From IMG/VR virus record IMGVR_UViG_2706796076_000001: a DNA stretch of 64,000 nt, one strand, 5' to 3'. Source of the DNA: a virus. Lineage: Duplodnaviria > Heunggongvirae > Uroviricota > Caudoviricetes > Herelleviridae. This document shows positions 1 to 64,000 of the stretch, in pieces. Numbering within the stretch: the stretch's first letter is position 1; the number at the start of each line of letters is the position of its first letter. The translations under genes and the position numbers were made by a program. The notes under the pieces are model-generated. The model did not search any database, was not told where the DNA came from, and was given only the letters and a program-made list of their open reading frames with translations.

Positions 1-909
1 TTAGCATATAGCTTTAATTTTAAATTCCAAAGTTTTATGGCTTGTCAAAAGTTTTATGAATCCTATGCAGTGGTTCAATATGATAAAGATGATAACGTAG
101 TATTTGTAGAGGATTATGAACAGCATAATGTTAGAGTAGCATTATATTTATTCCAAGATGATTATGCTAAAGCTAGAGATATGCTTATTCAATTAATGGA
201 ACAAACATTACAACCAGCTACACCTACTTATTTACATTCAGGTAAAGGTAATAGAGGGGAATTAAGTTCTTGTTATATTTTTGTTGTAGATGATACAATA
301 GAATCTATTAACTTTGTAGCTAACTCGGTACGAAATGCAAGTAAAAATAGTGGTGGAGTATCCGTAGAAGCGTCTAGAATAAGACCTAAAGGAGCTACAG
401 TACAAGGCAACCCTAACGCTAGTCAGGGAGTTATTCCTTTTGCTAAAAATATTGAACAAGGTGTAAGCCACTTTAACCAAGCAGGTATGCGTCAAGGTTC
501 AGCTGTAGTTTATTTAAATGTATTTCATCAAGATATTGAAGACTTTTTAAGTTCTAAGAAAATTAATGCTAGTGAGAAAGTTAGGTTAGATACTTTATCT
601 TTAGGTGTTACAATTCCTAATAAGTTCATGGAATTAGTAAAAGATGATAGACCATTATACACTTTTGATACTTCTAATTTATATGAAGTAACAGGTAAAC
701 ATTTAGATGAGATTGATTTTAATGAAGAGTATGAAAATTTAATTAAAAATGATAACATTAAGAAGAAAAAATTAAATGCAAGAGATTTAATGACTGATAT
801 TGCTAAAACTCAATTAGAGAGTGGTTATCCTTACGTTTTCTATATTGATAATGCAAATGATAATCACCCACTAAAAGGTATAGGTAAAGTTAGAGCTAGT
901 AATTTGTGT
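1..909 (+). CDS. nrdE: Class Ib ribonucleotide reductase alpha subunit NrdE, exon 1 (5' partial; joins 1862..2830)
   Basis: Frame is open from nt 1. The product ends ...GKVRASNLC at the conserved active-site SNLC loop, then an in-frame stop follows at 913. The downstream continuation TEIAQL... is found after a 0.95-kb insert. Confidence 0.85.
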
Positions 910-1861
910 AAATAAATGCACCTTTAACGAGTAATCGTTATCGAAAAATCTATCTAAAACGGGAAAGCCTAAGTCTTAAGGATAAGGTAATCCGTTGCTA
1001 AATATATAAATTGTAATCACTCTAGTAATAAAAGGAGTGATACTATGGAAAATAAAAAACCTGTAGGTGCTGTGTATATCACAACATGCTTAGTAAATGG
1101 TAAAAAATATATAGGAAAATTTCTTTATTCAAGAATAAACAGTTGGGAAAAATACTTAGGTTCTGGAACATACCTTAAACAAGATATTAAGAAGTATGGT
1201 AAAGAAAACTTTAAAAAAGAGATAGTTCAAGGCTATTACACTAAAGAAGAGTTGGAAAAAGCTGAAGAAGAATTAATTCTTAAAACTAATGCTGTATATG
1301 ACGATAGTTATTATAATGTAAAACTATCATCAGTAGGTGGGGATATTTTTACTACCAATCCACGAAAAGAAGAAATTAGACAAATGAGAAGAGAACAAAT
1401 GGGTGGAAAAGGTAATCACCAATACGGTAAAAAGAAAACAGATAAAATGATAAATTCAGTTAAAAAGGCTAACTCAAGAGCAATAGAAATTGATGGTATT
1501 GAATATCCAAGTACATCTAAAGCATCTGATACTTTAGGAATAGGTAAAACTACTATTGGGTATAGGTTAGACTCAGAAAATTATCCTAACTATAAGAGAT
1601 TAACACCTAGAAAAACAAAAAAGAAATGATTACAATTTATATTAAATGCCCAACGACTATCCGTAACCTACTTACATATAGTAAGGGGAGAAGGTTAGAG
1701 CCAAGTGGTCAAGGTATTGAGTAATAATCATATAAAACCTTGTTAAATCGAAAAGGTAGACTTCCCAAGTGGAAGAATGATATAGTCTGCTCATTTATGG
1801 AAACATAAAGAAGTTCATAAGAGAACTGGTAGTGATTAACGACCACTACTGAACATATAGG
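910..1861 (+). mobile_element. Group I intron in nrdE carrying a GIY-YIG homing endonuclease gene
   Basis: It interrupts NrdE between SNLC and TEI. The 5' exon ends in T (909) and the insert ends in G (1861). GC-richer, ORF-free structured RNA lies at 1630-1860. An internal free-standing HEG ORF is present. Confidence 0.75.
1045..1629 (+). CDS. GIY-YIG homing endonuclease (intron-encoded)
   Basis: The N-terminus GAVYITTCLVNGKKYIGK is a GIY-YIG motif. An SD AAAAGGAG lies upstream. The C-terminal half is basic. Confidence 0.85.
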   Translation: MENKKPVGAVYITTCLVNGKKYIGKFLYSRINSWEKYLGSGTYLKQDIKKYGKENFKKEIVQGYYTKEELEKAEEELILKTNAVYDDSYYNVKLSSVGGDIFTTNPRKEEIRQMRREQMGGKGNHQYGKKKTDKMINSVKKANSRAIEIDGIEYPSTSKASDTLGIGKTTIGYRLDSENYPNYKRLTPRKTKKK

Positions 1862-2830
1862 ACAGAAATAGCACAATTACAAGAAGTATCAGATATACAT
1901 CCTTATATGGAATCTGATAAAGATAATATCGGTAGGGATGTTATTTGTACACTAGCATCATTAAACTTAGTAAATGTTGTAGAGAAAGGTTTACTTGAAG
2001 AGTCAGTTGATATGGGTATGCGTTCTTTGTCAAATGTTACTGATATGATGTATCTACCATTTTTACCTAGTGTAAATAAAGCTAATGATGAATTACATGC
2101 AGTAGGTTTAGGTTCACTTAATTTACATGGACTCTTAGCTAAAAATATGATTAGTTATGGTTCATTAGAAGCTTTAGACCTCATTAACAGCTTGTATAGT
2201 GCAATAAACTATAACTCTATTAAATCTAGTATGCACATTGCTAAAGAAAAAGGTAAGTCATTTAAAGGGTTTGAAAAATCCGAGTATGCTAATGGTAATT
2301 ATTTCAAACCATACATTAATAAATCTAATGAACCAACAACACAAAAAGCTAAAGAAGTTTTAGAAAAAGTGTATATCCCTAGTCAAGATGATTGGGAACA
2401 ATTAGCTAAAGATGTTAAAAGATACGGTTTATATAATGCTTACAGAAGAGCGGAAGCTCCAACACAATCTATTTCATATGTTCAAAATGCTACAGCAAGC
2501 ATTATGCCTGTACCTAGTGCGATTGAGAATAGACAGTATGGAGATATGGAAACATATTACCCTATGCCTTTCTTGAGTCCTATTACTCAATTCTTTTACG
2601 ATAATGAAACAGCATATAAATTAGATAATAAAAAAATCATAAATACAGGTGCTGTGGTTCAGAAGCATACAGACCAAGCAGTTTCTACAATTTTATATGT
2701 TGAATCAGAAATACCTACAAATAAACTAGTAAGTTTATACTACTATGCATGGTCTAAAGGATTAAAATCATTATATTATACACGTTCACGTAAGTTAGAG
2801 GTAATTGAATGTGAAACATGTTCGGTATAA
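1862..2830 (+). CDS. nrdE: NrdE exon 2 (C-terminal part)
   Basis: TEIAQLQEVSDIHPY..DNIGRDVICTLASLNL matches the region after the active-site Cys of NrdA/NrdE (E. coli LEIALP...EIALCTLSAFNL). A C-terminal CETC pair is present. Confidence 0.85.
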   Translation, partial: TEIAQLQEVSDIHPYMESDKDNIGRDVICTLASLNLVNVVEKGLLEESVDMGMRSLSNVTDMMYLPFLPSVNKANDELHAVGLGSLNLHGLLAKNMISYGSLEALDLINSLYSAINYNSIKSSMHIAKEKGKSFKGFEKSEYANGNYFKPYINKSNEPTTQKAKEVLEKVYIPSQDDWEQLAKDVKRYGLYNAYRRAEAPTQSISYVQNATASIMPVPSAIENRQYGDMETYYPMPFLSPITQFFYDNETAYKLDNKKIINTGAVVQKHTDQAVSTILYVESEIPTNKLVSLYYYAWSKGLKSLYYTRSRKLEVIECETCSV

Positions 2831-2844
2831 AGGAAGGAAAACAA

Positions 2845-3891
2845 ATGTCACTAAGAAAAGCAGTAGAATTAAATAATAAAGAAGATAAATTAGAACCAAT
2901 TAATTGGAATAAACAATCAGACGGTATGTCTGAGATTTATTGGAACCAAGGTGTTAATCAAATCTGGTTTCCTGAAGAGTTCGATATTTCCAGGGATTTA
3001 AATTCTTGGAATGAACTCTCTGACATTGAGAGAGAAACTTATAAAAAAGTTTTAGCAGGGTTAACTGGTTTAGATGCTAAACAAGGCGGAGAAGGTATGA
3101 ACCTTATTTCATATCAAGAACCTAGAAGACATTATAAAGCTGTTTTTGGATATATGGGTATGATGGAGTTTGTACATGAACGTTCATACTCTCATATATT
3201 TACAACTATTTTAAATAATAAAGAAACTAATTATTTATTAGATGAGTGGGTAAGAGAAGAAAGCCACTTAATTAAAAAAGCTCAATTTATTGGTTATTTT
3301 TACAAAAAGTTACTAAACCCAGAGCCTACTACTTTTGATAGATATATGGCAAAAGTTGCCAGTGCGTTTTTAGAGAGTGCCTTATTCTACTCAGGGTTCT
3401 ATTACCCTTTACTTTTAGCAGGTCAAGGTCGTATGACACAATCAGGAGCTGTTATATTTAAAATAACTCAAGATGAATCATATCATGGTTCAGCAGTAGG
3501 GTTGACAGCACAATATGATTATGAACAATTAACAGATACGGAAAAAGAAAAAGCTGATAAATTAATGTATAAATTACTTGACATATTATATGATAATGAA
3601 GTATCTTATACACATATGTTATATGATGACTTAGGATTAACTGAAGATGTAATTAGATATGTAGAATATAATTTTAATAGAGCCTTATCTAATTTAGGTA
3701 AAGAAGATTATTTTCATCCAGAACCTTTTAATGCTATTGTTAATAATCAAATTGATGTAGGTAGAATGAGACACGTAGATTTCTTTAGTGGGAAAGCAGA
3801 TTATGAAAAATCTACTAATATTAAAGATATTAAAGATGATGATTTTAATATCGAAGATAATGAAAGTGATTTAGTAGATAAATTTTTATGA
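2845..3891 (+). CDS. nrdF: Class Ib ribonucleotide reductase beta subunit NrdF
   Basis: EFVHERSYSHIF metal/radical site motif. SD AAAGGAAGGA before ATG 2845; the ORF track start at 2818 overlaps the nrdE stop. Confidence 0.85.
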   Translation: MSLRKAVELNNKEDKLEPINWNKQSDGMSEIYWNQGVNQIWFPEEFDISRDLNSWNELSDIERETYKKVLAGLTGLDAKQGGEGMNLISYQEPRRHYKAVFGYMGMMEFVHERSYSHIFTTILNNKETNYLLDEWVREESHLIKKAQFIGYFYKKLLNPEPTTFDRYMAKVASAFLESALFYSGFYYPLLLAGQGRMTQSGAVIFKITQDESYHGSAVGLTAQYDYEQLTDTEKEKADKLMYKLLDILYDNEVSYTHMLYDDLGLTEDVIRYVEYNFNRALSNLGKEDYFHPEPFNAIVNNQIDVGRMRHVDFFSGKADYEKSTNIKDIKDDDFNIEDNESDLVDKFL

Positions 3892-3930
3892 TAACCTTTT
3901 TATAGTATAACATAAGAAAGGAAAGTTATT

Positions 3931-4242
3931 ATGGATAGAAAAGAAGCATTAGTACTTATGAATAAAGCAGAGACTTTGTTTAAAAAGTATGATGATTTCA
4001 AATATGTAGAAGACTTATACGACCCTATTAAAATACTTAATCAGAAAGAAGATACTAGACCTGATTCAGAGTCTACTTCTTTTCAATTAGAATTTAGTTA
4101 TAAGAGTACTAATTATATTTTAGGGTATAATAACAGTGCACTCACAGTTATAGATAAGTCACAAGGATTAGAACATCCAATAGTTTATAATGTAAATAGC
4201 TTTGAAGAAGTAATTAATTTATTAGAAAAGGATGAAGAATAA
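3931..4242 (+). CDS. hypothetical protein (103 aa)
   Basis: ORF with SD GAAAGGAAAG, lying between nrdF and the thioredoxin-like gene. Confidence 0.55.
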   Translation: MDRKEALVLMNKAETLFKKYDDFKYVEDLYDPIKILNQKEDTRPDSESTSFQLEFSYKSTNYILGYNNSALTVIDKSQGLEHPIVYNVNSFEEVINLLEKDEE

Positions 4243-4244
4243 AT

Positions 4245-4568
4245 ATGGAAAAATTAGAAAGCTTAGTAGACTTAAATACAAAAATCTCATACAATGATGA
4301 CGCTATTGTATTAATTTCACAAGACGGATGTGCTAAATGTGAGATTTTAAAAAATATCTTACCTGAATTTGAAAAGACTGGAGATATTACAAAACCTATT
4401 TTCTCATTAAATTTAGATGATGAAGATGTGGATAGAGAGTTAGCTATCGAGAAATTTAATGTTATGAGTACTCCTTTGTTACTTTGTTTTAAAAACGGAG
4501 AACTTAAAGTTACTTTAGAAGGTGACGATGTAAACCCTATGAAATTTAAAGATTTAGAAAATATTTAA
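4245..4568 (+). CDS. thioredoxin/glutaredoxin-like redox protein (CxxC), likely RNR electron donor
   Basis: A CAKC motif sits in a thioredoxin-fold-sized 107-aa protein directly downstream of nrdEF. Confidence 0.6.
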   Translation: MEKLESLVDLNTKISYNDDAIVLISQDGCAKCEILKNILPEFEKTGDITKPIFSLNLDDEDVDRELAIEKFNVMSTPLLLCFKNGELKVTLEGDDVNPMKFKDLENI

Positions 4569-4633
4569 ATTTAATTTTGATAAATCTCACTTTTATGGTA
4601 TAATTAATTTATACAAAGAAGTGAGGTTTTTTT

Positions 4634-5359
4634 ATGGCAAAAAATAAAACACTAACTATATATAATAGTGATAGATATTTCAATATTCATACTAAAGATA
4701 AAAAAGAAATAAGTAAATCAATAAAAATAACACATGCAAATGAAGAGGATATAGAAAAAAATCTAGATAAGGTAGCTACTAAGTCTAGTAGATATATACT
4801 CAAAGATGATAATACTTATATGTTATTTAATGAGAAGTATAATAACGATAGGCTTATTGAGAAAGTATGTAAACATGGAGGCGGTGTTTACTATTATACA
4901 GATTCTATTATACCTTATTATGTATTTAAAGACTTATCTACAAACCAAAATTCAGCAGTTGTTTATAAAATGCGTGAGCGTTTTTCAGATAAAGAAATTG
5001 ATAATATAGCATTATCCTTTATGGGAACTAAAGTAATAATTGATATTTCAATAGTACTTCCTTATGTAAATCCTTATGAAATTATTAGAAATTTACATCC
5101 AATTAAAACTAATGTTGATGAGGTTCACTTAACATTCCCTAAGATAAGAACAATTGAAGAAAAACAAAAAAAATTTTATGATTTTGATGGTGAAGGTTAC
5201 GTACTAAAACCTGAATATAAAATTGATTTTGCTGAAAGAATTAGAGTATCTCTATCTGTATGGAAAATGTATATCTATATCCTTACTAGTGAAGAAGACC
5301 ACCAAGATGTTACAAATGAGATAACTAAATTAAAAAAACAAAAGAATGTTAAACTGTAG
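4634..5359 (+). CDS. hypothetical protein (241 aa)
   Basis: ORF with SD GAAGTGAGG. Confidence 0.55.
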   Translation: MAKNKTLTIYNSDRYFNIHTKDKKEISKSIKITHANEEDIEKNLDKVATKSSRYILKDDNTYMLFNEKYNNDRLIEKVCKHGGGVYYYTDSIIPYYVFKDLSTNQNSAVVYKMRERFSDKEIDNIALSFMGTKVIIDISIVLPYVNPYEIIRNLHPIKTNVDEVHLTFPKIRTIEEKQKKFYDFDGEGYVLKPEYKIDFAERIRVSLSVWKMYIYILTSEEDHQDVTNEITKLKKQKNVKL

Positions 5360-5367
5360 GTATAATA

Positions 5368-5667
5368 ATGACAGTAAATAGAAAAGATATAGCTAGAAGA
5401 ATATCAGAGGAAACAGGATACTACATACAGGATATAGAAGAAATATTAGAAGCAGAATCAAAAGCTATCGTTGATTTCATTGACGAAGGGCAAGAAAAAA
5501 TAAAAAATCATAAATTATATCAAATAGAAGTAATTGAAAAACCAGAAAAAAGAGCATGGAATGGATTAGATAAGAAGTATTATACTATACCTAGTAAGAA
5601 AGTACTTAAGATTAAACCTATGAAATACTTAGAAGAAGCAAATGAAAGACTTAGAGAGACAGATTAA
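5368..5667 (+). CDS. HU/IHF-like DNA-binding protein (putative)
   Basis: A 99-aa protein whose N-terminus MTVNRKDIARRISEETG...AIVDFI.. resembles HU/IHF family N-terminal helices. The basic arm is ...KRAWNGLDKKYYTIPSKKVLKIKP. Confidence 0.45.
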   Translation: MTVNRKDIARRISEETGYYIQDIEEILEAESKAIVDFIDEGQEKIKNHKLYQIEVIEKPEKRAWNGLDKKYYTIPSKKVLKIKPMKYLEEANERLRETD

Positions 5668-5687
5668 AAAATTTGTCTCTTTTTTTA
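5654..5687 (+). terminator. rho-independent terminator
   Basis: Hairpin AGAGACAGATT/AATTTGTCTCT followed by T7. Confidence 0.55.
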
Positions 5688-5716
5688 TTGACATTAAAGA
5701 TATTCTATGGTATCAT
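5688..5716 (+). promoter_or_regulatory. sigma70-like promoter of the DNA polymerase gene
   Basis: TTGACA, a 17-nt spacer, then TATCAT with an upstream TG (TGgTATCAT). Confidence 0.55.
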
Positions 5717-5747
5717 ATATTTAAACAAGTGTAAGGAGAAGATAAAT

Positions 5748-7976
5748 ATGAAAGCTTTAATTTTATACGACCACATAAGAGAAGAACATTTTAAAGTTAC
5801 AGATGATAATAAAACAAGATTAAATCTTTTTAATACTCAAAATGGTAAAACTTTAAAAATGTTATTAGAGAGATGTTCAGGTTTAGTAAGAGATAATTCT
5901 AGAAAAGATTATGATATTGATTTTGTGTATAAGGCTATACCAACACCTGTAACAAATAATTACGGTAAGATTGTTAAATACCAAGATGTAAAGCAAACAG
6001 AAGTTAAACCTTATTACTCAGAATTAACTAAACGAATTATTGATAATAATTATGATATTATTGTTCCTTTAGGTAAACTAGGTATTAAATTTTTACTAAA
6101 CGTTACAAAATTAGGTTCAGTAAGAGGTGTACCTCACAAAATAACATTAAGTACTGAAAATACAAGTAAAGGTGTTTGGGTATTACCTACTTATAGTATT
6201 GAATACACTAATGTTAATAAAAATGCTGAACGTCATGTAGTTACAGACCTTAATTTATTAGGTAAATTTGTAAAAAATGGAGAAGAAGCCTTTAAACCTA
6301 AAAAAGTGTCATATGAACTTGTAACAGATATTGAAAGAGTAAGAGAGATTTTTACTAAAGAAGTAAAAAAAGATAATAATGATGGTATAGATATAACAGC
6401 TTGGGATACAGAGACTAATTCACTAAAACCAGATAGAGCAGGAAGTAAAGTTTTAGTAGTATCTTTAAGTTGGAAAAACGGACAAGGTGTCACAATACCT
6501 ATTTATAAATCTGATTTTAATTGGAAAAACGGACAAAAAGATATTGATGAGATACTAAGTTACTTAAGAGAGTGGTTAGCTGATAAAGAGGATATAAAAG
6601 TAGGTCATAACATTAAATATGATATAAAATTCCTAATGAGTACACTAGGATTTAACACATTTGAAAATAATCAAGACACACTTGTAGGCTGGTATTTAGC
6701 TGTAACACAAGAAACCACAGATTCTAAACGCCTGTCTGACTTAGCATATGAGGTTACAGATATGGGTGGGTATGACACACCGTTAGAAGAATTTAAAAAA
6801 TGGTTTAGTAGAAAATTACTTAAATTCTTGTCAGAAAAAATGTCTACTATTATTAAAGATAACAAGAGTATTGCAAAAAAAGAACATAATATTAAAGCAA
6901 CAGAATATAAAAATTGGTTATCTGAAAACATTAGTGTGGATAAAGAAGTAGAGCTTGATAAATATGAGCAAAAAACAGAAATGAATAGTACTGATAAGCA
7001 ATATATTCAATTAGGTTTACACCCAGAACGATTAACAAAAACAATGTTAATGGGTGATTCAGAGTTTGAAGAGGTAGCTAAGCTTTCGGATGAGTATATG
7101 TCTTTAAGTGATGAAGGTAAAGAATATACACTTAAAACAGCTTTAGAATTAATTAATAGGTTTAAAAAACATACAGATGTATATAATGAAGTTGATGGTG
7201 GTAAGTTTAATTATGATTGGATTCCTTTAGAACTAATGCACCCTTATGCTAGTGGTGACGTTGATGTATGTCGTAGAATTTATTCTAATATACTAGAAAA
7301 ATTAAAAGACCAACAACGACCTAAAGCAATAAAGTTATGGCAACAAGATTATCCAAGGTTAGATAGAACCCTAGCAAGAATAGAGAGTAATGGTCTATAT
7401 GCTGATTTAGATTACATGGAAAAGAATGACAAAGCCTATGAATTAGAATTAACTAAAATTGAAAATAAAATAAGAGAACATTGGGCGGTAAAAGAATTTG
7501 AAGAAGAAAAATATAACTTATATGAACTAGGTTTAGAAGAGTTTAGTAAACCTAAAAAAGAAAGAGACCCAGAAATAGAGAAGTACAGAAATAAGTATAA
7601 AGATGATGGGTGGAAATTTAATATAGGGTCAGGAGACCATAAAAGTGAACTATTGTATAAAATATTAGGTTTTGAATTACCTTATGACCAGAACTACGTT
7701 AAAGCTACCTCTTTTGAGAAAAAGAAAGAGCAAGATATTAGTTGGGAAGACTATAAAACAGATACTAAAGCTCTAGGATATATATTATCTGATTTAGAAG
7801 TAACAGAAGATAACAAAGAACTAATAGAAGACTTATTATACTACGCCTCTATACGAACAAAACGAAACTCATTTACTCATAAGCTTCCTAGAATGGTTAA
7901 TAAAAACACACAAACACTACATGGTAGTTTCTCATCAACAACTACAAGTACAGGAAGATTAGCCAGTAGTAACCCT
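5748..7976 (+). CDS. DNA polymerase I-like (family A) with 3'-5' exonuclease, exon 1 (joins 9074..10063)
   Basis: SD GTAAGGAGAAG before ATG 5748. An exo motif ITAWDTETNSL is present. The exon ends ...TGRLASSNP immediately before the conserved NLQNIP motif, followed by an in-frame stop. Confidence 0.85.
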
Positions 7977-9073
7977 TAAATTGGGGTTGTAAAACTTTGT
8001 TAACTGCGGGGAGAAACTTGTTAGGTCTTAACTACTAACTTATAATGGAAACATATATAAGGGCAAACAGTAATGTGTTTGGTACAGTAAAAAGGTTAAG
8101 AATAAAGAGAATCCGCAACCAAGCCCCTGAAAGTGTATGGAAGTATGGGGAAGGCTCAACGACTAGGTGTTGAGGTAGCACAACCAATACACACCCACGA
8201 AAGCAAGGATATTATTTCTGTGGTAGGGAATAGTAAGGAAGAGTATATGAAAGAAGTTTGGAAAGATTATGATGATAAATATAAAGTAAGTAATACAGGT
8301 AGAGTAATAAATAAAATTACTAAGCATGAATTAAAACCATGGATTATTAATTCAGGGTACAAACAAGTTACAGTTACTGAGGGTAACATATTAGTACATA
8401 GATTAGTAGCAAAGCTTTTTATACCTAACAATAATCCTAATCTAAATGTTGTTAACCACATCGATAATAATAGATTGAATAACCACGTAAACAACCTAGA
8501 ATGGGTAGATTATAGGGGCAATACCTTACACTCTGCTAAACAAGGTAGACAAAATACGTATAGTGCTAGGGAACAACTTAAAAAGGTATCTAATAAAGCA
8601 GTATATCAAAAAGATATGGAAGGTAATATTGTTAAGGTGTGGGATTCACCCACTCAAGCACAAAGAGAAACTGGTGGGTATTTTAGCCCATCACAAATAA
8701 GTCAAGTAATTTCTGGAAGACATAAATCACATAAAGGTTATAAGTGGGAGTATGTAAATAAAGAGTCTAAAAGAAGTAAAAATATGAAAATTGATGTATT
8801 TGACTTAGACGGTAATCTATTGTATACTAAGTATAGTATGAATAAGGTGATGAAACTACTCAACATGAATAATCATAAGACATTGAGAGATAAATTAAGA
8901 AAAACAGATGACTTTGTAGAGTATAAAGGATATAAATTTAGAAACAGTAAATAAACAATAAACCTACCACAGAAATGATATATGATATAGTCTGTCCTAT
9001 ATAGAGATATATAGCTATTGTTTAAATGACAATAGATACAATATAATAAATAAATTATATTGTACACAAGTAA
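7977..9073 (+). mobile_element. Group I intron in the DNA polymerase gene carrying an HNH homing endonuclease gene (exact 3' boundary uncertain)
   Basis: The coding sequence resumes exactly at NLQNIVAHTSN...DYSALELRV (Pol A motif A) at 9074. GC-rich structured RNA lies at 7980-8130. The inferred intron ends in A rather than the canonical G. Confidence 0.65.
8247..8954 (+). CDS. HNH homing endonuclease (intron-encoded), NUMOD4-like N-terminus
   Basis: KVSNTGRVINK is a NUMOD4-like motif. VHRLVAKLFIPNNNPNLNVVNHIDNNRLNNHVNNLEW is an HNH motif. SD AAGGAAG before ATG 8247; the upstream extension to 8133 is probably untranslated intron RNA. Confidence 0.8.
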   Translation: MKEVWKDYDDKYKVSNTGRVINKITKHELKPWIINSGYKQVTVTEGNILVHRLVAKLFIPNNNPNLNVVNHIDNNRLNNHVNNLEWVDYRGNTLHSAKQGRQNTYSAREQLKKVSNKAVYQKDMEGNIVKVWDSPTQAQRETGGYFSPSQISQVISGRHKSHKGYKWEYVNKESKRSKNMKIDVFDLDGNLLYTKYSMNKVMKLLNMNNHKTLRDKLRKTDDFVEYKGYKFRNSK

Positions 9074-10063
9074 AATTTACAAAATATTGTAGCACACACA
9101 TCTAATGTCAATAAATTTGATTATCATCACCCTATTAAACGTTCTTTTGTTTCAAGATTTAACAATGGTGTAATTTTACAAGCCGATTATTCAGCTTTAG
9201 AGCTCAGAGTTACTGGTTTGATGACAAAAGATAAAGATATGACTAATATTTTCTTACACGGGGGAGACCTACACAAGAATACAGCAAGCTTAGTGTATAA
9301 TAAACCAGAGGAAGAGATAACTACTGATGAACGTACAAAAGCAAAAACAGTAAGTTTCTCATTATTGTATGGTGACGTTCCATTTTCTTTTGCTAGTAAA
9401 AATAATATGCCTGTAGAAGAGGCAGAAGAATTATTTGATAATTACTATAAAAATAAGCCAGCTGTAGGACAAGCGATTGAAGACACGCATGAGTTTGCAC
9501 AAAAACATGGTTATGTAGAAACATTACATGGGTTTAGACGATTTTTAGGTAATGCTACAAGTAATGATAAACAAAAAAGAAATCAAGCTTTAAGACAATC
9601 ATTTAATGCTAGAATACAAGGTTTAGGTTCATGGTTTACAAGTATGGCAATTACTTATATTGATGATTTTATTCAAACTAGAAATATGAAGTCTAAACTT
9701 ATTGCCACAGTACATGATAGTATTGTAGTTGATACACACCCAGATGAAGTTAAAGTTATGGCTAAAGTTGTATTACATTGTATGCAAAACTTACCTTTTG
9801 ATTTCTTATACATTGAGTATGAAGGAGAGAATATTAGGTATCCTATTGTAGCAGATATGGAAATAGGAACAAGCTATGGAGATTTAGTAGAATATGATGA
9901 AAATCATATGAATGAATTTAACTCTCCTATTGGTTATGTTAAATACATGTTAGCACTCCAAAAAATACAAGATTATTTTGAATCAGGTAAGATTACTGAA
10001 GAAGAAAAAGAAAGTAAAGAAAATTATATTAAAGGAAATAAAAAAGCATTTACTAAAATTTAA
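9074..10063 (+). CDS. DNA polymerase exon 2 (motifs A, B, C)
   Basis: NLQNI..., DYSALELRV, KTVSFSLLYG and VHDSIVVD are present. It reads in frame from 9074 directly after stop 9071-9073. Confidence 0.8.
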   Translation, partial: NLQNIVAHTSNVNKFDYHHPIKRSFVSRFNNGVILQADYSALELRVTGLMTKDKDMTNIFLHGGDLHKNTASLVYNKPEEEITTDERTKAKTVSFSLLYGDVPFSFASKNNMPVEEAEELFDNYYKNKPAVGQAIEDTHEFAQKHGYVETLHGFRRFLGNATSNDKQKRNQALRQSFNARIQGLGSWFTSMAITYIDDFIQTRNMKSKLIATVHDSIVVDTHPDEVKVMAKVVLHCMQNLPFDFLYIEYEGENIRYPIVADMEIGTSYGDLVEYDENHMNEFNSPIGYVKYMLALQKIQDYFESGKITEEEKESKENYIKGNKKAFTKI

Positions 10064-10064
10064 T

Positions 10065-10094
10065 ATTGACAAACTATATCTATTTATGATATAG
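10065..10094 (+). promoter_or_regulatory. sigma70-like promoter
   Basis: TTGACA, an 18-nt spacer, then TATAGT with upstream TG. Confidence 0.5.
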
Positions 10095-10116
10095 TTATGT
10101 CAAAGGAGGAATTGAT

Positions 10117-10599
10117 TTGGAAATTCATGTAGATAGTCTAGATTTTACAGAACTTACTATTGTTGATATGAATGGTGAAGCTAAAACATTCAATATTCAT
10201 GATGAGCTAAAACTAAGTGAATATACTATACAACAAGAGATGTATACACAGTCTAGTAAGTATGCTTTTTGGAGCTCTTTACTTGAGAGAGTTAGAGCTT
10301 ATGCAGAAGCAGAAAGTAGAAAGTTAGAGCAAATAGGAGCTTCTGTAAATAAACAAGTAAGACAAGGATATACACAGCAAAAAATTAAACCAACTAAAGA
10401 TGTTATAGAATCAGATATTTTGCTTAATGAAAGTTATCAAAAGCAACAACAAATTGTAGAACAATGGAATTACAAAGTAAAACAATTACAGTATATTGTA
10501 AAAGCTTGGGAACAACGTTCTACAATGTTAGTACAGTTATCAGCAGAACTAAGACAAACAAATAAAAATGGTGGAATGACTAATCCATTTTCACATTAG
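10117..10599 (+). CDS. hypothetical protein (160 aa, TTG start, predicted coiled coil)
   Basis: SD AAAGGAGGAA 7 nt before TTG. Confidence 0.5.
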   Translation: MEIHVDSLDFTELTIVDMNGEAKTFNIHDELKLSEYTIQQEMYTQSSKYAFWSSLLERVRAYAEAESRKLEQIGASVNKQVRQGYTQQKIKPTKDVIESDILLNESYQKQQQIVEQWNYKVKQLQYIVKAWEQRSTMLVQLSAELRQTNKNGGMTNPFSH

Positions 10600-10689
10600 A
10601 ATACAAATTCTTATAAATTTAAACTTGACAAATGGAATAAACTATGTTACAATCATAACATAATAAAAATAAAGGAGAGAAATATAATA

Positions 10690-11934
10690 ATGTCAGCATT
10701 TACAGAATTTATTAATCAACAAGCAAAAGAAACACAAAATAATAACAATAATGAGGTGGAATATTATACACCTAAAAATCCAGTTATTCGATTAGGTAAG
10801 CAAAAAGATGGTTCAACTAAAGATTCAATTTTAGTACGTATTTTACCACCTAAAAAAGAAGGTTCTTTAGAGTTTTATAAGAAATTTAGAAACACAGGTA
10901 TTAACTTCAACAATAAAAACAATGAGCAAAAATTCGTAGGATTAACACTACCAGCTACTTCAGGAGAATCAGTCATTGACCCGTTTATTGAATCTTGGAT
11001 AGCTAATAAGGTTCCTTTTAGTCGATTCCCTAATAGACCATCTAACAGATATTACATTGAAGTTATTGAGTATATTAATAATGGTGGTACTTTACAACCT
11101 GTAGTAGATAACTCAGGTAATCCTAAGATTTCACCTTTAGAAATTCCTATTACAGCATATAATGCTTTAGCTAGTCAATTAGGAGATGAAATGTTTAACC
11201 CTTCTCCTTCAGCTAAGTTTAGTTTTATTTCTGAAGATATTGCTTATCCTGTAATGTTTAAGAAAGCAAAAGAAAATGATAAAACAAATTGGTATGTTCA
11301 AGTATACTCTAATCCACAATATCAATTTGGTAATTTACCATCTAATTGGAGAGAGTTATCTTCAGATTTAGATAAATTAGCTCAACCTACAGAAGAGGTG
11401 AACCCTAATCTTGTTAACTTCTTAATTAATAAAGTAAATGGAACACCTTTAGAAACAGATAACTTTACTTTCAACAGAGATACAAATACATTAGGGGATG
11501 CACCTAGCCAACCACAACAACCTGTACAACAAACACAACAACCACAACCAACACAACAACAAGTAGAACAACAGTTACCAGGTAATTTAAGTAATCAACC
11601 ACAACAAAACACACAACAAGTACCACAGAACGATTGGAATACTATTAATACTCAATCGCAACAGACTACTCAACAACCAACTCAACAGCAACAGTTTAAT
11701 CAGGTACAACAAGCACCACAGCAACCACAACAACCACAAGGAAATAATCCTTGGGAGAATTTTGATGAGAATACTATTAATGATTCTCAAGTACCTTTCG
11801 ACACTGGAAGTCAGCAACAACCACCTCAACAACAAAACGTACAACAAAATCAACAACAATATCAAGAACCTCCTAAAATGGAACAGCCAAAAAATGTTGA
11901 TGATGTTTTAAAAGGTTTAAATCTAGACATTTAA
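10690..11934 (+). CDS. putative ssDNA-binding / replication accessory protein with Q/P-rich low-complexity linker
   Basis: It sits between the polymerase and the recombinase. The N-terminal domain has gp32-like spacing (VIRLGKQKDGS...ILVRILPP) but no Zn ligands. A ~100-aa QQPxQQ tract precedes a short C-terminal tail. Confidence 0.3.
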   Translation: MSAFTEFINQQAKETQNNNNNEVEYYTPKNPVIRLGKQKDGSTKDSILVRILPPKKEGSLEFYKKFRNTGINFNNKNNEQKFVGLTLPATSGESVIDPFIESWIANKVPFSRFPNRPSNRYYIEVIEYINNGGTLQPVVDNSGNPKISPLEIPITAYNALASQLGDEMFNPSPSAKFSFISEDIAYPVMFKKAKENDKTNWYVQVYSNPQYQFGNLPSNWRELSSDLDKLAQPTEEVNPNLVNFLINKVNGTPLETDNFTFNRDTNTLGDAPSQPQQPVQQTQQPQPTQQQVEQQLPGNLSNQPQQNTQQVPQNDWNTINTQSQQTTQQPTQQQQFNQVQQAPQQPQQPQGNNPWENFDENTINDSQVPFDTGSQQQPPQQQNVQQNQQQYQEPPKMEQPKNVDDVLKGLNLDI

Positions 11935-11938
11935 TATT

Positions 11939-11965
11939 AGAGTGCTTAAGCACTCTTTTATTTGA
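11939..11965 (+). terminator. rho-independent terminator
   Basis: Perfect palindrome AGAGTGCTTAAGCACTCT followed by a T-rich run. Confidence 0.6.
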
Positions 11966-11991
11966 TTTTTATATTGAAAGGTGATAAGATA

Positions 11992-12204
11992 ATGGCAAGA
12001 GCAAAAAAAGGTAAAGAAATAGATATGAAAGATTACAATACCATTGATTTAGGTAAAGAAATGGGTTTAACTCTATTATCAGATAGTAATAAAGCAGACA
12101 TTACAAATATAATTCCTACTATGGTTCCTCAATATGATAGAATTCTAGGGGGAGGTATTCCTTTAGGAAGACTTACAGAAGTGTATGGGCTAACGGGCAG
12201 TGGT
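11992..12204 (+). CDS. RecA/UvsX-like recombinase, exon 1 (joins 13581..14597)
   Basis: IPTMVPQYDRILGGGIPLGRLTEVYGLTGSG is the RecA N-terminus reaching into Walker A. SD AAAGGTGA is present. The frame is stopped right after GSG. Confidence 0.8.
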
Positions 12205-13580
12205 TGCCTTAAATAGCCACAGTGACTTGTAAAGAGTTATTACAAACCCATGTGAATTGCTGGGAAGCCTTAAAGACTTATTAACTACAACGTAACTGGA
12301 AACAGTAGGCGTGAATGTTTAAAAATAATAAGTATATGAGTTATATGGTATAACGAAAACTTTTTGTTATATTATATAGTGTAGGTAATCAGCATCCAAG
12401 CTTCTAAGTTGAAAAATAAGAAGAAGGTTCAACGACTATCGAAAAGATATCTAGTACCGAGAGGTATTAGAGAGTAACTGAGTAGAGTAAAAGATATTAA
12501 TCTTTGAAGTGCATGGGAATTGCCTACGAAATCTATTAGAAAAATGGAGAGTAGTATAATATGGTAAAACGAGTTTGGACTAATGAAGAGAAACAAGATA
12601 TAGTAAAATCATTTCAAGAAGGTAAAACGTTTAAAGAATTACAAGATAAGTATAATGCACATTATTTCACTATCAAGAAAATTTTAGATGAGTTTAATAT
12701 TGACACAAATAAAAAACGAAGATGGACTAATAAGCAAAAACAAGATATACTAAGAATGTATACTAAAGAGTCTATGACTATAGCAGAGATAAAAGAGGTA
12801 TATACAACACACGCAAGAGAAATAGGTAGAATACTAAAAGACTTTGGAGTAGATACTTCTTACTATCAAACTAGAAGCGTTAATAGAAATATAAATAGAA
12901 ATTTCTTTGAAGTAATTGATACTGAAGAGAAAGCTTATATACTAGGTTTATTAATGGCTGATGGGTGTGTTAGATATAGACGAGAAGGGCAATGTTACTT
13001 AACACTAGAATTGATTGATAAAGAAATAGTAAAAAGAGTTCAAAAAGAATTGAATTCAGACAGTAAAATATATGAATCACATAGAAAAAGAGATTATATA
13101 AAAAACGAAAAACAAACTTATACTTTTAGTGTTACCGATGAAAAACTATGTAATGACTTAGCTAAATATGGTATAGTACCTATGAAGTCTAAAAAAACAG
13201 AATGGTTAACACAAGATATACCTTATGATTTAAGAAAGCATTATTTAAGAGGGTTATTTGATGGTGATGGTTCAATCGGGTATTATAATAATAGATGGTT
13301 TATAACTTTAATTAATAATCATCCTGAATTTTTAAAGGATGTAGGTACTTGGATTAATGATTTATTAGGTTTAAAATGTCCTAAAGTATCTAAAACTAGT
13401 ACCTCTTATAGAATAGGTTATACAGGTAAAAAAGCTAAAGAATTAATGAAATTACTATATCAAGATAATAATATTCATATAGACCGAAAGCAAAAACTTG
13501 CAGACCAGGCAATTCAAGATATAGTCTAAGCCCACTATTAAATTAGTGTTAAAGTACTAGGAAACTAGGGGTAGTAACTG
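12205..13580 (+). mobile_element. Group I intron in the recombinase gene carrying a LAGLIDADG homing endonuclease gene
   Basis: It splits Walker A as GLTGSG|KSTFAV. The 5' exon ends in T (12204) and the insert ends in G (13580). Structured GC-richer RNA lies at 12217-12560. Confidence 0.75.
12561..13529 (+). CDS. LAGLIDADG homing endonuclease (double-motif) with N-terminal duplicated HTH-like modules
   Basis: YILGLLMADGCV and YLRGLFDGDGSI are the two LAGLIDADG motifs. Two N-terminal ~50-aa repeats read WTNEEKQDI.../WTNKQKQDI... Confidence 0.8.
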   Translation: MVKRVWTNEEKQDIVKSFQEGKTFKELQDKYNAHYFTIKKILDEFNIDTNKKRRWTNKQKQDILRMYTKESMTIAEIKEVYTTHAREIGRILKDFGVDTSYYQTRSVNRNINRNFFEVIDTEEKAYILGLLMADGCVRYRREGQCYLTLELIDKEIVKRVQKELNSDSKIYESHRKRDYIKNEKQTYTFSVTDEKLCNDLAKYGIVPMKSKKTEWLTQDIPYDLRKHYLRGLFDGDGSIGYYNNRWFITLINNHPEFLKDVGTWINDLLGLKCPKVSKTSTSYRIGYTGKKAKELMKLLYQDNNIHIDRKQKLADQAIQDIV

Positions 13581-14597
13581 AAATCCACGTTTGCAGTACA
13601 CTTATCTAGAATAACTACACAACTAGGTGTTATTACTATTTGGATTGATATTGAAGGAACAGCAGATAACCAACGAATGAAGCAACTAGGGGTAGATGTA
13701 TCTAAATTATTTACTATTCAAGCAGGAGAAGGTAGACTTAAAAATACTGTTGAATTATCAGTAGAAACTGTAGGAAAAGAATTAGAATATTGGATTGATA
13801 CTTTTAACGAAAAAGCACCTGGTGTACCTATTTTATTTATTTGGGATTCTCTAGGAGCTACAAGAACAGCTAAAGAAATTGAAGGAGGAATTGATGAAAA
13901 ACAAATGGGTTTAAAAGCCTCAGCTACACAAAAAGTAATCAATGCTATTACTCCTAAACTCAATGATACTAATACAGGGTTAGTTATCATCAACCAAGCT
14001 CGCGATGATATGAACGCAGGTATGTATGGTGACCCTATAAAATCAACAGGTGGAAGAGCTTTTGAGCATGGTGCTAGTTTACGTATTAAAGTAACCAAGG
14101 GTGCTGAATCAGGTCTTAAACAAACAGATGTAACAACAGGTAAGCCTACTTATAGAGGTCATGTAATGCGTATTGAAACTAAAAAATCTAAATTAGTTAC
14201 ACCAGGACAAAAAGCGGAAGCAGATTTATTATCAAGTTATGAAGTAGGCTCTAAAGATGATACGATGTTATTAGATGGTATTGACCCTTATCACACAGTT
14301 TATAAGGAAGCAGTAGAACGAGGTTTAATTTCTAAAGGAACATGGCGTAACTATGTAACTTTAAATGGTGAAGAAATTAAACACTATGATAAAGATTGGG
14401 TTCCTACACTTGTTAATAATCATGATTTGTATTTAGAATTATTTAGTAGAGTATACTTTGAAAACTTTCCTACTAAGTATCGACCTTTAGAAAATAAAAT
14501 AGTGGATATTACTACTATTGAAGAATATCAAGCTCTTAAAGATTTTTATGAGATTAAAAGTACTGAAATTGAAAACAAAGGTACGGATGAAGAATGA
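13581..14597 (+). CDS. RecA/UvsX-like recombinase, exon 2
   Basis: KSTFAVHL..ITIWIDIEGTADNQRMKQLGVDVSKLFTIQAGEG parallels RecA ...[39 protein letters not shown]. Confidence 0.8.
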   Translation, partial: KSTFAVHLSRITTQLGVITIWIDIEGTADNQRMKQLGVDVSKLFTIQAGEGRLKNTVELSVETVGKELEYWIDTFNEKAPGVPILFIWDSLGATRTAKEIEGGIDEKQMGLKASATQKVINAITPKLNDTNTGLVIINQARDDMNAGMYGDPIKSTGGRAFEHGASLRIKVTKGAESGLKQTDVTTGKPTYRGHVMRIETKKSKLVTPGQKAEADLLSSYEVGSKDDTMLLDGIDPYHTVYKEAVERGLISKGTWRNYVTLNGEEIKHYDKDWVPTLVNNHDLYLELFSRVYFENFPTKYRPLENKIVDITTIEEYQALKDFYEIKSTEIENKGTDEE

Positions 14598-14962
14598 CAA
14601 ATAGTTATAATTTAATAGACCAAAATATAGATAGAGTAAAACAATCTTTAAGTGAATCTAATTCAAAAGATACAACACCTAGAGAGTATATTAGTATTGC
14701 TAAAAAATTTCAAAAAGTAAAAGATAATAATGAATCAGTAATTGTGGAAGAGGGTACTTTTCCACATACTGATTCTAATGTAATGTATATTAATTATGTC
14801 TCAGATAGATGGGTAGGAGGCTATTCACTACTTAGATATGAAAATAGTACAGTTAAAGTACCTAGAACAATACATTATTCAGATATTTTTGTAAGGGATA
14901 AAAATCATAAAATAAAAATTATTTTTGAAGGAGCAAACCCTTATGAAGAAGAACAACGGTAA
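14594..14962 (+). CDS. hypothetical protein (122 aa)
   Basis: ORF overlapping the recombinase stop (ATGA). Confidence 0.5.
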   Translation: MTNSYNLIDQNIDRVKQSLSESNSKDTTPREYISIAKKFQKVKDNNESVIVEEGTFPHTDSNVMYINYVSDRWVGGYSLLRYENSTVKVPRTIHYSDIFVRDKNHKIKIIFEGANPYEEEQR

Positions 14963-15599
14963 TAGATATGTAATTGATTCTGATGGTATACCTATTGATT
15001 TTGAAAGAGATATAGATAAATTACTTAATAAATATAAAAATTTAAGATGGTCTCTATATCATAAATATGCAGGTATATTATCTAATGATGCTGAAAGGGA
15101 AGACTTACGAGAGTATATAGACGAGCAGTTTATTAAACTTGTTAAAGAATATGATATACACAGTAAAGTTGATTTTCCTGGATATATTAAAGCAAAATTA
15201 ACTCTAAGAGTACGTAATAGTTATATTAAAAAAAATAAAAAATATAAAAGTACAGAGTTGATAGGTAAAAAAGAATCTACAGTAGAATCTCTAACTGAAG
15301 CTCTAACTACAGGTATAGAAGAAAGTGAATTAATACGATATGTGTTTGATGATGTAGAATTTACAGAACTACAAAGTATTTTATTAAAAGAATTACTAAT
15401 GAATGAAGATATGGAAGATGAAAAGTATATAGTTAATAGAGTATCCGAAGACACTCAAATTAAACGTAAAGATGTAGCAAAAGAGCTGTCAGAACTAAAA
15501 GATTATGTAAAATTTAAAATTAATGCTTATCATGAGTATAATAGACACATAGATAGTAATACACATAGAGTATATACTGAAAATAATGTTTGGGAATAA
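14943..15599 (+). CDS. putative RNA polymerase sigma factor (sigma-70 region 2 / region 4-like)
   Basis: DAEREDLREYIDEQFIKLVKEYD...LRVRNSYIKK is region 2-like. A C-terminal HTH is present. SD GAAGGAG lies 9 nt before ATG 14943. Confidence 0.45.
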   Translation: MKKNNGNRYVIDSDGIPIDFERDIDKLLNKYKNLRWSLYHKYAGILSNDAEREDLREYIDEQFIKLVKEYDIHSKVDFPGYIKAKLTLRVRNSYIKKNKKYKSTELIGKKESTVESLTEALTTGIEESELIRYVFDDVEFTELQSILLKELLMNEDMEDEKYIVNRVSEDTQIKRKDVAKELSELKDYVKFKINAYHEYNRHIDSNTHRVYTENNVWE

Positions 15600-15674
15600 C
15601 AAAATATTTGCAAAAAAGCCTTACTACTGTTATATTAGGAATGAATTTAATAAAGCAGTAGTGAGGTTATTTTC

Positions 15675-16019
15675 ATGATAAATAAGTTTGACAAGGATAA
15701 ATTTAATAATGCCTTAGATAGTGTTGAGGTTATTATTCCTAATTCAAAACAAGTAAGACGTAAATTTTCTGAATTTGTACCGTTGATAGTTTCAATTATA
15801 ACTGTTATTAATTTAATATTATCAAGTATATTAGGTAAAGATTTTTTACCAATTTCAGACGACCAACTTTACTTAATTATATCTGGTATTGTTTCATTAG
15901 TAGCTATTGTATGGACTTCATGGAAAAATACAAGTTTCAGTAAAAAAGATAAACAAAGGGAAGAAATAGCAAATCAAGTTATTTCTAAACCTAGAGTTAA
16001 AGATATTATAAAAAAATAG
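15675..16019 (+). CDS. small membrane protein (2 TM)
   Basis: Hydrophobic segments. SD GTGAGG. Confidence 0.5.
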   Translation: MINKFDKDKFNNALDSVEVIIPNSKQVRRKFSEFVPLIVSIITVINLILSSILGKDFLPISDDQLYLIISGIVSLVAIVWTSWKNTSFSKKDKQREEIANQVISKPRVKDIIKK

Positions 16020-16035
16020 TTAGGAGATTTTAAAT

Positions 16036-16695
16036 ATGGCTAAAAAAAGTTTACAAGAAGTTTTAACGCAAGATACAGTAACATTGAAAGATAAATACTT
16101 ACAAGTAAGAACTGAACAAGACGGATATACACGTACACATAGAGGTATTTATTCTTACATTTGTAAAGAGCAAGATGGTGAATTATTCCTATTTCCTATT
16201 CAATTAGATGGTAGAGGTACTATTAATGTAATGAAAGATTCTCCAGTTGTATACACAGACGGAGATAATATTCATTTTGTAGTGAACACTTTATTTGACC
16301 CTTACCACCAATCATTTATCCGAACTGAAAACATTAAAGGTTTAGATAAAGGTAAACAATTGGTACAAGCGTTCTTAGCATTTATTGAAGACAGATTCCG
16401 CTTAGGAGTATATAACGTCTTTATTACTAATGAGAAAGAAGACGTACTTGAAGTTAAAGACGTAGAACAATCAGACGCTGATAAAACAGAAGATAAAAAA
16501 GGTCGTGCAAACGAAGATTTAATTTCAAGTTATCCAACAGGAAATGCTCGTGAAGACGTACGTCATAACGACCAAAGTGAAGGACAAGGAGATACTTCAG
16601 AACCTTCTGAGTCACGTTCAGATGTAGACGTAGATGTATCTGTAGACCCTAAAGATACAACAGCAGATGTTAATGCAGAAGAAAAACCTCAATAA
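16036..16695 (+). CDS. hypothetical protein with strongly acidic C-terminal tail
   Basis: SD AGGAGA. The C-terminus reads SDVDVDVSVDPKDTTADVNAEEKPQ. A strong terminator follows. Confidence 0.55.
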   Translation: MAKKSLQEVLTQDTVTLKDKYLQVRTEQDGYTRTHRGIYSYICKEQDGELFLFPIQLDGRGTINVMKDSPVVYTDGDNIHFVVNTLFDPYHQSFIRTENIKGLDKGKQLVQAFLAFIEDRFRLGVYNVFITNEKEDVLEVKDVEQSDADKTEDKKGRANEDLISSYPTGNAREDVRHNDQSEGQGDTSEPSESRSDVDVDVSVDPKDTTADVNAEEKPQ

Positions 16696-16708
16696 TATAC
16701 CGCTTTTT

Positions 16709-16740
16709 AGACTAGGATTAAATTCCTAGTCTTTTTTTTA
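16709..16740 (+). terminator. rho-independent terminator (AGACTAGGA-TTAAAT-TCCTAGTCT + T8)
   Basis: Perfect 9-bp stem followed by T8. Related copies of this hairpin occur at 53130 and 61535. Confidence 0.8.
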
Positions 16741-16769
16741 TTGACAAATATATACATATATGTTATAGT
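16741..16769 (+). promoter_or_regulatory. sigma70-like promoter
   Basis: TTGACA, a 17-nt spacer, then TATAGT (aTGtTATAGT). Confidence 0.55.
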
Positions 16770-16799
16770 ATTAATTGTAATAAATATAGAGAGGTGTAA

Positions 16800-17063
16800 A
16801 TGATGATAAAAGAAGAGAATATTATTCTACTTAGAAACCCAGACGACCATGTTAAAGTAAAAAGACTTATGGAAAATAAAGAAGAGTTTGTAGCTGTTAA
16901 GTTTGATACAGTTTCAGTAGCTACTGTTAATGTGCAAAGTCAAATGAACGCAATACAAAACTATCTAAATATTTATGGTTATAGAGTACTAGAATATGGT
17001 AAAGATAATTTAGGACTAGATAAAGAATCAAAAGGATATTTATATGCTAGAATGGAGTGGTAA
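16800..17063 (+). CDS. hypothetical protein (87 aa)
   Basis: SD GAGAGGTG. Confidence 0.5.
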   Translation: MMIKEENIILLRNPDDHVKVKRLMENKEEFVAVKFDTVSVATVNVQSQMNAIQNYLNIYGYRVLEYGKDNLGLDKESKGYLYARMEW

Positions 17064-17806
17064 GAGTGTATATTTTTATTAACCCTTTAATACTTGAGAA
17101 GAATATAGTAGATAAGTTTTTCAAAGAAAATATTCAAGGTATTAGTAAGATAAAGTATGAAACAGACATAAATCGTGTTTCTTTTGAAAGTGTAGAAGAT
17201 GAAGATGTTATTTTTGTAGGTTATATTTATAAAAATATAGATACTCAATACTTAAAAGGTAGTATCTATTATGTAAGTAACATAGGGTTATTACCTGATA
17301 ATTTTATTACTGTAACTAAAGAAGAACAGCATTTAAGCCTGTTAAAACAACTTATGATTTTATTAGATATAAAAGATGATAAGTGGTTAAGTATAGCTAG
17401 AGATTTTACTAACTATTTTAACTTTATTAACTTAGAAGAAATAAATTACACACAAGTAGAAAAAGAACTTAATATAGATGAAGTTTATATTTCAATGATG
17501 TTAGATAGGGTTGTTGATGGTGGTAATAATTTCTTTTTCTTAAACGAGAATGATGTTATCTATAAATATGTATTAGCTCATAGAATTTTAAGGAAAAGAA
17601 ATACAGGTGTGGTTGTTATAACATCTCAAACACGGTCAAATAGTGACTTAATAACATTTCATTGTAAAAATGTTGATAAAAATTACTTGACAAAAGTGTT
17701 TGATACACGTTATAATGATAAGACAAATGTGTTTAGTTTATTTATACCTAGTTCAGTCAATCGACTAGCAAAAAATACAATGAAATTTATTAAAGAAGGG
17801 AATTAA
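17057..17806 (+). CDS. hypothetical protein (249 aa; GTG start, overlaps upstream stop)
   Basis: Long ORF in the operon; start uncertain. Confidence 0.45.
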   Translation: MVRVYIFINPLILEKNIVDKFFKENIQGISKIKYETDINRVSFESVEDEDVIFVGYIYKNIDTQYLKGSIYYVSNIGLLPDNFITVTKEEQHLSLLKQLMILLDIKDDKWLSIARDFTNYFNFINLEEINYTQVEKELNIDEVYISMMLDRVVDGGNNFFFLNENDVIYKYVLAHRILRKRNTGVVVITSQTRSNSDLITFHCKNVDKNYLTKVFDTRYNDKTNVFSLFIPSSVNRLAKNTMKFIKEGN

Positions 17807-17808
17807 TT

Positions 17809-19074
17809 ATGACAGAAAGTAGATTTAATACAGTAGAAGAGTTATATGCTATTATTATCGGAGTTCTAGGAAAAGAAGAAGGTAAAATAGTTTTAACTAA
17901 ATTTAATAAAATTATTAAAGAATTAGGATTAGACAAAGTAAATTCTTCAGAATTTGTTGATATTGTAGATACAGTTAGAGAGAATGAGTATTTAAACAGT
18001 CTTAAAAATTCAGCTTTATCTGGAGAACTTGGTTTAGGTGACTTAAGAAGTGTAGATGATAGAAAAGTATTTACAGGTAATGATTACTTTAAAACTGTTT
18101 CAACATATGTTACTGAGAATGAACGCACACTATCACAACAAAGAGAATTTCGTAAGTATGCTAAACAAGGTGCACATATTAATATCTTAATGGAAGATTT
18201 AAAGAAATCTATAATTAGAGATTTACAACCTATAAATACATTATTAGAAAGTCAGTTTTATAATTATGTAAATACAGAAAAAGAAAAATCAATGGTAGTT
18301 TTACTGTCAGATTTTCATATTGGTGCTTTGACATCTGATTATACTAATGGTGGTTACGACTTTAATATACTAAAACGTAGACTTAACCAATTTTTAGAGA
18401 CAGTTATTGAAGATATTGAAAGTAAAGATATTACAGATGTTACAGTATACTTTGTAGGTGATTTAGTAGAACATATATCTATGAGAGATGTTAACCAAGC
18501 ATTTGAGACAGAATTTACTTTAGCTGAACAAATTTCTAAAGGAACTAGATTAATTATAGATATTTTAAATAATATTAGACAATATGTACCAGGTAAATTA
18601 ACATTTGGTATTATTGGTGGTAATCATGACCGTATGCAAGGTAATAAAAATCAAAAAGTTTATAATGATAATGTAGCGTTTGTAGTACTAGATATGCTAC
18701 TTATGTTAAAACAACAAGGTGTATTAAAAGATATTGAGCTTATTGATAATAGGGAAGATATTTATAATATTAGAGATACAATTTTAGGTAAAAAAATTGT
18801 AGTTAATCATGGTGATGGACTTAAAGGAAAAGGTAATCATATTCCTAAATTTATTACAGATTCACATATTGATTTGCTTATTACAGGACATGTACATCAT
18901 CATAGAATAACACAAGAAGATTATAACAGATTTCATATTGTTGCCAGCTCTCCAATGGGCTATAATAACTATGCTAAAGAATTACACTTAAGTAAGACAA
19001 AACCTTCTCAACAAATATTAGTGTTAGAAGAGGGGACTAAGAATATAGACATTAAAACAGTGTTCTTAGATTAG
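17809..19074 (+). CDS. calcineurin-like metallophosphoesterase (Mre11/SbcD-like nuclease candidate) with ~150-aa N-terminal extension
   Basis: Motifs DFHIG, VGDLVEH, GGNHDRM, VVNHGDG and ITGHVHHH are present. Confidence 0.6.
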   Translation: MTESRFNTVEELYAIIIGVLGKEEGKIVLTKFNKIIKELGLDKVNSSEFVDIVDTVRENEYLNSLKNSALSGELGLGDLRSVDDRKVFTGNDYFKTVSTYVTENERTLSQQREFRKYAKQGAHINILMEDLKKSIIRDLQPINTLLESQFYNYVNTEKEKSMVVLLSDFHIGALTSDYTNGGYDFNILKRRLNQFLETVIEDIESKDITDVTVYFVGDLVEHISMRDVNQAFETEFTLAEQISKGTRLIIDILNNIRQYVPGKLTFGIIGGNHDRMQGNKNQKVYNDNVAFVVLDMLLMLKQQGVLKDIELIDNREDIYNIRDTILGKKIVVNHGDGLKGKGNHIPKFITDSHIDLLITGHVHHHRITQEDYNRFHIVASSPMGYNNYAKELHLSKTKPSQQILVLEEGTKNIDIKTVFLD

Positions 19075-19086
19075 GAGTGATTAATT

Positions 19087-19425
19087 TTGAATTATGTTTT
19101 ATCTATACTAATATCTACTATGATATTAGTTACAATAAATACAGTCGCTACTTTATTTCAACAATGGTCGGTTGAAAAAGAAAGAGTAAAAGCTGGCTAT
19201 CCAGCTTTTAATAACTTTGATTATTACTATCCGTTACTTAATTGGTTACTTGGTTTTATGTTTTTATTAGTAATTAGCTTTTTTTCTGATAATTTTATTC
19301 AACCTACTAATATTTGGTTCTTAATACTATATTGTGTTATATTTATAGTAGGATACCTTATTGTAGGATTAATTACTACCTTGATTATGTCTTTTATTCA
19401 AGCTAAGTTAATTAAGAAAAAGTAG
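19087..19425 (+). CDS. membrane protein (TTG start, 3 TM)
   Basis: Hydrophobic segments. SD AGGAGTGA. Confidence 0.45.
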   Translation: MNYVLSILISTMILVTINTVATLFQQWSVEKERVKAGYPAFNNFDYYYPLLNWLLGFMFLLVISFFSDNFIQPTNIWFLILYCVIFIVGYLIVGLITTLIMSFIQAKLIKKK

Positions 19426-19489
19426 AGGCATATTTGCTTCTACTTTAATTATATGGTATAATAAAAAGAAAAGAAGGAACTGATGAAGA

Positions 19490-20029
19490 ATGGATTTTAA
19501 TTTTAGTGCATTTGATAGTCCATCAATAAAAATGAGGGTAAGTATAGGAGCTTATTATTTTGATGGTAAACCTGTCTATATAGTAGAACATATAGAAGAA
19601 GATTTATCAGAATATGTTATTGTATATAATGTACATGATGTTAATAATATAGATAATCCAGTTAAAAAATATAGAATTGAAGAATATAGAAAAACAATAC
19701 CTGGAGGAACAACAATTAGTAATATTATTAAAAGCAGATTACCTAAGAAAGTTACACCTAAGAAAGTAGAAGAAGAACCTATATTCATAGCTACTGTGAT
19801 TCCGTTAGGCAGAGATACAGTAACAGGTGAGACTGGAAAAGGTTTCTTTGAAAGACAACCAGATAATAAAAAAATGACACAAAAAGATGGTATAGTTGTT
19901 GAGCATGGTAAGTATACAGGTGTTTTTATTGGTTTATCTAACATTAAATGGTTTAATTCATATACACCTTTAGAAAGTGTAATAGAATATTATAAAAAAA
20001 CGAAAGAGGATAGATTAAATGTCTTCTGA
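19490..20029 (+). CDS. hypothetical protein (179 aa)
   Basis: Preceded by a TGgTATAAT extended -10 at ~19452 and a GAAGGAA SD. Confidence 0.5.
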   Translation: MDFNFSAFDSPSIKMRVSIGAYYFDGKPVYIVEHIEEDLSEYVIVYNVHDVNNIDNPVKKYRIEEYRKTIPGGTTISNIIKSRLPKKVTPKKVEEEPIFIATVIPLGRDTVTGETGKGFFERQPDNKKMTQKDGIVVEHGKYTGVFIGLSNIKWFNSYTPLESVIEYYKKTKEDRLNVF

Positions 20030-20768
20030 AGCTAGATTTTATGAAAAAGATATAAAAGACCTAATAAAAACTAAACAGCACCTTTTTTATGATGATGATA
20101 TTATAAGTGATGTTAAGGATATTGCTATATTCAATGAAAAAGTAATTTGTCAAGGTAAATGTAGAACTGATTGCCTAGTATTAGATAGAAACGGTACTGT
20201 AATGGGTATCGAGATAAAAACAGAGAGGGATTCTACACAACGACTTAATAAACAACTACACTATTATAGTCAAGTATGTAAATACGTATATGTTATGTGT
20301 CATGATAAGCATGTACTTAAAGTAGAACAAATATTAAAACGATATAAACATCACCATGTAGGTATTATAAGCTATATAAATGTTAAAGGTAAACCTATTG
20401 TAGGTAAATATAAAAAGGCAACTATATCACCTCATAGAAGTCCTTATCATACACTTAATATTCTATGGAAACATAACTTATTAATAATGTTAAAACAAAT
20501 AAGAGACCCTTTTACTTTCCGTTCAGGGTATAACTATAATAAGAATGGTAGATACACAGGAGGAGCAGGTAACTTCTCTCAAACAACACAATCTAAAAGA
20601 ATGAAAAAATTCTCAGTTATTAATCAAATAATAAAATACTTAGGAGAAGAAAATACCTATAAATTATTTACAAGGGTAGTTATTTATGGTTATAATGATA
20701 GATGGAAAGTTATTGAAGAAGACTTCTTTAATGTAGTAAAAAATGGAGTTGAATCTATACGTGAATAA
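20019..20768 (+). CDS. hypothetical protein, possible PD-(D/E)xK nuclease fold
   Basis: LVLDRNGTVMGIEIKTERD has D..E.K spacing. Confidence 0.3.
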   Translation: MSSEARFYEKDIKDLIKTKQHLFYDDDIISDVKDIAIFNEKVICQGKCRTDCLVLDRNGTVMGIEIKTERDSTQRLNKQLHYYSQVCKYVYVMCHDKHVLKVEQILKRYKHHHVGIISYINVKGKPIVGKYKKATISPHRSPYHTLNILWKHNLLIMLKQIRDPFTFRSGYNYNKNGRYTGGAGNFSQTTQSKRMKKFSVINQIIKYLGEENTYKLFTRVVIYGYNDRWKVIEEDFFNVVKNGVESIRE

Positions 20769-20787
20769 AAGAAGAAAAGCAAAACTT

Positions 20788-21174
20788 ATGCCAGTTAACT
20801 TTGCACCCACACCATCACCAGGGAATACAAAGTTTTACAATCATAGAGACCCTAACAAAGATAAATCAACAACTATGTACAAATTACTATTTACTAAACA
20901 GTTTAATAATATATCTTCAACTGATGTTAAATTACAAAAAAAATATGGTATTGATTTAATTAGTAAAGCTATTGGTGTGAATGAAAATATGTTAAGTTTA
21001 AAACAGAAATATAAAAACCAAGAAATAACACATACTGACAGGCTTTATTATGTTCATAAAGGCGGTTTACTAATAGGAAAACTAAGTATTAGAGAGCAGA
21101 GAACATTTAAAAGTACACATCTAATTTTTATATTTAAAATTAGAAAACAAACAAATAAAAGGAAGGGTTATTAA
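20788..21174 (+). CDS. hypothetical protein (start uncertain; ORF open from 20743)
   Basis: ORF in the operon. Confidence 0.4.
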   Translation: MPVNFAPTPSPGNTKFYNHRDPNKDKSTTMYKLLFTKQFNNISSTDVKLQKKYGIDLISKAIGVNENMLSLKQKYKNQEITHTDRLYYVHKGGLLIGKLSIREQRTFKSTHLIFIFKIRKQTNKRKGY

Positions 21175-22019
21175 TGTTAACAACCAACACATTTAAAAAG
21201 ATTAAACCTGAGACATTATATAATAAAATGAAAAACGGAGAAATTGAACTACTAGGTATTACTTATCATGATAAAGATTATCCTATTGGTGTTATACCTG
21301 AGCCTTACATTGAAGACGTAACATTTGAAAAAGGTAATAGATTTGAATTTATCAATAGATTAATTGTTCATGATAACGATAAACCTAATATTATTAGATA
21401 TAATAAAGCATTAGAATCTTCAGGATTAGGAAGTGTTAAAGTAGACCAAATAGACCAAGGTGTAAAAGACCCTGGACTTCTTACAGATATGATTTTAAAA
21501 GGAACTCAAGTAAGTCAAGTTAAAGCTATTGATGTGGAGAACTTATTTATTGAGCCTAAAATTTCAGAAGCTACAATTACACTTGCTAAAGATATTAAAT
21601 TAAAATTATATAAAATTGAAGAAGAAATTATAGACTTTAAACACGAGGTTTACTTGTTGACAACACCTAAAGAGTATGAAGGACAAACATTATTAGGTAT
21701 GTTATCAAAGAAAGATAAATTAACAAAAGTAGATACAGAAAAACTACTTGATTTCTTATTAGAGAGAAGAATTATCAATAAAGAAATACCTTGTGTATTC
21801 TTTGATGATGGCTCTATTACTTATAATTTATATAATACCAATGAAACAGGAATATTTATTGTATCAGATAATACTAGTAGATATTCTATAGCTTGCGGTC
21901 AATCATTTTTATCATTTAAAACCAATGATATATCTTATTCTAAAGTTATTAAAGAAGATAACAGATACACTTTTGAAATTACCTTAAAAAATAATAAAAA
22001 ATTATCAATTTTTTTCTAA
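21174..22019 (+). CDS. hypothetical protein (281 aa)
   Basis: SD AAAGGAAGGG; ATGA overlap with the upstream gene. Confidence 0.5.
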   Translation: MLTTNTFKKIKPETLYNKMKNGEIELLGITYHDKDYPIGVIPEPYIEDVTFEKGNRFEFINRLIVHDNDKPNIIRYNKALESSGLGSVKVDQIDQGVKDPGLLTDMILKGTQVSQVKAIDVENLFIEPKISEATITLAKDIKLKLYKIEEEIIDFKHEVYLLTTPKEYEGQTLLGMLSKKDKLTKVDTEKLLDFLLERRIINKEIPCVFFDDGSITYNLYNTNETGIFIVSDNTSRYSIACGQSFLSFKTNDISYSKVIKEDNRYTFEITLKNNKKLSIFF

Positions 22020-22025
22020 AAAACT

Positions 22026-22054
22026 GTTGACAATCCCCTCTCTTTGTATTATAG
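22026..22054 (+). promoter_or_regulatory. sigma70-like promoter flanked by a long-range inverted repeat
   Basis: TTGACA, a 17-nt spacer, then TATAGT. ATCCCCTCTCTTT (22032-22044) pairs with AAAGAGAAGGGAT (22081-22093), which overlaps the SD of gene 22103. Confidence 0.5.
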
Positions 22055-22102
22055 TATAACTATAGAAACAATAAATAAAAAAAGAGAAGGGATTTTGTTA
22101 TT

Positions 22103-22603
22103 ATGTTATTAGGAATTATTATTTTAGGAGTAATTTGGTTTTTAGTCATTAAAGGATTAAGAGTATTAGATTCATTAATGTTAAATGGTAAAGAAGCGTT
22201 TGAAGGAACTGAAGCATTGAGAACAGCTTCAGTAGATGCAGGAGTAAGATTTATTAACTGGTTTATGATTTCAGGAATTGTATTTAGTATTCCATTCCTT
22301 AGAGTTATTGGGTTTTTTGTATTTATTTACGCACTTTATAATTTAATTTTTGCTTTTCCTTTATTAGGGAATAGTCTTATTGTAGTTTTATTTGGTCTAT
22401 TTGGAGATAATGTTTTAGCTAACTTACCTACATTCATGATTAACTACTATCAAAAGTATTCTAAAGTAGCTATGGATGATGTTTATGAATATCAAAATGG
22501 TGTAGCTGAAGAACCAATCGTTTTCTTTACTAAAGAAGCTTATGAAGATGATTCATTTGTAGAAGAAATGAAAGAAGAAGCAGAGAGAATTTATGCAGAA
22601 TAA
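22103..22603 (+). CDS. membrane protein (4 TM) with acidic C-terminus
   Basis: Hydrophobic N-terminal 110 aa. Confidence 0.5.
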   Translation: MLLGIIILGVIWFLVIKGLRVLDSLMLNGKEAFEGTEALRTASVDAGVRFINWFMISGIVFSIPFLRVIGFFVFIYALYNLIFAFPLLGNSLIVVLFGLFGDNVLANLPTFMINYYQKYSKVAMDDVYEYQNGVAEEPIVFFTKEAYEDDSFVEEMKEEAERIYAE

Positions 22604-22940
22604 GTGTATATTTAAATAGTTTCTTTTATTAAAAAGTAAAGTAAGTAGTAGTAAAAAATACAGGTAAATAGTATTCATAAAATGAATTTTTATGAAAAAC
22701 AACTCTGTATTTCAATTAAATATAGCTAAATTAAAGTGTTTTACAAATAAAATTTACTACAAAATTGTATATATTTTTTATAAATACTTATAATGATATA
22801 AAATAATAACAGAAATTGTGATATATTATATAATGTGGACTGAAATAAGTTGATGTAAAGGGATTGTTTTATTAATTGTAACTACGTTTCATATATGTAA
22901 CTAATTACATACTTTTACATTAGAAAGGAAATATTATATT

Positions 22941-23666
22941 ATGGCTAGAAAGAAAAATTTAAAAAATAAAAAAGACACTATTAAAGTTGTTGAAAAAAAA
23001 GAGAGTATACTCTCTAAGCTATATCACAATAAATTATTAAGAACTAAAGTAGATAATGCTTTAGATGAAGATATGAGTTTCGATGATATTATAGATATAT
23101 GTAAAGAGTATGACTTAGACATATCTAAACCATCTTTATCAAGATATAAAAACAAAAGAAGAGAAGCTATTCAAAATGGTTGGGATTTAGGAGAGCTTAT
23201 AGATAAGAGAAAGAAAACCTCTGTAGATGATATATCTGATAAAGAGGTGAGTTATAAAGGTCAAGAAATTGCACCTAGTTTTGAAGAAGCTAAAAGTTAT
23301 ACTGAGAAAATATATAATGACGCTCAGATATTAGATGAAATTATCTATAAAGGTAGAGAAGGTTTAAAATGGGTAGATACATTAGACCCAGCTTTAATGA
23401 TAAGAGCAATAGAAACAAAGAATAAGATAACTAATGGGGAATTAAAAGGTTTAAGTTATATTGGGTTAAAAGAGCTTATGCTTAAACAAACAGCTAGAGA
23501 ATCAGCTATGACAGAAGTATTATTAGAATTTATTCCTGAAGAGCAACACGAACAGGTACTACAAAGATTAGAAGAAAAGGAAAAAGAATTCTATCAAAGT
23601 CTAGATTTAAATGAAGAAGACAAAAGATTTAAAGAAGCTATGGAACAAGCTGGAATATCTATTTAA
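22941..23666 (+). CDS. hypothetical protein (241 aa, basic N-terminus)
   Basis: SD GAAAGGAAA. First gene after a 340-bp AT-rich promoter region. Confidence 0.5.
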   Translation: MARKKNLKNKKDTIKVVEKKESILSKLYHNKLLRTKVDNALDEDMSFDDIIDICKEYDLDISKPSLSRYKNKRREAIQNGWDLGELIDKRKKTSVDDISDKEVSYKGQEIAPSFEEAKSYTEKIYNDAQILDEIIYKGREGLKWVDTLDPALMIRAIETKNKITNGELKGLSYIGLKELMLKQTARESAMTEVLLEFIPEEQHEQVLQRLEEKEKEFYQSLDLNEEDKRFKEAMEQAGISI

Positions 23667-23690
23667 TGTGTAAAGTGAGTGAGGTAAATT

Positions 23691-24179
23691 ATGGAAGTCA
23701 ATCCGATTAATATACAACCAGTAAAAGAAGCATTACCAATTGAAAGTTTAACAGATATTATTCATTACCTAGTAGATGGTAAAGTATTAAGACTAGAACA
23801 AGGAGACCAAGGAACAATCCTTGTAAGACTTAATCCTGGTAAACACCAGATGACAGAAATATCAAGAGATATTAGAAAAGAAACAACTTTTTATAATAGG
23901 TATTGGGTGCCTTATAATATTTCTATTAATGCTCTTATTACATTTAATGTTTACTTAGATGAAGAATTTAATGTAACAGACAATAAATTTAAAGTTAATG
24001 ACATTGTAGAGTATGAACGATTTAATCTATTAAATGAAAATTCAAGTAAAGATGTTGCTAGGATTACAGAAGTACTAACTGATAACAACAATTACTTTTA
24101 TAAGCTAACAGGTGAATACGATAAGGTATTTAAAGAAAGTGAGTTAACTTTAGTAAAAGATATTGACAAGAATGATTAA
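23691..24179 (+). CDS. hypothetical protein (162 aa)
   Basis: SD GAGTGAGG. Confidence 0.5.
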   Translation: MEVNPINIQPVKEALPIESLTDIIHYLVDGKVLRLEQGDQGTILVRLNPGKHQMTEISRDIRKETTFYNRYWVPYNISINALITFNVYLDEEFNVTDNKFKVNDIVEYERFNLLNENSSKDVARITEVLTDNNNYFYKLTGEYDKVFKESELTLVKDIDKND

Positions 24180-24221
24180 GTGTAATATGATATAAGTATC
24201 AAAACAAAAGGAGTTTTTTAT

Positions 24222-24662
24222 ATGTTTATTTCATTAAATAAAGAAGAAGAGAAGATTTTAGGTACAGAAAATAAAAAAGAATTTACACCTTTAAAGAAAG
24301 ATAAAAGATTCAACACAATTAAAGAGCAACAAATCGTTACTTTATATGAAGAAGGAGCACCGTTTAAAGAAATCTCAAAAGCAGTTAAAGTAAGTACAGG
24401 TATGATTTACTCAGTAATTAACAGTTATAAAGTAGAGAAAAGAAACAAGAAATCTAGAGTTTCTGAGAGAGTAGCTCACGTATTAAATGATGTAGAAAAG
24501 ACAAAACAACTTATCAAAGATTATCATTTTATGAATGTAGAAGATATTTATAAGAAGTATAATATTCATAAAAATGGTTTGTACTATATTTTAGACTTAT
24601 ATAATGTAGAGAGAAAAACAGGTTCTAAAGAAGAAGTACTTAATGATGAACAAGAGGAATAA
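24222..24662 (+). CDS. HTH DNA-binding protein (putative regulator)
   Basis: EGAPFKEISKAVKVSTGMIYSVINSY is a helix-turn-helix. Confidence 0.4.
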   Translation: MFISLNKEEEKILGTENKKEFTPLKKDKRFNTIKEQQIVTLYEEGAPFKEISKAVKVSTGMIYSVINSYKVEKRNKKSRVSERVAHVLNDVEKTKQLIKDYHFMNVEDIYKKYNIHKNGLYYILDLYNVERKTGSKEEVLNDEQEE

Positions 24663-24694
24663 GAAATTGTAGTAGAATTGTAGGTGTGTAACAT

Positions 24695-25396
24695 ATGAGT
24701 TTTTCAGATAAATTAAATGAGATGAGGAATAAAGAACATTATGGTTCTCCTAATAATGAAGAAAATACACAAATAAAGAATATAGAATCAGGTTATACAT
24801 TAGAAGAGCTTAAACATTCCTTATTAGATTTAGAAGGTTTAGAAAATGTAGTAAGTAATTACAAAGTAATAGGTACTGAAGTTAATTATGATACGCTTAT
24901 GATTGCTACTGTAACTCCAGATTTAGAAGAGAAATTTGGAACACCAGCAGGTCATTATATTGGGTTATCAAAAGAAAGAATAACAGAAAATGAGTACCTA
25001 TATAATAAGCATAAAAACAGTGCACCAATTAGTATTCTTGAAAGAGCTAGAGTAATAGAGCCTTTATTTAGAATTAAATCTGATGATTACAATTACGACC
25101 AGTATCAATTAGTGGAAGATATTAAAAATAATGTAAAAGTTGAAGATGTATCAGATGAGGTTATAGAGAAAGGTTATATATTAACTTCTAGTGAAGAAGT
25201 AACTCAATTAGAAATCGTAAGTAAAAAAGATATAGAACTTAAAATTGATGATTGCTTAGTTAGGTATAAAGATTTAGCTAATCCTGATAGCTATCTCAAG
25301 CATTATCTTAAATTAAAAGATATGTTAGATGATTCTGAGAGTATGGTTTATTGTCCTCTTGTAGATAAATGTGTATTTATTATGAATAGTATTTAA
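24695..25396 (+). CDS. hypothetical protein (233 aa)
   Basis: ORF with SD-like TAGGTGTG. Confidence 0.45.
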   Translation: MSFSDKLNEMRNKEHYGSPNNEENTQIKNIESGYTLEELKHSLLDLEGLENVVSNYKVIGTEVNYDTLMIATVTPDLEEKFGTPAGHYIGLSKERITENEYLYNKHKNSAPISILERARVIEPLFRIKSDDYNYDQYQLVEDIKNNVKVEDVSDEVIEKGYILTSSEEVTQLEIVSKKDIELKIDDCLVRYKDLANPDSYLKHYLKLKDMLDDSESMVYCPLVDKCVFIMNSI

Positions 25397-25460
25397 TTTT
25401 ATGCTTTCTCTTATATTACATAAGAGAAAGCTATTTTATTATAGAAGGGAATAAGTAGAA

Positions 25461-25844
25461 ATGGATAGATTAAATAAAGGTTATATTGTAGCTATTATTA
25501 TTTTAATTCTTTCTATGAGTATTTACATTACAACAGTAAATATCCAAGGAAAAGACACTGAACATTTTACAAAACAATCATCAGAAGTTAAAGGAGAGAA
25601 AGTAGAAAAAGTAGGTAATTTCACAAAAGACCATATAAGTGATAATAAAATTTATTTTACAGAAAACTTACCTACTTATATTCCTGGAAGAACAACAAAT
25701 AATAGTGTAGATACAACTGTATTTAAAACTAGTAAGTTTAAAGAGGCTAAAAAATTTACACTCATTAGAGTATACTCAAAAGATGATGATGGTAACCGAG
25801 TACACATATATAGATTTGTACCTAAAGGAGAAAAAGTAAAATAG
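25461..25844 (+). CDS. membrane-anchored/secreted protein (N-terminal TM)
   Basis: Signal-anchor IVAIIILILSMSIYITT. SD GAAGGGAA. Confidence 0.5.
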   Translation: MDRLNKGYIVAIIILILSMSIYITTVNIQGKDTEHFTKQSSEVKGEKVEKVGNFTKDHISDNKIYFTENLPTYIPGRTTNNSVDTTVFKTSKFKEAKKFTLIRVYSKDDDGNRVHIYRFVPKGEKVK

Positions 25845-25856
25845 AGGAGGGATACC

Positions 25857-25925
25857 GTGAGTTTTTTGGTAGTAGTTGTATTCATAGCTATAGGAATCAT
25901 CCTTTTTTTAAGCAGTCGATACTAA
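25857..25925 (+). CDS. 22-aa hydrophobic micropeptide (GTG start)
   Basis: A perfect SD GAGGAGG lies 5 nt before GTG. The peptide VSFLVVVVFIAIGIILFLSSRY is a single TM helix. A promoter follows. Confidence 0.35.
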   Translation: MSFLVVVVFIAIGIILFLSSRY

Positions 25926-25980
25926 AAAGTATTGACTGTTTTTTGCTTTTATGTTACTATAATAAAAGAGGAGGTTTGTT

Positions 25981-26163
25981 ATGAATTTTTTAGAAAAGAT
26001 GCAACAAGAGAGTAAAGCTACAGATACTAAAAAGAGTTTTAAAAATAAAAAAGTAGAACCTTATAGGTCTAACCTGACAAGAGAACAGAAACTACAACGA
26101 TTAAAGCATATTAGAGAAAAATCAGGGTATATTGATTTAGGTAGGAGGTACACAGATGAGTAA
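25981..26163 (+). CDS. hypothetical protein (60 aa)
   Basis: SD AAGAGGAGG. Promoter TTGACT...TACTATAAT upstream at ~25932. Confidence 0.5.
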   Translation: MNFLEKMQQESKATDTKKSFKNKKVEPYRSNLTREQKLQRLKHIREKSGYIDLGRRYTDE

Positions 26164-26437
26164 GATAGTATTTGAAGACTATTACAGAGAGTTTAGATTA
26201 AAAGTAGAAAAAGCAGGAGAGCAAATAATAGCTACAGTAGATTGTGATTTAGAATATGCTCCTGTTATTTATGATGATGGCTTAGATAAAGTAAACTTAG
26301 TAGCAGATATAAAAAGAGATACAAAAAAACCTTTATCAGAAAATGAATTATTAGAGTACGCTACAACAATAGCTAAAGCACATAGAGCCATAGAATATTT
26401 TCATAAAGTATTATATTTGAAAGGATATAGAAGATGA
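26156..26437 (+). CDS. hypothetical protein (93 aa)
   Basis: Translationally coupled (overlaps the upstream stop). Confidence 0.5.
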   Translation: MSKIVFEDYYREFRLKVEKAGEQIIATVDCDLEYAPVIYDDGLDKVNLVADIKRDTKKPLSENELLEYATTIAKAHRAIEYFHKVLYLKGYRR

Positions 26438-26787
26438 TTATAGTAGCATTTCCATATAAAAAACAAGAAGAACCGTATTTAAATGATTCCATGAAAAAAT
26501 ACTTTAAAGGTATTGACAAGAAAAATAAATTATGTTATGGTAGTATTACAAACTTCAATAAAAAACATGTTAATAAACAAAAAAATAAAGATATTGTTTT
26601 TGTTTTTGAAGCACCTATGACAACAGAAATATTTAAAAAGTTAAAGAAGTTTAATATTGAAGCAGTTATTAGGTTACAAGATGATGGTTTCTTTGATGTT
26701 ATTTTTAATAAGAAAGGTAGATATATTATTAAATCATTTAATGAACCTGATATAGATAATTTAATAAAGAAAAAGGTGGAAAAATAA
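26434..26787 (+). CDS. hypothetical protein (117 aa)
   Basis: ATGA overlap. Confidence 0.5.
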   Translation: MIIVAFPYKKQEEPYLNDSMKKYFKGIDKKNKLCYGSITNFNKKHVNKQKNKDIVFVFEAPMTTEIFKKLKKFNIEAVIRLQDDGFFDVIFNKKGRYIIKSFNEPDIDNLIKKKVEK

Positions 26788-27287
26788 TGTTATATCAAGA
26801 TTTAATTGAAGATAAGTTAAGCCAGTATGGATATAATTATGAAGTACGTAAAGGAAGTATCATTATTCATTTACAAGATGAGGACTTAATTATTAGAGAA
26901 AGTAGAAAACTAGACAATCATGTCACATTATCTAATGGTAATGACTTAAATGCTAACTTTAATAAAGAAGGTCTAAAAGGTTCTGATTTAACGTTAGTAA
27001 TTCAGTATCACGAAAAACAAAAGAGAGAACTAGAAACATATGCTGACATCATTAAAAGACCAACCGAACTCGTTATCAACTTGAAGAGTGGTAAAGTTAT
27101 TAAAGTAAATAAAAATGATGTTTATAGTTTAGAAAATGAGATTAATAAATTCAAACATGCATTTAAAAGTGATAGAAATAATACATTTTTAATCGAGTTT
27201 AAAGAACATGACTCAACTGTAGATTTAGAATTCTTATTATCTCAAGTAGAAGGCTATTCAATTCATTACAAAGAAGGAGTGAATTAA
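26787..27287 (+). CDS. hypothetical protein (166 aa)
   Basis: TAATG overlap. Confidence 0.5.
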   Translation: MLYQDLIEDKLSQYGYNYEVRKGSIIIHLQDEDLIIRESRKLDNHVTLSNGNDLNANFNKEGLKGSDLTLVIQYHEKQKRELETYADIIKRPTELVINLKSGKVIKVNKNDVYSLENEINKFKHAFKSDRNNTFLIEFKEHDSTVDLEFLLSQVEGYSIHYKEGVN

Positions 27288-27290
27288 TAT

Positions 27291-27614
27291 ATGAATAATG
27301 AAAAATTATCAGTATTAAAAGAATCAGAGTTAAGTATTTTAAATAGTATTGTTAAATTGTTAGAATCTTTTGATGTAGGTTCATTACGACTACTCAAAGA
27401 TAATAACGAATTTGTAATTAAAATTAATGGAGATACGGTATTAGAAACAGATAACGGACTAGTAAAACAACATTTTACTAAATTAAATATTAAAGTTACT
27501 GAAAGAATTGCACTATCTAGAATTAGTGACACATTGCAATTTACTTTAAGTGAGATTTATAACTTAGAAGATACAATGTTTAAAGAAGCACAAAACGTAG
27601 TGGATGAAGTGTAG
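27291..27614 (+). CDS. hypothetical protein (107 aa)
   Basis: Last gene of a coupled operon; its stop lies inside the terminator hairpin. Confidence 0.5.
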   Translation: MNNEKLSVLKESELSILNSIVKLLESFDVGSLRLLKDNNEFVIKINGDTVLETDNGLVKQHFTKLNIKVTERIALSRISDTLQFTLSEIYNLEDTMFKEAQNVVDEV

Positions 27615-27638
27615 TATAAAACTACACTTCTTTTTTTA
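27607..27638 (+). terminator. rho-independent terminator
   Basis: GAAGTGTAGT-ATAAA-ACTACACTTC followed by T7. Confidence 0.8.
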
Positions 27639-27647
27639 TAAAAAGTA

Positions 27648-27676
27648 TTGACATCTAATATAAATTATAGTATCAT
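27648..27676 (+). promoter_or_regulatory. sigma70-like promoter
   Basis: TTGACA, a 17-nt spacer, then TATCAT. Confidence 0.5.
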
Positions 27677-27706
27677 TAAGACATAACAAATAAGGAGATG
27701 TTAAAC

Positions 27707-28267
27707 ATGCTAAATATAGTAGAAAGAAAAAAACCTATTTTAAGTAAACACGTAAATATAACAAACCATGCATATGAAAGATTTTTAATGCGTGTAGAAA
27801 ACTCATCAAGAGAGAAAGCAAAAGAATGGGTAGCTCAAGCTTTAAATAAAGCTACTTATGTTACACAACAAGAAAAGGGTCGAGAAGTTTATGTATTTAA
27901 AGAGCATAAACTTGTTATTGATAAACACTTAAATATTATTACTATTATGAGTGATAATGAAGCTGATTGGGAATCTATAAAGGATACTAGAGATGATATT
28001 AGTGATTTTATTAAACGTAAGTTAAATAAAGAAGTTAGACCTTTAATCAAAAAACGTAATGATATTCAAATTAAAATTTATGAAAAAGAAATAAGTAAAA
28101 TTAAAACAAAGAACCCTAATACGAAAGATATTATACAAGAGCAAATTAATAGTTTGATTGTAGATAAAGATAACACAAATGATAAACTAATAGGCATAAC
28201 TAAAACAGCTAAAAAATACTACCTAGAACCTACCGAAGTACATAAAGATTTATCAGAATTTAAATAA
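27707..28267 (+). CDS. hypothetical protein (~187 aa)
   Basis: SD AAGGAGA 7 nt before ATG 27707. Confidence 0.5.
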   Translation: MLNIVERKKPILSKHVNITNHAYERFLMRVENSSREKAKEWVAQALNKATYVTQQEKGREVYVFKEHKLVIDKHLNIITIMSDNEADWESIKDTRDDISDFIKRKLNKEVRPLIKKRNDIQIKIYEKEISKIKTKNPNTKDIIQEQINSLIVDKDNTNDKLIGITKTAKKYYLEPTEVHKDLSEFK

Positions 28268-28320
28268 TTACTTGACAAAAAAGTTATTATAGTTTATAGT
28301 TAAGTTAAAGGAGGTATATT

Positions 28321-28668
28321 ATGATTTTTTATTTTATTATTTTAGTTCTAACAGTAGTATCATGGTACGTAGGGATAAAAAAGAGAAAAAAAAGTTTTGA
28401 ATTTTTAGGATTTATAGGTATTTTACTAATAGGAGTAACTATTATTTTACCTAAAGAAGTAGCTTTAAAAGATAAAAATGTATCAGTAATTTCAGCAGAA
28501 CAATTTAATGAAATAGCATCAGTGTCTTCTGTTGACGTAAAAGCACATGAGAGTAATAAAAGTTATATAAAGAAAACAACATATACAGTATCAAAGAAAA
28601 GTAAAATTTATTTCATAACAGGTCATAGAGAATTAGACACTAAATATGATGTATATATCAAAAAATAA
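28321..28668 (+). CDS. membrane protein (2 TM)
   Basis: SD AAAGGAGG. Confidence 0.5.
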   Translation: MIFYFIILVLTVVSWYVGIKKRKKSFEFLGFIGILLIGVTIILPKEVALKDKNVSVISAEQFNEIASVSSVDVKAHESNKSYIKKTTYTVSKKSKIYFITGHRELDTKYDVYIKK

Positions 28669-28681
28669 AGGAGATATTTCA

Positions 28682-28909
28682 ATGAATAATATGGAAAATT
28701 TTAAAGAAGAAAAACAATATAAAGTCACAGTAGCTCTAAAAAGTGGGAAATATATGGATATTAATGTTTCAATTGAAGAGAGAGATAGTCTTATTAAGTT
28801 GTTAAAAAACTGTGACGCTGATACATTTTCACTATTTTTTGCAAGTAATTCAACAGAAGACGATGTTTGGGTACCTTTAAACAGTATAGAATTTATTAGT
28901 ATTAAATAA
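28682..28909 (+). CDS. hypothetical protein (~75 aa)
   Basis: SD AAAGGAGA before ATG 28682. Confidence 0.45.
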   Translation: MNNMENFKEEKQYKVTVALKSGKYMDINVSIEERDSLIKLLKNCDADTFSLFFASNSTEDDVWVPLNSIEFISIK

Positions 28910-28926
28910 TAAAAGGAGAGGTAATT

Positions 28927-31263
28927 ATGAAACAATTATTATTAATGAGAGGTGTACCAGGTGTAGGTAAATCTACTTTTATTAAAGAGAAAGGACTAGA
29001 AAATTACACATTAAGTCCAGACACTTTAAGATTACAATTCGGTTCACCTATCTATAATGAAGAAGGTAGAATAGCGATTACTCAAGATAAAGATAATCTA
29101 GTTTGGAAAACACTATTTGAAATTTTAGAAAATCGTATGAGTAATGGTGAATTTACTGTAATTGATGCTACACACTCTACAGGTAAGTTAATTAAACGAT
29201 ATGAGAAGTTAGCTAAAGTATACGGTTATCGTGTTTATGTAGTAACCTTAGAAGAAGACTTAGATACATTAATTGAACGTAATAACCAAAGGGAAAAATT
29301 AAAACAAGTTCCTGTAGAAGTTATTGAGAATATTTATGAAAGACTACAACATGAACATATTCCTAGTGTTGCAAAAGAATTAAAACCTGAAGAAGTATTA
29401 AGTTCTCTTGAGTGGGATAAAGATTTTATGGAAGTAAGTAATTATGATAAAATTCATGTTATCGGTGATGTACATTCTTGTTTCACAGCTTTAAATGAAT
29501 TTGCTAGTTATAACTACATTGTAGACCACCCTAATGAATTATTTATTTTTGTAGGAGATTATTTTGATAGAGGCTTAGAACCTAAAGAAACTTTTGATTA
29601 TTTAGAACTTATCCATAACTTAGATAATGTAGAATTATTAGAAGGTAATCATGAAAGACATTTACGTAGGTATGCTCACTTAGATACAGATACGTATGAA
29701 GAGCTTCATAAAGTGAGTGATGACTTTAGTAAGTTATTTAAATTAGTCTTAGATGTATTTAAAGCTAGAGGTTTTGTTTACACGTTAAAATCTTTCCTTG
29801 ATAATGGTATTACACCTAAACGAGTACGTGCTATTTTAAGAAACTTACAACAAGTTCTATACTTTAATTATAGAGGACAATACTATGTTATTAATCATGG
29901 TGGTATCTTACCTAATATGTTAGATAATTTAAATAAAGTATCAACACATCAACTTATTAATGGTGTAGGTAGTTATGAATTTGATGTAGACAGTAAATGG
30001 AAAGATAGTTCAGTTATTCAGATTCACGGTCATAGAAATTTATATCGTGAACGTTTAGATTTAACAAAAAATTCTATTAATCTAGAAGGTAGAGTCGAAA
30101 AAGGTGGTTACTTAAGAGCAGTAACGATTAACAGTAATAATAGTATCGACCCTGTATTAATTAAAAATGAAAAATTTAATCATAAGTTCTTAGTTAATGA
30201 AGACTATTTAAAATCAATTGATAAAGATTTAACAGTAGATAAATATTTAAATTTAGCTAAAGAAGAGAAAAAATCTATCAAAGTCATTGAACAGTACAAT
30301 TATGTAGTATCTGTTAACTTTACTAAAAAAGCATTTGATAAAAAAAGATGGAACCAATTAACAGTAAGTGCTAGAGGATTATTTATTGATACTCTAGTAA
30401 ATAAAATTTTAGGTAGAGGTTATAATAAATTTTTCAATATTAATGAAAGACCTGAGACAAAATTAGATGCATTACCTGATATTATTAAATTTCCGTTATA
30501 TGGTTATAAAAAAGAGAATGGTTATTTAGGTTTAGTTTACTTTGATTCTAACATTGATGATTTAGTCTTTTGTAGTAAATCAAAAACACATTTAAGTAAG
30601 CATAATAATGATTATGCTCTATGGTTTAAAGATTTATTTGATAAGCAGTTTGATGATATTCAAGTAGAAACAATCGTTAAGTATCTTAAAGAACATGATA
30701 GAACTTTAGTGTTTGAAGTTATTGATATTGAAAACGACCCACATATCATTGAATATGATAAAAGTCATATCGTTTTATTAGATATTATTCATAATACTTT
30801 AGAATTCAAAAAAGAAAGTTATTCCAATACTTATACATTTGCTTTATCTATTGGAGTACCTTTTAAATCATGGTCTCTTATGTTCGATACTTGGGTAGAG
30901 TTTTATGATTGGTATAAGAATAATCATAACTCTTTAGATATTAAACATGAAGGATATGTATTTGAAGATTCAAATGGTTTTATGTTTAAGTATAAATCTA
31001 AGTACTATAATGACTGGAAATACATGAGAGGTATCGTAGAAAGCTTAGCTAAAGGTAATGATAGACGACCTATTCAAAGAATTTTACAAGAAAACGAAAG
31101 TTTAAGAGCTTTTTATTACTGGGTTCGTGATTATTCTAATTTAACTAGAAAAGAACTTAAGAATACAGATATTATCACTTTAAGAAAAATGCAAGAAGAA
31201 TTTGCAAAAAATGAAACAGGAAGAACTCATAATGAAATAAATCAAGTTTGGAGAGATAGTTAA
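28927..31263 (+). CDS. Pnkp-like trifunctional RNA repair enzyme: P-loop polynucleotide 5'-kinase + calcineurin-like phosphoesterase + ligase-like nucleotidyltransferase
   Basis: The N-terminus MRGVPGVGKST (Walker A) resembles T4 Pnk GCPGSGKST. The middle domain has GDVHSCF, FVGDYFDRG and EGNHERH (PPP-family motifs). The C-terminal domain has YGYKKENGY (motif I, KxNG), HEGYVFEDSNGF (motif IV) and MFKYKSKYY (motif V, KxK) in ligase order and spacing. Confidence 0.65.
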   Translation: MKQLLLMRGVPGVGKSTFIKEKGLENYTLSPDTLRLQFGSPIYNEEGRIAITQDKDNLVWKTLFEILENRMSNGEFTVIDATHSTGKLIKRYEKLAKVYGYRVYVVTLEEDLDTLIERNNQREKLKQVPVEVIENIYERLQHEHIPSVAKELKPEEVLSSLEWDKDFMEVSNYDKIHVIGDVHSCFTALNEFASYNYIVDHPNELFIFVGDYFDRGLEPKETFDYLELIHNLDNVELLEGNHERHLRRYAHLDTDTYEELHKVSDDFSKLFKLVLDVFKARGFVYTLKSFLDNGITPKRVRAILRNLQQVLYFNYRGQYYVINHGGILPNMLDNLNKVSTHQLINGVGSYEFDVDSKWKDSSVIQIHGHRNLYRERLDLTKNSINLEGRVEKGGYLRAVTINSNNSIDPVLIKNEKFNHKFLVNEDYLKSIDKDLTVDKYLNLAKEEKKSIKVIEQYNYVVSVNFTKKAFDKKRWNQLTVSARGLFIDTLVNKILGRGYNKFFNINERPETKLDALPDIIKFPLYGYKKENGYLGLVYFDSNIDDLVFCSKSKTHLSKHNNDYALWFKDLFDKQFDDIQVETIVKYLKEHDRTLVFEVIDIENDPHIIEYDKSHIVLLDIIHNTLEFKKESYSNTYTFALSIGVPFKSWSLMFDTWVEFYDWYKNNHNSLDIKHEGYVFEDSNGFMFKYKSKYYNDWKYMRGIVESLAKGNDRRPIQRILQENESLRAFYYWVRDYSNLTRKELKNTDIITLRKMQEEFAKNETGRTHNEINQVWRDS

Positions 31264-31331
31264 TGTTAACACCTGAACAAAAAGATAAACTTAAACAAGA
31301 ATAGTTAAAGAGAAGAAAGTAGGTTAGGTAT

Positions 31332-31604
31332 ATGGCTTGGTTACTATTAGTTGCTTTAATTTTTGTAGTAATCATACTAGGTATAATTATTGGAGCAACT
31401 AAGCTATTTGAGTATGTAAGGAAAGAAATAGAGAAAAGAGAAATTAATAAGAGATTAAAAATGGTTGACTATGAGATTGAATTAAAAAACCATGAAAAAG
31501 AAGCATTAGAATCATCAACATTGAGTGTATCTCAAATTAAAGAACTTGAAGAAGAAATATCAGAGTTAAAAAAACTTCATAAAGATATTAAAAAAGGAGA
31601 ATGA
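31332..31604 (+). CDS. small membrane protein with coiled-coil tail (possible partner of the SPFH protein)
   Basis: N-terminal TM LLLVALIFVVIILGIIIG, then a charged helix. Its stop overlaps the SPFH gene SD. Confidence 0.45.
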   Translation: MAWLLLVALIFVVIILGIIIGATKLFEYVRKEIEKREINKRLKMVDYEIELKNHEKEALESSTLSVSQIKELEEEISELKKLHKDIKKGE

Positions 31605-31606
31605 TT

Positions 31607-32413
31607 ATGGAAAGTAAAGTAAAAGCAGGTTTAGGATTAACTATAGGCGGTATTATTATTGTTGTAGCAATTATAATTGCGTTTCTAAGTATTGAAAGAG
31701 TACCGCAAGGAACAGTAGGTGTTGTATACTCACCTAAAGGTGTTAAGGATAATACTCTAAGTCCTGGCTGGCACTTAGTAGCACCTATGAACAGAGTAAA
31801 TGAATATCCTACAAGAACACAAACTATCAGCTACAAAGATATGAATGTATCAACGTCAGATGGTAAAAACCTTAATTTAGATATTGATGTAAACTATAAA
31901 GTTGATAGCTCAAAAGCAGTTGAATTATTTAATCGTTTTGGTAGTGCAGATATTGAACAGCTAGAAAAAGGTTATTTACGTTCAAGAGTACAAGATAACG
32001 TACGTCAATCTGTTTCTAAATACTCAGTAATTGATGCTTTCGGTGTTAAAACAAGTGAAATTAAAAAATCTACTTTAGATAAACTTGAAGAAAATCTTAA
32101 AGGTCAAGGTTTTATTGTTGAAGATATTGCTTTAAGTTCTCCAAAAGCAGATAAAAATACTCAAAAAGCAATTGACAGTCGTGTTAAAGCAAATCAAGAA
32201 TTAGAGAGAAAGAAAGTTGACAAACAAATTGCTAAAGAAGAAGCTGAACGTAAAGAAATTGAAGCAAAAGGTACTAAGAAAGCAAATGAAATTGTAGAAG
32301 AATCATTAACAGATGAGTTACTACAAAAACAACTTATTGAAAAATGGAAAGGTGATACACCTATCACATTACCAGATTCAGGAAATGCTATATTAGATAT
32401 GAGACATAAATAA
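31607..32413 (+). CDS. SPFH/band-7 (prohibitin/stomatin-like) membrane protein
   Basis: N-terminal TM, then a typical SPFH core (GTVGVVYSPKG...LSPGWHLVAPMNRVNEYPTRTQT...) and a C-terminal coiled coil rich in E/K/A. GGAGA sits 6 nt before ATG 31607. Confidence 0.65.
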   Translation: MESKVKAGLGLTIGGIIIVVAIIIAFLSIERVPQGTVGVVYSPKGVKDNTLSPGWHLVAPMNRVNEYPTRTQTISYKDMNVSTSDGKNLNLDIDVNYKVDSSKAVELFNRFGSADIEQLEKGYLRSRVQDNVRQSVSKYSVIDAFGVKTSEIKKSTLDKLEENLKGQGFIVEDIALSSPKADKNTQKAIDSRVKANQELERKKVDKQIAKEEAERKEIEAKGTKKANEIVEESLTDELLQKQLIEKWKGDTPITLPDSGNAILDMRHK

Positions 32414-32464
32414 TATAGATAAAGAACCGATTGTTAATCTAAAATAGTATTAAAATTTTTTACT

Positions 32465-32493
32465 GACCCCTATTGACAGGGGTCTTTTTTTTA
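32465..32493 (+). terminator. rho-independent terminator with -35 box embedded in loop
   Basis: GACCCCT-ATTGAC-AGGGGTC followed by T8. The loop TTGACA, an 18-nt spacer and TATAGT form a promoter for gene 32532. Confidence 0.75.
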
Positions 32494-32531
32494 TGTTATA
32501 GTTTATATATAATAAATAAGGAGGAGTAAAA

Positions 32532-32720
32532 GTGATAGGTTTTATTATTTTAGCAAGTGTATTAGCTTTATTTTACTTAGCTATTTGTTTTAGTGTTTTA
32601 GTAGAAGTAATTAAACTATTTAAAGATGGAAATAAAGAAGAAGCCATACCTCTATTAATAATGTTAATTATGGTAGTGCTTATCTTAGTAAGCCTTATCT
32701 TAATAGCATTAGGTATATAG
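32532..32720 (+). CDS. 62-aa double-TM membrane peptide (GTG start)
   Basis: SD AAGGAGGAG. Very hydrophobic. Confidence 0.45.
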   Translation: MIGFIILASVLALFYLAICFSVLVEVIKLFKDGNKEEAIPLLIMLIMVVLILVSLILIALGI

Positions 32721-32734
32721 AAAGGAGTTATATA

Positions 32735-32911
32735 ATGGAAAGTGAAGAGCAATTAAAGGAGTATGTGAATTCTTTAGAAAGAATTATTACTGATGTAGAG
32801 TACTTAAAATTAGACACTAATGGTCTTATCAATACTGTATGTTTAAATAAAGCATTAGAAGAGCTAAACAAAGTAAAACGTTCTTACAAATACCATTTAG
32901 AAAATTTATAA
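32735..32911 (+). CDS. hypothetical 58-aa protein (below ORF-track cutoff)
   Basis: SD GAAAGGAG 8 nt before ATG. Reads MESEEQLKEYVNSLERI... Confidence 0.4.
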   Translation: MESEEQLKEYVNSLERIITDVEYLKLDTNGLINTVCLNKALEELNKVKRSYKYHLENL

Positions 32912-32926
32912 AGGAGAAAATAAAAC

Positions 32927-33436
32927 ATGTATTTAAATGATTACGTAGGAAAATTTATAAAAAGTAACAATATTAATGGGTACCAATCCACAAATCTAGT
33001 ATCTAATTATGTAAAACGATTAACTTTAAATAAATATACAACTAAGTTAAATGCTAGTAGAATGAAATACGAGAAATTACCTAATTCTTGGAAAATCATT
33101 AAGTCCAAAGAATTATTAAAAACTGACGATTATAGAGAAGGGGATATATTTGTATCAGAAAAAATATCTATATTTGGATTCAATGGTATCATTGTTTACA
33201 ACCATAATTTTGATAACGTAGCTGTTATTACTCAAAATAGAGATGGTAAAGGAAATAAACCCGTAGAAAAACACCTCTTTCCAAAGAAACAAATTGATTA
33301 TATTGTTAGACCTTGTAAACGAGATTATGAAGAACATTTTAAAAAATCAAGTATACAAGAAAAAGTAACTATTTCTAAACAAGAATATAATAAACTATTA
33401 GATGCTTATAACAAAATGAAAGATGTATTTTCATAA
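32927..33436 (+). CDS. hypothetical protein (169 aa)
   Basis: SD AAAGGAGAAAA. Confidence 0.5.
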   Translation: MYLNDYVGKFIKSNNINGYQSTNLVSNYVKRLTLNKYTTKLNASRMKYEKLPNSWKIIKSKELLKTDDYREGDIFVSEKISIFGFNGIIVYNHNFDNVAVITQNRDGKGNKPVEKHLFPKKQIDYIVRPCKRDYEEHFKKSSIQEKVTISKQEYNKLLDAYNKMKDVFS

Positions 33437-33489
33437 AAAATAAAAGGAGAAGATACTAATGAAAATAATTACAAAGGAGTGTATAAATA

Positions 33490-34599
33490 ATGAAAATTGT
33501 ATTAGGTATGATGATAGTTTTCGTAGTTTTTTTAGTTATTTTTAGTGTAATTTTTGCATTTCTCGAGTCTAAACCAGAACCAACAATAAAGAAAAAAGAT
33601 GATATGTTCCTATTTTCCAAGTATGATATTGCTAAAAGTTTAGTAAATAAAATCAAAGAAGATTTGGACTTTGATTTAGTAGAAGTTAGTGACTACTCTA
33701 AGTATAGTCTTGAACGTACACGTAAATACGGACATGAAAATTTTAAATTTTTACTAAAACTAGATTGTTCGTATAAAAATCCTAGTTTAAATCTAGAAAT
33801 TTATAATAGCTTAAACAAAAAAGTTTTATCTTATTTTTTAATGAGTATTTATGATTTGGATTATACTTTAGATGGTTATAAAGCACATAAAGCATTAAGT
33901 TCTATTTTTAAAGAAATAAACTATAATATAACTTCTGTAGAGAATAAAATCAAAAGTTTTCAAAAAATTAAAGAAATAGTTAAACCATATATTATAGAAA
34001 GTCAGAGTATTAATGTAGAATTGAAATATAATAATATACCTTTAATTATAGGATTAGTTCCTGATAGAGAACAAAAAATAAATGAAATAATATTATCTTC
34101 TAAAGGGAATTTTAGAGATGTTAAAGAAGCTATATGTATTCCTAGTTTTACTACTCGTGATTTAAAATATGTATTTGTTACTGAAAATAATGTATTAGAA
34201 ACTATTAAATCTTATACAAATGACTTATTATATGATTTATCTGATTTCCAAGATGCTTTTGATAGTATTACAAAAATACCTATTAATGGTTATATCTTAC
34301 AAGAAACAAGTATTAGATATTATGAAAGTCACGCAATATCATTTAACTATGTTAAAGGCAGAAATACTTATAGATTCTTTGTTAAACCTTTTGATAGAAC
34401 ATACACGTATCAAAAGAATAATCTAGATGAAAGAAAAGGTTATTTTGTAGGTTTTAAAGACTTAATGAGTAAAATAAAGTTTGAACTTGATAAAAGTAAA
34501 AACATTGTTCCATTTGATGTCGAAGATAAACCTGAGTTAGTATATAATACAGCAAAAGGTATATTAGAAACTAAAGATAATATTGAATATATTGAATAA
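33490..34599 (+). CDS. hypothetical membrane-anchored protein (369 aa)
   Basis: N-terminal TM. SD AAGGAGTG. Confidence 0.5.
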   Translation: MKIVLGMMIVFVVFLVIFSVIFAFLESKPEPTIKKKDDMFLFSKYDIAKSLVNKIKEDLDFDLVEVSDYSKYSLERTRKYGHENFKFLLKLDCSYKNPSLNLEIYNSLNKKVLSYFLMSIYDLDYTLDGYKAHKALSSIFKEINYNITSVENKIKSFQKIKEIVKPYIIESQSINVELKYNNIPLIIGLVPDREQKINEIILSSKGNFRDVKEAICIPSFTTRDLKYVFVTENNVLETIKSYTNDLLYDLSDFQDAFDSITKIPINGYILQETSIRYYESHAISFNYVKGRNTYRFFVKPFDRTYTYQKNNLDERKGYFVGFKDLMSKIKFELDKSKNIVPFDVEDKPELVYNTAKGILETKDNIEYIE

Positions 34600-34607
34600 A
34601 TTATAAA

Positions 34608-34635
34608 AACACCCTTGACACTGGGTGTTTTTTGT
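34608..34635 (+). terminator. rho-independent terminator with embedded -35 (ACACCC-TTGACA-CTGGGTGT + T6)
   Basis: The loop TTGACA (34615-34620), a 17-nt spacer and TATACT at 34638 form an overlapping promoter for the next operon. Confidence 0.7.
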
Positions 34636-34674
34636 TATATACTTAGACTACAATAAAGTAAAGGAGTTTTAAAT

Positions 34675-34869
34675 ATGGAAAAAGGTAAGAAAAAAGAAAA
34701 TTTAAAAGATAAAAGCCATTTAGAATTTAATAGTAGTAAAGATTATAGCAAATACATTATAAAGAATGATAAATTATTAAAAACATATATGCATGAAGAT
34801 GTAAAGCAATATGACATTGATAAGCTACCAAAACCAAGTACAGTAAATAGGAATAAATATATGAGGTAA
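34675..34869 (+). CDS. hypothetical protein (64 aa)
   Basis: SD AAAGGAG. Confidence 0.45.
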   Translation: MEKGKKKENLKDKSHLEFNSSKDYSKYIIKNDKLLKTYMHEDVKQYDIDKLPKPSTVNRNKYMR

Positions 34870-34901
34870 TAAAAGAATCATTTTATAAGGAGCGATACTA
34901 T

Positions 34902-35411
34902 ATGAGTAATATAGATGACAAATTTGATAAAATATTGAAAAATATATCAAATATGACTGATGAACAAATAGAAAGCATTAATAATGGATTAAAAGAAAAA
35001 GAAAATAGAAGAAATTTAATTTTAAAGAAAGCCAAAAACAAAGATTTTGATTTAAATAAAATGTTTACTGAGACAATTGAGATACTCGGAAGTATCTCAA
35101 CAGAAGATATTCTGTATCTCTATAAAGATAAGTATAAACATCTATATTCAAGTGAAGAGTTTATGCATCAAGAGTTAGAATCTATTTGTAAGTATATCAA
35201 TAACTTTTACAATGATAATGTGATGGAATATCCTCCATTTTATATTGAAACATATTTCGGTATGGTTATATACTTACGATACAATAATGAACTGTTTAAG
35301 TATTTTTATATGCAAGGGCAAGGAACATCCGAGGGTTTCACTAAAGGAGGACTAGATAAAAAGGTAAAATATTGTTTGAATTTAAACACTGATACAATTG
35401 AAAGAATTTAA
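34902..35411 (+). CDS. hypothetical protein (169 aa)
   Basis: Preceded by the conserved motif CATTTTATAAGGAG. Confidence 0.5.
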   Translation: MSNIDDKFDKILKNISNMTDEQIESINNGLKEKENRRNLILKKAKNKDFDLNKMFTETIEILGSISTEDILYLYKDKYKHLYSSEEFMHQELESICKYINNFYNDNVMEYPPFYIETYFGMVIYLRYNNELFKYFYMQGQGTSEGFTKGGLDKKVKYCLNLNTDTIERI

Positions 35412-35440
35412 AACATACATTTTATAAGGATGAAAATGTT

Positions 35441-35608
35441 ATGAATGAGAAAATTAAAGATATTAATAATTTAGAAATAGGAGATTTTGTATCAGTATTT
35501 TTTAAAGGTAATGAAATCGGTGGAGAATTACCTTTGTTAATCATTGAGAAATTTGAAGATAAGGTAATAGGTTTAAATCATTCAGGTAGCACATATGTGA
35601 TAACGTAA
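35441..35608 (+). CDS. hypothetical 55-aa protein (below cutoff)
   Basis: Preceded by ACATTTTATAAGGA. Reads MNEKIKDINNLEIGDFVSVFFKGNEIGG... Confidence 0.4.
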   Translation: MNEKIKDINNLEIGDFVSVFFKGNEIGGELPLLIIEKFEDKVIGLNHSGSTYVIT

Positions 35609-35742
35609 TGAAGTAAAGTAACTTTGACACTTCCTGCACATTATGTAGAAGATATTTATTTTAATAGATTAAAACAGTATTTAGATACACTAATAAAATT
35701 AAAAAATTAATTAAAAGAATTATTTTATAGGAGGAGCTAGTT

Positions 35743-36051
35743 ATGATAGTTAAAAATGTAGATTCTATTGTGCTAGAAAGTATGTATAGTTGGTTATTAG
35801 ATAACAAAATAGAAGAATATAAAGTAGTTAAAGAAGATATATACTCTAATCATGGTTGTCATATCCTACTAAAAAAAGGAACAATACTACTTGAAACTAA
35901 AGGTAGTTATGAAGATTCTTTAGGTACTAGATATGTTCTAAGCCCTAAGACAGTAGAAGTTAAGTTAGAGGGATTTTACGAGAATGGTGTAGGTTTTAAA
36001 TTTGAAGAACATAAAATTAATAAGGAATTATATAAAATTGATTTAACTTAA
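35743..36051 (+). CDS. hypothetical protein (102 aa)
   Basis: SD ATAGGAGGAG. Confidence 0.5.
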   Translation: MIVKNVDSIVLESMYSWLLDNKIEEYKVVKEDIYSNHGCHILLKKGTILLETKGSYEDSLGTRYVLSPKTVEVKLEGFYENGVGFKFEEHKINKELYKIDLT

Positions 36052-36077
36052 CTAGAAAACTTTTAGGAGGAGTAATT

Positions 36078-36239
36078 ATGGATTATGAAAAAATATTTAA
36101 AGAACTGATGAGAGATGTTGAAAATATGTCAACAGATGAAAAGAAACATTTTAGAAATTTAATGTTTAGTGCGATAGGAGACTTAGATATATTGATACTT
36201 TTTGAAGAAAAGAGTGGCGTTAAAACACACATTTTATAA
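36078..36239 (+). CDS. hypothetical 53-aa protein (below cutoff)
   Basis: SD TAGGAGGAG. Reads MDYEKIFKELMRDVENMSTDEKKHFRNL... Confidence 0.4.
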   Translation: MDYEKIFKELMRDVENMSTDEKKHFRNLMFSAIGDLDILILFEEKSGVKTHIL

Positions 36240-36254
36240 GGAGTAGAATAAAAT

Positions 36255-36761
36255 ATGACAAAAGTAAAAGAAATAGTATTAGTTTTAGAAAATTGTGAGT
36301 ACATCAAGATTCCAACCAAGCATTTAGCAAATATAATTATTGCGGATATAGATATAAGTGTAAGACGAAATGCAATCAATAGCATTGCTAAGCTCCAAAC
36401 TGCTAATAGTATCTATTTTGATATTATTAATCCAGAAACGATTAAAACTTTAGGTCTATTTGATGAAGAAGATGAAGAAAGCCTTAGTTGTTCTAAAAGA
36501 CTAATTCAACATGCAGATATAGCAAGTGTAGAAGTTGCATATGATGATAATTCAAAAGAGGAGTATTTTGTAGATTGGAATTGGGATAACGAGTATTTAA
36601 ATAGTTATCAAGACACGCAAATTGCTAAGAATGGAAATCTACATGTTTTAATAAATCGGAAGAAAAGGCTAAAAGAATTTCTTGATAGTGAGAATTTTGA
36701 GGTTAGTTATGACTATACCATAAAAGAAAAAGAAAGTAATGAGTGGGGTTTCTGGGAATAA
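36255..36761 (+). CDS. hypothetical protein (168 aa)
   Basis: Preceded by ACACATTTTATAAGGAG. Confidence 0.5.
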   Translation: MTKVKEIVLVLENCEYIKIPTKHLANIIIADIDISVRRNAINSIAKLQTANSIYFDIINPETIKTLGLFDEEDEESLSCSKRLIQHADIASVEVAYDDNSKEEYFVDWNWDNEYLNSYQDTQIAKNGNLHVLINRKKRLKEFLDSENFEVSYDYTIKEKESNEWGFWE

Positions 36762-36787
36762 CATACATTTTATAGGAGGAAATAATT

Positions 36788-37024
36788 ATGAAAAAGAAAT
36801 TTACAATTGAAGTTGAAATGGAAGAAAGATGGGTTAATGAATTTATGTCAATGCTAGATAAGATGGAGTATTTAGGTGACTTAGGCGCATCAAGAACAGT
36901 TTCTATATATGCTGATGGGAATGGGGATTTTCGACCTAAGTTTAAAGCAAGTGTAAATTGGGATAGGGTTAGACCTAAAGATGCCGATTATGATTTAAAT
37001 GATAATCATTATGATGCAGGGTAA
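36788..37024 (+). CDS. hypothetical protein (78 aa)
   Basis: Preceded by ACATTTTATAGGAGG. Confidence 0.5.
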   Translation: MKKKFTIEVEMEERWVNEFMSMLDKMEYLGDLGASRTVSIYADGNGDFRPKFKASVNWDRVRPKDADYDLNDNHYDAG

Positions 37025-37047
37025 GATACACATTATAGGAGGAAAAT

Positions 37048-37458
37048 ATGAATTTTATTAAAAGATTATTTAAAAATTTGTGGGAATACTTACTATTACC
37101 TTTAATATTAGTATTATTAGTTTTGATTATACTTGCCATTACAATTGGTGTAATATCCTTTATTGCAATACTCCCTAGTTTACTATTAAATCATTTCAAT
37201 ATTCAATCATATTTTTTAACCATACCAGCTATGGTTTGGTTTTTTTCTGTCTTTGGTATACCTATTGTTTTTCTTGGTTATTTTAATGAGGAAGAAAAAG
37301 TTAAATGGTATAAATTATTGTTGTATGATGTATTATGTGGTTGTGCATTTTCAATATTATCTTTATGTATTATTCATCCAATATTATTTCTATACATTAT
37401 CTTGACAATTATTGTAATAGCTGTTATAGTAATAATAATTAAAACAATAAAGGAATGA
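37048..37458 (+). CDS. polytopic membrane protein (4 TM)
   Basis: Preceded by ACACATTATAGGAGG. Hydrophobic throughout. Confidence 0.5.
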   Translation: MNFIKRLFKNLWEYLLLPLILVLLVLIILAITIGVISFIAILPSLLLNHFNIQSYFLTIPAMVWFFSVFGIPIVFLGYFNEEEKVKWYKLLLYDVLCGCAFSILSLCIIHPILFLYIILTIIVIAVIVIIIKTIKE

Positions 37459-38000
37459 TGAAAATGGTAAGATATTATAATTACTGTCCTAATTGCGGGC
37501 GTAATAAAGTAGAAAGTGTAACAACAAGTGTAACGTATTTGGTATGTATGAATAAAGATTGTCGATTTGCTCATATTGTAGAACCACCTAATTCTATGGG
37601 AGATAAAAGCAGAGAATATACAACAACATTGAGTAAGGAAGATTGGTCAAAAATAACAAAAAACATAGATGTTGATGAAATTAACAATGATTCTTTAACT
37701 AGTTTTTCAAGTGATGATTCAGTTTTAGATTATACACAAATCATTAAAGAACTAGTATATAAAAAGGATATCGATAAGGAAGAAAATAATAGGTATAAAG
37801 ATATATGGTTTAAATACAAAGAAGAAAAAATAAGTGCTTATAAATATGGTTATGAGAAGTTAAAAGAAGTTGAAGATTTTAGTTATGTAGCTCAACCAAT
37901 AGAACGAACATTAAGTATTTTAAAACAAGATATTAAGAATATGGATGAATTAGATGGTTTAAATGATTTTGAAAAACTTATGAAAAAATTAAATTTGTAA
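37455..38000 (+). CDS. zinc-ribbon protein (CPNC...C..C)
   Basis: YCPNCGRNKVESV...CMNKDCRF. ATGA overlap with the upstream gene. Confidence 0.45.
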   Translation: MMKMVRYYNYCPNCGRNKVESVTTSVTYLVCMNKDCRFAHIVEPPNSMGDKSREYTTTLSKEDWSKITKNIDVDEINNDSLTSFSSDDSVLDYTQIIKELVYKKDIDKEENNRYKDIWFKYKEEKISAYKYGYEKLKEVEDFSYVAQPIERTLSILKQDIKNMDELDGLNDFEKLMKKLNL

Positions 38001-38015
38001 AGGAGTTAGTTTATA

Positions 38016-38216
38016 ATGGCTACAAAGAAACAAATTAAGTATGTACAAGGATTACAAAAAGAATATGGTTTAAGAAATGAGGAAATATATAAAGCGAGTG
38101 AAATTAATAGAATGACACATCTTGAAATAGGACAAATTATTGATTATTATAGAACAGAAATTGATAACGAAAGAGCATACAATGAATGTCTAGAAGCTGG
38201 TTTACCTAATCAGTAG
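38016..38216 (+). CDS. hypothetical protein (66 aa)
   Basis: SD AAAGGAG. Confidence 0.45.
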   Translation: MATKKQIKYVQGLQKEYGLRNEEIYKASEINRMTHLEIGQIIDYYRTEIDNERAYNECLEAGLPNQ

Positions 38217-38241
38217 TAATTAAAAAAGGAGTTAAATATAA

Positions 38242-38499
38242 ATGACTTTTAAATATATAGTTTGGAATACAATAAACAAAGAATTCATTGATTATTGTGC
38301 TGTAGTTAATGTTGATTTAGTAGGTGGAAAAGAGCGTATCTACTTATCTGATTTTAGAATTAAGCATACAGATGTTTCAACAGAAGACTTTGAAAGTGAG
38401 TCTAGTTCAAATTCTATTGTATCATTATTAGAACATTCAAAAGTTAAAGGGAATGCTTATGAGTATAATGAGTTACTAAAAAGTATAAGGAGGATTTAA
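38242..38499 (+). CDS. hypothetical protein (85 aa)
   Basis: SD AAAGGAG. Confidence 0.45.
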   Translation: MTFKYIVWNTINKEFIDYCAVVNVDLVGGKERIYLSDFRIKHTDVSTEDFESESSSNSIVSLLEHSKVKGNAYEYNELLKSIRRI

Positions 38500-38500
38500 T

Positions 38501-39001
38501 ATGGATATAAATAAAGTAGATATAGGTTATTTTGAGTTTTTAAAAGAAAACTTTAATACTGACCTTATTGTAGAAGGTATTACTATATCTATATTTGCTA
38601 TTATTGTTTTTTCAATATTCTTTTTAAGTGTAGAAAAAATAAAATTATCTTCATCTTTTATACTTCATTCTATAGTTGTACCTCCATTAGTATTTGGTGT
38701 TACTATCTTTGGTTTAACAATGAATTATTTACTTGTCAAAGATAAAATTTATGAAACAAAAGGCTATACTAAAGTAACAGAAGTAGAAAACTTTAAACCA
38801 AAAGTAGATGATAGAGATGCAATAGAGCAAAAAATATACTTTAAAGATACTAAAAATGAATTGTATGTTATTAATTCTAGACATAGTAAAAACATAGAAT
38901 CAGGAGATAAAATTAATCTTGAAAATAATAAAAATATTAATATTGAGAACCATAAAATAAGAGATAATGATTTTTTAGATATTAGCATAATAAAAAAGTG
39001 A
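38501..39001 (+). CDS. membrane protein (2 TM)
   Basis: SD AAGGAGGA. TM helices in the N-terminal half. Confidence 0.45.
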   Translation: MDINKVDIGYFEFLKENFNTDLIVEGITISIFAIIVFSIFFLSVEKIKLSSSFILHSIVVPPLVFGVTIFGLTMNYLLVKDKIYETKGYTKVTEVENFKPKVDDRDAIEQKIYFKDTKNELYVINSRHSKNIESGDKINLENNKNINIENHKIRDNDFLDISIIKK

Positions 39002-39011
39002 GGTAATTATT

Positions 39012-39401
39012 TTGAATAAGGAAACATTAGAAAGTTTTAATCAATTAGGGGAAAAGTTAGAAAAAGTTGGTTCACATGGATATGAAAGTTTAATTAAGTA
39101 TACAGTTATGCAAGGGGTTATTGATTTAATCTCTATTATAACAATTTTAATTGTTACAATTATATCTTGGATTATTTTATATAAATCCTATAAAAAATGT
39201 GCTAAAAACCACGATACGATATTGTTCGAGGATTTATATGGTGTAAGTCCTACTGTATTAGGTTACGTAGTTATTGTTATTAGTGGTTCTTTTACTCTTA
39301 TTTTACTACTTGCTTTGATTGTTGGGCTTCCTATAAGTATTCAAGAAATAACAAACCCAGAAGGATACTTGATTAAAGACACAATAAATAACATAAAGTA
39401 A
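39012..39401 (+). CDS. membrane protein (TTG start, 2 TM)
   Basis: SD GTGAGG. Confidence 0.4.
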   Translation: MNKETLESFNQLGEKLEKVGSHGYESLIKYTVMQGVIDLISIITILIVTIISWIILYKSYKKCAKNHDTILFEDLYGVSPTVLGYVVIVISGSFTLILLLALIVGLPISIQEITNPEGYLIKDTINNIK

Positions 39402-39490
39402 AACAATGATATGAAAATATTTGACAAAAAAAGAAATTAAAGAATTAACATTTTTATCTAATAAATAATTTAAATAAAGGAGAATATTAA

Positions 39491-39886
39491 ATGAACATTA
39501 AACTTAGAGCGTGGGATAAAACAGAAAATAAAATGTGGAATGTAGAAACAATTTATATAGAAGATGAATGGGTTAAAGTTAATGACGGTTCGATATACGG
39601 AATTACAAAGGATTTAGTTAGAGATTATGTCTTAATGCAATCAACAGGCTTGAAAGACAAAAATGATACCGAAATTTATGAAGGGGATATTGTCGAATTT
39701 AAATACCCGTATGATAAGCGTATAAAGACGAAAGGCATTATTGTTTGGAACGATAATATAGCGTGTTTCGGAATAAGTATGAAAGAAACAACTGAACAAT
39801 ATGAATTATATAGAATAACAGCAGAAAATTATTTAACAGTGATTAGTAATAAATTTCAAAATCCAGAATTATTGGAGGATAATTAA
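39491..39886 (+). CDS. hypothetical protein (131 aa)
   Basis: SD AAAGGAGA. Confidence 0.5.
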   Translation: MNIKLRAWDKTENKMWNVETIYIEDEWVKVNDGSIYGITKDLVRDYVLMQSTGLKDKNDTEIYEGDIVEFKYPYDKRIKTKGIIVWNDNIACFGISMKETTEQYELYRITAENYLTVISNKFQNPELLEDN

Positions 39887-40204
39887 ATGGCAGAACCGAC
39901 ATTAGATGAATTAGTTGCATTTATGAAAAAGCATGGAGCAGAAAAAGTAGACAGTATCACTGATGAAAAGAGTGCAATTAAGCATTTTAGAGCAACTAGT
40001 AGAGTATATAAACAAGAACGTGACAGTTTACTTAAGCAACGTGATGAACTAATCAATGATATGGTAGAAATTAAAAAGAAGGCAGAGGCATACGACAAGA
40101 TAAAAGAGGCTGTTGACAATCAAAGGTTAAACGACTGTTCATTATATGATAACGATAGTTTTATAGATAGATTGCACCATGTGTTCGATGAAATGGGGGA
40201 GTAG
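39887..40204 (+). CDS. hypothetical protein (105 aa)
   Basis: Start ATG immediately after the upstream stop (TAAATG). SD TTGGAGGA. Confidence 0.5.
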   Translation: MAEPTLDELVAFMKKHGAEKVDSITDEKSAIKHFRATSRVYKQERDSLLKQRDELINDMVEIKKKAEAYDKIKEAVDNQRLNDCSLYDNDSFIDRLHHVFDEMGE

Positions 40205-40225
40205 GGAAACTTACTCCTTTTTTTA
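40198..40225 (+). terminator. rho-independent terminator
   Basis: GGAGTA-gggaaact-TACTCC followed by T7. Followed by TTGACA at 40234. Confidence 0.6.
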
Positions 40226-40293
40226 TTTAGCTGTTGACATTATAATTTTTATATGTTAAGATTGATTTAACAAGTAAAAAGGAGATTGATATT

Positions 40294-40587
40294 ATGGAAA
40301 AACAATTTGAAACGGAATTTGGTAACTATAAATTAACAGTATTAGGGAGTGAGTATATTAGAATCCTTAAAGTAACACCTATTGATAGAACAAAACCTCA
40401 TACAGATATTCACGGTTATGGTAAAAAAGATATGGATGTAGAAACGTATTTCAAAATTGGAACAAGTAGTCCTTGTGTTCTTGCATTAGAAGAAATGGAA
40501 GAACATATAAATACTTATAATGAAGCAGTAGAAGCAGTTAAGTATTTCAGAAAAGAACTAGTTAAAAATGGATTTGAAGTTGAATAA
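40294..40587 (+). CDS. hypothetical protein (97 aa)
   Basis: SD AAAAGGAGA. Confidence 0.5.
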   Translation: MEKQFETEFGNYKLTVLGSEYIRILKVTPIDRTKPHTDIHGYGKKDMDVETYFKIGTSSPCVLALEEMEEHINTYNEAVEAVKYFRKELVKNGFEVE

Positions 40588-40607
40588 GGAGTGTTAGTAA
40601 CACAATT

Positions 40608-40826
40608 ATGGTAGAAAGTAAATTAATGTATTTAAGAGAACCGATAGAAGTATTACTTAAGGAACTTTCCAATATTGTTAATTATAAAGAAGATTTTATA
40701 GCTCAATGTTGTAGTATAGATTCAACTATAGATACAGATTTGTACCAAAAACAATTAAAATTAATGGATAAATATATTAATATGTACTTAGATATAATTA
40801 ATATTATAAAAAACATGGAGGAATAA
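40608..40826 (+). CDS. hypothetical protein (72 aa)
   Basis: ORF in a tight array. Confidence 0.4.
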   Translation: MVESKLMYLREPIEVLLKELSNIVNYKEDFIAQCCSIDSTIDTDLYQKQLKLMDKYINMYLDIINIIKNMEE

Positions 40827-40829
40827 TAA

Positions 40830-41045
40830 ATGACTAATCAATTAACAGTAAATAAACTAGAAGGAATTATCAGACAACATTTACTTACAGCTTACCATCA
40901 ATATGGTTTTAACAGATATTTAGGTTGGGACATGGAAGATATTCTTATCGAAATTGATACATTAGAAAAATTAGTAAATGAAATTTGTGAAGTTAAAGGT
41001 GTAACAAAAGAACAATTTATATTAGGGAGAGATGATATTGACTAG
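40830..41045 (+). CDS. hypothetical protein (71 aa)
   Basis: SD ATGGAGGAA. Confidence 0.45.
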   Translation: MTNQLTVNKLEGIIRQHLLTAYHQYGFNRYLGWDMEDILIEIDTLEKLVNEICEVKGVTKEQFILGRDDID

Positions 41046-41088
41046 AGAACTAGAAATTAAATTACTTAACAAACAGGAGGAACAATAA

Positions 41089-41442
41089 ATGATTGAAAAC
41101 GCTAAAGGAATTACTACAAAAGAAATTAAAAAGCACATAGATACTAATAATCATTATTATTATGAAGATTTACATCAATTAGCAGGAGAACTGGTTTTAA
41201 AAGATACACATAATACTACACCTATTGTTAGATATTTAGGAGATTATCAAGGACAAATATTTTGTACTTTCAAATCTAAAGTAGATGGTGTTCCGGATAT
41301 AACGACATCGGATTTTTATGGTACATGTCCGCTTTGCGACACACTAGCTAATGTTTATACTGGTGATGATGTAAAAAACGATTTAGCAACTATGGTATTA
41401 CACATTATTCAATCAATGAGTGAAAAAATAGAAGAACACTAA
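41089..41442 (+). CDS. hypothetical protein (117 aa)
   Basis: SD ACAGGAGGAA. Confidence 0.5.
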   Translation: MIENAKGITTKEIKKHIDTNNHYYYEDLHQLAGELVLKDTHNTTPIVRYLGDYQGQIFCTFKSKVDGVPDITTSDFYGTCPLCDTLANVYTGDDVKNDLATMVLHIIQSMSEKIEEH

Positions 41443-41470
41443 ATAAATACTAAGTATGGAGTGAATATAG

Positions 41471-41869
41471 ATGTATAAAATTAATTATAAAGAATTTAAG
41501 GAAATAAAAAAACAATTGTTATATAAAAAAGTCAAGGAATGGACTGATAAAACATTAACTTTAGATGATGGTACTCTTGTAGAAATAGTAGAAAGTGAAC
41601 AAGATTGTTGTGCAAGTGCTGGTGGAGAATGGACTAATGTAAAACTAGATGCAGTTATTACAAATGTGAAAATAGAGAATGAGAGAGAACAACAAAAGTT
41701 TGATACATGGAGTGCTGAATCAGAAAGTTTGGCTACTGTTGTTTTATATCATAACCAAAACCCTATAGCACAAGGTGAATGTTATGCAGATGCAGGTAAT
41801 GGTGATTTTTATTACAGTATATGCTCGTTAAAAATAAAAGATATTCATTATCCAGTGGTGAAACATTAA
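41471..41869 (+). CDS. hypothetical protein (132 aa)
   Basis: SD ATGGAGTGA. Confidence 0.5.
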   Translation: MYKINYKEFKEIKKQLLYKKVKEWTDKTLTLDDGTLVEIVESEQDCCASAGGEWTNVKLDAVITNVKIENEREQQKFDTWSAESESLATVVLYHNQNPIAQGECYADAGNGDFYYSICSLKIKDIHYPVVKH

Positions 41870-41922
41870 TAAACTATAAATAGAATTTTAAATCAATTAT
41901 CAAAAGAAAGAGGTTTTAAAAG

Positions 41923-42126
41923 GTGAAAAACTTTGAGCAACCAACAATAAAAATATTAAAAAGATTATTTGACGGAAAAGATGAAACTAATATTCATATA
42001 TCTCGTCTGAACCTAGTAGATTATGAAGTTATTGAAATGATAACTAATTATAAACTTTCAGAAACTCATACAAGAAATCAACATTTTAGAGATGTAGTGA
42101 CTTTGAAATTTAAAAAGAAAGAGTAA
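41923..42126 (+). CDS. hypothetical protein (67 aa)
   Basis: SD AAGAGG. Confidence 0.45.
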   Translation: MKNFEQPTIKILKRLFDGKDETNIHISRLNLVDYEVIEMITNYKLSETHTRNQHFRDVVTLKFKKKE

Positions 42127-42137
42127 GGAGGTAAATT

Positions 42138-42407
42138 ATGATTAAAAGAGCAAAAAAGAAACCAGTAGAAATTGAATACATTCAGTATAAAGGAACTAAG
42201 GAAAGTAAACAAGAGATTTTTTATTGGACTAAAGGTAAAGCTCATGAATTCTATGATTTAACTACCTTTGATATTCGTTATGGTATTGATACACTAGAAG
42301 GTACTTTAGTAGTATTTGAAGACGATTATGTTGTAAAAGGTGTACAAGGTGAGTTTTATGCAGTCAAGCCTGATATTTTTAAACAAACGTATGATTTTAT
42401 AAATTAA
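42138..42407 (+). CDS. hypothetical protein (89 aa)
   Basis: SD TAAGGAGG. Confidence 0.5.
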   Translation: MIKRAKKKPVEIEYIQYKGTKESKQEIFYWTKGKAHEFYDLTTFDIRYGIDTLEGTLVVFEDDYVVKGVQGEFYAVKPDIFKQTYDFIN

Positions 42408-42418
42408 GGAGATATATT

Positions 42419-42832
42419 ATGGTAAAAATTAAAAGAGAAGTAGAAATGACATTTCCAGAGTTGATTGAATATGGATTAGAAAATGGAATAAAGAATAGAA
42501 GATTTACAAGCAATCGTTTGAACTCTAAATATGTAAGTTTCGATGCACTTGGAGGGGTGTATTTTAATAATCTCTATTCTTATCTACTAGAAGATACTTT
42601 CACAGTAGAAGTTGAAGAAGAAATTACAAAAGATACAAAGCTAGATTCTGTCTTAGAAATATATACAAATTTAGATTACACAAAATCAAAATTTCCGGAT
42701 ATTCATAAATCTGTAAGTATTAATGATATTCTAGGGTACACTTCTAACCGTATTGTTACTAAATGTATATATTTAGTTAATGAAGATGATACAATGACAC
42801 TCATTTGGAAAGATGGAGAATTGGTAAAATAA
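42419..42832 (+). CDS. hypothetical protein (137 aa)
   Basis: SD TTAAGGAGA. Confidence 0.5.
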   Translation: MVKIKREVEMTFPELIEYGLENGIKNRRFTSNRLNSKYVSFDALGGVYFNNLYSYLLEDTFTVEVEEEITKDTKLDSVLEIYTNLDYTKSKFPDIHKSVSINDILGYTSNRIVTKCIYLVNEDDTMTLIWKDGELVK

Positions 42833-42850
42833 ATAATGTTTAAATAACAA

Positions 42851-42884
42851 ATAACCTTTACTAATATGTAAAGGTTATTTTTAT
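42851..42884 (+). terminator. rho-independent terminator
   Basis: ATAACCTTTAC-taatat-GTAAAGGTTAT followed by TTTTTAT. Confidence 0.75.
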
Positions 42885-42998
42885 ACCTACACAAAGCTTA
42901 TGTAAGAAGCATACAGAATATCTAATAAATTTTAGGTATAAATGTACCTAAATAATAAAACAACGCTATAAAGCTCTAAAAACACTTAAAAATAACTA

Positions 42999-43027
42999 TT
43001 GACAACTGTATAAATATAGTGTATATT
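42999..43027 (+). promoter_or_regulatory. sigma70-like promoter
   Basis: TTGACA, a 17-nt spacer, then TATATT with upstream TG. Confidence 0.5.
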
Positions 43028-43063
43028 ATAAATATACTTAATATAAAGGAAAAGGTGATTAGA

Positions 43064-43465
43064 ATGGCTAGTTTAGATTATGGTGTTCTTGTTATTAAAA
43101 AAGAGAATAATGATAAGTGTGCTTGGTTTTCTCAAAACCCTATTCCAATAGAAATTGAGAATAGGAAAGCATATTTATATAAAAACACTTTAAGTTTTGA
43201 TAATAAAAACCATTATCCTATCTTAGAATACATGTTTGAAGAAACTCCTAAACGTTGGCAAGACACGACTAGAATATTTAGTATTAAAAATGGTTATGCA
43301 AAGTCAAGGTTTAAAGACCAGGCTATTGAAACAGAAATACATTTAGGAAATGGTATTAAGTACTTTATACTTCAAGGTTATGACATTCATTTAAAGAAAT
43401 GGTATAAACATTCTACAAAAGTAAATATTAAGAAATTCGTTCGTAGATATGTTAATATAAATTAA
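43064..43465 (+). CDS. hypothetical protein (~133 aa; ORF open from 43019)
   Basis: SD AAAAGGTGA before ATG 43064. Confidence 0.45.
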   Translation: MASLDYGVLVIKKENNDKCAWFSQNPIPIEIENRKAYLYKNTLSFDNKNHYPILEYMFEETPKRWQDTTRIFSIKNGYAKSRFKDQAIETEIHLGNGIKYFILQGYDIHLKKWYKHSTKVNIKKFVRRYVNIN

Positions 43466-43477
43466 GGAGAGGTAATT

Positions 43478-43678
43478 ATGAATAATAAACAAATTAAAAA
43501 TTTACATGATAAAGCAAATAAAGTAGTAAGTAAATCAGAAAATATTGATGACTTAAGTTATGTTCAGGCACATAAAATTATTAAAGAGTATCTTGATTTA
43601 CCAGTTTCTAATTCTGAAAAAAGAGATGTAATGACTGAACTATTTCTAGCATTAGAGAAAGCTAATAAAATAATTTAG
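43478..43678 (+). CDS. hypothetical protein (66 aa)
   Basis: SD AAGGAGAGG. Confidence 0.45.
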   Translation: MNNKQIKNLHDKANKVVSKSENIDDLSYVQAHKIIKEYLDLPVSNSEKRDVMTELFLALEKANKII

Positions 43679-43709
43679 TTGATATTTAAAAAATTAAGGA
43701 GAATATAGT

Positions 43710-44126
43710 ATGAGTAAATTAAAAAGTATTATTTTAACATTTGAAAATTGCGATAGTATGGAAATACAATCAAAATATATTAGAGGTCTTCATATTAAAG
43801 GTATTTCTGATAGTATTGAGCATTTAAATTATGAAGACGAGGAAGTAGAAACGTATAAAAGTGCACAAGATATTTACTTTATTGTAAAAAAATCGACAAA
43901 ATTACGATATAACCCTTTTAATTTTGAAAATGAGGAAGTAATATTCAATAGACTTACTGAATTTGATGATATTACTCATGTTACATTAGTATATTCTGAC
44001 GAATCAAGACAAACAATAGCTGTTCCTTATGAAGAGAGGTACGGTGGTGATAATAACTATCAATCATATACCTATATACATGGTTTTGACGAATTAATCA
44101 TTAATATAAAAGAGGAGGAGAAGTAG
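43710..44126 (+). CDS. hypothetical protein (138 aa)
   Basis: SD TAAGGAGAA. Confidence 0.5.
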   Translation: MSKLKSIILTFENCDSMEIQSKYIRGLHIKGISDSIEHLNYEDEEVETYKSAQDIYFIVKKSTKLRYNPFNFENEEVIFNRLTEFDDITHVTLVYSDESRQTIAVPYEERYGGDNNYQSYTYIHGFDELIINIKEEEK

Positions 44127-44128
44127 TT

Positions 44129-44365
44129 ATGAGTAATAAAATTGATTATGATAAAGTTATGCAAGTATTAAAAAATAGTAAGTATGATATAAATATTTGG
44201 GATATTATGACTGAGTTTGATAGTAAAGAAGATGAAGAAGTTTTAGATGTAATAGAAGAATATAGAGATGAATTTGACAAATTTCTAGATAAATCGTTAT
44301 CACATATTATGGAAAGATTAGCTTTAAGAATTGCGTTTGCTACTGTTGGAGATGATAAAAACTAA
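44129..44365 (+). CDS. hypothetical acidic protein (78 aa)
   Basis: SD AGAGGAGGAG. Confidence 0.5.
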   Translation: MSNKIDYDKVMQVLKNSKYDINIWDIMTEFDSKEDEEVLDVIEEYRDEFDKFLDKSLSHIMERLALRIAFATVGDDKN

Positions 44366-44380
44366 GGAGTGAATAGTATT

Positions 44381-44824
44381 ATGGTAAAAAGAATTAAAAA
44401 TGAAGTTTATAGTGCTTTTGGAGAGTATATCGTTAATGATAATTCTGATTTCTTAAACGAAGAACAATTAGAAATTGCTAAAGAACATAGACCTTATTTA
44501 AAAAAGCTAATTAAAAAATGGAAGAGAGAAAGATGTATTCATAGTATTAAAGCTTTCTTTTTAAAAATTCCTGAGTATATATTAGAAGGCATTTATACTA
44601 TTTTCAACATTATAGCTCTACCATTCGTTTTTCTAGCTGATAAGTGCGATGATTTAAGAGTAAAATATGGTAATAGTGTAGGCAATAGAATTAAATTATC
44701 TAAAAATAGAAGAAAAATAAATGATTATGCTTATAATACTGTATTACCTTTATTAATGGAAAAAGAAAAAGACGATGGGTTATACCAAAAACAAATGGAT
44801 TATGTAAAAAATAAAAGGAAGTAA
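44381..44824 (+). CDS. hypothetical protein with internal TM (start uncertain; ORF open from 44369)
   Basis: SD TAAGGAGTGA. Confidence 0.4.
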   Translation: MVKRIKNEVYSAFGEYIVNDNSDFLNEEQLEIAKEHRPYLKKLIKKWKRERCIHSIKAFFLKIPEYILEGIYTIFNIIALPFVFLADKCDDLRVKYGNSVGNRIKLSKNRRKINDYAYNTVLPLLMEKEKDDGLYQKQMDYVKNKRK

Positions 44825-44842
44825 CATAAAGGAGAATGAATA

Positions 44843-45181
44843 ATGACTAATGTTTGGAAAGAAGTTATTTACGATACTTTAACTGAAGATGAAGCAAAGG
44901 AAGATAATAAAAAAATAATTAAATATGATGATGTAATGACTTCTTCTATCATCATAGAAAAAAATAAGAATATACTTAAAACAGCAAAAACTGAAGATGG
45001 TTATTTAGCACTTATCATTGAAAATGGATATGAGAATAGTAGAGATGTGGTTTATAATAATGCAGAACCTATCGTAAACCATAGAGAATTTGAAAGAATT
45101 TGTCTTGAATTTTCTGGTTTAGAAGAAATTAAAAAAGTAAGCAATTTAATAGATGAACTGATTAAAGTGGCAAATAGATAA
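44843..45181 (+). CDS. hypothetical protein (112 aa)
   Basis: SD AAAGGAGAA. Confidence 0.5.
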   Translation: MTNVWKEVIYDTLTEDEAKEDNKKIIKYDDVMTSSIIIEKNKNILKTAKTEDGYLALIIENGYENSRDVVYNNAEPIVNHREFERICLEFSGLEEIKKVSNLIDELIKVANR

Positions 45182-45201
45182 AAAGTAAAGGAGAATGGAT
45201 A

Positions 45202-45645
45202 ATGACTATTGATATTAAAGAATTAATAAATAAAAACAAAAAGGAAGAATTAGAACATACAAAAGAACTATTATCTCTATTTGTGTCAGATTTAGATTTT
45301 AGTATACGTGAAACGTTGAAAAATAATGATTACAGCTATAGTTTTACTAATATACTTCGTGCAACTATTAATGATAAGCATTTAATTCAGAAGTATAAAG
45401 CATTAGTAGAGAGATTACATTTGTTTAACAAGTCTGATATAAGTACTATTATGTCTATAAACATAGATGGTGCAACTTTTGAAATTGAAGATTTCTTTTC
45501 AAATTACGATAACGATATTGCAGATGCCTTTTACCTTTTCTTTAAAGTAAAACATCATGAATATAATATAGAACATATAAGTATTAGTTTCCTAGAATAT
45601 AGAAATAAACTATCAGAACCTAAGATTGGTATGTATTTAAGCTAA
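45202..45645 (+). CDS. hypothetical protein (147 aa)
   Basis: SD AAAGGAGAA. Confidence 0.5.
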   Translation: MTIDIKELINKNKKEELEHTKELLSLFVSDLDFSIRETLKNNDYSYSFTNILRATINDKHLIQKYKALVERLHLFNKSDISTIMSINIDGATFEIEDFFSNYDNDIADAFYLFFKVKHHEYNIEHISISFLEYRNKLSEPKIGMYLS

Positions 45646-45658
45646 AGGAGAGGTGGTA

Positions 45659-46051
45659 ATGGAATTTAAAGTGTTTGACGCTTTAGTAGATAAGGTTAAA
45701 GAGTTAGGTAATATACAAACTGAAACAATGCGTGAACAAGGATTTAAAATTAAATATCGAGATTGCCAGCTAGGTGACATAATCCCCTCTGGGATTAATG
45801 TCCTCTATAAAGGTGAGGTTATTGCATTTATCACACATGGTCATTATGCAGGTGTTCTTAGTCATAAAATGAATACTGATTATGAAAAATATAAACATTG
45901 TGAAACGTTAATGGATTTTTTACATTATTGCCTAAAAGAACATTTAGATACTCAAAAAAGAATTGAAAAACGTGAGAAAGAAAGAGATAGAAAAGAAAGA
46001 ATAGAAGCTAGAGATAGAGAAATAAAATTGAATAACTTTATAGATAGTTAA
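45659..46051 (+). CDS. hypothetical protein (~130 aa) with basic coiled-coil C-terminus
   Basis: SD AAAGGAGAGGTGG before ATG 45659. Last plus-strand gene before the strand switch. Confidence 0.5.
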   Translation: MEFKVFDALVDKVKELGNIQTETMREQGFKIKYRDCQLGDIIPSGINVLYKGEVIAFITHGHYAGVLSHKMNTDYEKYKHCETLMDFLHYCLKEHLDTQKRIEKREKERDRKERIEARDREIKLNNFIDS

Positions 46052-46387
46052 AAAAGGAGCTGTTAAGATAACGCCAAGAATATTCCCTAACTAGTATTGG
46101 GTTAATATATAATACAGGAGAAGAAAAATGGTTTGATACTGCAAATGAAGGTGTAGAAGATAATAGTTATCAGAGAGTTAACTATAACGAAGAATATAAT
46201 ATATTAGAAGTCATTGTACGTAAATCAAATAATAAATAAAATTAATAATAACAATAAAAAATAACATAAGTAAAGCCCTTTATATATGAGTATAAACAAT
46301 ATAGAGGATTTATTAATAAGTAATATAATAATAAAGAAATAATAGGTAGTAAGTAATAGAGGTAGTAATAAAGTAATATGTAAGAGT

Positions 46388-46996
46388 AAGAATAAAAGGA
46401 AATAAGAAAAGAAAAGAGAAACTAATTACTTATTAATATATAAATAAAACTCCTATTCTTTGTATTATTACTCTTTGATTATTAAAAAGGAGGGATAAAG
46501 TATACAGATATATATATATATATATAGATAAAAAAATAGAAGAAATCTATATAGTATAAATAAGGAAAAATTAGTAAAAGTATAGAGAAAAAAGAAAAAA
46601 GAAAAAAGATAAACCAATTACCCTAGGACTTTTTTGTCTGTCCTATTCGTTGTCTTGACCTGTTTTGACGTTACCTGTTTAAGAATAAAAGGAAATAAGA
46701 AAAGAAAAGAGAAACTTAATTAACTTATTAATATATAAATAAAACTCCTATTCTTTGTATTATTACTCTTTGATTATTAAAAAGGAGGGATAAAGTATAC
46801 AGATATATATATATATATATAGATAAAAAAATAGAAGAAATCTATATAGTATAAATAAGGAAAAATTAGTAAAAGTATAGAAGAAAAAAGAAAAAAGAAA
46901 AAAGAAAAAAGAAAAAAGAAAAAAGTAAACCAATTACCCTAGGACTTTTTTGTCTGTCCTATTCGTTGTCTTGACCTGTTTTGACGTTACCTGTTT
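46388..46996. repeat. Perfectly abutting tandem duplication of a ~300-bp unit (copy 1 46388-46680, copy 2 46681-46996) with variable internal (TA)n and (GAAAAAA)n microsatellites
   Basis: The copies are nearly identical apart from (TA) 9 vs 10, GAAAAAA x3 vs x6 and small indels. Each unit carries TTAAAAAGGAGGGATAAAG and ends TTGTCTTGACCTGTTTTGACGTTACCTGTTT. It sits in a 1.1-kb ORF-free region. Confidence 0.9.
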
Positions 46997-47071
46997 ACTA
47001 TAATTTATTTATATTACTACTACAATATACTTAAACATTACATTACTATTGTATACAACTTAATAATAAAC

Positions 47072-47108
47072 AAAAAAAAATACCGCTTCTATATTACTGA
47101 AGCGGTAC
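47072..47108 (-). terminator. rho-independent terminator for the minus-strand gene block (TACCGCTTC-loop-GAAGCGGTA)
   Basis: On the plus strand A9 precedes the hairpin, which reads as hairpin + U-run on the minus strand. It lies downstream of gene 47182..47448(-). Confidence 0.65.
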
Positions 47109-47181
47109 TCAACTATTCTGATATACTATTCAATTGTTCTAATATATAGTTAAACTATGCTAATGTATAGTCCATGTAGTA

Positions 47182-47448
47182 CTAACTGTATTCTATCTTA
47201 ATATTATAGTTACCTTTTTTACTTACTAGATTAAATCCAAACTCTTCTATTTCTTCTAGTGTTATAGGCTCAGAGAAATATAATTCAGGCTTTTTTGAGT
47301 TAGTATCAAGTAACATGACATTATATATGCTTTCATAATTACTGGTATCTTCTTTAATTATAAAGCCATACATATCTAAATCACTATCATATAATAAATC
47401 TCCATCTTGTAATGGTATAGTACTTTTCTTTTTTACTACTTCAATCAT
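47182..47448 (-). CDS. hypothetical protein (88 aa), paralog of 47467..47727
   Basis: Shared motifs MIE...GDL..D......G..IK.D.......IYNV.LLDT with the adjacent gene. Confidence 0.55.
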   Translation of the reverse strand: MIEVVKKKSTIPLQDGDLLYDSDLDMYGFIIKEDTSNYESIYNVMLLDTNSKKPELYFSEPITLEEIEEFGFNLVSKKGNYNIKIEYS

Positions 47449-47466
47449 TATTTATACCTCCTTATA

Positions 47467-47727
47467 CTAATACTCTATATTAAGTTTATAGTTATTTTTC
47501 TTTTGTATTACAGTAAAGTCTTTTGATATATCATATAATGTTTTAGGTTCTAGGTATAGTAAACTGTGTTCTTCATTTATTGTATCTAGTATTAGTACAT
47601 TATAAATACTTGAAGTACTATTAAAGTCTTGTTTAATTACAATACCTATATCACCTGTATAATCGTCTTGCACTAAATCCCCTACATTAACACTTTCTTC
47701 TCCTGTAACTTTATTAAGTTCAATCAT
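47467..47727 (-). CDS. hypothetical protein (86 aa), tandem paralog
   Basis: Paralog of the previous gene. Confidence 0.55.
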   Translation of the reverse strand: MIELNKVTGEESVNVGDLVQDDYTGDIGIVIKQDFNSTSSIYNVLILDTINEEHSLLYLEPKTLYDISKDFTVIQKKNNYKLNIEY

Positions 47728-47802
47728 TATGTAACTCCTCCTTATTTATTATACTATAAGTATATCATAGAAAAGACCTCCTGTCAAGAGGTCTAGTAAT
47801 TA

Positions 47803-48141
47803 TTATTCAAAATATTTATTTATTTTTTCAAGTGTGTTTTCTCTTTCTTCTTCCGCTTCAATGTACTTAAAATAGTATACATCAATTAAATCATAGATAT
47901 TATCTTGAGAGAATAAAACTTTTTCAAATTCATTTCTTTCTTCCTCTTTACTTAAATCTACTACTTCTACTTGAATATTATCTCTGTATAATAGCAATAT
48001 ACCTTTATTAAAACTATTATAAGTTACACTATAGTGTTCACTTACTAGGTATGTTATTGACGTAACTCTATTTGCTTCTTTAGTTCCTTCATTTCCTTTA
48101 AGTTGAATGTATTGTACAAAATCATCTAATGTAAATTCCAT
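47803..48141 (-). CDS. hypothetical protein (112 aa), member of a small paralog family with 49044 and 49503
   Basis: MEF..DDF..YI.. N-terminus and ...IYDLIDVYY motif, shared with the (+) genes 49044 and 49503. Confidence 0.5.
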   Translation of the reverse strand: MEFTLDDFVQYIQLKGNEGTKEANRVTSITYLVSEHYSVTYNSFNKGILLLYRDNIQVEVVDLSKEEERNEFEKVLFSQDNIYDLIDVYYFKYIEAEEERENTLEKINKYFE

Positions 48142-48282
48142 ATTATTCCTCCTTATTGATTATACTACTATTATAGCATAAGTAATATTAGTTGTCAAGT
48201 AAATTATTTTATTAAAAGGTATTGACACTTGATAAATAATAGTGTAGTATATAGATATACTTAATAAAAGGAGAAGATATTA

Positions 48283-48957
48283 ATGAAAAAAATTACACAA
48301 GAAGAATTAAACAATAAAATTGAATTGCATAAAGAATGGTTAGAAGATGATAACAAAGGGGAAAAGTTAGAATTAAATGGTTATAACTTAAGAAATTTAG
48401 ATTTAAGTAATTCTGATTTAAGGTACTCTAGTTTAAGTTGTTCTATTTTAAGTAATGTAGATTTAAGTTACTCTGATTTAAGTTTTTCTACTTTAAAAGA
48501 TGCTGATTTAGTAAAGATGGATTTAACAAAGGCTATTATAAGTTTTTCTAATTTAGAAAATATTGACTTAAATAGTGTTAATTTGAAAAATGCTAACTTA
48601 TATGGTGCTAATTTAGATAGTTCTTATTTAAGATGTGTTGATTTTAAAAATGCTAGTTTAAAGAATGCTAATTTAGATAATGCTCATTTAGAAAATTGTA
48701 ATCTAGAAGATGTTAATTTATCTCAAGCTAATACCCGATGTATTGAAGGACTAGAAGTATATTCAATTGACAATATAGGTACATTTGCAGGTAAAGTAAC
48801 GTATTTACCAGAGCAAGATAAAGTATTTGCTGGTTGCTGGAAAGGTAATTTAGAAAAGTTTTTAGAAAAAGGATTAGAAATGAATAAAGATAATGAGAAA
48901 GAAAAAAGGAATATTTTTAATGCTTATCAATTCTTTTTAGGTACTACAATTGATTAA
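48283..48957 (+). CDS. pentapeptide-repeat protein (Qnr/MfpA-like right-handed quadrilateral beta-helix) with C-terminal extra domain
   Basis: About 25 consecutive A(D/N)LxX pentapeptides: NLRNL DLSNS DLRYS SLSCS ILSNV DLSYS DLSFS TLKDA DLVKM DLTKA ... NLKNA NLYGA NLDSS ... The SD is AAAAGGAGAAG. Confidence 0.8.
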   Translation: MKKITQEELNNKIELHKEWLEDDNKGEKLELNGYNLRNLDLSNSDLRYSSLSCSILSNVDLSYSDLSFSTLKDADLVKMDLTKAIISFSNLENIDLNSVNLKNANLYGANLDSSYLRCVDFKNASLKNANLDNAHLENCNLEDVNLSQANTRCIEGLEVYSIDNIGTFAGKVTYLPEQDKVFAGCWKGNLEKFLEKGLEMNKDNEKEKRNIFNAYQFFLGTTID

Positions 48958-49043
48958 GTAGTAAAGCCTTTAAATAAAAGTGTTGACAAAATATAAGTAT
49001 CATGGTATCATTTATATATAAAGTTTAAAGGAGAGATTAAATT

Positions 49044-49388
49044 ATGGAATTTGATAGTATAGACTTAAAAAATTATATTGATAAGTATGGTAGAGTAGAT
49101 GATAAAAAATTATCAAAAACTATTGACTTAGGTAAAGGTTATGAGATACAGTATAAAGAACTAAATATTTTTTCTGGTTATTTACTATTTTGTAAAAATG
49201 GAAAAACTATATTAAAGGTAGACCTTAGTGCTTTAGATAAATTAGAACAACTTAACAAAGATATTGAATTACATTCTAACGTATTTGATTTAATTGATGA
49301 TTTATATGAAGACCTTACTAGAAAAGAAAATGAAGAAAAGAGAAGACAAAGAAGAATTGAATCAAGTGTTAAAGAATTTTTAAGCTAG
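49044..49388 (+). CDS. hypothetical protein (114 aa), paralog family member
   Basis: MEFDSIDLKNYI...VFDLIDDLYE. SD AAAGGAGAGA. Confidence 0.5.
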   Translation: MEFDSIDLKNYIDKYGRVDDKKLSKTIDLGKGYEIQYKELNIFSGYLLFCKNGKTILKVDLSALDKLEQLNKDIELHSNVFDLIDDLYEDLTRKENEEKRRQRRIESSVKEFLS

Positions 49389-49420
49389 ATTAATTCTAAA
49401 GGTGTTTATAGCCTTATATA

Positions 49421-49472
49421 GAAGCGGTATTGTTTCTAGGATTAAATAGTACTAGAAAAGTATTACCGCTTC
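49421..49472 (+). terminator. nested hairpin (GAAGCGGTA...TACCGCTTC with inner TTCTAG..CTAGAA stem); probable terminator/RNA processing structure
   Basis: 9-bp outer stem with a 30-nt loop that itself forms a hairpin. A weak T-tract follows. Confidence 0.4.
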
Positions 49473-49502
49473 ATACAGGCTTTTAAAAACATTAATATAA
49501 GG

Positions 49503-49865
49503 GTGTTAAATAAAAAGGAGATTATACAAATGGATATTGATATTATTGGATTTAAAAATTATATTAAAGAACATGGAAGAAAAAGTTATGTAGGGTATAA
49601 TACTTATTATACTATAACTAATGATGAGTATGGTGTAGAGTGTGTTTTTGATAAAGAAGGAGGTATTGTTACTATATCAAAGGGTAACTATGTTGAAATG
49701 TTTGAATTAAACACACTTAAAGGTAGAAATTTTAAAAAGAAATTAACTAAGTTTGATACTATTTACGAATTAATTGATTTCTATGATGAAAAAAATAAAG
49801 AAAGACTTGAAAAAGAAGAAAAAGAAAAGATTAAATTAAATAAATTTTTTAAAGGTATGAAGTAA
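49503..49865 (+). CDS. hypothetical protein (120 aa), paralog family member
   Basis: ...IYELIDFYDE motif. SD AAAAGGAGA. Confidence 0.5.
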   Translation: MLNKKEIIQMDIDIIGFKNYIKEHGRKSYVGYNTYYTITNDEYGVECVFDKEGGIVTISKGNYVEMFELNTLKGRNFKKKLTKFDTIYELIDFYDEKNKERLEKEEKEKIKLNKFFKGMK

Positions 49866-49889
49866 TGTTTATAATTAAGGAGTGTTTAT

Positions 49890-50090
49890 ATGAGAGAATC
49901 ACTAAAAGAATTAGAAACAGTAGAGTATGTAGTAAAACGTTATTTAGAAGAATTAGGTAAAGGAACATCTTATTCTGATGAAGAATTACCTAACTTCTTA
50001 GATAAAACTTTAAAAGAAAATAGTAGATTGACAGATGAAAAATATGATGAATTATTAAAATTACTTAAAGAAGTTAACAATACTTTATAA
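49890..50090 (+). CDS. hypothetical protein (66 aa)
   Basis: SD TAAGGAGTG. Confidence 0.45.
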   Translation: MRESLKELETVEYVVKRYLEELGKGTSYSDEELPNFLDKTLKENSRLTDEKYDELLKLLKEVNNTL

Positions 50091-50096
50091 TAACAA

Positions 50097-50137
50097 ACCG
50101 CTTCAGATTAAATTCTCGAAGCGGTCTTATTTTTTTA
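50097..50137 (+). terminator. rho-independent terminator (ACCGCTTC-loop-GAAGCGGT + T9)
   Basis: 8-bp stem followed by a T-run. Confidence 0.8.
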
Positions 50138-50208
50138 GGATGAAGACCTTAAAAAATTTAGGATGATACCCCCTTAAAAATTTTTACGATAGGTTGCTTA
50201 AAAATTTC
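50137..50208. repeat. three imperfect ~23-bp direct repeats (AGGATGAnnCC..CTTAAAAATTT)
   Basis: Seen directly. They lie upstream of the promoter at 50275. Confidence 0.5.
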
Positions 50209-50274
50209 AAAAAAGTTTTATTTATAATAAGATAAACTTATATCAAGTAATAAGTAAAAGTTATCATTTTTTAC

Positions 50275-50303
50275 TTGACCTGATATTAAAAGTATGGTAT
50301 AGT
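50275..50303 (+). promoter_or_regulatory. sigma70-like promoter driving an ORF-free structured region
   Basis: TTGACC, a 17-nt spacer, then TGgTATAGT. Confidence 0.5.
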
Positions 50304-50309
50304 ATAAGT

Positions 50310-50670
50310 ACAATAAGATAAAGAGCTGATGAGTATAGGTCATGCATAGGAACCTATAGGAATAGCGACAACGATGTGGTGGTAGTGAGCCACGAGCACC
50401 TGCATAAAACTCACAGGGCGGGTATAAGATATGCAATGCTTATACTTTGTAGGTATAGATACACTATACCTTCTACCATAGTTGGTGATGTCTACCAAGC
50501 AATAAAGGACAGGGAGGACTCTTAGGTTCAATATGAACGGGGTAGTATTAACCTATTAATTTAGGTTGCGTGGATAAGAGTGCGTGTAAAAATATTAACA
50601 AAAATGAAACTAGACCTAGCCTAAACTGAAATATGATTTAGCTCTAGTATTAATATCTTTTTTAATACTA
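50310..50670 (+). ncRNA. candidate structured non-coding RNA (unknown class)
   Basis: About 360 nt with locally elevated GC and many short perfect inverted repeats (GTATAAG/CTTATAC, GGTATAG/CTATACC, GTGAG/CTCAC, GTTCA/TGAAC). There is no plausible ORF; the two minus-strand ORFs on the track here lack SDs. A promoter lies upstream and a T-run at ~50657. Confidence 0.3.
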
Positions 50671-50714
50671 GGGGGTTAATCTACCCACTACCTTCCTGAA
50701 TACTATTATATATT

Positions 50715-50901
50715 CAAGTAGTATTGTCTATATTTTACCTATATAATGTAAGTAGTATTGTATGAATTTTATTCAAATATTCTTATAAATATACATAATT
50801 AGTAAGTAGTATTGTATGAAAAAGGCTAGTTGTTTCAAGTAGTCTGGTGTCTATTTTCCCCTAAAAATAGCAAGTAGTATCGTACGGATTTCCCCTAAAA
50901 A
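50715..50901. repeat. iteron-like array: 5 direct copies of AAGTAGTATTGT(ATGAA) plus 2 copies of TTTCCCCTAAAAA
   Basis: Copies begin at 50716, 50750, 50804, 50837 and 50872. Copies 2 and 3 are identical over 19 bp (GTAAGTAGTATTGTATGAA); copies 4 and 5 are degenerate. TTTCCCCTAAAAA sits at 50855 and 50888. Confidence 0.8.
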
Positions 50902-50940
50902 AGATATAAGATATAGAACATAAAAAGACTAGGGAAAACC

Positions 50941-51141
50941 CTAGTCTAATTGATTATATAATTTTTTTAATTCATTTTCTAGTTTATTAATTTTTTCTAT
51001 ATCATTATTTCTTTTTGCTTTTCTTAATAAACTTTCTTTTATTTTTATTTTTCCACTATTTTTATTTAATTCTTTTTTTAATCCATTTTCTTTTATATTT
51101 TTATTTAATGATTTTCTTTTATCTACTTTAATATGTGTCAT
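50941..51141 (-). CDS. small basic coiled-coil protein (66 aa)
   Basis: K/N/E-rich protein on the minus strand. Confidence 0.4.
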   Translation of the reverse strand: MTHIKVDKRKSLNKNIKENGLKKELNKNSGKIKIKESLLRKAKRNNDIEKINKLENELKKLYNQLD

Positions 51142-51173
51142 TATAATTCATTCCTTTTTAATTAATTTTTTTA

Positions 51174-51395
51174 TTAAATGTTTTTTCTTATAAAGTTATA
51201 AGCTTGTCTGTTTGTCATGTGTTCATAATCACCATCAGGGAATAGAGCAACTAGTTCATCATTCTCAGTAGCAAATTCAATGTTATGAATGATAATCCCT
51301 TTCAATGTGCTCCCACAACCGTCTGGCGTGTTGTATTCTTCAAAATCATAATCATTTCTTTTTAACCAATTTTTTAAATTTTTAACGTTTTTCAT
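51174..51395 (-). CDS. hypothetical protein (73 aa)
   Basis: Minus-strand ORF with a candidate promoter at 51462-51492(-). Confidence 0.45.
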   Translation of the reverse strand: MKNVKNLKNWLKRNDYDFEEYNTPDGCGSTLKGIIIHNIEFATENDELVALFPDGDYEHMTNRQAYNFIRKNI

Positions 51396-51915
51396 TTTTA
51401 ATCAATTCCTTTTTTATATAATATTTGTAGTGGGAATTTGTTTCCCTTGCTTACTACACTTAATATATTACAGCATATTACCGTATTTGTAAATAGAATT
51501 TTAAAAGTTTTAGGGCAATTTTACACTATTTACAAAAGAAAAAAGTGTAAAATTTACCCCTTGACAAATTGGCAAAAATGCCTTAACATAATAATTGGAG
51601 TGGTGGGTGGGTTATAAAAAAAGGGTATTATATAATTTTTTTTATATAATATATTTATTAACTTAAAGATAGTCATCACTTCTATTATATATTAATCTGC
51701 ATTAAAAAGCAATAGTCAATTTTACACCTTATTTCTGTTTATAAATGGATCATGACAGGTACATTATATTTCTATAATTTTTTTATAGAATAATTTTTTT
51801 ATGGTGAGATCTTGTTGTACACAATCTAATTTTATTTTAACCTATTTTCCAGTTTCTTCATATAATAGTAGAAAACAGACCAATAAAAAAATTTAAATAA
51901 ATTCATGTAAATCTA

Positions 51916-51944
51916 TTGATTAATCATAAGATAAATGATAATAT
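51916..51944 (+). promoter_or_regulatory. sigma70-like promoter (TTGATT-17-TAATAT, aTGaTAATAT extended -10)
   Basis: Matches the -10 family consensus of the 52-57 kb cassettes. Confidence 0.45.
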
Positions 51945-51980
51945 ATAATTACAGTAATTCACAGAAAGGAATTGTTAAAA

Positions 51981-52289
51981 ATGTATAAAAATAATATAGA
52001 ATTAATTGCAAATAATATAATGGAAACATTTGGTTATGATGGTTATAAGTCCAAAAACTTATACCGAAACGATTTAGGGGGTACAGGTTGGCATCCAGAA
52101 TTGACTGTACATGTACCTAGTGGCTTATATAGTGAAGATATTACTTTTTATAAAAGAAATAAGCTATTTGGTAAAACGCCTTATGATTACGGAATAGCAC
52201 GGGAATATAAAGGGTTAACTTTCTTTATTGTACAAGGTGGCGTTATCGTTATTGATAACGGGGAAATTGTTTTTGATGAAATAATTTAA
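51981..52289 (+). CDS. hypothetical protein (~103 aa)
   Basis: RBS AAAGGAATTGTTAAAAATG (cassette-type RBS). Confidence 0.5.
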   Translation: MYKNNIELIANNIMETFGYDGYKSKNLYRNDLGGTGWHPELTVHVPSGLYSEDITFYKRNKLFGKTPYDYGIAREYKGLTFFIVQGGVIVIDNGEIVFDEII

Positions 52290-52391
52290 AATTAGGGGTT
52301 GCAATCAAAACCCCTATTTGCTATAATAATACTTGTAAGGGAAAAGGAAACAACAACAAGAAAAAAAAATAAAAAAATTAAAAAAAAGGGG

Positions 52392-52420
52392 TTGACACCT
52401 TATAAGAAACATGTTAATAT
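52392..52420 (+). promoter_or_regulatory. cassette promoter (GGGGTTGACA ... cATGtTAATAT)
   Basis: TTGACA, a 17-nt spacer, then TAATAT. Preceded by the hairpin GGGGTTGCAATCAAAACCCC at 52297 and an A-rich tract. Confidence 0.55.
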
Positions 52421-52491
52421 AAAGATGTAAGGTAATCAAGCACACGGAATAGAAATTTAATAAAAAATATATAGAAAAGGATTTGATTTAA

Positions 52492-52773
52492 ATGAAAAAG
52501 AATTTTAAATATGAAGAAACAGTGACAGTAAATGGAAACGAGATTACAGTGTTCAGAATTGAAAATGATAATAACGGAAACCCTAGATATGTAGTACACT
52601 TTAGCGACCTGGGTATTAGCCTTTGGGATTATGACGATATTAACAAGCTATACGGTTTTAAAAAGTACACTGCTAAATGGTTTGGTGGTGGTGTAGTATT
52701 CCAAAGCTACAACATTGAAGAAACTATCAAATGGGCACTAGAAACAGTTAAAGAAAAAGAAGCGGTTAAATAA
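52492..52773 (+). CDS. hypothetical protein (93 aa)
   Basis: RBS AAAGGATTTGATTTAAATG. Its stop lies in the GAAGCGGT/ACCGCTTC hairpin at 52762-52786. Confidence 0.5.
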   Translation: MKKNFKYEETVTVNGNEITVFRIENDNNGNPRYVVHFSDLGISLWDYDDINKLYGFKKYTAKWFGGGVVFQSYNIEETIKWALETVKEKEAVK

Positions 52774-52822
52774 TACCGCTTCTGAATTAAATAAAAAAAT
52801 TATATAAAAAGGAATTGATATT

Positions 52823-53095
52823 ATGAATAACAAATTAAATGAAATTATTAAAACTGTATTATTTGGAAACAATGAAGAAATAAATAGAATTGCATTAGAT
52901 TATACTGTAACTTTAGATGAATTAAAAAAATTAAATGATTATTTTCAAATTCAAGATAGTGTAGCATTAAATAACGCTATTATGTTAGATACGGAAAAAT
53001 TATATAAAAATTCTGATGTATCTACTATTTTATTCCATAATTATATTATTGAAGTTTTAGAAGATATAAATAATGTTTTAAAAGATGTAAAATAA
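52823..53095 (+). CDS. hypothetical protein (90 aa)
   Basis: RBS AAAGGAATTGATATTATG. Confidence 0.5.
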   Translation: MNNKLNEIIKTVLFGNNEEINRIALDYTVTLDELKKLNDYFQIQDSVALNNAIMLDTEKLYKNSDVSTILFHNYIIEVLEDINNVLKDVK

Positions 53096-53129
53096 ATTAA
53101 ATAAAAAAATTATATTAAATAATATTAAG

Positions 53130-53159
53130 CCTAGGATTAAATTCCTAGGTTTTTTTTTA
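53130..53159 (+). terminator. rho-independent terminator (CCTAGGATTAAATTCCTAGG + T9)
   Basis: Same loop family as 16709 and 61535. Confidence 0.8.
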
Positions 53160-53216
53160 TTTTTTAAATTTATATAAAAAAATTATATAATAAAAATAAG
53201 GGTGTAAAATTGGTAC

Positions 53217-53246
53217 TTGACAATATTATATTAAAAATGCTATAAT
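53217..53246 (+). promoter_or_regulatory. strong sigma70-like promoter (TTGACA-18-TATAAT) driving an ORF-free transcript
   Basis: Consensus -35 and -10 hexamers. Confidence 0.6.
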
Positions 53247-53251
53247 AGAGT

Positions 53252-53445
53252 GGGAAGCTTTTTTTAATATAAAAATAAAATTAAATAACTTTTTTATATA
53301 AAAAGGTTTAGGGCTGGTCTTTTCCCCAACCTATCCGAGGTTTATAGAGGTTATCAGGCTGGGCTCCTCTTTCTTTCTATATATAGAATAACAAATTCTA
53401 CGGTATTTGTAAAGGGGTTTTACAAATTTTTTTTATTTTTTTTCT
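53252..53445 (+). ncRNA. candidate small non-coding RNA
   Basis: No ATG-initiated ORF was found. The GC-richer core is GGGCTGGTCTTTTCCCCAACCTATCCGAGG...CAGGCTGGGCTCCTC. It ends at AAAGGGGTTTTACAAATTTTTTTTATTTTTTTT. Confidence 0.3.
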
Positions 53446-53467
53446 TAAAAAAATTTGCATTTAGGGG

Positions 53468-53497
53468 TTGCAATTGTTTTTAATGTGTAGTAATATA
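53468..53497 (+). promoter_or_regulatory. cassette promoter (GGGGTTGCAA-17-TAATAT) followed by 5' hairpin TTGTAAGGG..CCTTACAA (53502-53535)
   Basis: Seen directly. Confidence 0.45.
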
Positions 53498-53652
53498 ATA
53501 GTTGTAAGGGAAAGCAATAACAAACCTTACAAGAATTATATAAAAAAATTATTAATTAGGGGTTGTTACAAATGATAACACTTTGGTTATGTTGTGAAAT
53601 AAAAATGTATATGGATAGTAAAAAAGAAAAAGAATTAATTTTTTAAAAAGTG

Positions 53653-53686
53653 TTGACAGTTACTTGAAACTATGATATTATATAAT
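53653..53686 (+). promoter_or_regulatory. cassette promoter (TTGACA-17-TATTATATAAT) followed by 5' hairpin (53686-53725)
   Basis: Seen directly. Confidence 0.5.
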
Positions 53687-53770
53687 TGTAAGGTTAAGGA
53701 AGCGGTCAACTGCTTCTAACCTAAAGAAATTAAATAAAAAAATTATAGAATTTGAAGGGAATTGATTTAA

Positions 53771-53902
53771 ATGAAAAAAATTACAACAACTTTAAAATTA
53801 ATCGGTATGAAAAATAATGAAAATTTTGCAGAAGAATTAAAAAACTACCGTCAAGATGTTACATTTTTGAAAGCAAATAAAATTGTAAAATATTCAAAAT
53901 AA
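53771..53902 (+). CDS. hypothetical 43-aa protein (below cutoff)
   Basis: RBS GAAGGGAATTGATTTAAATG. Reads MKKITTTLKLIGMKNNENFAEEL... Confidence 0.45.
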   Translation: MKKITTTLKLIGMKNNENFAEELKNYRQDVTFLKANKIVKYSK

Positions 53903-53905
53903 CTA

Positions 53906-53935
53906 TTGACAACTTAAACACAACATGTTATTATA
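53906..53935 (+). promoter_or_regulatory. cassette promoter (TTGACA-17-TATTAT)
   Basis: The -10 region reads ACATGTTATTAT. Confidence 0.5.
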
Positions 53936-53967
53936 GAGTTAACAAATAAGGAAAGGAATTGTTACAA

Positions 53968-54108
53968 ATGAGAGAATTAGAACTAGAAAGCATTATCGAG
54001 AACTTAGAAATGGAATTGGAATTCCAAGACCTTACTAAGAAAGAAGAAGCGGAAGCAAGAAGAGAGATTAAGAAAGCTAAAAAAGAACTAGAAGAGTTAC
54101 AAAAATAA
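53968..54108 (+). CDS. hypothetical 46-aa coiled-coil protein (below cutoff)
   Basis: RBS GAAAGGAATTGTTACAAATG. The antisense ORF 53931..54131(-) on the track is rejected. Confidence 0.45.
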   Translation: MRELELESIIENLEMELEFQDLTKKEEAEARREIKKAKKELEELQK

Positions 54109-54124
54109 AAATTAAATAAAGGGG

Positions 54125-54155
54125 TTGACAATCAACCCCTACACATGTTATTATT
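54125..54155 (+). promoter_or_regulatory. cassette promoter with -35 embedded in hairpin GGGGTTGACAATCAACCCC
   Basis: Perfect 7-bp stem enclosing TTGACA. TATTAT follows after an 18-nt spacer. Confidence 0.5.
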
Positions 54156-54187
54156 AACTTAACAAATAAAGAAAGGAATTGTTACAA

Positions 54188-54427
54188 ATGAAAGAATATA
54201 AAAACTATATAGCCGACACATACGAAAGAATTAAAGAGCAGGGAACTATAACACCTGATGTTTCTCAATGGTCTAACATTGAAGAATGTGATGACTTGTT
54301 CTATAAAATAAATTTATCATGTTTAAATATTTATGGCACAGGAACAAAAGAAATATCTACTACTCCTAAATGTGTTAAACTTATTCTTAATGATAATAAA
54401 ACAAAATATATAAAAAAAGGAGCTTAA
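54188..54427 (+). CDS. hypothetical protein (~79 aa)
   Basis: RBS GAAAGGAATTGTTACAAATG. Confidence 0.5.
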   Translation: MKEYKNYIADTYERIKEQGTITPDVSQWSNIEECDDLFYKINLSCLNIYGTGTKEISTTPKCVKLILNDNKTKYIKKGA

Positions 54428-54430
54428 AAA

Positions 54431-54577
54431 ATGATTAAATTTAAATATAAAAACAAATCATATAAAAGCACAGAATTAACTGACGCTTTGGTTACCTTAG
54501 TAGGTGGTACAACAGTTATTACTGTTCTTGATTACTTGATTAGTATTCAAGATAGTATAAATATTTTTATCAAATAG
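54431..54577 (+). CDS. hypothetical 48-aa protein (below cutoff)
   Basis: SD AAAAAGGAGC. Hydrophobic middle. Confidence 0.35.
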   Translation: MIKFKYKNKSYKSTELTDALVTLVGGTTVITVLDYLISIQDSINIFIK

Positions 54578-54579
54578 TG

Positions 54580-54609
54580 TTGACAATCTCTTCACTATTT
54601 GATATTATA
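54580..54609 (+). promoter_or_regulatory. cassette promoter followed by 5' hairpin TGTAAGGT-taaggaaaca-ACCTTACA (54612-54637)
   Basis: TTGACA, a 17-nt spacer, then TATTAT. The hairpin is followed by an A-run, not a T-run. Confidence 0.5.
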
Positions 54610-54670
54610 TAGTTGTAAGGTTAAGGAAACACCTTACAGAAAAAAAATAAAAAAAACTTTAAAAAAAGTA

Positions 54671-54700
54671 TTGACAGAAACTAAAGCACATGGTATTATA
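54671..54700 (+). promoter_or_regulatory. cassette promoter (tandem to 54580)
   Basis: TTGACA, a 17-nt spacer, then TATTAT (CATGGTATTAT). Confidence 0.5.
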
Positions 54701-54744
54701 ATTATAGAAAGAAAAACAAAAACAAAGAAAAGGAATTGATTAAA

Positions 54745-55074
54745 ATGAAAAAATACACAGTAGAACAATTAAAAGAAATCGTAAGAGAGGTTAACGCATG
54801 GGATGACAGTTTAGAAGAATTTTACTATAATCCAATGGATGAACTAGACGAGATTTTAGTAGGCATATCAGTTACTGAAATCTTAAGAATGGCACACTTT
54901 GGAGAGTTTGATTGGAATGATGATTATTTCACGATTAACGTTTACGGTAACTTAGACAGCTTAGACAACCTAGACTATAAAGAACTATTAAAAGACAATT
55001 ACAATGAAATTGTAGAACGCTACAACGAACTACTAGAAGACGGGGAAATTGAGCCTATAGAATTTGTAGAATAA
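54745..55074 (+). CDS. hypothetical acidic protein (~109 aa)
   Basis: RBS AAAAGGAATTGATTAAAATG. Confidence 0.5.
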   Translation: MKKYTVEQLKEIVREVNAWDDSLEEFYYNPMDELDEILVGISVTEILRMAHFGEFDWNDDYFTINVYGNLDSLDNLDYKELLKDNYNEIVERYNELLEDGEIEPIEFVE

Positions 55075-55089
55075 ATTTTAAAAAAACTA

Positions 55090-55119
55090 TTGACAGTAAT
55101 TTGAAACTATGATAATATA
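55090..55119 (+). promoter_or_regulatory. cassette promoter followed by 5' hairpin TGTAAGG..CCTTACA (55123-55160)
   Basis: TTGACA, a 17-nt spacer, then TAATAT. Confidence 0.5.
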
Positions 55120-55182
55120 AAGATGTAAGGTTAAGGGAGCGGAAAAATCCCACACCTTACAGAAAAAAATAAAAAAAGGTAT

Positions 55183-55212
55183 TGACACCTTACATAATAC
55201 ATGTTAATATAA
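55183..55212 (+). promoter_or_regulatory. cassette promoter (tandem to 55090)
   Basis: TTGACA, a 17-nt spacer, then TAATAT (ACATGTTAATAT). Confidence 0.5.
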
Positions 55213-55247
55213 ATATAGAAATTAAAACAAGAGAGGAATTGATTACT

Positions 55248-55511
55248 ATGACAAATTTCAAAAATGAATTTTTATCAAACTATAACTTTATGGATATTGA
55301 AAACTTTAACGATGGTAAGGATTTATATGAAGATAAGCCAAACACTGAAAAAGAAGATAAACTAATGGATGAAATTTTTGATTATGTAATTAACAACAAA
55401 TTAATGAATTTAGATAATGAAACAATTTGCTCAGTATTTAATAATGATACAACTTTAAAAATTGAAATTCACAACCCAGATACAGACAAAAAAAGATATT
55501 TAGAAATTTAA
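55248..55511 (+). CDS. hypothetical protein (~87 aa; track ORF from 55182 starts inside the promoter)
   Basis: RBS GAGAGGAATTGATTACTATG. Confidence 0.5.
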   Translation: MTNFKNEFLSNYNFMDIENFNDGKDLYEDKPNTEKEDKLMDEIFDYVINNKLMNLDNETICSVFNNDTTLKIEIHNPDTDKKRYLEI

Positions 55512-55522
55512 AAAAAAACTAT

Positions 55523-55552
55523 TGACAACGTAACTAGAACATGATATTATTA
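55523..55552 (+). promoter_or_regulatory. cassette promoter
   Basis: TTGACA, a 17-nt spacer, then TATTAT (ACATGATATTAT). Confidence 0.5.
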
Positions 55553-55582
55553 AATTAACAAATAAGAAGGGAATTGATTTAA

Positions 55583-56056
55583 ATGACAATAAAAGAATTT
55601 TTACAAAGACAAGAAGAAAGCACAGTAAAAGACGTAGCAAATTACGGAGTACAGTCAGGAGCAATAGGAGAACTTATTTACACAAAAGATGTAGTTAAAT
55701 TTTTTGATAACTACAGACAAGATATTGAAACTGTAGTTATAGATTACTTAGAAAGCGTAACAGGTGTTAAATATTTTAACTTACTAAATTACGAACTAAT
55801 GAACGACTTAGAAAATTATGTAAATGTTGAGTTTCAACATGAAGACACTTACATTGAAATGGAGTACCAAAAAGCTGAAGAAATTGCAAGAAGAGACATT
55901 GAAAATTTTGAAGATATGACAGAAGATGAACAAGACGAAGCTATTACTGAATGTTTAGACCTTGTAGAATTAGACTTACAAGACACAGACAAAGTGCAGT
56001 TTGTTAACTTAGCTGTTGAGATTGTAGCACAAGATATGACAGAAGAAATATATTAG
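55583..56056 (+). CDS. strongly acidic protein (157 aa)
   Basis: RBS GAAGGGAATTGATTTAAATG. Rich in D/E throughout. Confidence 0.5.
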   Translation: MTIKEFLQRQEESTVKDVANYGVQSGAIGELIYTKDVVKFFDNYRQDIETVVIDYLESVTGVKYFNLLNYELMNDLENYVNVEFQHEDTYIEMEYQKAEEIARRDIENFEDMTEDEQDEAITECLDLVELDLQDTDKVQFVNLAVEIVAQDMTEEIY

Positions 56057-56078
56057 AAGCGGTTTAAACCGCTTCTAA
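56056..56078 (+). terminator. palindromic hairpin AGAAGCGGTTTAAACCGCTTCT (terminator/processing site; no strong T-run)
   Basis: Perfect 9-bp palindrome overlapping the stop codon. Confidence 0.4.
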
Positions 56079-56167
56079 TATCTAAATAAAAAAGTTACTT
56101 AAAAAAGGAGATAATAAAAAGGGAAAAAACAATTGATAAAATAAAAGAGAGCATTAAAAAGAACGGG

Positions 56168-56437
56168 TTGGATTTTATTAAAATATCTAAAGATTTAAAT
56201 ATGAATATAAATAACGTTAAGCGTATCTATAATGAAGAACTTAAGGAATTAAAAACGGTTGTATATGTACTACATAACGATGTTGAAATCTTAACCGTTA
56301 CTAATGATATTCTAGAACTTATTAATAAAATGAATAGCCACGGTTTCAATATTAGTAGATTTGCAAACTCACAAGAAGTTAGAGAAGAAGCAGAAAACAA
56401 TGGTCTAACATTAGAGTTTAAACGATTAGAGCTATAA
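56168..56437 (+). CDS. hypothetical protein (89 aa; start uncertain)
   Basis: The ORF is listed from TTG 56168 with a weak SD. Confidence 0.35.
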   Translation: MDFIKISKDLNMNINNVKRIYNEELKELKTVVYVLHNDVEILTVTNDILELINKMNSHGFNISRFANSQEVREEAENNGLTLEFKRLEL

Positions 56438-56495
56438 GGTACTACAATGTACTTTATAGCTTCATATTAAAGAAAGAAGGAAGGAAAACATATAA

Positions 56496-56633
56496 ATGAA
56501 TGAGGAATTAAAAAAGTCTCTTGACGAGGCTGTGAGCGTCACACGTGAAGAGGTAACTCCTAACTGTTCAATGGTAGATATTGAGAACAAACTCGATGAT
56601 AACATTGTTAAATATGTTATCAAAAAAGATTAA
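56496..56633 (+). CDS. hypothetical 45-aa protein (below cutoff)
   Basis: SD GAAGGAAGGAAAA before ATG. Confidence 0.4.
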   Translation: MNEELKKSLDEAVSVTREEVTPNCSMVDIENKLDDNIVKYVIKKD

Positions 56634-56641
56634 AAAACCTG

Positions 56642-56672
56642 TTGACAGTTTCTATGTTATAATGTTATAATA
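56642..56672 (+). promoter_or_regulatory. sigma70-like promoter
   Basis: TTGACA, a 17-nt spacer, then TTATAAT with TG motifs. Confidence 0.5.
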
Positions 56673-56702
56673 TAATTAACAAATCAAAGGAGTTGCTTAA
56701 TT

Positions 56703-56981
56703 ATGAAAACATTAAACCAATACGAAATCGAATATTTACAATCTGAGAGAGAACAAGAGCAACAAGAAAGAGAAGAAGAAAGAAGACAAACAGAACTATT
56801 AGAAGAACTGAAAGAATTGTCTAGAGAACGATTAGAAGCTATCAATGAGAGCTTAACATATGAAGAGCTAACAGAAGCGTTAAGCATTGAAAATGCTTCA
56901 ATAGATGAACAACTAGAAGACTTAGAAACAATAGAAGATGAAGAACTAGAGATATTAGTAAGAGAGTACAAAGGGGAATAA
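56703..56981 (+). CDS. extremely acidic Glu-rich protein (92 aa)
   Basis: SD CAAAGGAG. Sequence EREQEQQEREEERRQTELLEELKEL...IEDEELEILV. The antisense Ser-rich ORF on the track is rejected. Confidence 0.5.
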   Translation: MKTLNQYEIEYLQSEREQEQQEREEERRQTELLEELKELSRERLEAINESLTYEELTEALSIENASIDEQLEDLETIEDEELEILVREYKGE

Positions 56982-57318
56982 TTCCCTTTGTATTTTTTTG
57001 TTTTTAAAAATATAAAATAAAAAAATTTTTATAAATAAATATAAAAAGGAATAGTTAAAGAGTGAATTAATATATCTATGATATTGTATAATTTTTTTAT
57101 ATATACGCCCCGTTATAAATTGCCATAAACAAGGGGTGTAATAATACCCTAGTATACCTACCTCAGGTTCCCTATAAACCACCTTAAAAATAAACTATAA
57201 TCTACAAAAGTCAACAAATAAATAATAAATTTTTATACGTATACAATACACCCTTCCCCGTTAATTTTTGTTATATTATACTATACCTAGGATAAAAAAT
57301 AATAAGGAGAAATATTAA

Positions 57319-58746
57319 ATGGATAAAATAATTAAAGTATATAAAAATAATAAACCTTGTTACATAGACTTAAATAATGTACCTACTAAAATACAACCAT
57401 CTGGAAAAGAAGTATATGATTTTAAAAAATGTAATAATACAGAAGTTCCTTTTGAGTATATAGGTGTTAAAGGTTATATAGTAATAGAAGAATATTTACC
57501 TAGTACTAAAGATAATAAAAAAGCTCGTTTAAAATTAAAGTATGATAATAACTATTATGTTATAAATAAAGAAAGTTTTTTAAATGTATCACTTAAAAGT
57601 ATAGTAGGTGATAAATTAGAACACAGTAAAGAATCAGCTAAAAGAAAGATGTATTATGAAAGCTTACCTCTAAAAAATAATGGTAAAGTAGATTTAAAAA
57701 ATAGTATTGGTTGTGATGTTTACTTTGAATTTAATAACTATAAGGGTTACGTCACTATCTTAGACTATTTTACTAAATATAATAATAAGGGTAAAGAAAT
57801 TGGTTATATAAGATTAGAACATGATAATAAAAATAGGTTATATAATGAGTATAATTTCTTTACTTGTAATATATCTTATTTAGCTAATAAGAACTCTGAT
57901 GCTAATAAAAATTTAATAGGTGAAGTAAATAATAACTATGAGATAGTTGATTATTTTAATGAAGAGTTTATAAATAAAGATGGTACTATAAATACAAGAA
58001 ATATGTTTAAAGTTAAGTGTTTAACTTGCGGTACAGTTAAGAAGGTTAGAGTAGACCATTTTTTAAATGGAGTACAAAAAAATTGTGGTTATTGTGCGGA
58101 ATTAAAAAGTAAAAACAAAGAAAATAAAAATAAATTTAATATAAAAAGAAGTTATCCAGAGAAAGTTGTTAAAGCTTACTTAGATGAGTTAGATATTTCT
58201 TATATACAAGAAAAAACTTTTGATTTCTTAAAAAGAAGAAGGTATGATTTCTATTTACCAAATTTAAATTGTGTTATAGAGGTTCACGGTGCTCAACATT
58301 ATAAAGAGTTAAGAGAAGGTGCTAGATTTAAACTAACTTTAGAGGAACAACAAAGAGTAGATAAAGAGAAAAAAGACGCGGTTCTTAATAATGGTATTAA
58401 ATATGTAGAGATAAATGCTGAGCTTTCTGACTTTGAATACATTAAAAATAGTATTAAAAACTCTTCTTTATATAATACTGATGTTAATTGGTTTAATGTT
58501 TTCAAAAACTCTTTCTATGATACAGATAATATTTTATTAGTTAAAAAATTATATGAAAAAAATTTAACTTTAAAAGAAATATCTATAGAATCTAAATTAA
58601 ATAAAAAAGTTGTAAGAGAGTATATAAATAAATTAAAAAAATTAAATCAGATAGAATATGAAGCTTATGAATTTGAAATAAGAGACTACCAAAAAGAAAT
58701 AGATATATTGCAAAGTAAAATAGATAATTTAAAAAGCAAGAGATAA
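57319..58746 (+). CDS. putative endonuclease: Zn-ribbon + DUF559/Vsr-like PD-(D/E)xK domain + C-terminal HTH
   Basis: CLTCGT...CGYCA forms a Cys4 ribbon. RRYDFYLPNLNCVIEVHGAQHY resembles the DUF559/Vsr-like endonuclease core. The C-terminal LTLKEISIESKLNKKVVREYINKL is an HTH. SD AATAAGGAGAAA. Confidence 0.45.
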   Translation: MDKIIKVYKNNKPCYIDLNNVPTKIQPSGKEVYDFKKCNNTEVPFEYIGVKGYIVIEEYLPSTKDNKKARLKLKYDNNYYVINKESFLNVSLKSIVGDKLEHSKESAKRKMYYESLPLKNNGKVDLKNSIGCDVYFEFNNYKGYVTILDYFTKYNNKGKEIGYIRLEHDNKNRLYNEYNFFTCNISYLANKNSDANKNLIGEVNNNYEIVDYFNEEFINKDGTINTRNMFKVKCLTCGTVKKVRVDHFLNGVQKNCGYCAELKSKNKENKNKFNIKRSYPEKVVKAYLDELDISYIQEKTFDFLKRRRYDFYLPNLNCVIEVHGAQHYKELREGARFKLTLEEQQRVDKEKKDAVLNNGIKYVEINAELSDFEYIKNSIKNSSLYNTDVNWFNVFKNSFYDTDNILLVKKLYEKNLTLKEISIESKLNKKVVREYINKLKKLNQIEYEAYEFEIRDYQKEIDILQSKIDNLKSKR

Positions 58747-58804
58747 AAACTCTTGCTTTTATTTATATAGATTACTTAAATAATAAGCAACCTTTTATAT
58801 AATA

Positions 58805-59233
58805 CTATTCTACTAAATCATAATCCTTATCTACAGTAATACTTAATACATCTAAGTGTGCATCATAATTAGTGTGTTGATATTCATTATAAGAATCACC
58901 TGAGAAGTATACTCTGTAATCTTCCGCTGAACCATCTTCATAGCCGAGTGTAATGACTGTGATGTCTGGATAATCCATTAATAAATGGTATGCTGTTAAT
59001 TTCTCATCTACACCAATACCGGCTTTAATTTCTTTAGGGTTATTTATTTCTATATTAAAGTGACTACAATACTCTCCCTCTAATACAATATTTGAAAAAT
59101 AATGTTTTGTTAATTTTCTTGTAATACCGTCTAATTCCATATAATCAATTTTATCAGAAGGAATCTTTACAAAATCACAATTTTCTAATATTAATTCTAC
59201 ATAACTTAATTCTTTATTATTAAGGTCTTTCAT
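58805..59233 (-). CDS. hypothetical protein (142 aa)
   Basis: Minus-strand ORF with SD (plus-strand CTCTCCTT at 59236). Confidence 0.5.
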   Translation of the reverse strand: MKDLNNKELSYVELILENCDFVKIPSDKIDYMELDGITRKLTKHYFSNIVLEGEYCSHFNIEINNPKEIKAGIGVDEKLTAYHLLMDYPDITVITLGYEDGSAEDYRVYFSGDSYNEYQHTNYDAHLDVLSITVDKDYDLVE

Positions 59234-59307
59234 TTATTATATCTCTCCTTATAAATAATTTAATTTTAGATACCTTACCTTGTTTATAGCAAGGTAAGGT
59301 ATAAGTA

Positions 59308-59814
<507 letters not shown>

Positions 59815-59872
59815 TATAATTCTCTCCTTCTAGTATCTTTTCCTTTATTATACTATAAAAAATATCTTTATG

Positions 59873-60127
59873 TTAAGTATTTTCTTTAACAATTTCTAAT
59901 TCATGGATTATAATCATATCTTCCTTAAAAAGAGGTACATCTTCTATATTATCTTTATGGTAATAAATGTACCCATCTTGAAGGTAACCGCTTCTTTTTT
60001 CTTCGTACCCTTCTTCTTTAATACGTTTAATTAAGTTATCCTTATTTGTATAAGCTTTATTTTCTCTATAAGAATAATTGTCTTCATATTGCTCACAATT
60101 ATCGTGTTCTGCTTGATATAAACGCAT
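59873..60127 (-). CDS. hypothetical protein (84 aa)
   Basis: Minus-strand ORF. Confidence 0.45.
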   Translation of the reverse strand: MRLYQAEHDNCEQYEDNYSYRENKAYTNKDNLIKRIKEEGYEEKRSGYLQDGYIYYHKDNIEDVPLFKEDMIIIHELEIVKENT

Positions 60128-60129
60128 AA

Positions 60130-60714
60130 TTATAATTCTCCCTTACTTAAATTTTCAATCTCTTGTTTATATTTGTTTGATGAACGTATATCTTCTTTAG
60201 CTATATTATCTACAATTGATTTTATTTTATTTTCTAGTAATTTAAATTGTTTATTTGTTTCTTCTTTATCTCGAGATAAAGGTAGTTCAATATTAACATC
60301 AATTTTATTTTTATTTACACTGTAACAATGTATTTTATATGGTACCCTATCATCACCAGACTCATACATATAGTATTCATTATTTTCTAGAATTTCATCT
60401 TCACTTAAATATTCTAAGAAAGGGTAATAATCTAAATTATTAATTGAACTATCTTTAACTTTAAATACATGGTTTTGACGTTCTAAAGTAACATAACCAT
60501 AAACATGATAATATCTATGTTTATTTTTTAATTCTTCTAAAGAATAGCTAGATATTTTAATATACTTAAATAAACCTTCTTCATAATTATTTTTATTTAA
60601 ATAATCTACAATTTTTTTTGCTTCATTTTCTGTGTTTGCTAAACATACATTATAATCAGTATAAACTTCTTGGTAATCAATTACATCAAATTCTTGTCCT
60701 ACAATAATATACAT
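60130..60714 (-). CDS. hypothetical protein (194 aa)
   Basis: Minus-strand ORF tightly linked to the neighbouring gene. Confidence 0.5.
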   Translation of the reverse strand: MYIIVGQEFDVIDYQEVYTDYNVCLANTENEAKKIVDYLNKNNYEEGLFKYIKISSYSLEELKNKHRYYHVYGYVTLERQNHVFKVKDSSINNLDYYPFLEYLSEDEILENNEYYMYESGDDRVPYKIHCYSVNKNKIDVNIELPLSRDKEETNKQFKLLENKIKSIVDNIAKEDIRSSNKYKQEIENLSKGEL

Positions 60715-60753
60715 TACTATACCTACTTTCTATTATTTTTTACTAATTTAAAG

Positions 60754-61122
60754 TTACTTTTCCCAACTAAATTCATAATATATAGGGTAAGGGTATTCAG
60801 AATCTGTACACTTCATAATAACATTAACACCATTACGTCTAAAATGACTTAAAATATTAGATGTAAATTGATTAGTGGGATAAATATCAAAATGTAAATA
60901 AATATGATATAAGCTTATAGTTGTACTATACTTTCCTTTATTTGCTTCTTCATATAATTTTTTAGTTATAAATTTTAAAATTTTATCTTTGTATTCTGAT
61001 AAACATTGATTACTTATATTTTCTTTTGTTACTTGGTTAAGTTTATCACCTAAATTACTCATTACTCCACCTCTCTTATTAGTTACTAAATAGAGTATAC
61101 CATAGATAACTTTATCTGTCAA
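60754..61122 (-). CDS. hypothetical protein (122 aa)
   Basis: Minus-strand ORF. Confidence 0.45.
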   Translation of the reverse strand: MTDKVIYGILYLVTNKRGGVMSNLGDKLNQVTKENISNQCLSEYKDKILKFITKKLYEEANKGKYSTTISLYHIYLHFDIYPTNQFTSNILSHFRRNGVNVIMKCTDSEYPYPIYYEFSWEK

Positions 61123-61150
61123 CTATAAATAAAAAAAGACTAGTTTGTAA

Positions 61151-61513
61151 CTAGTCTTTTAAATCTTTATTCCATTTACTATCTTGTTTGATTAAACCTT
61201 TACTTATAAGTTCCACGGATATATTTTTATACGTATTATCTTCTTGGAAGTAAACATTAGCTAAATATCTACCGAACGCATCATCTTTATAAGTTTGTAT
61301 AATAACTTCTTTATTTTCTAATTTATTTCTTGTAAATTCAGAAGCTTCTTTAAAGTTTTCCTGTCCTCTCTCAGGTGTATCTACACCTAGTATTCTTACA
61401 CGTTGCTCTGAGTATACTCTCATACCATGGTCTATGGTAACATCAATCGTATCACCGTCTACAACACGGTTTACACGAGCTTTATACATATATAAAAAAT
61501 TTTCTAATTCCAT
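61151..61513 (-). CDS. staphylococcal-nuclease-like thermonuclease (SNase fold)
   Basis: RVVDGDTIDVT...QRVRILGVDTPE is the SNase Ca-binding/catalytic motif. Confidence 0.7.
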   Translation of the reverse strand: MELENFLYMYKARVNRVVDGDTIDVTIDHGMRVYSEQRVRILGVDTPERGQENFKEASEFTRNKLENKEVIIQTYKDDAFGRYLANVYFQEDNTYKNISVELISKGLIKQDSKWNKDLKD

Positions 61514-61524
61514 GATTGTCCTCC

Positions 61525-61559
61525 TAAAAAAATAAGGACTAGGAATAAATCCTAGTCCT
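61525..61559 (-). terminator. rho-independent terminator on minus strand (AGGACTAGGA-ataaa-TCCTAGTCCT)
   Basis: A plus-strand A-run precedes the hairpin. It lies downstream of 61594..61884(-). Confidence 0.65.
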
Positions 61560-61593
61560 AGTAATTATTTGTCATTAAACGACCTTTTCTAAA

Positions 61594-61884
61594 TTATACA
61601 TCTGCTGAAATGTCAGCTGTAGTATCTGTTGTTTCTCCAGCTTCTACATTTTCAGGCTCCGCTACTGGTGTAGCTTGAGTTGTAAACTCAGGTACATCTA
61701 CTTTGTTACCTTCACGACCATCTACATCAATTGCTACTTGGTAATCACCTTTAGCATAAGTAGTTTCTGGTGTTAATCCTGTTAATTGTACTGTTGCTTT
61801 ACCTGATTCTACTGGTTCTCCTGTTGCTAATTTCTCACCTTGTTTGTTGTAAGCTACTAGTTTTTTTGCCATGTTGTTAATCAT
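61594..61884 (-). CDS. Ig-like/FN3-like small protein (96 aa), paralog of 62938..63285
   Basis: MAKKLVAYNKQGEKLATGE...TGLTPETTY..GDY...VDVPEFTT is shared with the paralog MAKVLRLYDSTDKLLATSE...LKPNTSY..GSF...IDVPEFKT. Confidence 0.5.
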   Translation of the reverse strand: MINNMAKKLVAYNKQGEKLATGEPVESGKATVQLTGLTPETTYAKGDYQVAIDVDGREGNKVDVPEFTTQATPVAEPENVEAGETTDTTADISADV

Positions 61885-62339
61885 CCCTTATCTTATATTT
61901 ATCTTACACTAGATAATATAACATTAATTACATAGAAAAAACCTGCAATATATACTATATAATAGTATACTCAATCTTATGTTCCTAGGTTACATTGATT
62001 AAAGTATACCTATATAGCAGGGACTTATCATAGTTTCCCTATGATAAGTAATTGCAGGTTTAAGGTCAATTCTATTAACGTTAATGTAGTCCTTTTCTAC
62101 AACATGGTAGATAGGTCAATAGAGTACGGACAATGAAGAAGTTACATGTCAGAACCAACACATATTTACAAAGCCAATATGCAAGCAACTTACTGTACTC
62201 TCTAGTAAGTCAAACCTTTTAAGGTTTTAGGTAAAAACTGCACCCTGTGGTTCACATTATTAAGAGGTGTTAGGATACTGATAATTTAATTATAACATAT
62301 ATTTGTTATTTTTGCAAGTTTATTTTAAAAATAATTATA

Positions 62340-62918
62340 TTATTCTACTTCACTAGGGTATCTATCTCTATTTTCTTCTGTTACTTTCTTATCTAACATG
62401 AAATCATCTATAGGATTACCATTATAGAAATATTTAACTTTAATTTCATTTCCTGCTTCTAATAGAGCATTTGTAATTTCAAAGTTATTTGTTAATGATT
62501 TTGTTGAAGGTATAACATGTTTTTGTCCTTCTGTATCTATAACTTCTACATAAAATTCAGAATCAATATCAACTAAATGTAAATCTTCAATTCTTTGTCT
62601 AAATTCTGATATACGGAATTGTTTAGCATTATTGTTTTTAGTTAATAAATACTGGTCTAAATTAAATTTAATATTTTCTTTAACACGTTCAGTGTTATCT
62701 ACTATTTCAGTTCCTGTTTTAGAAGTATCATAGAATAATACTAGGTTTACAGGCATATCTCCCTCATCATGTGAAACAAAAATATATCCAATTTCACCTT
62801 TACTTCTTAAATAATCTTCTTTCATAATTTTAAATACTTCTTGTGCTACAGGTCGAGCAATGATTGTTTCCCATTTACCTGTTTCTTTATTAAACACACT
62901 TGGTAATAAATTTGCCAT
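62340..62918 (-). CDS. hypothetical protein (192 aa)
   Basis: Minus-strand ORF. Confidence 0.5.
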   Translation of the reverse strand: MANLLPSVFNKETGKWETIIARPVAQEVFKIMKEDYLRSKGEIGYIFVSHDEGDMPVNLVLFYDTSKTGTEIVDNTERVKENIKFNLDQYLLTKNNNAKQFRISEFRQRIEDLHLVDIDSEFYVEVIDTEGQKHVIPSTKSLTNNFEITNALLEAGNEIKVKYFYNGNPIDDFMLDKKVTEENRDRYPSEVE

Positions 62919-62937
62919 TAAATTATATCCCCTTTAC

Positions 62938-63285
62938 TTATTGTTCTACTGGTTTAAACCAAATTTTAGATTTATCTTCTGGTTCTTCTTCACTAATAGT
63001 TATGTTATTATCATCAAAATTTAACATGTTGAATGTTAAAGTATGACTTACTGAATCATCTGAATTATCATTTGTAGTAGGTAATGTTTTGAATTCTGGA
63101 ACATCTATTTTACTTGATTCTGAACCATTAATAACCCAAGAAATTTTAAAACTTCCTTCTTCATAAGATGTATTAGGTTTAAGGTCATCAATACGAACAG
63201 ATGCTGAATTAGAAGTGACTTCTTCAGACGTTGCAAGTAGTTTATCTGTACTATCATACAATCGTAAAACTTTTGCCATTATCAT
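62938..63285 (-). CDS. Ig-like/FN3-like protein (115 aa), paralog
   Basis: See 61594..61884. Confidence 0.5.
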   Translation of the reverse strand: MIMAKVLRLYDSTDKLLATSEEVTSNSASVRIDDLKPNTSYEEGSFKISWVINGSESSKIDVPEFKTLPTTNDNSDDSVSHTLTFNMLNFDDNNITISEEEPEDKSKIWFKPVEQ

Positions 63286-63294
63286 GTCTCCAAT

Positions 63295-63981
63295 CTATTG
63301 TTTATCTAAGGTTAATATAACAAAAAAAAGACCTATTTTAAGTAGCATATATTTTTCTTTTTTGAAGCTAGAATCATGCTTACCTCTTATATGTTGTGTT
63401 AGGTTTCCTTTACTTTTTATTTCTTTATTACAATAAGGACAATAATAAATTTCTGAATTTTTCTTAGATATACGTTTACTTGCTTCTTTTCTGGTATCGT
63501 GACTATCTCTAATATGTCTTTTTAGTGAAATTCCACTTTTAATTTTCTTACCGCAATAATGACATATTCTTTGCTTACTTAATGTATTTGATATTTTTTC
63601 TTTTGTTTCTTTAGATAGTTTTGAACCTGTTCTTCTGGTTTTTATTAGATGTTCTGTTGTCATTTTTTTCCCATAAAAAGGATTATTTTTCCCAAATAAT
63701 CCTCTTACACCTAATCCTCCGTTTGCAATATTATATTCTGCTTTATTTTGTGCTCTATAAAAAGAAATATAATAAATTTCTCTATTATTTAACTCATCGA
63801 ATGTTTCACACCATTCAAGTAAAATTGTTTTAAAGTTATCTTTACCATATTTTTTAATAGCTCGTTTTATTAATTTTCCACTACCTTTATATCCTATATC
63901 AAAGTAACCAGATTTATGTTGTCCTATATATGTTTTGCCATTGATTAAATTTGTAGTTTTATAAACATAACCATACATCAT
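63295..63981 (-). CDS. free-standing GIY-YIG homing endonuclease with NUMOD3-like linker and two C2H2-type zinc fingers
   Basis: YGYVYKTTNLINGKTYIGQ is the GIY-YIG motif. NPFYGKKMTTEH is NUMOD3-like. CHYCGKKIKSGISLKRHIRDSH and CPYCNKEIKSKGNLTQHIRGKH are C2H2 fingers. Confidence 0.75.
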   Translation of the reverse strand: MMYGYVYKTTNLINGKTYIGQHKSGYFDIGYKGSGKLIKRAIKKYGKDNFKTILLEWCETFDELNNREIYYISFYRAQNKAEYNIANGGLGVRGLFGKNNPFYGKKMTTEHLIKTRRTGSKLSKETKEKISNTLSKQRICHYCGKKIKSGISLKRHIRDSHDTRKEASKRISKKNSEIYYCPYCNKEIKSKGNLTQHIRGKHDSSFKKEKYMLLKIGLFFVILTLDKQ

Positions 63982-64000
63982 TTATCACCTTTTAAATACT

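Follow-up and report, generated by a model that had tools for sequence, protein, structure and literature searches.

The DNA analysed here (hereafter the window) is a stretch of 64,000 nucleotides of Staphylococcus phage phiIPLA-C1C (KP027447; Sepunavirus), in which a window position equals the KP027447 record position minus 61208. In that record, the region of interest is an 850-bp gap between two CDS that carries no annotation. Its left boundary is the intrinsic terminator of the upstream early operon (50096..50136, + strand), read from the sequence as the hairpin AACCGCTTC...GAAGCGGT followed by a T-run. The right boundary is a bidirectional hairpin terminator (50926..50947), a strong one for the convergent genes on the minus strand but a weak one for the + strand, and the first possible stop for a transcript of the RNA gene described below. 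The close relative SEP1 retains the same 35 bp of the left terminator without the RNA, and carries two CDS in its place between the same flanks as in phiIPLA-C1C. The gene lies in the early accessory region and adjoins homologs of the terminal-repeat (Tre) genes; the names of these genes and the start points of several records suggest that it is located inside the terminal repeat.

The earlier note, made from the sequence of the window, had proposed that a promoter at 50275 drives a GC-richer segment of about 360 nt, which contains many hairpins and no real ORF and might represent a structured non-coding RNA. A sigma-70 (host sigma-A type) promoter with an extended -10 element is indeed present at 50275..50303 on the + strand (TTGACC, a 17-nt spacer and TATAGT, with TG directly before the -10 hexamer), and transcription is predicted to start near 50310. 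It should be noted that a single match of this kind is weak evidence, because 22 sigma-70-type sites were found in the AT-rich window against 22.9 expected. Among the staphylococcal homologs, 11 of 11 keep the layout of -35 element, 17-nt spacer and TGnTAYAnT at a distance of 14-29 nt before the conserved core, although the spacer sequences themselves diverge. The base composition of the segment was also as described: GC content reaches 0.37-0.46 across 50300-50600 versus 0.17-0.27 in the flanks, and averages 0.38 in the RNA core, 0.23 upstream and 0.26 downstream.

Three local ORFs (49, 63 and 72 aa) overlap the region, and none of them survives in any other lineage, each of which has stops and frameshifts. 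Substitutions in the comparison of staphylococcal homologs displayed no 3-base periodicity. The protein-coding reading was ruled out on these grounds; the coding pattern that the earlier note had regarded as fatal to its proposal was looked for among relatives and is absent, and covariation was found instead. Small CDS have been annotated at this locus in Twillingate (a 41-aa 'membrane protein') and in other records.

Repeats occur on both sides of the RNA. Upstream, three degenerate direct repeats of ∼24 bp (50137..50208, + strand) follow the pattern (AGGATGA/ACGATAG)-N-CTTAAAAAWTT and form phased A-tracts ahead of the promoter. The CTTAAAAAWTT motif is located at 50148, 50173 and 50197 (spacing 25 and 24 bp) and has only one further copy in the 64 kb (4 in total), so these repeats are more than chance. 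Two copies are preceded by AGGATGA and the third by ACGATAG. They are kept only in near-identical phages, with a loose echo in PG-2021_10, and are absent from CF5 and the Baoshanvirus homologs. Thus, the three repeats noticed earlier are real, whereas their uniformity did not hold, and a candidate operator role is weakened by their poor conservation. Downstream, the iteron-like array also noticed before was confirmed as an AT-rich tract directly 3' of the RNA core (50711..50902, + strand), with five copies of AAGTAGTNTNG at 50715-50885; five of the six matches to this sequence in the window fall within the tract. The copies have only an 11-nt core in common, and their start-to-start distances are irregular (34, 54, 33 and 35 nt). 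Homologs possess AT-rich tracts (GC 0.16-0.30) at the equivalent place, which bear repeats in PG-2021_10 and CF5. The tract is a candidate unwinding or initiation zone, or alternatively a protein-binding array.

Fold and covariation of the RNA

Homologs from eleven Twort-like phage lineages of staphylococci (71-98% identity) were aligned with MAFFT by sequence only, so that the alignment (A2) was fitted to no structure, and a consensus fold was computed with RNAalifold. The conserved core spans 368 nt in phiIPLA-C1C (50318..50685, + strand), close to the length first proposed, and 368-433 nt across the eleven lineages. On A2, 88% of cells paired versus 39-44% in slid controls, 24 pairs showed double (compensatory) changes versus 2-8, and the covariation score was 0.311 versus 0.04-0.07. 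None of 500 shuffles matched the observed pairing and covariation values. The fold contains at least ten covarying helices plus two pseudoknots, both of which covary. The folding z-score was -2.4 for the + strand and -1.5 for the - strand, and the folded strand must be the + strand since G-U pairs occur on that strand only.

The 5' end (50325..50366, + strand) consists of helix P1 (GCUG/UAGC) and hairpin P2, separated by an asymmetric internal loop (AUGAG / GGAA); both helices are 100% paired, with double changes in 7 of their 11 pairs. This motif is K-turn-like or hammerhead-like, and its variable position is U, A or C. When read from A2 against the kink-turn consensus (C-stem, 3-nt bulge, tandem sheared G-A/A-G pairs and NC-stem), a GA on the 5' strand and a GA on the 3' strand are rightly sited beside P2 and the variable N suits L3. 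Two surplus unpaired bases (A and U) on the non-bulged strand depart from the simple form of this consensus. Hairpins P3 and P4 (50376..50419, + strand) are joined by a loop-loop pseudoknot, PK1, in which GUGAG at 50385-50389 pairs with CUCAC at 50410-50414; three variants were observed (GUGAG/CUCAC, GAGAG/UUCUC and AUCGGA/UUCGAU). The following hairpins, P5 and P6 (50422..50470, + strand), are variable and are fused to one hairpin in the JDF86/PSU4 lineage.

The family core (50472..50518, + strand) consists of P7 (UCUACC/GGAGGA) around the P8 hairpin (UUGGUG-AUGUC-UACCAA), with an H-type pseudoknot, PK2 (UGUC/GACA), in which the P8 loop pairs with an A-rich linker that is followed by GGGnGG. 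PK2 is complementary in 17 of 17 sequences, in five combinations (UGUC/GACA, UGAC/GUCA, UGGC/GUCA, GCGC/GCGC and GGGC/GCCC). The corresponding family signature, pairing between the loop of a UGGUG-N5-YACCA hairpin and the four linker bases directly ahead of GGGnGG, is found at 50482-50518 and likewise in all 17 sequences. A pairing of the P8 loop with a downstream GGACUC was considered and dropped for PK2, which covaries. The H-type pseudoknot is the invariant heart of the fold.

The 3' domain is variable (50518..50641, + strand) and includes a candidate P9 (ACUCUUA/UAAGAGU), the P10 hairpin (GUUCA/UGAAC, at 50526-50538), a candidate P11 and more putative hairpins. It is short (type A) in phiIPLA-C1C and CF5, and longer (type B) in PG-2021 and the Baoshanvirus phages. 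In P9, a U-A pair becomes G-U and A-U in CF5 and IMGVR12; the P10 stem occurs as GUUCA/UGAAC, GAUUA/UAAUC, GAUUC/GAAUC, GUAC/GUAC, GUGC/GCAC and AUGC/GCAU. The core ends with a terminal hairpin (CUAGUAUUAA/UUAAUACUAG) and a 3' motif GGGGGUUAAUCUACCC (GGG-loop-CCC), which together occupy 50644..50686 on the + strand and are among the helices assessed on A2. Thus phiIPLA-C1C shows the arrangement proposed for the family at this end: the pseudoknot core is succeeded by P10, and the terminal hairpin, which ends in CUAG, by GGG-loop-CC. No U-tract follows the terminal hairpin and 3' motif, and no + strand terminator was found at the 3' end of the conserved core.

The hairpins noticed earlier are therefore real and covarying, and the covariation across related phages (24 compensatory pairs and two covarying pseudoknots), the lack of a conserved ORF and the conserved promoter strongly support the proposal of a structured non-coding RNA. 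We consider it scarcely credible that the segment is a non-functional GC-rich patch or a short protein gene: ORFs of 49-72 aa are present and small CDS are annotated in Twillingate and other records, but these ORFs are broken in all other lineages without codon periodicity, and strong compensatory covariation and conservation across phages of four groups and plasmids would be left without a cause. Taken together, the comparative sequence evidence strongly supports a promoter-driven gene for a stable, highly structured and pseudoknotted non-coding RNA rather than a protein gene.

Relation to known RNAs and distribution among mobile elements

A profile scan for known non-coding RNA families, as suggested in the earlier note, was run with Rfam 15 (4227 models, including 6S, tmRNA, RNase P, group I/II introns, hammerheads, ROOL, GOLLD, raiA, T-box and RNAI) and matched no family: there were 0 matches in the 64-kb window at gathering thresholds, and nothing over 50305-50700 in a permissive scan even at E<=10. 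The same models gave nothing over the RNA at E<=1 in two GC-richer homologs (L061 and L064), and ARAGORN detected no tRNA or tmRNA in the window.

These results bear on two of the identities first suggested, a 6S-like decoy of RNA polymerase and a degenerate intron or ribozyme, neither of which was sustained. 6S RNA is a rod of ∼180-200 nt whose large central bubble imitates an open promoter, whereas the phage RNA is multi-domain, with two pseudoknots and many short hairpins. With regard to catalysis, Twort-like phages carry group I introns, and CUGANGAG...GGAAUA in the P1/P2 unit resembles a hammerhead core in which N is free (U, A or C). In a hammerhead, a three-way junction holds the CUGANGA and GAAA cores, and there is a cleavage site. 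Here, the 5' flank of CUGANGAG pairs with the bases after GGAAUA as the covarying P1, so the site is an internal loop and not a three-way junction, and the GAAA/A15.1 element is absent from the RNA. Moreover, the RNA has its own promoter and no flanking exons. A self-cleaving ribozyme, a degenerate intron or a diverged 6S, tmRNA or RNase P RNA is accordingly highly improbable.

Other known RNAs were also compared. RNAs of type III toxin-antitoxin systems (ToxI-like) consist of exact tandem repeats of ∼36 nt beside an endoribonuclease toxin gene, and were rejected as a match: the core is non-repetitive, the downstream repeats are irregular and no conserved protein is adjacent. ROOL and GOLLD resemble the phage RNA in being large, intricate non-coding RNAs on phages and plasmids of Firmicutes, which are abundant where measured and whose function is unknown. 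However, their Rfam models gave no match, the present RNA is smaller (370-650 nt) with a different core, and there is no tRNA array beside it, nor any tRNA in the window. Staphylococcal Twort-like phages of the genus Kayvirus produce two non-coding transcripts, lncRNA1 and lncRNA2 (lnc001 and lnc002 of phage K), which are at least 500 nt long and reportedly highly abundant, one of them having its own early promoter (PMC7698491, PMC9241854). In spite of this likeness, they are located at other loci, beside tRNA genes on the other strand, and the phage K loci (L047 and L048) had no nhmmer match to the staphylococcal or the LAB profile, so they were rejected as homologs.

Beyond the staphylococcal phages, distant homologs were identified in two satellite-like elements, one phage-plasmid-like contig and at least 454 plasmid records of Lactobacillaceae, including pWCFS103. 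Common to them are the core with its pseudoknot, hairpin P10 and, at the 3' end, the hairpin with the GGG motif. L061 and L064 were found by the core pattern and confirmed by elements outside it, namely P10 and the terminal hairpin with CUAGGG..AAGUCUACC. The terminal hairpin with the CUAGGG...CC motif is present in L064 and the LAB plasmids as well; taken together, the P10 and terminal-motif elements recur in the staphylococcal homologs, L061, L064 and the LAB plasmids, with P10 itself not evident in L064. The family spans phages of four groups plus plasmids, with RNA sizes of 370-650 nt (∼600 nt in the plasmid version). By blastn, no copy was found in Kayviruses and no staphylococcal plasmid had a detectable copy. 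A pattern scan of a genome collection, with a gap range (4-12) too narrow for L064-type copies, returned two matches only (Kushneria and a Dehalococcoidia MAG), which were discarded as neither was an nhmmer match.

Among the plasmid matches listed, no annotated feature underlies the RNA. On this evidence we are highly confident that the locus defines a new structured RNA family of Bacilli mobile elements. Judged from sequence comparison, the family is undescribed; its carriers are certain Twort-like phages of staphylococci, elements of the satellite or phage-plasmid kind, and Lactobacillaceae plasmids in their hundreds.

Genomic context and possible roles

The plasmids provide the most informative context. 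Carriers are 23-80 kb in size, and the elements are ordered as promoter, ∼600-nt RNA, AT-rich repeat tract and terminator, adjoining parAB in divergent orientation; in all 8 of the plasmids or contigs that were inspected, the RNA and parA point away from each other. In the phages and in Lp16D, the AT-rich repeat tract lies 3' of the RNA and the terminator comes only after it, and the Paucilactobacillus plasmids have a C/A-rich tail and a small ORF after the RNA, with no clearly AT-rich tract. No replication initiator is listed for five complete plasmids (pHY011, Lp16D, pSN35N-2, pKB290-4 and pWCFS103), on the basis of PLSDB gene tables that leave out pseudogenes and some genes, so that a novel Rep could hide among the hypothetical proteins. 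A Pfam scan of the pHY011 proteins, most of which are annotated as hypothetical, detected no Rep family. The detrended GC-skew minimum is 35 bp from the RNA midpoint in pHY011, where the maximum is antipodal, and 135 bp from it in Lp16D; over six replicons, the minimum falls on the RNA in two and elsewhere in three, and the skew is confounded by the divergent gene orientation. AAGTAGT repeats beside parA in pHY011 were considered as an iteron in common with the phage and set aside: the likeness is probably a coincidence, because parA-side repeats vary between plasmids (ATGTAGA in Lp16D, TTACAA in the P. oligofermentans plasmid) and track the par system.

Several roles were weighed against this context. 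First, the RNA could be a cis-regulatory leader, riboswitch-like or an attenuator, of downstream genes on the same strand. Its size and complexity are within the range of large riboswitches, and a small ORF begins soon after it in pHY011, pKB290-4, pKPP02 and L061. However, the next genes in phiIPLA-C1C are on the opposite strand beyond the bidirectional terminator, those on the + strand of the Baoshanvirus phages have their own consensus -35/-10 promoter-like sequences (by eye), an IS element follows the RNA in Lp16D and pSN35N-2, and no expression platform is conserved. Such a leader is therefore very improbable.

Second, the folded molecule might be single-stranded DNA, that is, an initiation or origin signal of the sso/ssi type for priming on the lagging strand or of the complementary strand after conjugation. 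Covariation cannot separate an RNA fold from a fold of the + strand as ssDNA, there is no terminator that defines an RNA 3' end, and 367 of the 454 matched plasmid records are typed as mobilizable, with MobQ relaxases common on them. The ssoA and ssoU elements of Gram-positive mobile DNA resemble the phage RNA in being non-coding, orientation-specific and highly structured, and in having conserved pairing; host RNA polymerase uses them to prime DNA synthesis. In contrast, they act as folded ssDNA of ∼150-300 nt with RSB and CS-6 boxes (CS-6 = TAGCGT) on rolling-circle plasmids, whereas the family described here has a promoter in duplex DNA and conserved pseudoknots and is hosted by large theta-type plasmids and a dsDNA phage. 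An ssoA-type origin was rejected because TAGCGA at 50362-50367 lies in the covarying P1 and varies with compensation (UAGC, UAAG, UAGG and UAGU), so it is not a conserved CS-6 box. Further arguments against ssDNA are the extended -10 promoter, which every staphylococcal copy has a short and fixed distance upstream, and the consensus TTGACA-17-TACAAT that precedes the RNA in Lp16D, the frequent G-U wobbles and pseudoknots with A-rich linkers that typify RNA, the lack of an obligatory ssDNA stage in a virulent dsDNA myophage, and the retention of the element in pHY011 though the relaxase is fragmented. We therefore regard this reading as improbable, if slightly less so than a leader.

Third, and as the main rival of an origin role, the RNA may act in trans early in infection: folded, and either alone or as an RNP, it would bind a host factor or immune sensor or keep it sequestered (anti-defence or host takeover) and would have no role in replication; proximity to par would then reflect a 'maintenance/accessory' neighbourhood. 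This would suit the patchy, cassette-like distribution among close relatives (two CDS in SEP1), which is typical of accessory and counter-defence loci, the early-type promoter with Tre genes adjoining, the presence of the family on phages, satellites and plasmids, all of which are exposed to host defences, and an ornate pseudoknotted fold like that of the large phage RNAs ROOL and GOLLD. In Twillingate, the type III-A anti-CRISPR gene acrIIIA1 (gp17) is located ∼2.6 kb downstream of the RNA; on the other hand, acrIIIA1 is both required for the anti-CRISPR effect and enough for it by itself (PMC11662646). The RNA has no evident conserved protein partner or target, and a trans-acting role does not predict the 8/8 divergence from parA, the plasmids without a listed Rep or the two GC-skew minima. 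On balance, we consider it unlikely, although it deserves serious weight.

Finally, the RNA may start or control DNA replication. Among the functions listed in the earlier note, an origin-priming transcript is the best fit to the plasmid context because of the par-side location, the absence of a listed Rep, the GC-skew minimum in two plasmids and the AT-rich tract; this part of the proposal is kept only tentatively. For the locus as a whole, the best explanation is a structured non-coding RNA gene that is origin-associated, to which we would give slightly less than an even chance. That the association is in the manner of ColE1 RNA II is a more tentative suggestion.

The comparison with RNA II of ColE1/pMB1 (class B theta) rests on several likenesses. 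In both cases, a structured RNA of several hundred nucleotides is transcribed from a constitutive promoter toward the presumed start of DNA synthesis, and by analogy the fold would decide its action at the origin. ColE1 needs no element-encoded initiator, and the five plasmids here list none, their gene tables being incomplete. However, there is no sequence or Rfam similarity (the RNAI model gave no match), the hosts are Bacilli and not enterobacteria, and the core of the phage and plasmid RNA is an H-type pseudoknot that is absent from RNA II. In a ColE1-type replicon, the promoter-driven RNA reaches its end at the origin, where it forms a lasting hybrid with the DNA, is processed by RNase H and is extended by Pol I; of such an arrangement, only the promoter, the fold, the downstream AT-rich tract and the GC-skew minimum in two of six replicons were observed. 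A further analogy is offered by the R-loop origins oriF(uvsY) and oriG(34) of phage T4 and the primary origin of T7, in which a promoter transcript enters an AT-rich unwinding element and primes the leading strand. Origins of this type are accessory and redundant, which would explain why some relatives lack the element. For the T4 and T7 origin transcripts, no requirement for an elaborate conserved fold is known, and plasmids do not share them.

By analogy with ColE1 RNA II or the T4 oriF/oriG R-loops, host RNA polymerase would make the folded RNA from the conserved promoter, and the fold would let the 3' part of the RNA stay hybridised to, or be processed at, the AT-rich tract (50711-50902). 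The hybrid or processed RNA would then supply a primer or open the duplex for the host or phage replisome. In the phage, the element would be an accessory early origin. Several points count against an origin role: the phage encodes its own replication machinery, the RNA is dispensable for such phages since SEP1 has two CDS instead and Kayviruses have no copy by blastn, and one satellite-like carrier, pKPP02, encodes an SF1 helicase.

A precedent for replicons without Rep is available in Lactiplantibacillus plantarum, a species of the host group in which most family members occur. Plasmid pTC7, in which no rep gene could be detected, is five nucleotides different from p256, and p256 has been proposed to replicate by the theta mode (PMC8346141), the source of the 256rep replicon of pSIP vectors. 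A 1,690-bp plasmid that consists of the p256 mini-origin and a cat gene only is maintained (PMC3526553), so a mini-origin too small for a Rep protein replicates, and Rep-less replicons do exist in L. plantarum. p256 is 7.2 kb, unlike the far larger carriers of the RNA, and the one published p256 mini-origin primer had no match in any RNA locus compared. The sequence labelled 'Ori p256' in one preprint supplement resembles the pUC (pMB1) origin by eye and is apparently mislabelled.

The strongest form of the replication hypothesis makes the RNA the indispensable element-encoded determinant, and perhaps the sole one, of a Rep-less theta replicon common in Lactobacillaceae plasmids (including pWCFS103 of WCFS1 and possibly p256), which some staphylococcal Twort-like phages and capsid-forming satellites would have co-opted; it would be a Gram-positive counterpart of ColE1 RNA II built on an H-type pseudoknot and present in plasmids and virulent phages alike. 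We consider this extended version doubtful.

If confirmed alone, the RNA gene would add a large pseudoknotted family without an Rfam match, annotated in no record inspected, which is found on therapeutic-type staphylococcal phages and, among food and probiotic lactobacilli, in at least 454 plasmid records. Should the RNA act in trans instead, in host takeover or anti-defence, it would offer a new candidate case in which an RNA interferes with a factor that is conserved between Staphylococcus and Lactobacillaceae. An origin link, if true, would account for the replication of many large Lactobacillaceae plasmids that have no recognisable Rep gene, such as pWCFS103, and would provide a small, defined, protein-free replicon for vector design and incompatibility typing. 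It would also reveal an RNA-based origin module that is exchanged among plasmids, satellites and virulent phages.

The locus and its promoter

The window comes from Staphylococcus phage vB_SepM_phiIPLA-C1C (Sepunavirus, Twortvirinae), and window positions equal positions in the phage record minus 61208. The interval flagged in the earlier note lies within an 850-bp gap without annotation, which is bordered on the left by a rightward early operon (last gene ending at 50090; terminator at 50096-50136) and on the right by two leftward genes. This gap contains a gene for a structured RNA on the + strand, with a conserved core at 50318-50685. The proposed sigma70-type promoter, TTGACC-17-(TG)TATAGT, was found at 50275-50303. 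It should be noted that such matches were no more frequent than expected in AT-rich DNA (22 found vs 22.9 expected); a lone promoter-like match means nothing here, and it is the conservation tests that carry weight. The -35 box, the 17-nt spacer and the TGnTAYAnT extended -10 element were kept in all 11 staphylococcal lineages examined, 14-29 nt upstream of a conserved start AUAAAGA and with diverging spacer sequences.

The composition and repeats described in the earlier note were likewise confirmed. GC content was 0.37-0.46 over 50300-50600 vs 0.17-0.27 around it. The three upstream direct repeats are degenerate, about 24 bp long, and end in CTTAAAAAWTT at 50148, 50173 and 50197; this 11-mer occurs just four times in 64 kb. 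They are kept in the near-identical Sepunavirus copies, have a loose echo in phage PG-2021_10 (AGGAT/ACGATA words) and are absent from the CF5 and Baoshanvirus homologs; the repeats are real, though their conservation is poor. Lying right after a terminator and ∼70-140 bp ahead of the -35 box, they produce phased A-tracts and are candidates for a UP-element-like or bent-DNA role, or for protein binding. Downstream, an AT-rich tract (50711-50902) with five iteron-like AAGTAGTNTNG units (50715-50885) separates the end of the core from a bidirectional hairpin terminator (50926-50947), the first hairpin terminator past the core. In the same place, PG-2021_10 has AAGTAGT repeats, CF5 has other short AT-rich repeats, and Baoshanvirus phages have an AT-rich tract with no clear iterons.

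In phage SEP1, the RNA gene is replaced exactly by two CDS, one for a membrane protein (SEP1_140) and one of 193 aa (SEP1_141), with the same flanks, terminator included, on either side (SEP1 locus 1788-3147 vs window 50100-50950); this is a cassette exchange between phages otherwise ∼96% identical. Several other genes of the neighborhood were also recorded. A pentapeptide-repeat protein gene, so annotated in several relatives, lies in the same early cluster (48283-48957, +). Three small ORFs nearby (47803-48141, -; 49044-49388, +; 49503-49865, +) resemble paralogs, with a common N-terminal ME/MD..(D/F)..NYI..G(R/N), a C-terminal (D/E)LID.Y motif and then a charged tail. In phage Twillingate, gp17 (L002 locus 5748-5851; record 7425-7691), in the same early region as the RNA gene, is acrIIIA1, a published type III-A anti-CRISPR gene (PMC11662646).

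Covariation and anatomy of the RNA

Near-identical segments were found by blastn in ∼16 Sepunavirus records. Diverged copies, at 71-85% identity, came from CF5, from the PG-2021 phages and from the Baoshanvirus group (BS1, BS2, Golestan101, JDF86, PSU4 and J51Sa), and additional copies were present in IMG/VR and metagenome contigs. The records inspected carried no annotation there, or only short hypothetical CDS overlapping the segment. All three phiIPLA-C1C ORFs (49, 63 and 72 aa) are broken by stops or frameshifts in every other lineage, and the protein-coding substitution pattern that the earlier note had named as a refuting sign was not seen, changes being even across the three codon positions. 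That the segment is spurious or protein-coding is therefore a minor alternative only.

Covariation was analyzed on 12 homologs aligned by MAFFT with structure information unused, by testing a structure drawn up by hand with 13 helices (including two pseudoknots) and 72 pairs. In this alignment 88% of cells could pair, compared with 39-44% when the 3' partners were slid by 1-3 columns; two-sided changes occurred at 24 pairs (2-8 in slid controls), the covariation score was 0.311 (0.04-0.07 in controls), and none of 500 column shuffles matched the observed values. Most of these helices were also predicted by RNAalifold unaided. G-U wobble pairs fall in the + sense, which identifies the + strand as the one that folds; folding against shuffles gave z = -2.4 for the + strand and -1.5 for the - strand. 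With a conserved promoter, a covarying pseudoknotted + strand fold and no ORF kept across lineages, the segment is a non-coding RNA gene, as the earlier note had suggested, and we consider this result solid.

The conserved core begins with the leader AUAAAGA (50318, +). Between P1 and P2 (50325-50366) is an asymmetric internal loop (UGANGAG over GGAAUA) resembling a K-turn or hammerhead core; a hammerhead junction was rejected, since the covarying P1 closes the loop. A ribozyme or intron is, more generally, a minor alternative. Hairpins P3 and P4 (50376-50419) are joined by a loop-loop pairing, PK1, whose variants are GUGAG/CUCAC, GAGAG/UUCUC and AUCGGA/UUCGAU, and are followed by the variable hairpins P5 and P6. 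In the family core (50472-50518), P7 surrounds hairpin P8 (UUGGUG-AUGUC-UACCAA), whose loop pairs with the 4-mer closing an A-rich linker immediately before GGGnGG. This pairing, PK2, is UGUC/GACA in phiIPLA-C1C and UGAC/GUCA, UGGC/GUCA, GCGC/GCGC or GGGC/GCCC elsewhere; complementarity held in all 17 sequences, and PK2 is an H-type pseudoknot. The variable 3' domain contains P9, P10 (six different complementary stems among the sequences compared) and further hairpins. A terminal hairpin (50644-50671) comes next, followed by GGGGGUUAAUCUACCC. Neither a U-tract nor a + strand terminator follows the core in phiIPLA-C1C, CF5 or PG-2021_10.

A scan for known ncRNA families, as recommended earlier, gave zero Rfam 15 matches at gathering thresholds in the whole window, none overlapping the core at E<=10, and none on the GC-richer distant homologs; ARAGORN found no tRNA or tmRNA in the window. 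Two very abundant lncRNAs have been described in Kayvirus (PMC7698491, PMC9241854), but they occupy other positions (phage K 37679-38832 and 13595-14229, minus strand) adjacent to tRNA genes and showed no similarity by either of two profiles (staphylococcal and LAB). A limited literature search found no paper describing the family. The family matches no Rfam 15 model, carries no RNA annotation in the records inspected and represents a new structured RNA carried by mobile elements.

Distribution in satellites and plasmids

A degenerate core pattern, GGTGNTGNCTACC...AAAGGNCAGGG, recovered two distant copies: a metagenome contig (L061), with the RNA flanked by a ParA gene on one side and by HNH and antirepressor genes on the other, and a 12.8-kb IMG/VR element (L064), in the order tyrosine integrase, RNA, terminase and portal genes. 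Both are true relatives, since they share features outside the search pattern: L061 carries the P10 hairpin, the terminal hairpin of both ends in CUAG followed by GGG-loop-CC, and the 3' end of L064, CTAGTAA..TTACTAGGGTAAGTCTACC, is nearly that of PG-2021_10. Blastn of PLSDB with these copies matched three Paucilactobacillus plasmids and Pediococcus pKPP02, a 13-kb terminase/portal/capsid element, and further queries retrieved 90 and then 454 plasmid records (321 from L. plantarum, 68 from Levilactobacillus brevis, 21 from Pediococcus, 18 from Loigolactobacillus, 9 from Leuconostoc and others). No feature was annotated beneath the match in any of the plasmid records listed. A copy is also present in pWCFS103, a plasmid from the model strain WCFS1 (1229-1787, -). 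This surprising distribution spans phages, satellites and plasmids of Bacilli. pKPP02 (13.2 kb) and L064, which have terminase, portal and capsid genes and few other phage functions, look like capsid-forming satellites or phage-plasmids; in both, the largest non-coding gap holds the RNA. Circles resembling pKPP02 were present in two Pediococcus strains.

The RNA was divergent from a parA/parB-like operon in all eight plasmids or contigs inspected (L061, pHY011, P. oligofermentans plasmid II, Lp16D, pLP-ZJ102, pSN35N-2, pKB290-4 and pWCFS103). The order in Lp16D is parA, par-type repeats, consensus promoter, an RNA of ∼600 nt, an AT-rich tract with TTCACAAAGT repeats and, last, a terminator; in pHY011, par-type repeats, promoter and RNA precede a C/A-rich tail plus a small ORF. 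ParA of L061 shares just 26% identity with that of pHY011, which means that the pairing cannot be explained simply as a single conserved block. The short-repeat arrays between parA and the RNA promoter vary by plasmid (pHY011 locus L068, 3480-3790; Lp16D locus L073, 4540-4770; P. oligofermentans plasmid II locus L069, 2080-2230; words GCACTA/GTAGTTC, ATGTAGA and TTACAA). In this they behave as centromere sites specific to each par system would, and not as components of the RNA module.

A possible role at replication origins

A replication initiator was listed in none of five complete plasmids (pHY011, Lp16D, pSN35N-2, pKB290-4 and pWCFS103), whose gene tables are incomplete. The RNA has a fixed site beside par loci in plasmids listing no Rep: each of these five Lactobacillaceae plasmids (L072, L076-L078 and L079, the last being pWCFS103) has a homolog divergent from parA. 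No Rep family in Pfam was found among the pHY011 proteins scanned (mostly annotated hypothetical), and ORF translations of its unlisted stretch revealed, by eye, nothing but fragments resembling relaxase and topoisomerase. Rep-less replicons do exist in the lactobacillar host group: a 1,690-bp construct consisting solely of a cat gene and the p256 mini-origin was maintained (PMC3526553), and pTC7, five nucleotides different from p256, for which theta replication was proposed, has no detected rep gene (PMC8346141). Possible kinship of p256 with the RNA is a lead.

The reading that covers most observations, which we hold tentatively and at somewhat less than even chance, is that the RNA is origin-associated. 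Transcription by host RNA polymerase would run toward the AT-rich repeat tract, and there the folded RNA would prime or open DNA, a mechanism that we infer from context and model on the logic of ColE1 RNA II and T4 oriF/oriG R-loops. A folded-ssDNA priming signal and a cis-regulatory leader are minor alternatives. The detrended cumulative GC-skew minimum lay 35 bp from the RNA midpoint in pHY011 (maximum at the antipode), 135 bp in Lp16D, 8% of the circle off in pWCFS103 and elsewhere in three mosaic replicons; this mixed signal, confounded by gene orientation, weakens the origin reading, as do the incomplete gene tables and the Paucilactobacillus copies without a clear AT-rich tract. So does the dispensability of the RNA in phages, given the SEP1 replacement and the lack of a Kayvirus copy by blastn. 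The main rival, a trans-acting host-takeover or anti-defence RNA, is in our view only a little less probable than the origin reading; it fits the patchy, cassette-like distribution, the early accessory neighborhood and the position of Twillingate acrIIIA1 ∼2.6 kb downstream (PMC11662646). If the origin reading is true, the RNA would represent a new variation on RNA-dependent replication initiation, common to Gram-positive plasmids and virulent phages.

Follow-up and report, generated by a model that had tools for sequence, protein, structure and literature searches.

A conserved direct-repeat array in the terminal-repeat region of Twort-like staphylococcal phages, a putative protein-binding element

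Introduction

Some terminase recognition sites are made of repeated boxes, such as the R sites of lambda cosB and the pacL and pacR sites of SPP1, and repeat arrays flank the terminal repeat of T7. The iterons of replication origins are known from lambda ori, P1 oriR and the octamers of P4 ori. In phage T5, the first-step-transfer stop is a repeat-rich non-coding stretch of the long terminal repeat, which divides the first-expressed genes from the rest.

Staphylococcal phage therapy relies mainly on the Twort-like myoviruses (phage K, ISP, Sb-1, SEP1 and relatives). The long terminal repeat (LTR) of kayviruses is bracketed by the 12-bp inverted repeats TAAGTACCTGGG and CCCAGGTACTTA (PMC6022877, PMC4111496, PMC7596081). 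Just before the LTR, the kayvirus unit genome ends with a variable tandem repeat of 35 bp (TATTAYTACTACTAAGTACCTTTGTTATGTACTAC), present in 2 to more than 20 copies, for which a role in replication and packaging has been suggested (PMC6445280).

The array of direct repeats described here may bear on LTR formation, on the site where replication starts and on the timing of early and middle genes in Twort-like phages. It offers a concrete handle, with an invariant core of 7–10 nt present in 4–5 copies, in more than 200 genomes, at the seam between early and middle genes, and with a word that also occurs at LTR ends. Should it prove to be a regulator site of the routine kind, the gain is limited to a useful annotation.

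The repeat array and its surroundings

The DNA analysed here (the window, 64,000 nucleotides of the IMG/VR record IMGVR_UViG_2706796076_000001) is 100% identical over positions 50100–51500 to Staphylococcus phage vB_SepM_phiIPLA-C1C (KP027447.1, 111308–112708), a Sepunavirus of the Twortvirinae, Herelleviridae. The genome coordinate in this phage is the window coordinate plus 61,208. An original prediction, made from the sequence alone, described five direct repeats in an ORF-free gap and proposed that they form either a replication origin or an array of binding sites. It lacked the real context, which is the terminal-repeat and host-takeover region of Twort-like phages. The annotation to the right of the array contains TreK, TreO and TreN, "terminal repeat encoded" genes of these phages. 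The features of the locus are the following.

50275..50690, plus strand: upstream neighbour, outside the array; sigma-70-type promoter (50275–50303) and structured segment
50715..50748, plus strand: unit 1, CAAGTAGTATTGT and a 21-nt spacer, 34 bp; identical or nearly so in 15 Sepunavirus records
50749..50802, plus strand: unit 2, TAAGTAGTATTGTATGAA and a long AT-rich spacer, 54 bp
50803..50835, plus strand: unit 3, beginning with TAAGTAGTATTGTATGAA, 33 bp; the homology of SEP1 to the window begins here
50836..50870, plus strand: unit 4, CAAGTAGTCTGGTGTCTATTTTCCCCTAAAAATAG, 35 bp, a complete two-box unit
50871..50905, plus strand: unit 5, CAAGTAGTATCGTACGGATTTCCCCTAAAAAAGAT, last and best conserved
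50926..50947, no strand assigned: bidirectional terminator-like hairpin AGACTAGGGAAAACCCTAGTCT, right-hand close of the array
50941..51395, minus strand: two small genes of 66 aa (very basic) and 73 aa, in the treI slot of kayviruses
51419..51480, plus strand: conserved non-coding promoter block ATATTTGTAG...CCCTTGCTTACTACACTTAATATATTACAG, a synteny anchor

The YAAGTAGT units start at 50715, 50749, 50803, 50836 and 50871, all on one strand, with start-to-start distances of 34, 54, 33 and 35 bp. What had been said of the five direct copies holds throughout, including their positions: exact copies of AAGTAGTATTGT stand at 50716, 50750 and 50804, degenerate ones at 50837 (AAGTAGTCTGGT) and 50872 (AAGTAGTATCGT), and the 19-mer GTAAGTAGTATTGTATGAA is identical in units 2 and 3 (50748–50766 and 50802–50820). 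TTTCCCCTAAAAA is present twice in the array. The array word of SEP1 and phiIPLA-C1C is YAAGTAGTATYGTA, and its phage K equivalent is TAAGTAGCTC. A second, interleaved repeat had also been described: TTTCCCCTA(AAAA) does occur at 50855 and 50889, and nowhere else on the plus strand, but it is not a separate repeat, since it is the 3' half of one unit in related phages. The last unit has a C-rich box (...ATTTCCCCTAAAAAA), which is followed by the hairpin at 50926–50947.

The array word is not rare. The original prediction had advised a search for further copies of the repeat, and window-wide the 12-mer has 24 matches with at most two mismatches, against 23.7 expected; an exact copy at 35881 (minus strand) lies within a coding region and was taken as chance. 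Only the clustering of the word is unusual, not its frequency. On the plus strand, 5 of the 13 copies of AAGTAGT in the window fall within 170 bp; when 13 sites are placed at random, the probability of at least four in 170 bp is 4.5e-5 by simulation, and at least five were seen in none of 200,000 simulations (analytic bound 3e-7). The finding is thus real and non-random, a direct-repeat array, which is an already-known kind of putative protein-binding element.

The gap between convergent genes is as it had been described: there is no ORF of at least 30 aa between 50531 and 50941, and the array lies between a plus-strand block and two minus-strand genes (50941–51141 and 51174–51395). These genes belong to phrog_28819 and phrog_33516, two PHROGs of unknown function; they have no Pfam match, no similarity to TreI by BLASTP, and no recognisable DNA-binding domain is found in the neighbouring proteins. 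The hairpin at 50926–50947 has its T-run on the minus strand, which makes it mainly a terminator of the minus-strand genes, and it is carried as a terminator in the annotations of Terranova, Twillingate and SEP1. Beyond these genes are a TreJ-like ORF (51972–52289, E 1.8e-6) and homologues of TreK (52492–52773, 76% identity) and TreO (53771–53902, 93% identity). No homologue of treA–H is found upstream of the array in the window.

The predicted promoter-driven neighbour is also present: downstream of the promoter, a segment of about 385 nt is conserved, structured, ORF-free and RNA-like (hereafter, ncRNA). No canonical terminator separates it from the array. Rfam has no family for the array or the ncRNA, either at the gathering threshold or at E≤10, no tRNA or tmRNA was found, and nhmmer gives no match between the ncRNA and the abundant lncRNAs of phage K. 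A tie to the protein–RNA anti-CRISPR AcrIIIA1 of Twillingate was considered and rejected, since the AcrIIIA1 RNAs are fragments of host t(m)RNA and hence unrelated. The array itself remains unexplained by the annotation, as had been noted.

The GC content of the array is 0.267, against a window mean of 0.268. Its only AT-rich part is the long spacer of unit 2 (54 bp); this spacer is missing in SEP1, Quidividi and BE04. The plus strand is locally C-rich and G-poor after each core. The RNA fold of the array surpasses that of shuffled sequences only marginally, with a z of −2.1 which arises from the repeats themselves, and there is no conserved secondary structure. A CRISPR-like array or an RNA anti-CRISPR repeat was rejected: these have repeats of 28–37 nt that resemble a host CRISPR repeat, and unique spacers that are uniform in length, whereas the array has cores of 7–19 nt and spacers of 21–42 nt that are partly homologous to each other. 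No Rfam CRISPR family matches the array.

Relatives of the array

The array matches 20 phage records, all of the Sepunavirus type, 15 of them over the full length at 92–100% identity. A loose scan of viral contigs (AAGTAG three times) returned noise only, and a strict two-copy 12-mer pattern was found in four viral contigs and in four unrelated bacterial or archaeal contigs, none of which is staphylococcal.

The ncRNA segment of the window is replaced by an HNH homing-endonuclease gene (Pfam HNH_3 and NUMOD4) in Quidividi and BE04, and by a truncated HNH-like ORF in SEP1. These three phages keep four units directly after the upstream stop codon, in the form of a cleaner tandem unit of 33–35 bp, YAAGTAG-N7-10-(G)ATTTCCCCTAAAAATAG. 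The last two units are the best conserved in this comparison, while the upstream units are degenerate in Quidividi and BE04. The homology of these two phages to the window begins at 50850, within unit 4; unit 5 is the only unit still inside the aligned stretch. Sepunavirus homology breakpoints lie within the array at 50804 and 50850. Repeats can confuse assemblies, and the record of BE25 breaks inside the array: its "end", at window position 50880, is a 77-bp overlap between the record ends that stems from assembly, not a mapped terminus.

More distant arrays are found in other Twort-like phages. The Staphylococcus xylosus phages of the PG-2021_10 type have both the upstream structured segment and the downstream non-coding block of the window. 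Between these two blocks, PG-2021_10 has five TAAGTAx units spaced by 36, 49, 36 and 47 bp, the last one being CAAGTAGTTCTCGATATTTTCCCCTAG. OPT-SC01 has four units spaced by 48, 36 and 47 bp, without the structured segment. PG-2021_10 shares 90% identity with kayviruses from the last unit on, through the terminator, treI and the treI–treJ promoter region; the block at 51419–51480 is common to the window, PG-2021_10 and the kayvirus treI–treJ intergenic region.

In the kayvirus 676Z, four copies of CTAAGTAGCTC at 2952, 2975, 2998 and 3023 form an array (2952–3044) between treH and treI. A single base separates the stop codon of treH from this array, and the 3' end of treI lies beyond it. This segment has 210 matching records, including phage K (NC_005880.2, 2900–3162), and 170 of the matches have a coverage of at least 80%. 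The GenBank records examined carry no annotation of the kayvirus array, and a literature search for the motif found no mention of it, although earlier genome descriptions may hold one. The counterparts of unit 5 are CAAGTAG..TTTCCCCTAG in PG-2021_10, CAAGTAG..TTCCCCCTAG in OPT-SC01 and TAAGTAGCTCCCTCTG in kayviruses.

Judged from their sequences, the arrays of the window, PG-2021_10, OPT-SC01 and kayviruses are orthologous, because they have the same position, strand and core word and their flanks can be aligned. The family, a YAAGTAG array in the treH/treI slot of Twortvirinae, is defined here by three features, all of which are found in the window. It has at least four direct YAAGTAG cores with the orientation of the tre genes (in the window, five copies of CAAGTAG or TAAGTAG), it is positioned immediately before the 3' end of the minus-strand gene or genes that precede treJ and treK, and its last unit is followed by a C-rich box and a terminator hairpin, with the conserved promoter block downstream. 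The array is thus no peculiarity of phiIPLA-C1C but a conserved, unannotated, putatively cis-acting element found in more than 200 Twort-like phages of Staphylococcus. The absence of the repeats from related phages had been named among the observations that would refute the original reading; the array is kept, with 4 or 5 units in the related phages compared, and this check does not refute it.

Conservation of the core was examined in four divergent kayviruses, 676Z, Stab20, ESa1 and LJT-1 (75–100% identity). None of their 17 units deviates from the 10-nt core TAAGTAGCTC, whereas the spacers are of 23, 25, 30 or 36 bp and differ in sequence, and ESa1 has a fifth unit where the others have four. 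In comparisons across genera, only YAAGTAG is left of the common core, the spacing ranges from 23 to 54 bp and the copy number is 4 or 5. An invariant core amid drifting spacers and copy numbers points to selection on a protein-recognition site. Since a short word is kept while spacing and copy number are free, independent protein-recognition sites appear more plausible than a folded RNA or a neutral minisatellite. The proposal of a binding-site array is therefore the part of the original prediction that these comparisons favor, and we consider it probable that the array is a conserved, selected, DNA-level element that binds a protein.

Terminal repeat ends and the junction repeat

The kayvirus array is located 2.95–3.3 kb inside the LTRs, as mapped by end sequencing (676Z and Staph1N), coverage (J-Sa36) and PhageTerm (ESa1), and it appears twice in records which hold both LTR copies. 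The kayvirus core CTAAGTA(G)CT is the word that marks the LTR ends (TAAGTACCTG abutting GG on one side, CC abutting CAGGTACTTA on the other) and that fills the 35-bp junction repeat. In the sequence of phage K, CTAAGTACCTG abuts GGAATTC at the left LTR edge, and CC abuts CAGGTACTTA at the right edge. About 41 kb of kayvirus DNA contain seven copies of CTAAGTA[GC]CT, four in the intra-LTR array and three in junction repeats, and none elsewhere. The shorter word TAAGTA[GC] occurs about 0.5 times per kb outside the kayvirus LTR, the background expected from composition. Over the initial 6.8 kb of the 676Z LTR its density is 1.5 per kb; of the 10 copies there, 9 are non-coding, among them a cluster near the left end, at 54 and 337–363. 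In PG-2021_10, a homologue of the left end of the kayvirus LTR (85% identity over 447 nt), preceded by CAAGAACCTGGG, lies 4.1 kb upstream of the array.

The same elements were looked for in the window. TAAGTACCTGGG and TAAGTACC are absent from it, and its only ACCTGGG is intragenic, at 52607. Downstream in the window, including the expected right LTR end (58.75–58.85 kb), none of the array units has an inverted partner, and no second site resembling an LTR end and carrying the Sepunavirus core is found in the window. A bracket partner near 58.75–58.85 kb was considered and rejected: all that was found there is a 14/15 match to the left flank of the array (GAATACTATTATATA), picked post hoc, and the hexamer TACTTA, and SEP1, BE06 and Twillingate keep neither. 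Nor was the beginning of the Terranova record (window 46942, where AATTACCC abuts TAGGAC) accepted as a mapped terminus, the announcement of this genome stating no terminus method. The record-start word has no inverted copy in the window, and this start is a candidate terminus only. No report of mapped Sepunavirus LTR ends was found in the literature searched.

Possible functions

The reading that we favor, to which we give a probability of roughly one in three for the whole chain, is that the cores are recognized by a factor that reads LTR ends and that acts in end processing or packaging. The array would be the Sepunavirus version of a cis-acting DNA element of the Twortvirinae, made of 4–5 direct YAAGTAG cores on the tre-gene strand. 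The cores would be recognition sites for a sequence-specific DNA-binding protein, probably with one binding event per core, so that a fixed helical phasing would not be needed. Since, in kayviruses, the core word is common to the array, the LTR ends and the junction repeat, the array is probably read by the LTR-end factor; the simplest reading would be that a single DNA-binding factor recognizes the word in all three places. The array might then serve as a loading or recognition site in the processing of concatemers or LTR ends and in packaging, rather than as a replication start.

The link between the array and the LTR ends would be made by a common word of 7–10 nt, seen in kayviruses only, and this word is the one observation that would argue for a pac- or cosB-like site. 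A packaging recognition site 3–4 kb from the genome end would be unusual compared with lambda cosB and SPP1 pac. The TAAGTAG copies within 360 bp of the kayvirus left end would be better suited to a packaging role than the array. The neighbouring proteins, which show no DNA-binding domain, and the window, in which neither an inverted partner nor a further LTR-end-like site was found, also speak against this reading.

The main rival is a replication origin, as the original prediction proposed, and we regard it as unlikely, though it is the strongest of the alternatives. The repeats would be iterons for a phage initiator, and transcription from the upstream promoter might activate or prime replication, the priming transcript being the ncRNA in the window and treA–H in phage K. 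The 4–5 direct repeats in the same orientation (five in the window, when at least three are expected of iterons) are consistent with this, as are the kayvirus period of 23–25 bp with a unit of about 22 bp, which is classic iteron geometry, the AT palindrome GTCTATATATA(TA)GAC that follows the array in kayviruses and PG-2021_10, and the strong promoter that reads towards the array in the window. However, the GC content of the array is that of the window, with no conserved AT block of the unwinding type, and there is no adjacent initiator-like gene, the neighbours being PHROGs of unknown function or, in relatives, HNH endonucleases. The spacing varies between 23 and 54 bp, which is not usual where initiators assemble cooperatively, and the GC skew simply tracks gene orientation. 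A plus-strand transcription unit precedes the array in other lineages, possibly also in the window, and no canonical terminator lies between the two. The sole published origin candidate for this phage group is elsewhere, between gp190 and gp191 of phage K, in the gap which is the least transcribed and has the lowest GC content (PMC9241854, PMC11598898), although this is only a prediction. Nothing specific points to a replication origin, and that part of the original prediction was not borne out.

The array could instead be a boundary element between expression modules, that is, a protein roadblock, an insulator or a T5-like pause of DNA entry, which separates the earliest host-takeover genes on its right from later genes on its left. 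In SEP1, the "very early" host-takeover module (gp142–gp154 in RefSeq), right of the array, peaks at 5 min and drops more than 10-fold by 15 min, gp142 going from 45,286 RPKM at 5 min to 3,395 and 1,024 RPKM at 15 and 30 min (PMC11265418 and its supplementary table). The left edge of this module is the 73-aa minus-strand gene, next but one to the array. On the other side, expression of gp130–gp140 falls slowly in exponential cells, and in stationary cells it increases later (PMC11265418). In phage K, where gp009 is treI, the early cluster C1 (gp010–gp021) extends from treJ to the LTR end, right of the array, while treA–D and treG–H, on its left, cluster with middle genes (PMC11598898, Table 2). 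In two genera, the array thus stands where middle genes meet the earliest ones, a coincidence which is correlative and concerns two phages. Early and middle promoters are both of the sigma-A type, so that timing may depend on something else. Nevertheless, promoter strength and ordinary terminators could give rise to such a pattern, the literature searched documents no entry of the DNA in two steps in these phages, and a pause model requires the right genome end to enter first. Overall, this boundary reading seems rather improbable to us.

More doubtful again is a combination of the two ideas, according to which the array, read by the LTR-end factor, would divide the LTR into two halves, of which one, devoted to host takeover, acts first and the other later. 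It would act either as a T5-like entry pause or as a second recognition point to duplicate or resolve the LTR in concatemers. If true, it would explain why the sigma-A "middle" promoters on the left fire later than the "early" ones on the right in phage K and SEP1.

The initial main reading of this analysis was that the array is an LTR boundary. It was held because of the 35-bp period, the TAAGTA core, the SEP1 very-early module that follows the array and the BE25 end at 50880, and it was dropped because the flanks align, via PG-2021_10, inside LTRs, because of the treH–treI array, and because the BE25 end proved to be an assembly overlap. What survives of it, with little probability in our view, is that the Sepunavirus array is itself the left LTR junction, with a genome end in or after the last unit (about 50881). 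The period of 33–35 bp and the TAAGTA core are those of the kayvirus junction repeat (PMC6445280), the very-early module begins right after the array, the two homology breakpoints fall in it, treA–H homologues are missing upstream, and the distance from the array to the strand switch, 7.9 kb, is the size of a kayvirus LTR. Yet the kayvirus orthologue is well inside mapped LTRs and is duplicated with them, PG-2021_10, which has the ncRNA and array layout of the window, has its LTR-left homologue far upstream of the array, and no inverted partner motif occurs near 58.77 kb.

That the repeats work at the RNA level, as part of the 3' untranslated end of a transcript from upstream (ncRNA, HNH gene or treH), has an equally small chance of being correct. 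They would then offer sites to an RNA-binding protein or a small RNA, for example, or serve in termination or processing. The array follows directly on a stop codon in kayviruses, SEP1 and Quidividi, which implies that it is probably transcribed and may have an RNA-level role; it starts 1–6 nt after the stop of treH, of SEP1_141 or of the HNH gene of Quidividi, with no terminator between. The C-rich, G-poor composition after each core and the plus-strand RNA snc001 of phage K (3114–3628), just downstream of the array (PMC9241854), are also in line with it. Against it stand the modest fold score and the lack of conserved structure, as well as the widely varying spacer lengths; in addition, the same word is found at the LTR DNA ends in both orientations, which argues for recognition of DNA.

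Finally, a functionless minisatellite that decays after slippage is very improbable: the copy number does vary, from 4 to 5 in the array and from 2 to more than 20 in the kayvirus junction repeat (PMC6445280), and upstream units are degenerate in Quidividi and BE04, but the core is invariant in all 17 kayvirus units while the spacers diverge, and the array is kept in at least three divergent lineages and outlived the replacement of its upstream neighbour by three different inserts.

Comparison with known systems

Under the preferred reading, in which an LTR-end factor would bind the cores, the array would be comparable to terminase sites. With lambda cosB, SPP1 pac and T7 it has in common repeated short boxes near or within terminal repeats. 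The sites of lambda and SPP1 are read by the packaging machinery, and such a reading of the array would explain the word that it shares with genome ends. In lambda and SPP1 these sites are within a few hundred bp of the cut, whereas the array is probably 3–4 kb from the end.

The likeness to the iterons of plasmid and phage origins consists in several direct copies of a short recognition word, and the 23-bp period of kayviruses is iteron-like; the array differs by the lack of an initiator gene beside it, of a conserved AT-rich element for unwinding and of a regular spacing. The first-step-transfer region of T5 has no sequence similarity to the array, but it is also repeat-rich and non-coding, inside a terminal repeat and at the divide of the first-expressed genes.

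The kayvirus junction repeat resembles the array by its TAAGTA core, its direct tandem arrangement and its period of about 35 bp, and it has CTAAGTA(C/G)CT in common with the kayvirus intra-LTR array. It is at the LTR edge, whereas the window array, by orthology, would not be at an edge.

The kayvirus treH–treI array (4–5 copies of TAAGTAGCTC) is an orthologue of the window array. Its period is 23–36 bp instead of 33–54 bp, the 3' half of its unit is CTCCCT... instead of TATTGTATG or ATTTCCCCTAAAAA, and its upstream neighbour is treH instead of the ncRNA. The two arrays share the slot, the strand, the YAAGTAG core and the C-rich box after the core, and the last unit and downstream flank of one can be aligned to those of the other via PG-2021_10.

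Putative structured RNA upstream of the array

The ORF-free DNA upstream of the five YAAGTAG units begins with a promoter:

50275-50690, sigma-70-type promoter (TTGACC-17-TGgTATAGT) and, after it, about 385 nt of DNA without an ORF

This ORF-free segment is kept at 74-79% identity in the Silviavirus CF5, the Baoshanvirus phages BS1 and Golestan101, and PG-2021_10. Of the 44 pairs predicted for the 5' domain, 13 carry compensatory changes, a count which comes from five sequences only. No Rfam family was found for the segment, and it has no similarity to the lncRNA regions of phage K. The segment resembles a structured phage RNA that has not been described before.

HNH and HNH-like ORFs at the putative RNA locus and at the module edge

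In some sepunaviruses, an HNH gene or ORF stands in place of the structured-RNA locus and of the first array units (compared with window 50230-50850). It takes two forms: a free-standing HNH homing endonuclease (HNH_3 plus NUMOD4) or a truncated HNH-like ORF. The replacement loci are, in each locus's own numbering:

L013 1468-2415, Quidividi
L015 1467-2414, BE04
L014 1883-2461, SEP1

The breakpoints of the replacement fall within the array, at window 50804 or 50850.

An ORF with homing-endonuclease/HNH-like PHROG matches marks the right-hand limit of the very-early module, the host-takeover genes to the right of the array:

57319-58746, 475-aa ORF (phrog_4538)

Its SEP1 homologue is near-silent early and increases late. 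Sepunavirus homology stops at 58767, directly past the terminator of this ORF.

The AT-rich gap at 46 kb and record ends

Two further features lie upstream of the array:

46051-47181, AT-rich non-coding gap of 1.1 kb (GC 0.23)
48283-48957, pentapeptide-repeat protein gene, with a 15-nt periodicity detected by Tandem Repeats Finder

The annotations of phiIPLA-C1C, SEP1 and Terranova name the gene in this way. The gap contains a stretch of about 295 bp duplicated in tandem (copies 46393-46690 and 46688-46985), (AT)11 and (AGAAAAA)n runs, three TAAGTAA words upstream, and the site AATTACCC|TAGGAC, which is the start point of the Terranova GenBank record; no inverted copy of this site occurs within the window. 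The gap is a candidate for the true left junction of the long terminal repeat (LTR), or for an origin-like region.

The ends of the BE25 record (OQ355703.1) overlap by 77 bp, starting and finishing in array units, and the BE06 record breaks within an (ATT)n run. Both are assembly artefacts from repeats and do not mark genome termini.

Repeats in the vicinity and in related phages

Two copies of TAGGATGA, 23 bp apart (50136 and 50159), lie directly past the terminator of the plus-strand block. TAGGAT, which is reported to recur at high frequency in kayvirus genomes (PMC6445280), is also the word with which the Terranova record opens. In phage K, four direct copies of AAAGTCAACA (8540-8640; L010 1040-1140) are found just beyond the right LTR edge; this second array at the border of an LTR is made of a different repeat and has no annotation.

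In Silviavirus and Baoshanvirus, the DNA past the structured RNA carries other short direct repeats in place of YAAGTAG:

L005 4130-4212, CF5 (Silviavirus), two copies of TACTTACTTT
L006 4520-4750, BS1 (Baoshanvirus), ACTAAATAAAT-like words

These repeats may be lineage-specific counterparts.

Follow-up and report, generated by a model that had tools for sequence, protein, structure and literature searches.

A promoter-cassette array in the Tre small-gene block of Staphylococcus phage phiIPLA-C1C, with a probable role in early expression and gene exchange

Genes and promoters of the array

The DNA analysed here (the window, 64,000 nucleotides) is that of Staphylococcus phage phiIPLA-C1C (Sepunavirus, Herelleviridae), a Twort-like myovirus of Staphylococcus epidermidis, and is 100% identical to KP027447. 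Judged from its sequence, the region at 52.3-56.7 kb is the Tre (terminal-repeat-encoded) small-gene host-takeover array of this phage. Its genes have been recognized as TreJ/K/N/O/R homologues by Tre annotation and homology, treK matching the Pfam family Phage_TreK with an E value of 3.6e-43. The array is syntenic with the annotated long terminal repeat of Kayvirus, the DNA of which is only about 70-76% identical over the alignable parts of the region.

The array contains 13 co-oriented sigma-70/sigma-A promoters (TTGACA, a 17-18 bp spacer, TRTGn and TA(T/A)(T/A)AT), a count made up of 12 matches to a looser promoter pattern and a TTGCAA-17-TAATAT site (53468..53496), which is conserved in relatives. 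The looser pattern matches 26 times in the window, and 12 of these matches, all on the + strand, lie in the array, which covers 7% of the window length. A strict pattern, TTGACA-N14-TGnTAnnnT, has 18 matches in the window versus 0.10 expected from shuffles, eight of them within 52.3-56.7 kb. An earlier note on this DNA had described almost identical promoter cassettes throughout the region; the repetition is real, but its detail was overstated. The extended -35 with a GGGG prefix is limited to four promoters (exact-string counts of two for GGGGTTGACA and two for GGGGTTGCAA).

All features located below are on the + strand unless stated otherwise, and each promoter range begins with its -35. 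The treK unit has two promoters, P1 (52299..52327; TTGCAA-17-TATAAT with TGc) and P2 (52392..52420; TTGACA-17-TAATAT, spacer beginning CCTTATA), which are orthologues of Kayvirus p11 and p11_1, respectively. A perfect TTGACA-18-TATAAT promoter (53217..53246) heads a non-coding unit of about 190 nt (53252-53446), and the treO promoter is TTGACA-17-TATTAT (53653..53681). Downstream are class B promoters at 53906..53934 and 54125-54154, P1/P2 pairs at 54580-54608/54671-54699 and 55090..55118/55182-55210 (TTGACA-17-TAATAT in this last P1, a spacer beginning CCTTACA in its P2), and class B promoters of a treR-like gene (55522..55550) and of the last array gene (56642..56671; TTGACA-18-TATAAT). An intrinsic terminator (56971..56989), likewise present in the annotations of SEP1, Terranova and Twillingate, closes the array.

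A genuine second promoter follows the first at three places (52299/52392, 54580/54671 and 55090/55182), not at the five claimed earlier. A fifth GGGGTTG, at 53559, was rejected as a promoter, as it is the RBS-like start (GGGGTTGTTACAAATG) of a conserved, unannotated 24-codon ORF (53559..53646 with its RBS; ORF 53572-53646), within which BE05 has a 6-nt in-frame deletion; the leader at 53687 leads directly to an RBS with no second promoter between. The A-run 3' of the leader hairpin had been remarked on as an oddity, but it matches the UP-element consensus of the second promoter, a putative function suggested by base composition. In the array promoters, A has a frequency of 0.75-0.92 at -46..-40, T of 0.58-0.83 at -49..-47 and A of 0.67-0.83 at -55..-50, and this A/T/A pattern is absent, by base frequencies at each position, from 14 promoters elsewhere in the window. 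Candidate UP elements precede P2 of the treK unit, P2 at 54671 (A-tract/T-tract/A-tract and promoter, 54639..54699) and P2 at 55182 (A-run and promoter, 55162..55210). The cassette, in the order A-tract/T-tract/A-tract (UP consensus, -57 to -38), TTGACA -35, 17-18 bp spacer, TRTGn -16 element and all-A/T -10, would be built for maximal capture of the host sigma-A RNA polymerase.

Leaders, ribosome binding sites and stem-loops

Downstream of the promoter comes a leader of one of three stock types, namely class A (TGTAAGG(T)TAAGGAA at the predicted +1, often closed as a 5'-terminal hairpin), class B (TTAACAAATAA, as after promoter 53906, where an RBS follows) or class C (TATAGAAA). The predicted +1 is taken over from Kayvirus RNA-seq, with a start resolution of only 1-2 nt. 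TGTAAGG leaders follow the -10 box at six sites (52334, 52426, 53503, 53687, 54614 and 55124), and TANNNT-N5-TGTAAGG has five matches in the region versus 0.28 expected, four on the + strand and one on the minus strand, the latter being the reverse of a hairpin arm. The leader hairpin reported earlier holds for four of the six, in which it starts at the predicted +1 with an invariant 5' arm and loops of variable length: UUGUAAGG-loop-CCUUACAA (53502..53532; -8.7 kcal/mol), GGUUA-AGGAAGCGG..CUGCUUCU-AACC (53691..53722; -16 kcal/mol, z = -3.4), after which come an A-rich leader and the RBS GGAATTGATTTAAATG, UGUAAGGU-UAAGGAAAC-ACCUUACA (54614..54638; z = -5.8) and a nested hairpin (55124..55161; -14.9 kcal/mol, z = -5.9). 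The other two leaders, at 52334 and 52426, lack a local 3' arm (folding, MFE 0 and -1.6 kcal/mol); the former (52333..52391) passes into the A/T/A tract of P2, and the latter (52426..52494) into an A-rich stretch, the RBS GGATTTGATTTAAATG and the treK start. Because the hairpin is missing from two of the six leaders here and from about 40% of those in relatives, it cannot be obligatory for class A. A putative function of the 5' leader hairpins as stabilisers or processing targets is plausible, given their start at the predicted +1, the variable loops and one variant in which pairing persists only as G-U in the + strand RNA.

The fixed RBS of the earlier note, taken literally as the 18-mer AAGGAATTGATTTAAATG, has 0 occurrences in an exact-string search; what recurs is a related family, GGAATTG(A/T)T, the spacer of which extends the pairing with 16S rRNA. 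GGA(A/T)TTGATT(T/A)AAATG is found at four sites, and a looser form 14 times in the window, 11 times in the array (51968-56689, + strand) and once just upstream at 51409 (minus strand). The leader ends with an extended Shine-Dalgarno sequence, (A)AGGAATTGAT, of which two blocks pair with the 3' end of 16S rRNA. At the extreme 5' end, the SD-like AAGG repeats could give additional protection from a 5' exonuclease by way of the ribosome.

The P1-plus-hairpin units might alternatively be genes for small trans-acting RNAs rather than mRNA leaders, as proposed for phage K snc003, an RNA called from the tandem-promoter spacer. The hairpin is located at the predicted 5' end, and phage K RNA-seq lists the entire treO-treP spacer (6186-6352) as small non-coding RNA, although snc003 is defined as the whole intergenic interval. 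However, the hairpin is followed not by a terminator but by an A-run, a co-directional promoter and a gene, the same leader goes directly into an RBS and gene both at 53653 and in contig L027, and the units have no Rfam match; a small-RNA identity is rather improbable. More improbable still is that TGTAAGGTT at +1 is a sigma-dependent pause element (TGn plus the -10-like AAGGTT) holding RNA polymerase for the loading of a phage factor, a promoter-proximal event with a precedent in lambda PR'. The 15-nt leader TGTAAGGTTAAGG does recur exactly at +1, fixed 5-6 nt after -10 boxes, in unrelated phages, and the hexamer has A at position 2 and T at position 6, but no Q-like antiterminator has been identified here, and in several phages the motif is no more than the first gene's RBS, and once it precedes a tRNA. 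The phage contigs carrying this leader range from 31 to 47% G+C, and its recurrence across such different base compositions would be a modest novelty.

Both hairpins said earlier to enclose a -35 are real: TAGGGGTT-GCAATCAA-AACCCCTA (52293-52316; -12.7 kcal/mol), directly 3' of the treJ-like gene and around the -35 of promoter 52299, and AGGGGTTGA-CAA-TCAACCCCT (54120-54140; -14.2 kcal/mol; 54120..54154 with its class B promoter), each with a z of about -5 to -7 on folding. A third, CAAATAGTG..CACTATTTG (54570-54602; -12.4 kcal/mol, z = -5.9; 54570..54608 with P1), had been overlooked; it includes both the -35 and the stop codon of treN. Such hairpins have at least four unrelated stems and always come immediately after the upstream gene's stop codon; the 54120 hairpin has compensatory stem variants in phage K and BE06. 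A terminator is annotated at the 52293..52316 site in Twillingate and Quidividi, which supports a terminator-like reading, and hairpins with a -35 in the loop elsewhere in the window (32473 and 47787) are ordinary terminators with a T-run. For the -35-enclosing hairpins, the best reading is that of structures at a transcript end which overlap the next promoter. Two further stem-loops are followed by A-rich tracts, GAAGCGG...CCGCTTC 3' of treK (52758..52783; no T-run, conserved in Kayvirus) and a 14-bp GAAGCGG-type stem-loop 3' of the treR-like gene (56050..56081). The G+C-rich stem-loops at cistron boundaries, which lack T-runs, belong to three recurrent stem families (GGGGTTGA, GAAGCGG and TGTAAGG) and would act on RNA, as 5'/3'-end protectors or attenuators.

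It is very unlikely that the inverted repeats act on DNA instead, the TGTAAGG/CCTTACA and GGGG...CCCC palindromes being operators of a phage shut-off repressor or cruciforms masking the -35. CCTTACA or CCTTATA does occur also in the P2 spacers of both Sepunavirus and Kayvirus, and the phage K authors speculate on a factor binding the -35 region. However, the arm spacing ranges from 9 to 22 nt, half of the sites are one-armed, and in the window's own 53699 hairpin pairing is kept only as G-U, valid in + strand RNA and a mismatch in DNA. Nor is the cruciform switch proposed in the earlier note supported, given the unrelated stems, their constant position after stop codons and the T-run terminators of the same design elsewhere.

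Early expression and comparable systems

The Kayvirus orthologues of the array units are located in the long terminal repeat and are supported by RNA-seq as immediate-early, and Kayvirus promoters p10-p17, including the tandem p11/p11_1, correspond to those of the array; p11 is one of the curated promoters behind the promoter matrix. The Kayvirus genes include the most abundant transcripts 2 min after infection (in phage K, gp014-018 are the abundant ones at that time), the long-terminal-repeat promoters of phage 812 are treated as a separate class, and SEP1 (phiIBB-SEP1) has MEME-annotated promoters at corresponding sites. Promoter activity in the array is accordingly presumed from its Kayvirus orthologues, and by this orthology the suggestion of a co-regulated early or takeover regulon is supported.

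The closest known promoters are those of the Kayviruses K, 812 and vB_SauM-515A1 and of SEP1, with orthologous treJ, K, N, O and R, the same consensus (-35 TTGACW, 17 bp, TRTGN, TATANT) and the same leader classes (TGTAAGGTAATCAAGCACA; TAAGATAACAAATAA). In Kayvirus, TAATAT -10 boxes are likewise restricted to the takeover module and the same tandem pair lies upstream of treK, whereas gene order and content differ. The literature examined (Lobocka et al. 2012 apart) treats these early promoters as single promoters and does not describe the UP tracts, leader modules, hairpin families, bipartite SD or cassette-bounded indels.

The PeSL (promoter-early stem-loop) cassettes of T4-type phages (Arbiol et al. 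2010, PMC2839356; Comeau et al. 2014, PMC4122927) also combine a strong sigma-70-like promoter and AT-rich upstream tract with an SD, a start codon and a stem-loop, which can lie over the -35, 3' of the -10 or between the two boxes. They too cluster among small ORFan genes and bound indels between close relatives that leave chimeric cassettes. Here, in contrast, the family is Herelleviridae, the host is Gram-positive, the stems are not polyG/polyC and most are without evidence of terminator activity; the likeness would be an analogy of mechanism, not membership. In SPO1, of the same virus family, the small genes of the terminal repeat are expressed from numerous strong early promoters and also have strong RBSs, as relayed from a 1998 study by PMC7414437. 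Its promoter upstream of gene 45 has an A-tract, TTGACT, TGc, TATAAT, the 5' hairpin GGAGCGG..CCGCTCC and the RBS GGGGGAATTGGACATG, and a strict scan of SPO1 finds only two or three sites of such anatomy.

Among the 5' stabilisers of Bacillales (5'-terminal stem-loop, STAB-SD and SP82 polypurine element), that of SP82, a phage of the same family as phiIPLA-C1C, is RBS-dependent. The array resembles them in that the stem begins at the predicted +1 and in the AAGG/AAGGAA repeats of the first 15 nt, which equal its functional SD core. STAB-SD is complementary to 16S rRNA over about 9 nt, whereas each array repeat is so over only 4-5 nt.

Recombination at the cassettes

In a comparison of eight Sepunaviruses, the junctions of indels and replacements fall inside the repeated promoter, leader and A-run segments. 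Junction 52809|53095 is a 21-25 nt direct repeat, AATTAAATAAAAAAATTATAT (left copy 52785..52809, right copy 53095-53119), the copies of which flank gene 52823-53095; five relatives lack this gene and keep a single repeat copy. At 53906-53994 the promoter is duplicated around inserted genes in 110, Terranova, BE05, BE06 and BE04. Further junctions are at 54655|55152, 52433|53641 and 55586, the replacement junctions of relatives lying at the start codon of the treR-like gene (55583-55596). A base-by-base alignment reveals a chimeric cassette in BE05, metagenomic relatives have more module combinations, and the TreO/TreN gene order is unlike that of Kayvirus. One SEP1 junction pair, 56127|56371, is not at a cassette. 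Since the intergenic DNA of the array is almost all cassette, gene-avoiding junctions would land in cassettes anyway, and evidence for homology-driven exchange comes only from the cassettes that are chimeric or duplicated. On these comparisons, and by the parallel with PeSL cassettes, the modular gene shuffling put forward earlier is supported. As the same segments, 25-90 nt long, are repeated at intervals of 200-500 bp, the cassettes would also serve as sites of homologous recombination, which would have repeatedly inserted, deleted or replaced single genes and left promoters in tandem.

The similarity might result from recent common descent only, the copies of one promoter having been duplicated, the tandem promoters being neutral scars of gene deletion and the hairpins and leaders being functionless. 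This is unlikely, albeit the least unlikely of the alternatives: BE05, BE04 and contig L027 show P1/P2 modules that a single recombination event has brought together or split, and many class A leaders have no hairpin, but the treK tandem P1/P2 and a second tandem pair are retained in Kayvirus despite its sequence divergence, the -35-enclosing hairpins recur with unrelated stems and compensatory changes, and the 15-nt leader recurs at +1 across phage contigs of differing G+C content. The cassettes probably constitute the immediate-early promoters of the Tre host-takeover small-gene block and double as recombination sites. Promoter arrays of this kind are already known in sister phages; the present analysis adds that the cassettes mark the points at which genes are gained, lost and swapped.

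Promoters of the Tre takeover block

The array at 52290-56700 is 100% identical to positions 113498-117908 of vB_SepM_phiIPLA-C1C (KP027447), a member of the genus Sepunavirus (Twortvirinae, Herelleviridae), whose annotation shows a run of small genes here, several of them called TreK, TreO, TreN or 'Tre protein' (terminal-repeat-encoded small host-takeover genes). The genes are of 109 codons or fewer in 12 of 14 cases. Pfam detects Phage_TreK (E = 3.6e-43), DUF7335 and DUF7222 among them, and in tblastn five match gp010, 011, 014, 015 and 018 of phage K, of the genus Kayvirus, at 32-93% identity. In Kayvirus records the counterparts lie inside the annotated long terminal repeat of 8.4-8.5 kb, and the literature names them early host-takeover genes; the host-takeover module of SPO1, the type member of the family, is likewise located in the terminal repeat. 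The array thus has the marks of a herellevirus terminal-repeat host-takeover region, namely Tre homologues and genes mostly below 100 codons. Synteny with the annotated repeats of phages K and Fi200W and the presence of BofL-like genes beyond the array suggest that the phiIPLA-C1C array would also lie inside a long terminal repeat. The start of the record of Terranova, a related Sepunavirus, did not reveal the boundary of the repeat, and a tRNA scan of the window detected none. Just past the array, at 57319-58746, is an ORF of 475 amino acids, for which Pfam gives no more than a sub-threshold match to HTH_40. The phages phiIPLA-C1C, SEP1, 110, Twillingate and BE06 have this ORF and Terranova, BE05, BE04 and Quidividi lack it; it may have arrived as a mobile insertion close to where the repeat is presumed to end.

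The array is real and highly non-random. The near-identical promoters that the earlier note had read by eye stand up to counting: the window contains 18 matches to the strict pattern TTGACA-N14-TGnTAnnnT, where dinucleotide shuffles lead one to expect 0.10, and eight of the matches are inside the 4.4 kb region. A looser expression gives 26 sites in the window, 12 of them within the region and every one of these on the + strand; counting 53468 (TTGCAA-17-TAATAT), the array has 13 promoters for about 14 genes. All 13 have the layout of sigma-70/sigma-A promoters with an extended -10 (a TTGACA-like box, a spacer of 17 +/- 1 bp, TGn and a TATAAT-like box), and 11 have an exact TTGACA. The -10 boxes are TATTAT, TAATAT or TATAAT with (C/T)ATGn directly upstream, which is the Gram-positive '-16 TRTG' element. 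The same -10/-16 consensus has been obtained by RNA-seq for the Kayvirus vB_SauM-515A1, where TAATAT is confined to the takeover module. GGGG before the -35 box, once taken for a general extension of it, is carried by only four promoters.

The array promoters are predicted to be active from their orthologues only. The Kayvirus promoters p10, p11, p11_1 and p14-p17 are found at corresponding positions, and p11, the orthologue of the promoter at 52299, is among the curated promoters behind the Kayvirus promoter matrix. The abundant transcripts of phage K at 2 min after infection are those of gp014-gp018, and the treO-treP spacer of that phage, a unit of first promoter (P1), hairpin, A-run and second promoter (P2), is listed as the small RNA snc003. 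The SEP1 record has MEME-annotated promoters at eight array sites. The Tre homologues, together with the RNA-seq promoters and early transcripts of the Kayvirus orthologues, uphold the proposal of a co-regulated early or takeover regulon; immediate-early sigma-A promoters of the Tre takeover block are known already from the sister phages.

The 12 in-region promoters, aligned on the -35 box, were profiled by position against the 14 elsewhere in the window. Upstream of the in-region promoters, the frequency of A is 0.75-0.92 at -46 to -40, that of T is 0.58-0.83 at -49 to -47, and that of A is again 0.67-0.83 at -55 to -50; the 14 outside promoters have no such profile. The UP consensus, as Estrem and colleagues are reported to have defined it in 1998 and 1999, combines an A-tract at -46 to -38 and an A/T-tract at -57 to -47 as proximal and distal subsites. 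The in-region promoters agree with this consensus, and the A/T/A tracts would represent the full UP-element pattern with both subsites (putative UP elements). Because the profile matches the UP element, the A-run after a hairpin would belong to the downstream promoter and not to the hairpin. A terminator acting on the minus strand, the other reading of hairpin plus A-run, is ruled out by the order of parts, since on that strand the T-run precedes the stem. The tandem promoters (P1/P2 at 52299/52392, 54580/54671 and 55090/55182) are spaced by 91-93 bp in the window and by 87-96 bp in relatives; such a distance would, by inference, leave just room for two polymerases. A 46-codon ORF with a TTG start (54599-54739) runs across such a P1-hairpin-A-run-P2 spacer. 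In SEP1 it is annotated as a gene, SEP1_150 (5001-5138 of L001, the SEP1 locus), inside which a promoter is marked, and it is probably not a gene.

Leaders, stem-loops and ribosome binding sites

Three stock leaders follow the -10 boxes, and all three are found in Kayvirus too: class A, A(A/T)AG(A/T)-TGTAAGG(T)TAAGGAA...; class B, ...TTAACAAATAA-RBS; and class C, A(A/T)TTATAGAAA.... When the transcription start is predicted by the Kayvirus rule (the sixth nucleotide after the -10 box), the class A hairpins start at +1; they are located at 53502-53532, 53691-53722, 54614-54638 (z = -5.8) and 55124-55161 (z = -5.9). TGTAAGG follows the -10 box in six leaders; four of these fold, and just three have a real second promoter downstream, where the earlier note had counted a hairpin with a second promoter in five places. 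A comparison of 44 distinct class A leaders of relatives shows hardly any variation over the 5' 15 nt, and the 3' arm is variable or missing; when present, it pairs with different sub-segments (CCTTACA/TGTAAGG, (T)AACC/GGTT(A) or CTTCC/GGAAG). One pair of the stem at 53699 in the window is retained solely as G-U, which favours an RNA structure of the + strand over a DNA structure.

If transcription starts, as predicted, at the sixth or seventh nucleotide after the -10 box, the stem or SD-like sequence would sit within a few nucleotides of the 5' end of the RNA, the hairpin being missing from two of the six leaders. SD-like and stem-loop stabilisers of mRNA, including the SP82 stabiliser, are precedents from Bacillales, and by analogy with them we favour, by inference only, the view that the class A leader would act at the RNA 5' end. 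A role of the 5' hairpin itself as a stabiliser is reasonable but unproven. A 5'-terminal start-stop minimal ORF, (A/T)TG-TAA, is unlikely because the predicted start falls on the T/G of its first codon or beyond. The treK leader of SEP1, which is of class A (L001 3080-3180, corresponding to window 52426), has four tandem copies of the SD-like AAGGAAAC, as against TAATCAAGCACACGG in the window.

The ribosome binding site is a sequence family rather than the one fixed sequence described before, whose literal 18-mer occurs nowhere. The pattern GG(A/G)NTTG(A/T)T-N3-5-ATG is found 14 times in the window, 11 times in the array on the + strand and once just upstream on the minus strand. Duplex prediction against the 3' end of 16S rRNA gives two paired blocks, AAGGA and UGAU, with a 2x2 internal loop between them, and this pairing in two blocks would explain the conserved 'spacer'. 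The AAGGAA of the class A leader is the same core as that of the array RBS, and in L108, an unrelated contig, the first gene has the leader itself for its RBS.

A strong hairpin covers the -35 box in five of the 26 promoters (32473, 47787 on the minus strand, 52299, 54125 and 54580). Those at 32473 and 47787(-) are ordinary terminators whose T-run doubles as the promoter spacer. At 32473-32502 (+) and 47759-47787 (-), terminator and promoter overlap compactly, the -35 hexamer forming the loop of a G+C-rich terminator hairpin, a design also found in Kayvirus p68, p195 and p205. At the 54125-type site, the stem is GGGGTTGA/TCAACCCC, with GGGCTTGA/TCAAGCCC in phage K, AAAGGCTTGA/TCAAGCCTTT in BE06 and GAAGCGGTT/AACCGCTTC in PG-2021_64; these differing stems indicate that the structure is kept through compensatory change. 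The hairpins enclosing a -35 box are all immediately 3' of a stop codon, and we take them for elements of transcript ends that overlap the promoter following them, which makes unnecessary the cruciform switch of the -35 box that the earlier note had suggested. In the array, a stable stem-loop, over the -35 box or at +1, accompanies 7 of the 13 promoters, the others being without one. The hairpins at 52758, 53502, 53691, 54614, 55124 and 56050 are followed by A-rich sequence with no U-tract and thus do not qualify as intrinsic terminators; the only true terminators among the array hairpins are 53127-53152 and 56971-56989. The arms of the stem family GAAGCGG/CCGCTTC occur 7 + 7 times in the window, all at 47083-59988, with less than one expected by composition. 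Over this 13 kb stretch, the heptamers make six hairpins in both arm orders, two of which are true terminators, the rest having no T-run. An Rfam scan of 51-58 kb at E <= 1 gave no match.

At 53217-53446, a perfect TTGACA-18-TATAAT promoter is followed by an AT-only near-palindrome of about 45 nt, a variable core and two terminator-like hairpins; the unit has no ORF and no Rfam match. Kayvirus keeps it in the corresponding position, between treL and treM, and snc002, a minus-strand small RNA of phage K, falls within the Kayvirus copy. In several Sepunaviruses there is a second, paralogous copy, to which some add a perfect promoter on the minus strand in convergent orientation. A structured RNA at 53252-53446 is not claimed, since the fold has z = 0.04 and the 'compensatory' pairs come from two non-homologous core variants. 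It is conceivable that the unit is an origin-like promoter plus unwinding region. Further downstream, at 53572-53646, is an unannotated ORF of 24 codons, MITLWLCCEIKMYMDSKKEKELIF, behind the RBS-like GGGGTTGTTACAAATG. Seven relatives have it unchanged, and in BE05 it has an in-frame deletion of 6 nt; a supposed second promoter at 53559 is in fact the RBS-like start of this conserved ORF.

Probable exchange of genes at the cassettes

Alignment of 51.5-57.5 kb to eight Sepunaviruses shows that the junctions of indels and replacements return to the same places. At 52809/53095, the gene 52823-53095 lies between direct repeats of AATTAAATAAAAAAATTATAT, and in the five relatives that lack it a single copy of AATTAAATAAAAAAATTATAT remains. 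At 53906-53994, the phages 110, Terranova, BE05, BE06 and BE04 have extra genes that lie between duplicate copies of the promoter, leader and start codon. In BE05, aligned base by base at 54655/55152, the P1-hairpin of one unit is fused to the A-run-P2 of the next via a shared ACACCTTACAGAAAAAAATAAAAAAA. In BE04, treK and the non-coding unit are lost (junction 52433/53641) through a hybrid of promoter plus TGTAAGG leader, and at 55586-55596 the treR-like start codon is followed by unrelated genes in other phages. Metagenomic relatives have additional combinations of modules, and the order of TreO and TreN is unlike that of Kayvirus. Comparative genomics thus bears out the suggestion of gene swapping bounded by cassettes (promoter, leader or hairpin, and RBS), the exception being a junction pair of SEP1, 56127/56371, outside any cassette. 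Where a junction falls says little by itself, since the intergenic DNA of the array is almost all cassette; the real evidence for shuffling is the chimeric and duplicated cassettes.

Such behaviour has been described for the promoter-early stem-loop (PeSL) cassettes of T4-type phages (PMC2839356, PMC4122927), which have the composite anatomy of the array cassettes: a strong promoter with an AT-rich tract before it, a stem-loop whose position varies, and an SD sequence with start codon. Cassette-bounded indels among close relatives, another PeSL trait, are seen in the array also, although there nearly all intergenic DNA is cassette. PeSL cassettes belong to T4-type myoviruses of Gram-negative hosts, whereas the array is that of a Sepunavirus of the Herelleviridae, and the comparison is therefore one of analogy only. 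PeSL cassettes are also characterised by a stem-loop that terminates transcription and by the formation of mini-circles; the stems in the array mostly precede A-rich, not T-rich, tracts.

Distribution of the +1 leader and its possible meaning

An exact scan of IMG/VR for TGTAAGGTTAAGGRA matched Sepunavirus-like contigs and also contigs at 31-47% G+C (27% in the window); in the latter, TGTAAGGTTAAGGRA comes exactly after the end of a sigma-70-like promoter. Among the 87 distinct occurrences outside Sepunavirus, a promoter fits at an offset of 5-6 nt in 10, as compared with 1 over all 34 other offsets. The leader follows the -10 box by 5-6 nt in the loci L022, L030, L031, L036, L108, L111, L114 and L130, in some several times per contig; a BLAST search of L030 against cultured phages gave no match. 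An enterococcal herellevirus, a phage of Streptococcus thermophilus and another of lactococci have related forms upstream of genes, and one occurrence precedes a tRNA array. Rfam detected only tRNAs, and no family for the leader, in seven unrelated leader-bearing contigs, and no mention of the literal leader sequence was found in a literature search. An SPO1 early promoter has the overall anatomy of the array cassettes; when the SPO1 terminal repeat was scanned strictly for promoters, just 2-3 sites were recovered, so this comparison stands on one clear example.

In phages of Firmicutes, early transcripts could widely begin with UGUAAGG(N2-3)AAGGAA as a 5'-end module that has so far escaped recognition, with ribosome docking or some other way of shielding the 5' end as its possible role. 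Equally, PeSL-type 'mobile regulatory cassettes' may drive the turnover of takeover genes in herellevirus terminal repeats. As a linked pair, a widespread +1 leader module of Firmicutes phages and PeSL-type cassettes outside the T4 superfamily, these proposals are tentative and rather doubtful.

The core phenomenon has been documented earlier in Kayvirus, SPO1 and T4-type phages. New here are the reading of the A-runs as UP elements, the division of the leaders into three modules, the SD in two parts, the stem families that recur, the parallel drawn explicitly with PeSL cassettes and the broader distribution of the +1 leader. Probable annotation errors are also flagged, namely ORFs over tandem-promoter spacers and an overlooked 24-codon gene, and the cassettes would offer very strong, compact expression parts for staphylococci. 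Phages of this group are candidates for therapy, and of all their genes the Tre genes are expressed first and understood least. Interchangeable promoter-leader-RBS cassettes explain differences in gene content among near-identical phages, and the array predicts the sites of future takeover genes. If the +1 leader were a general means of 5'-end protection or ribosome docking, it would usefully extend the RNA biology of Gram-positive bacteria.
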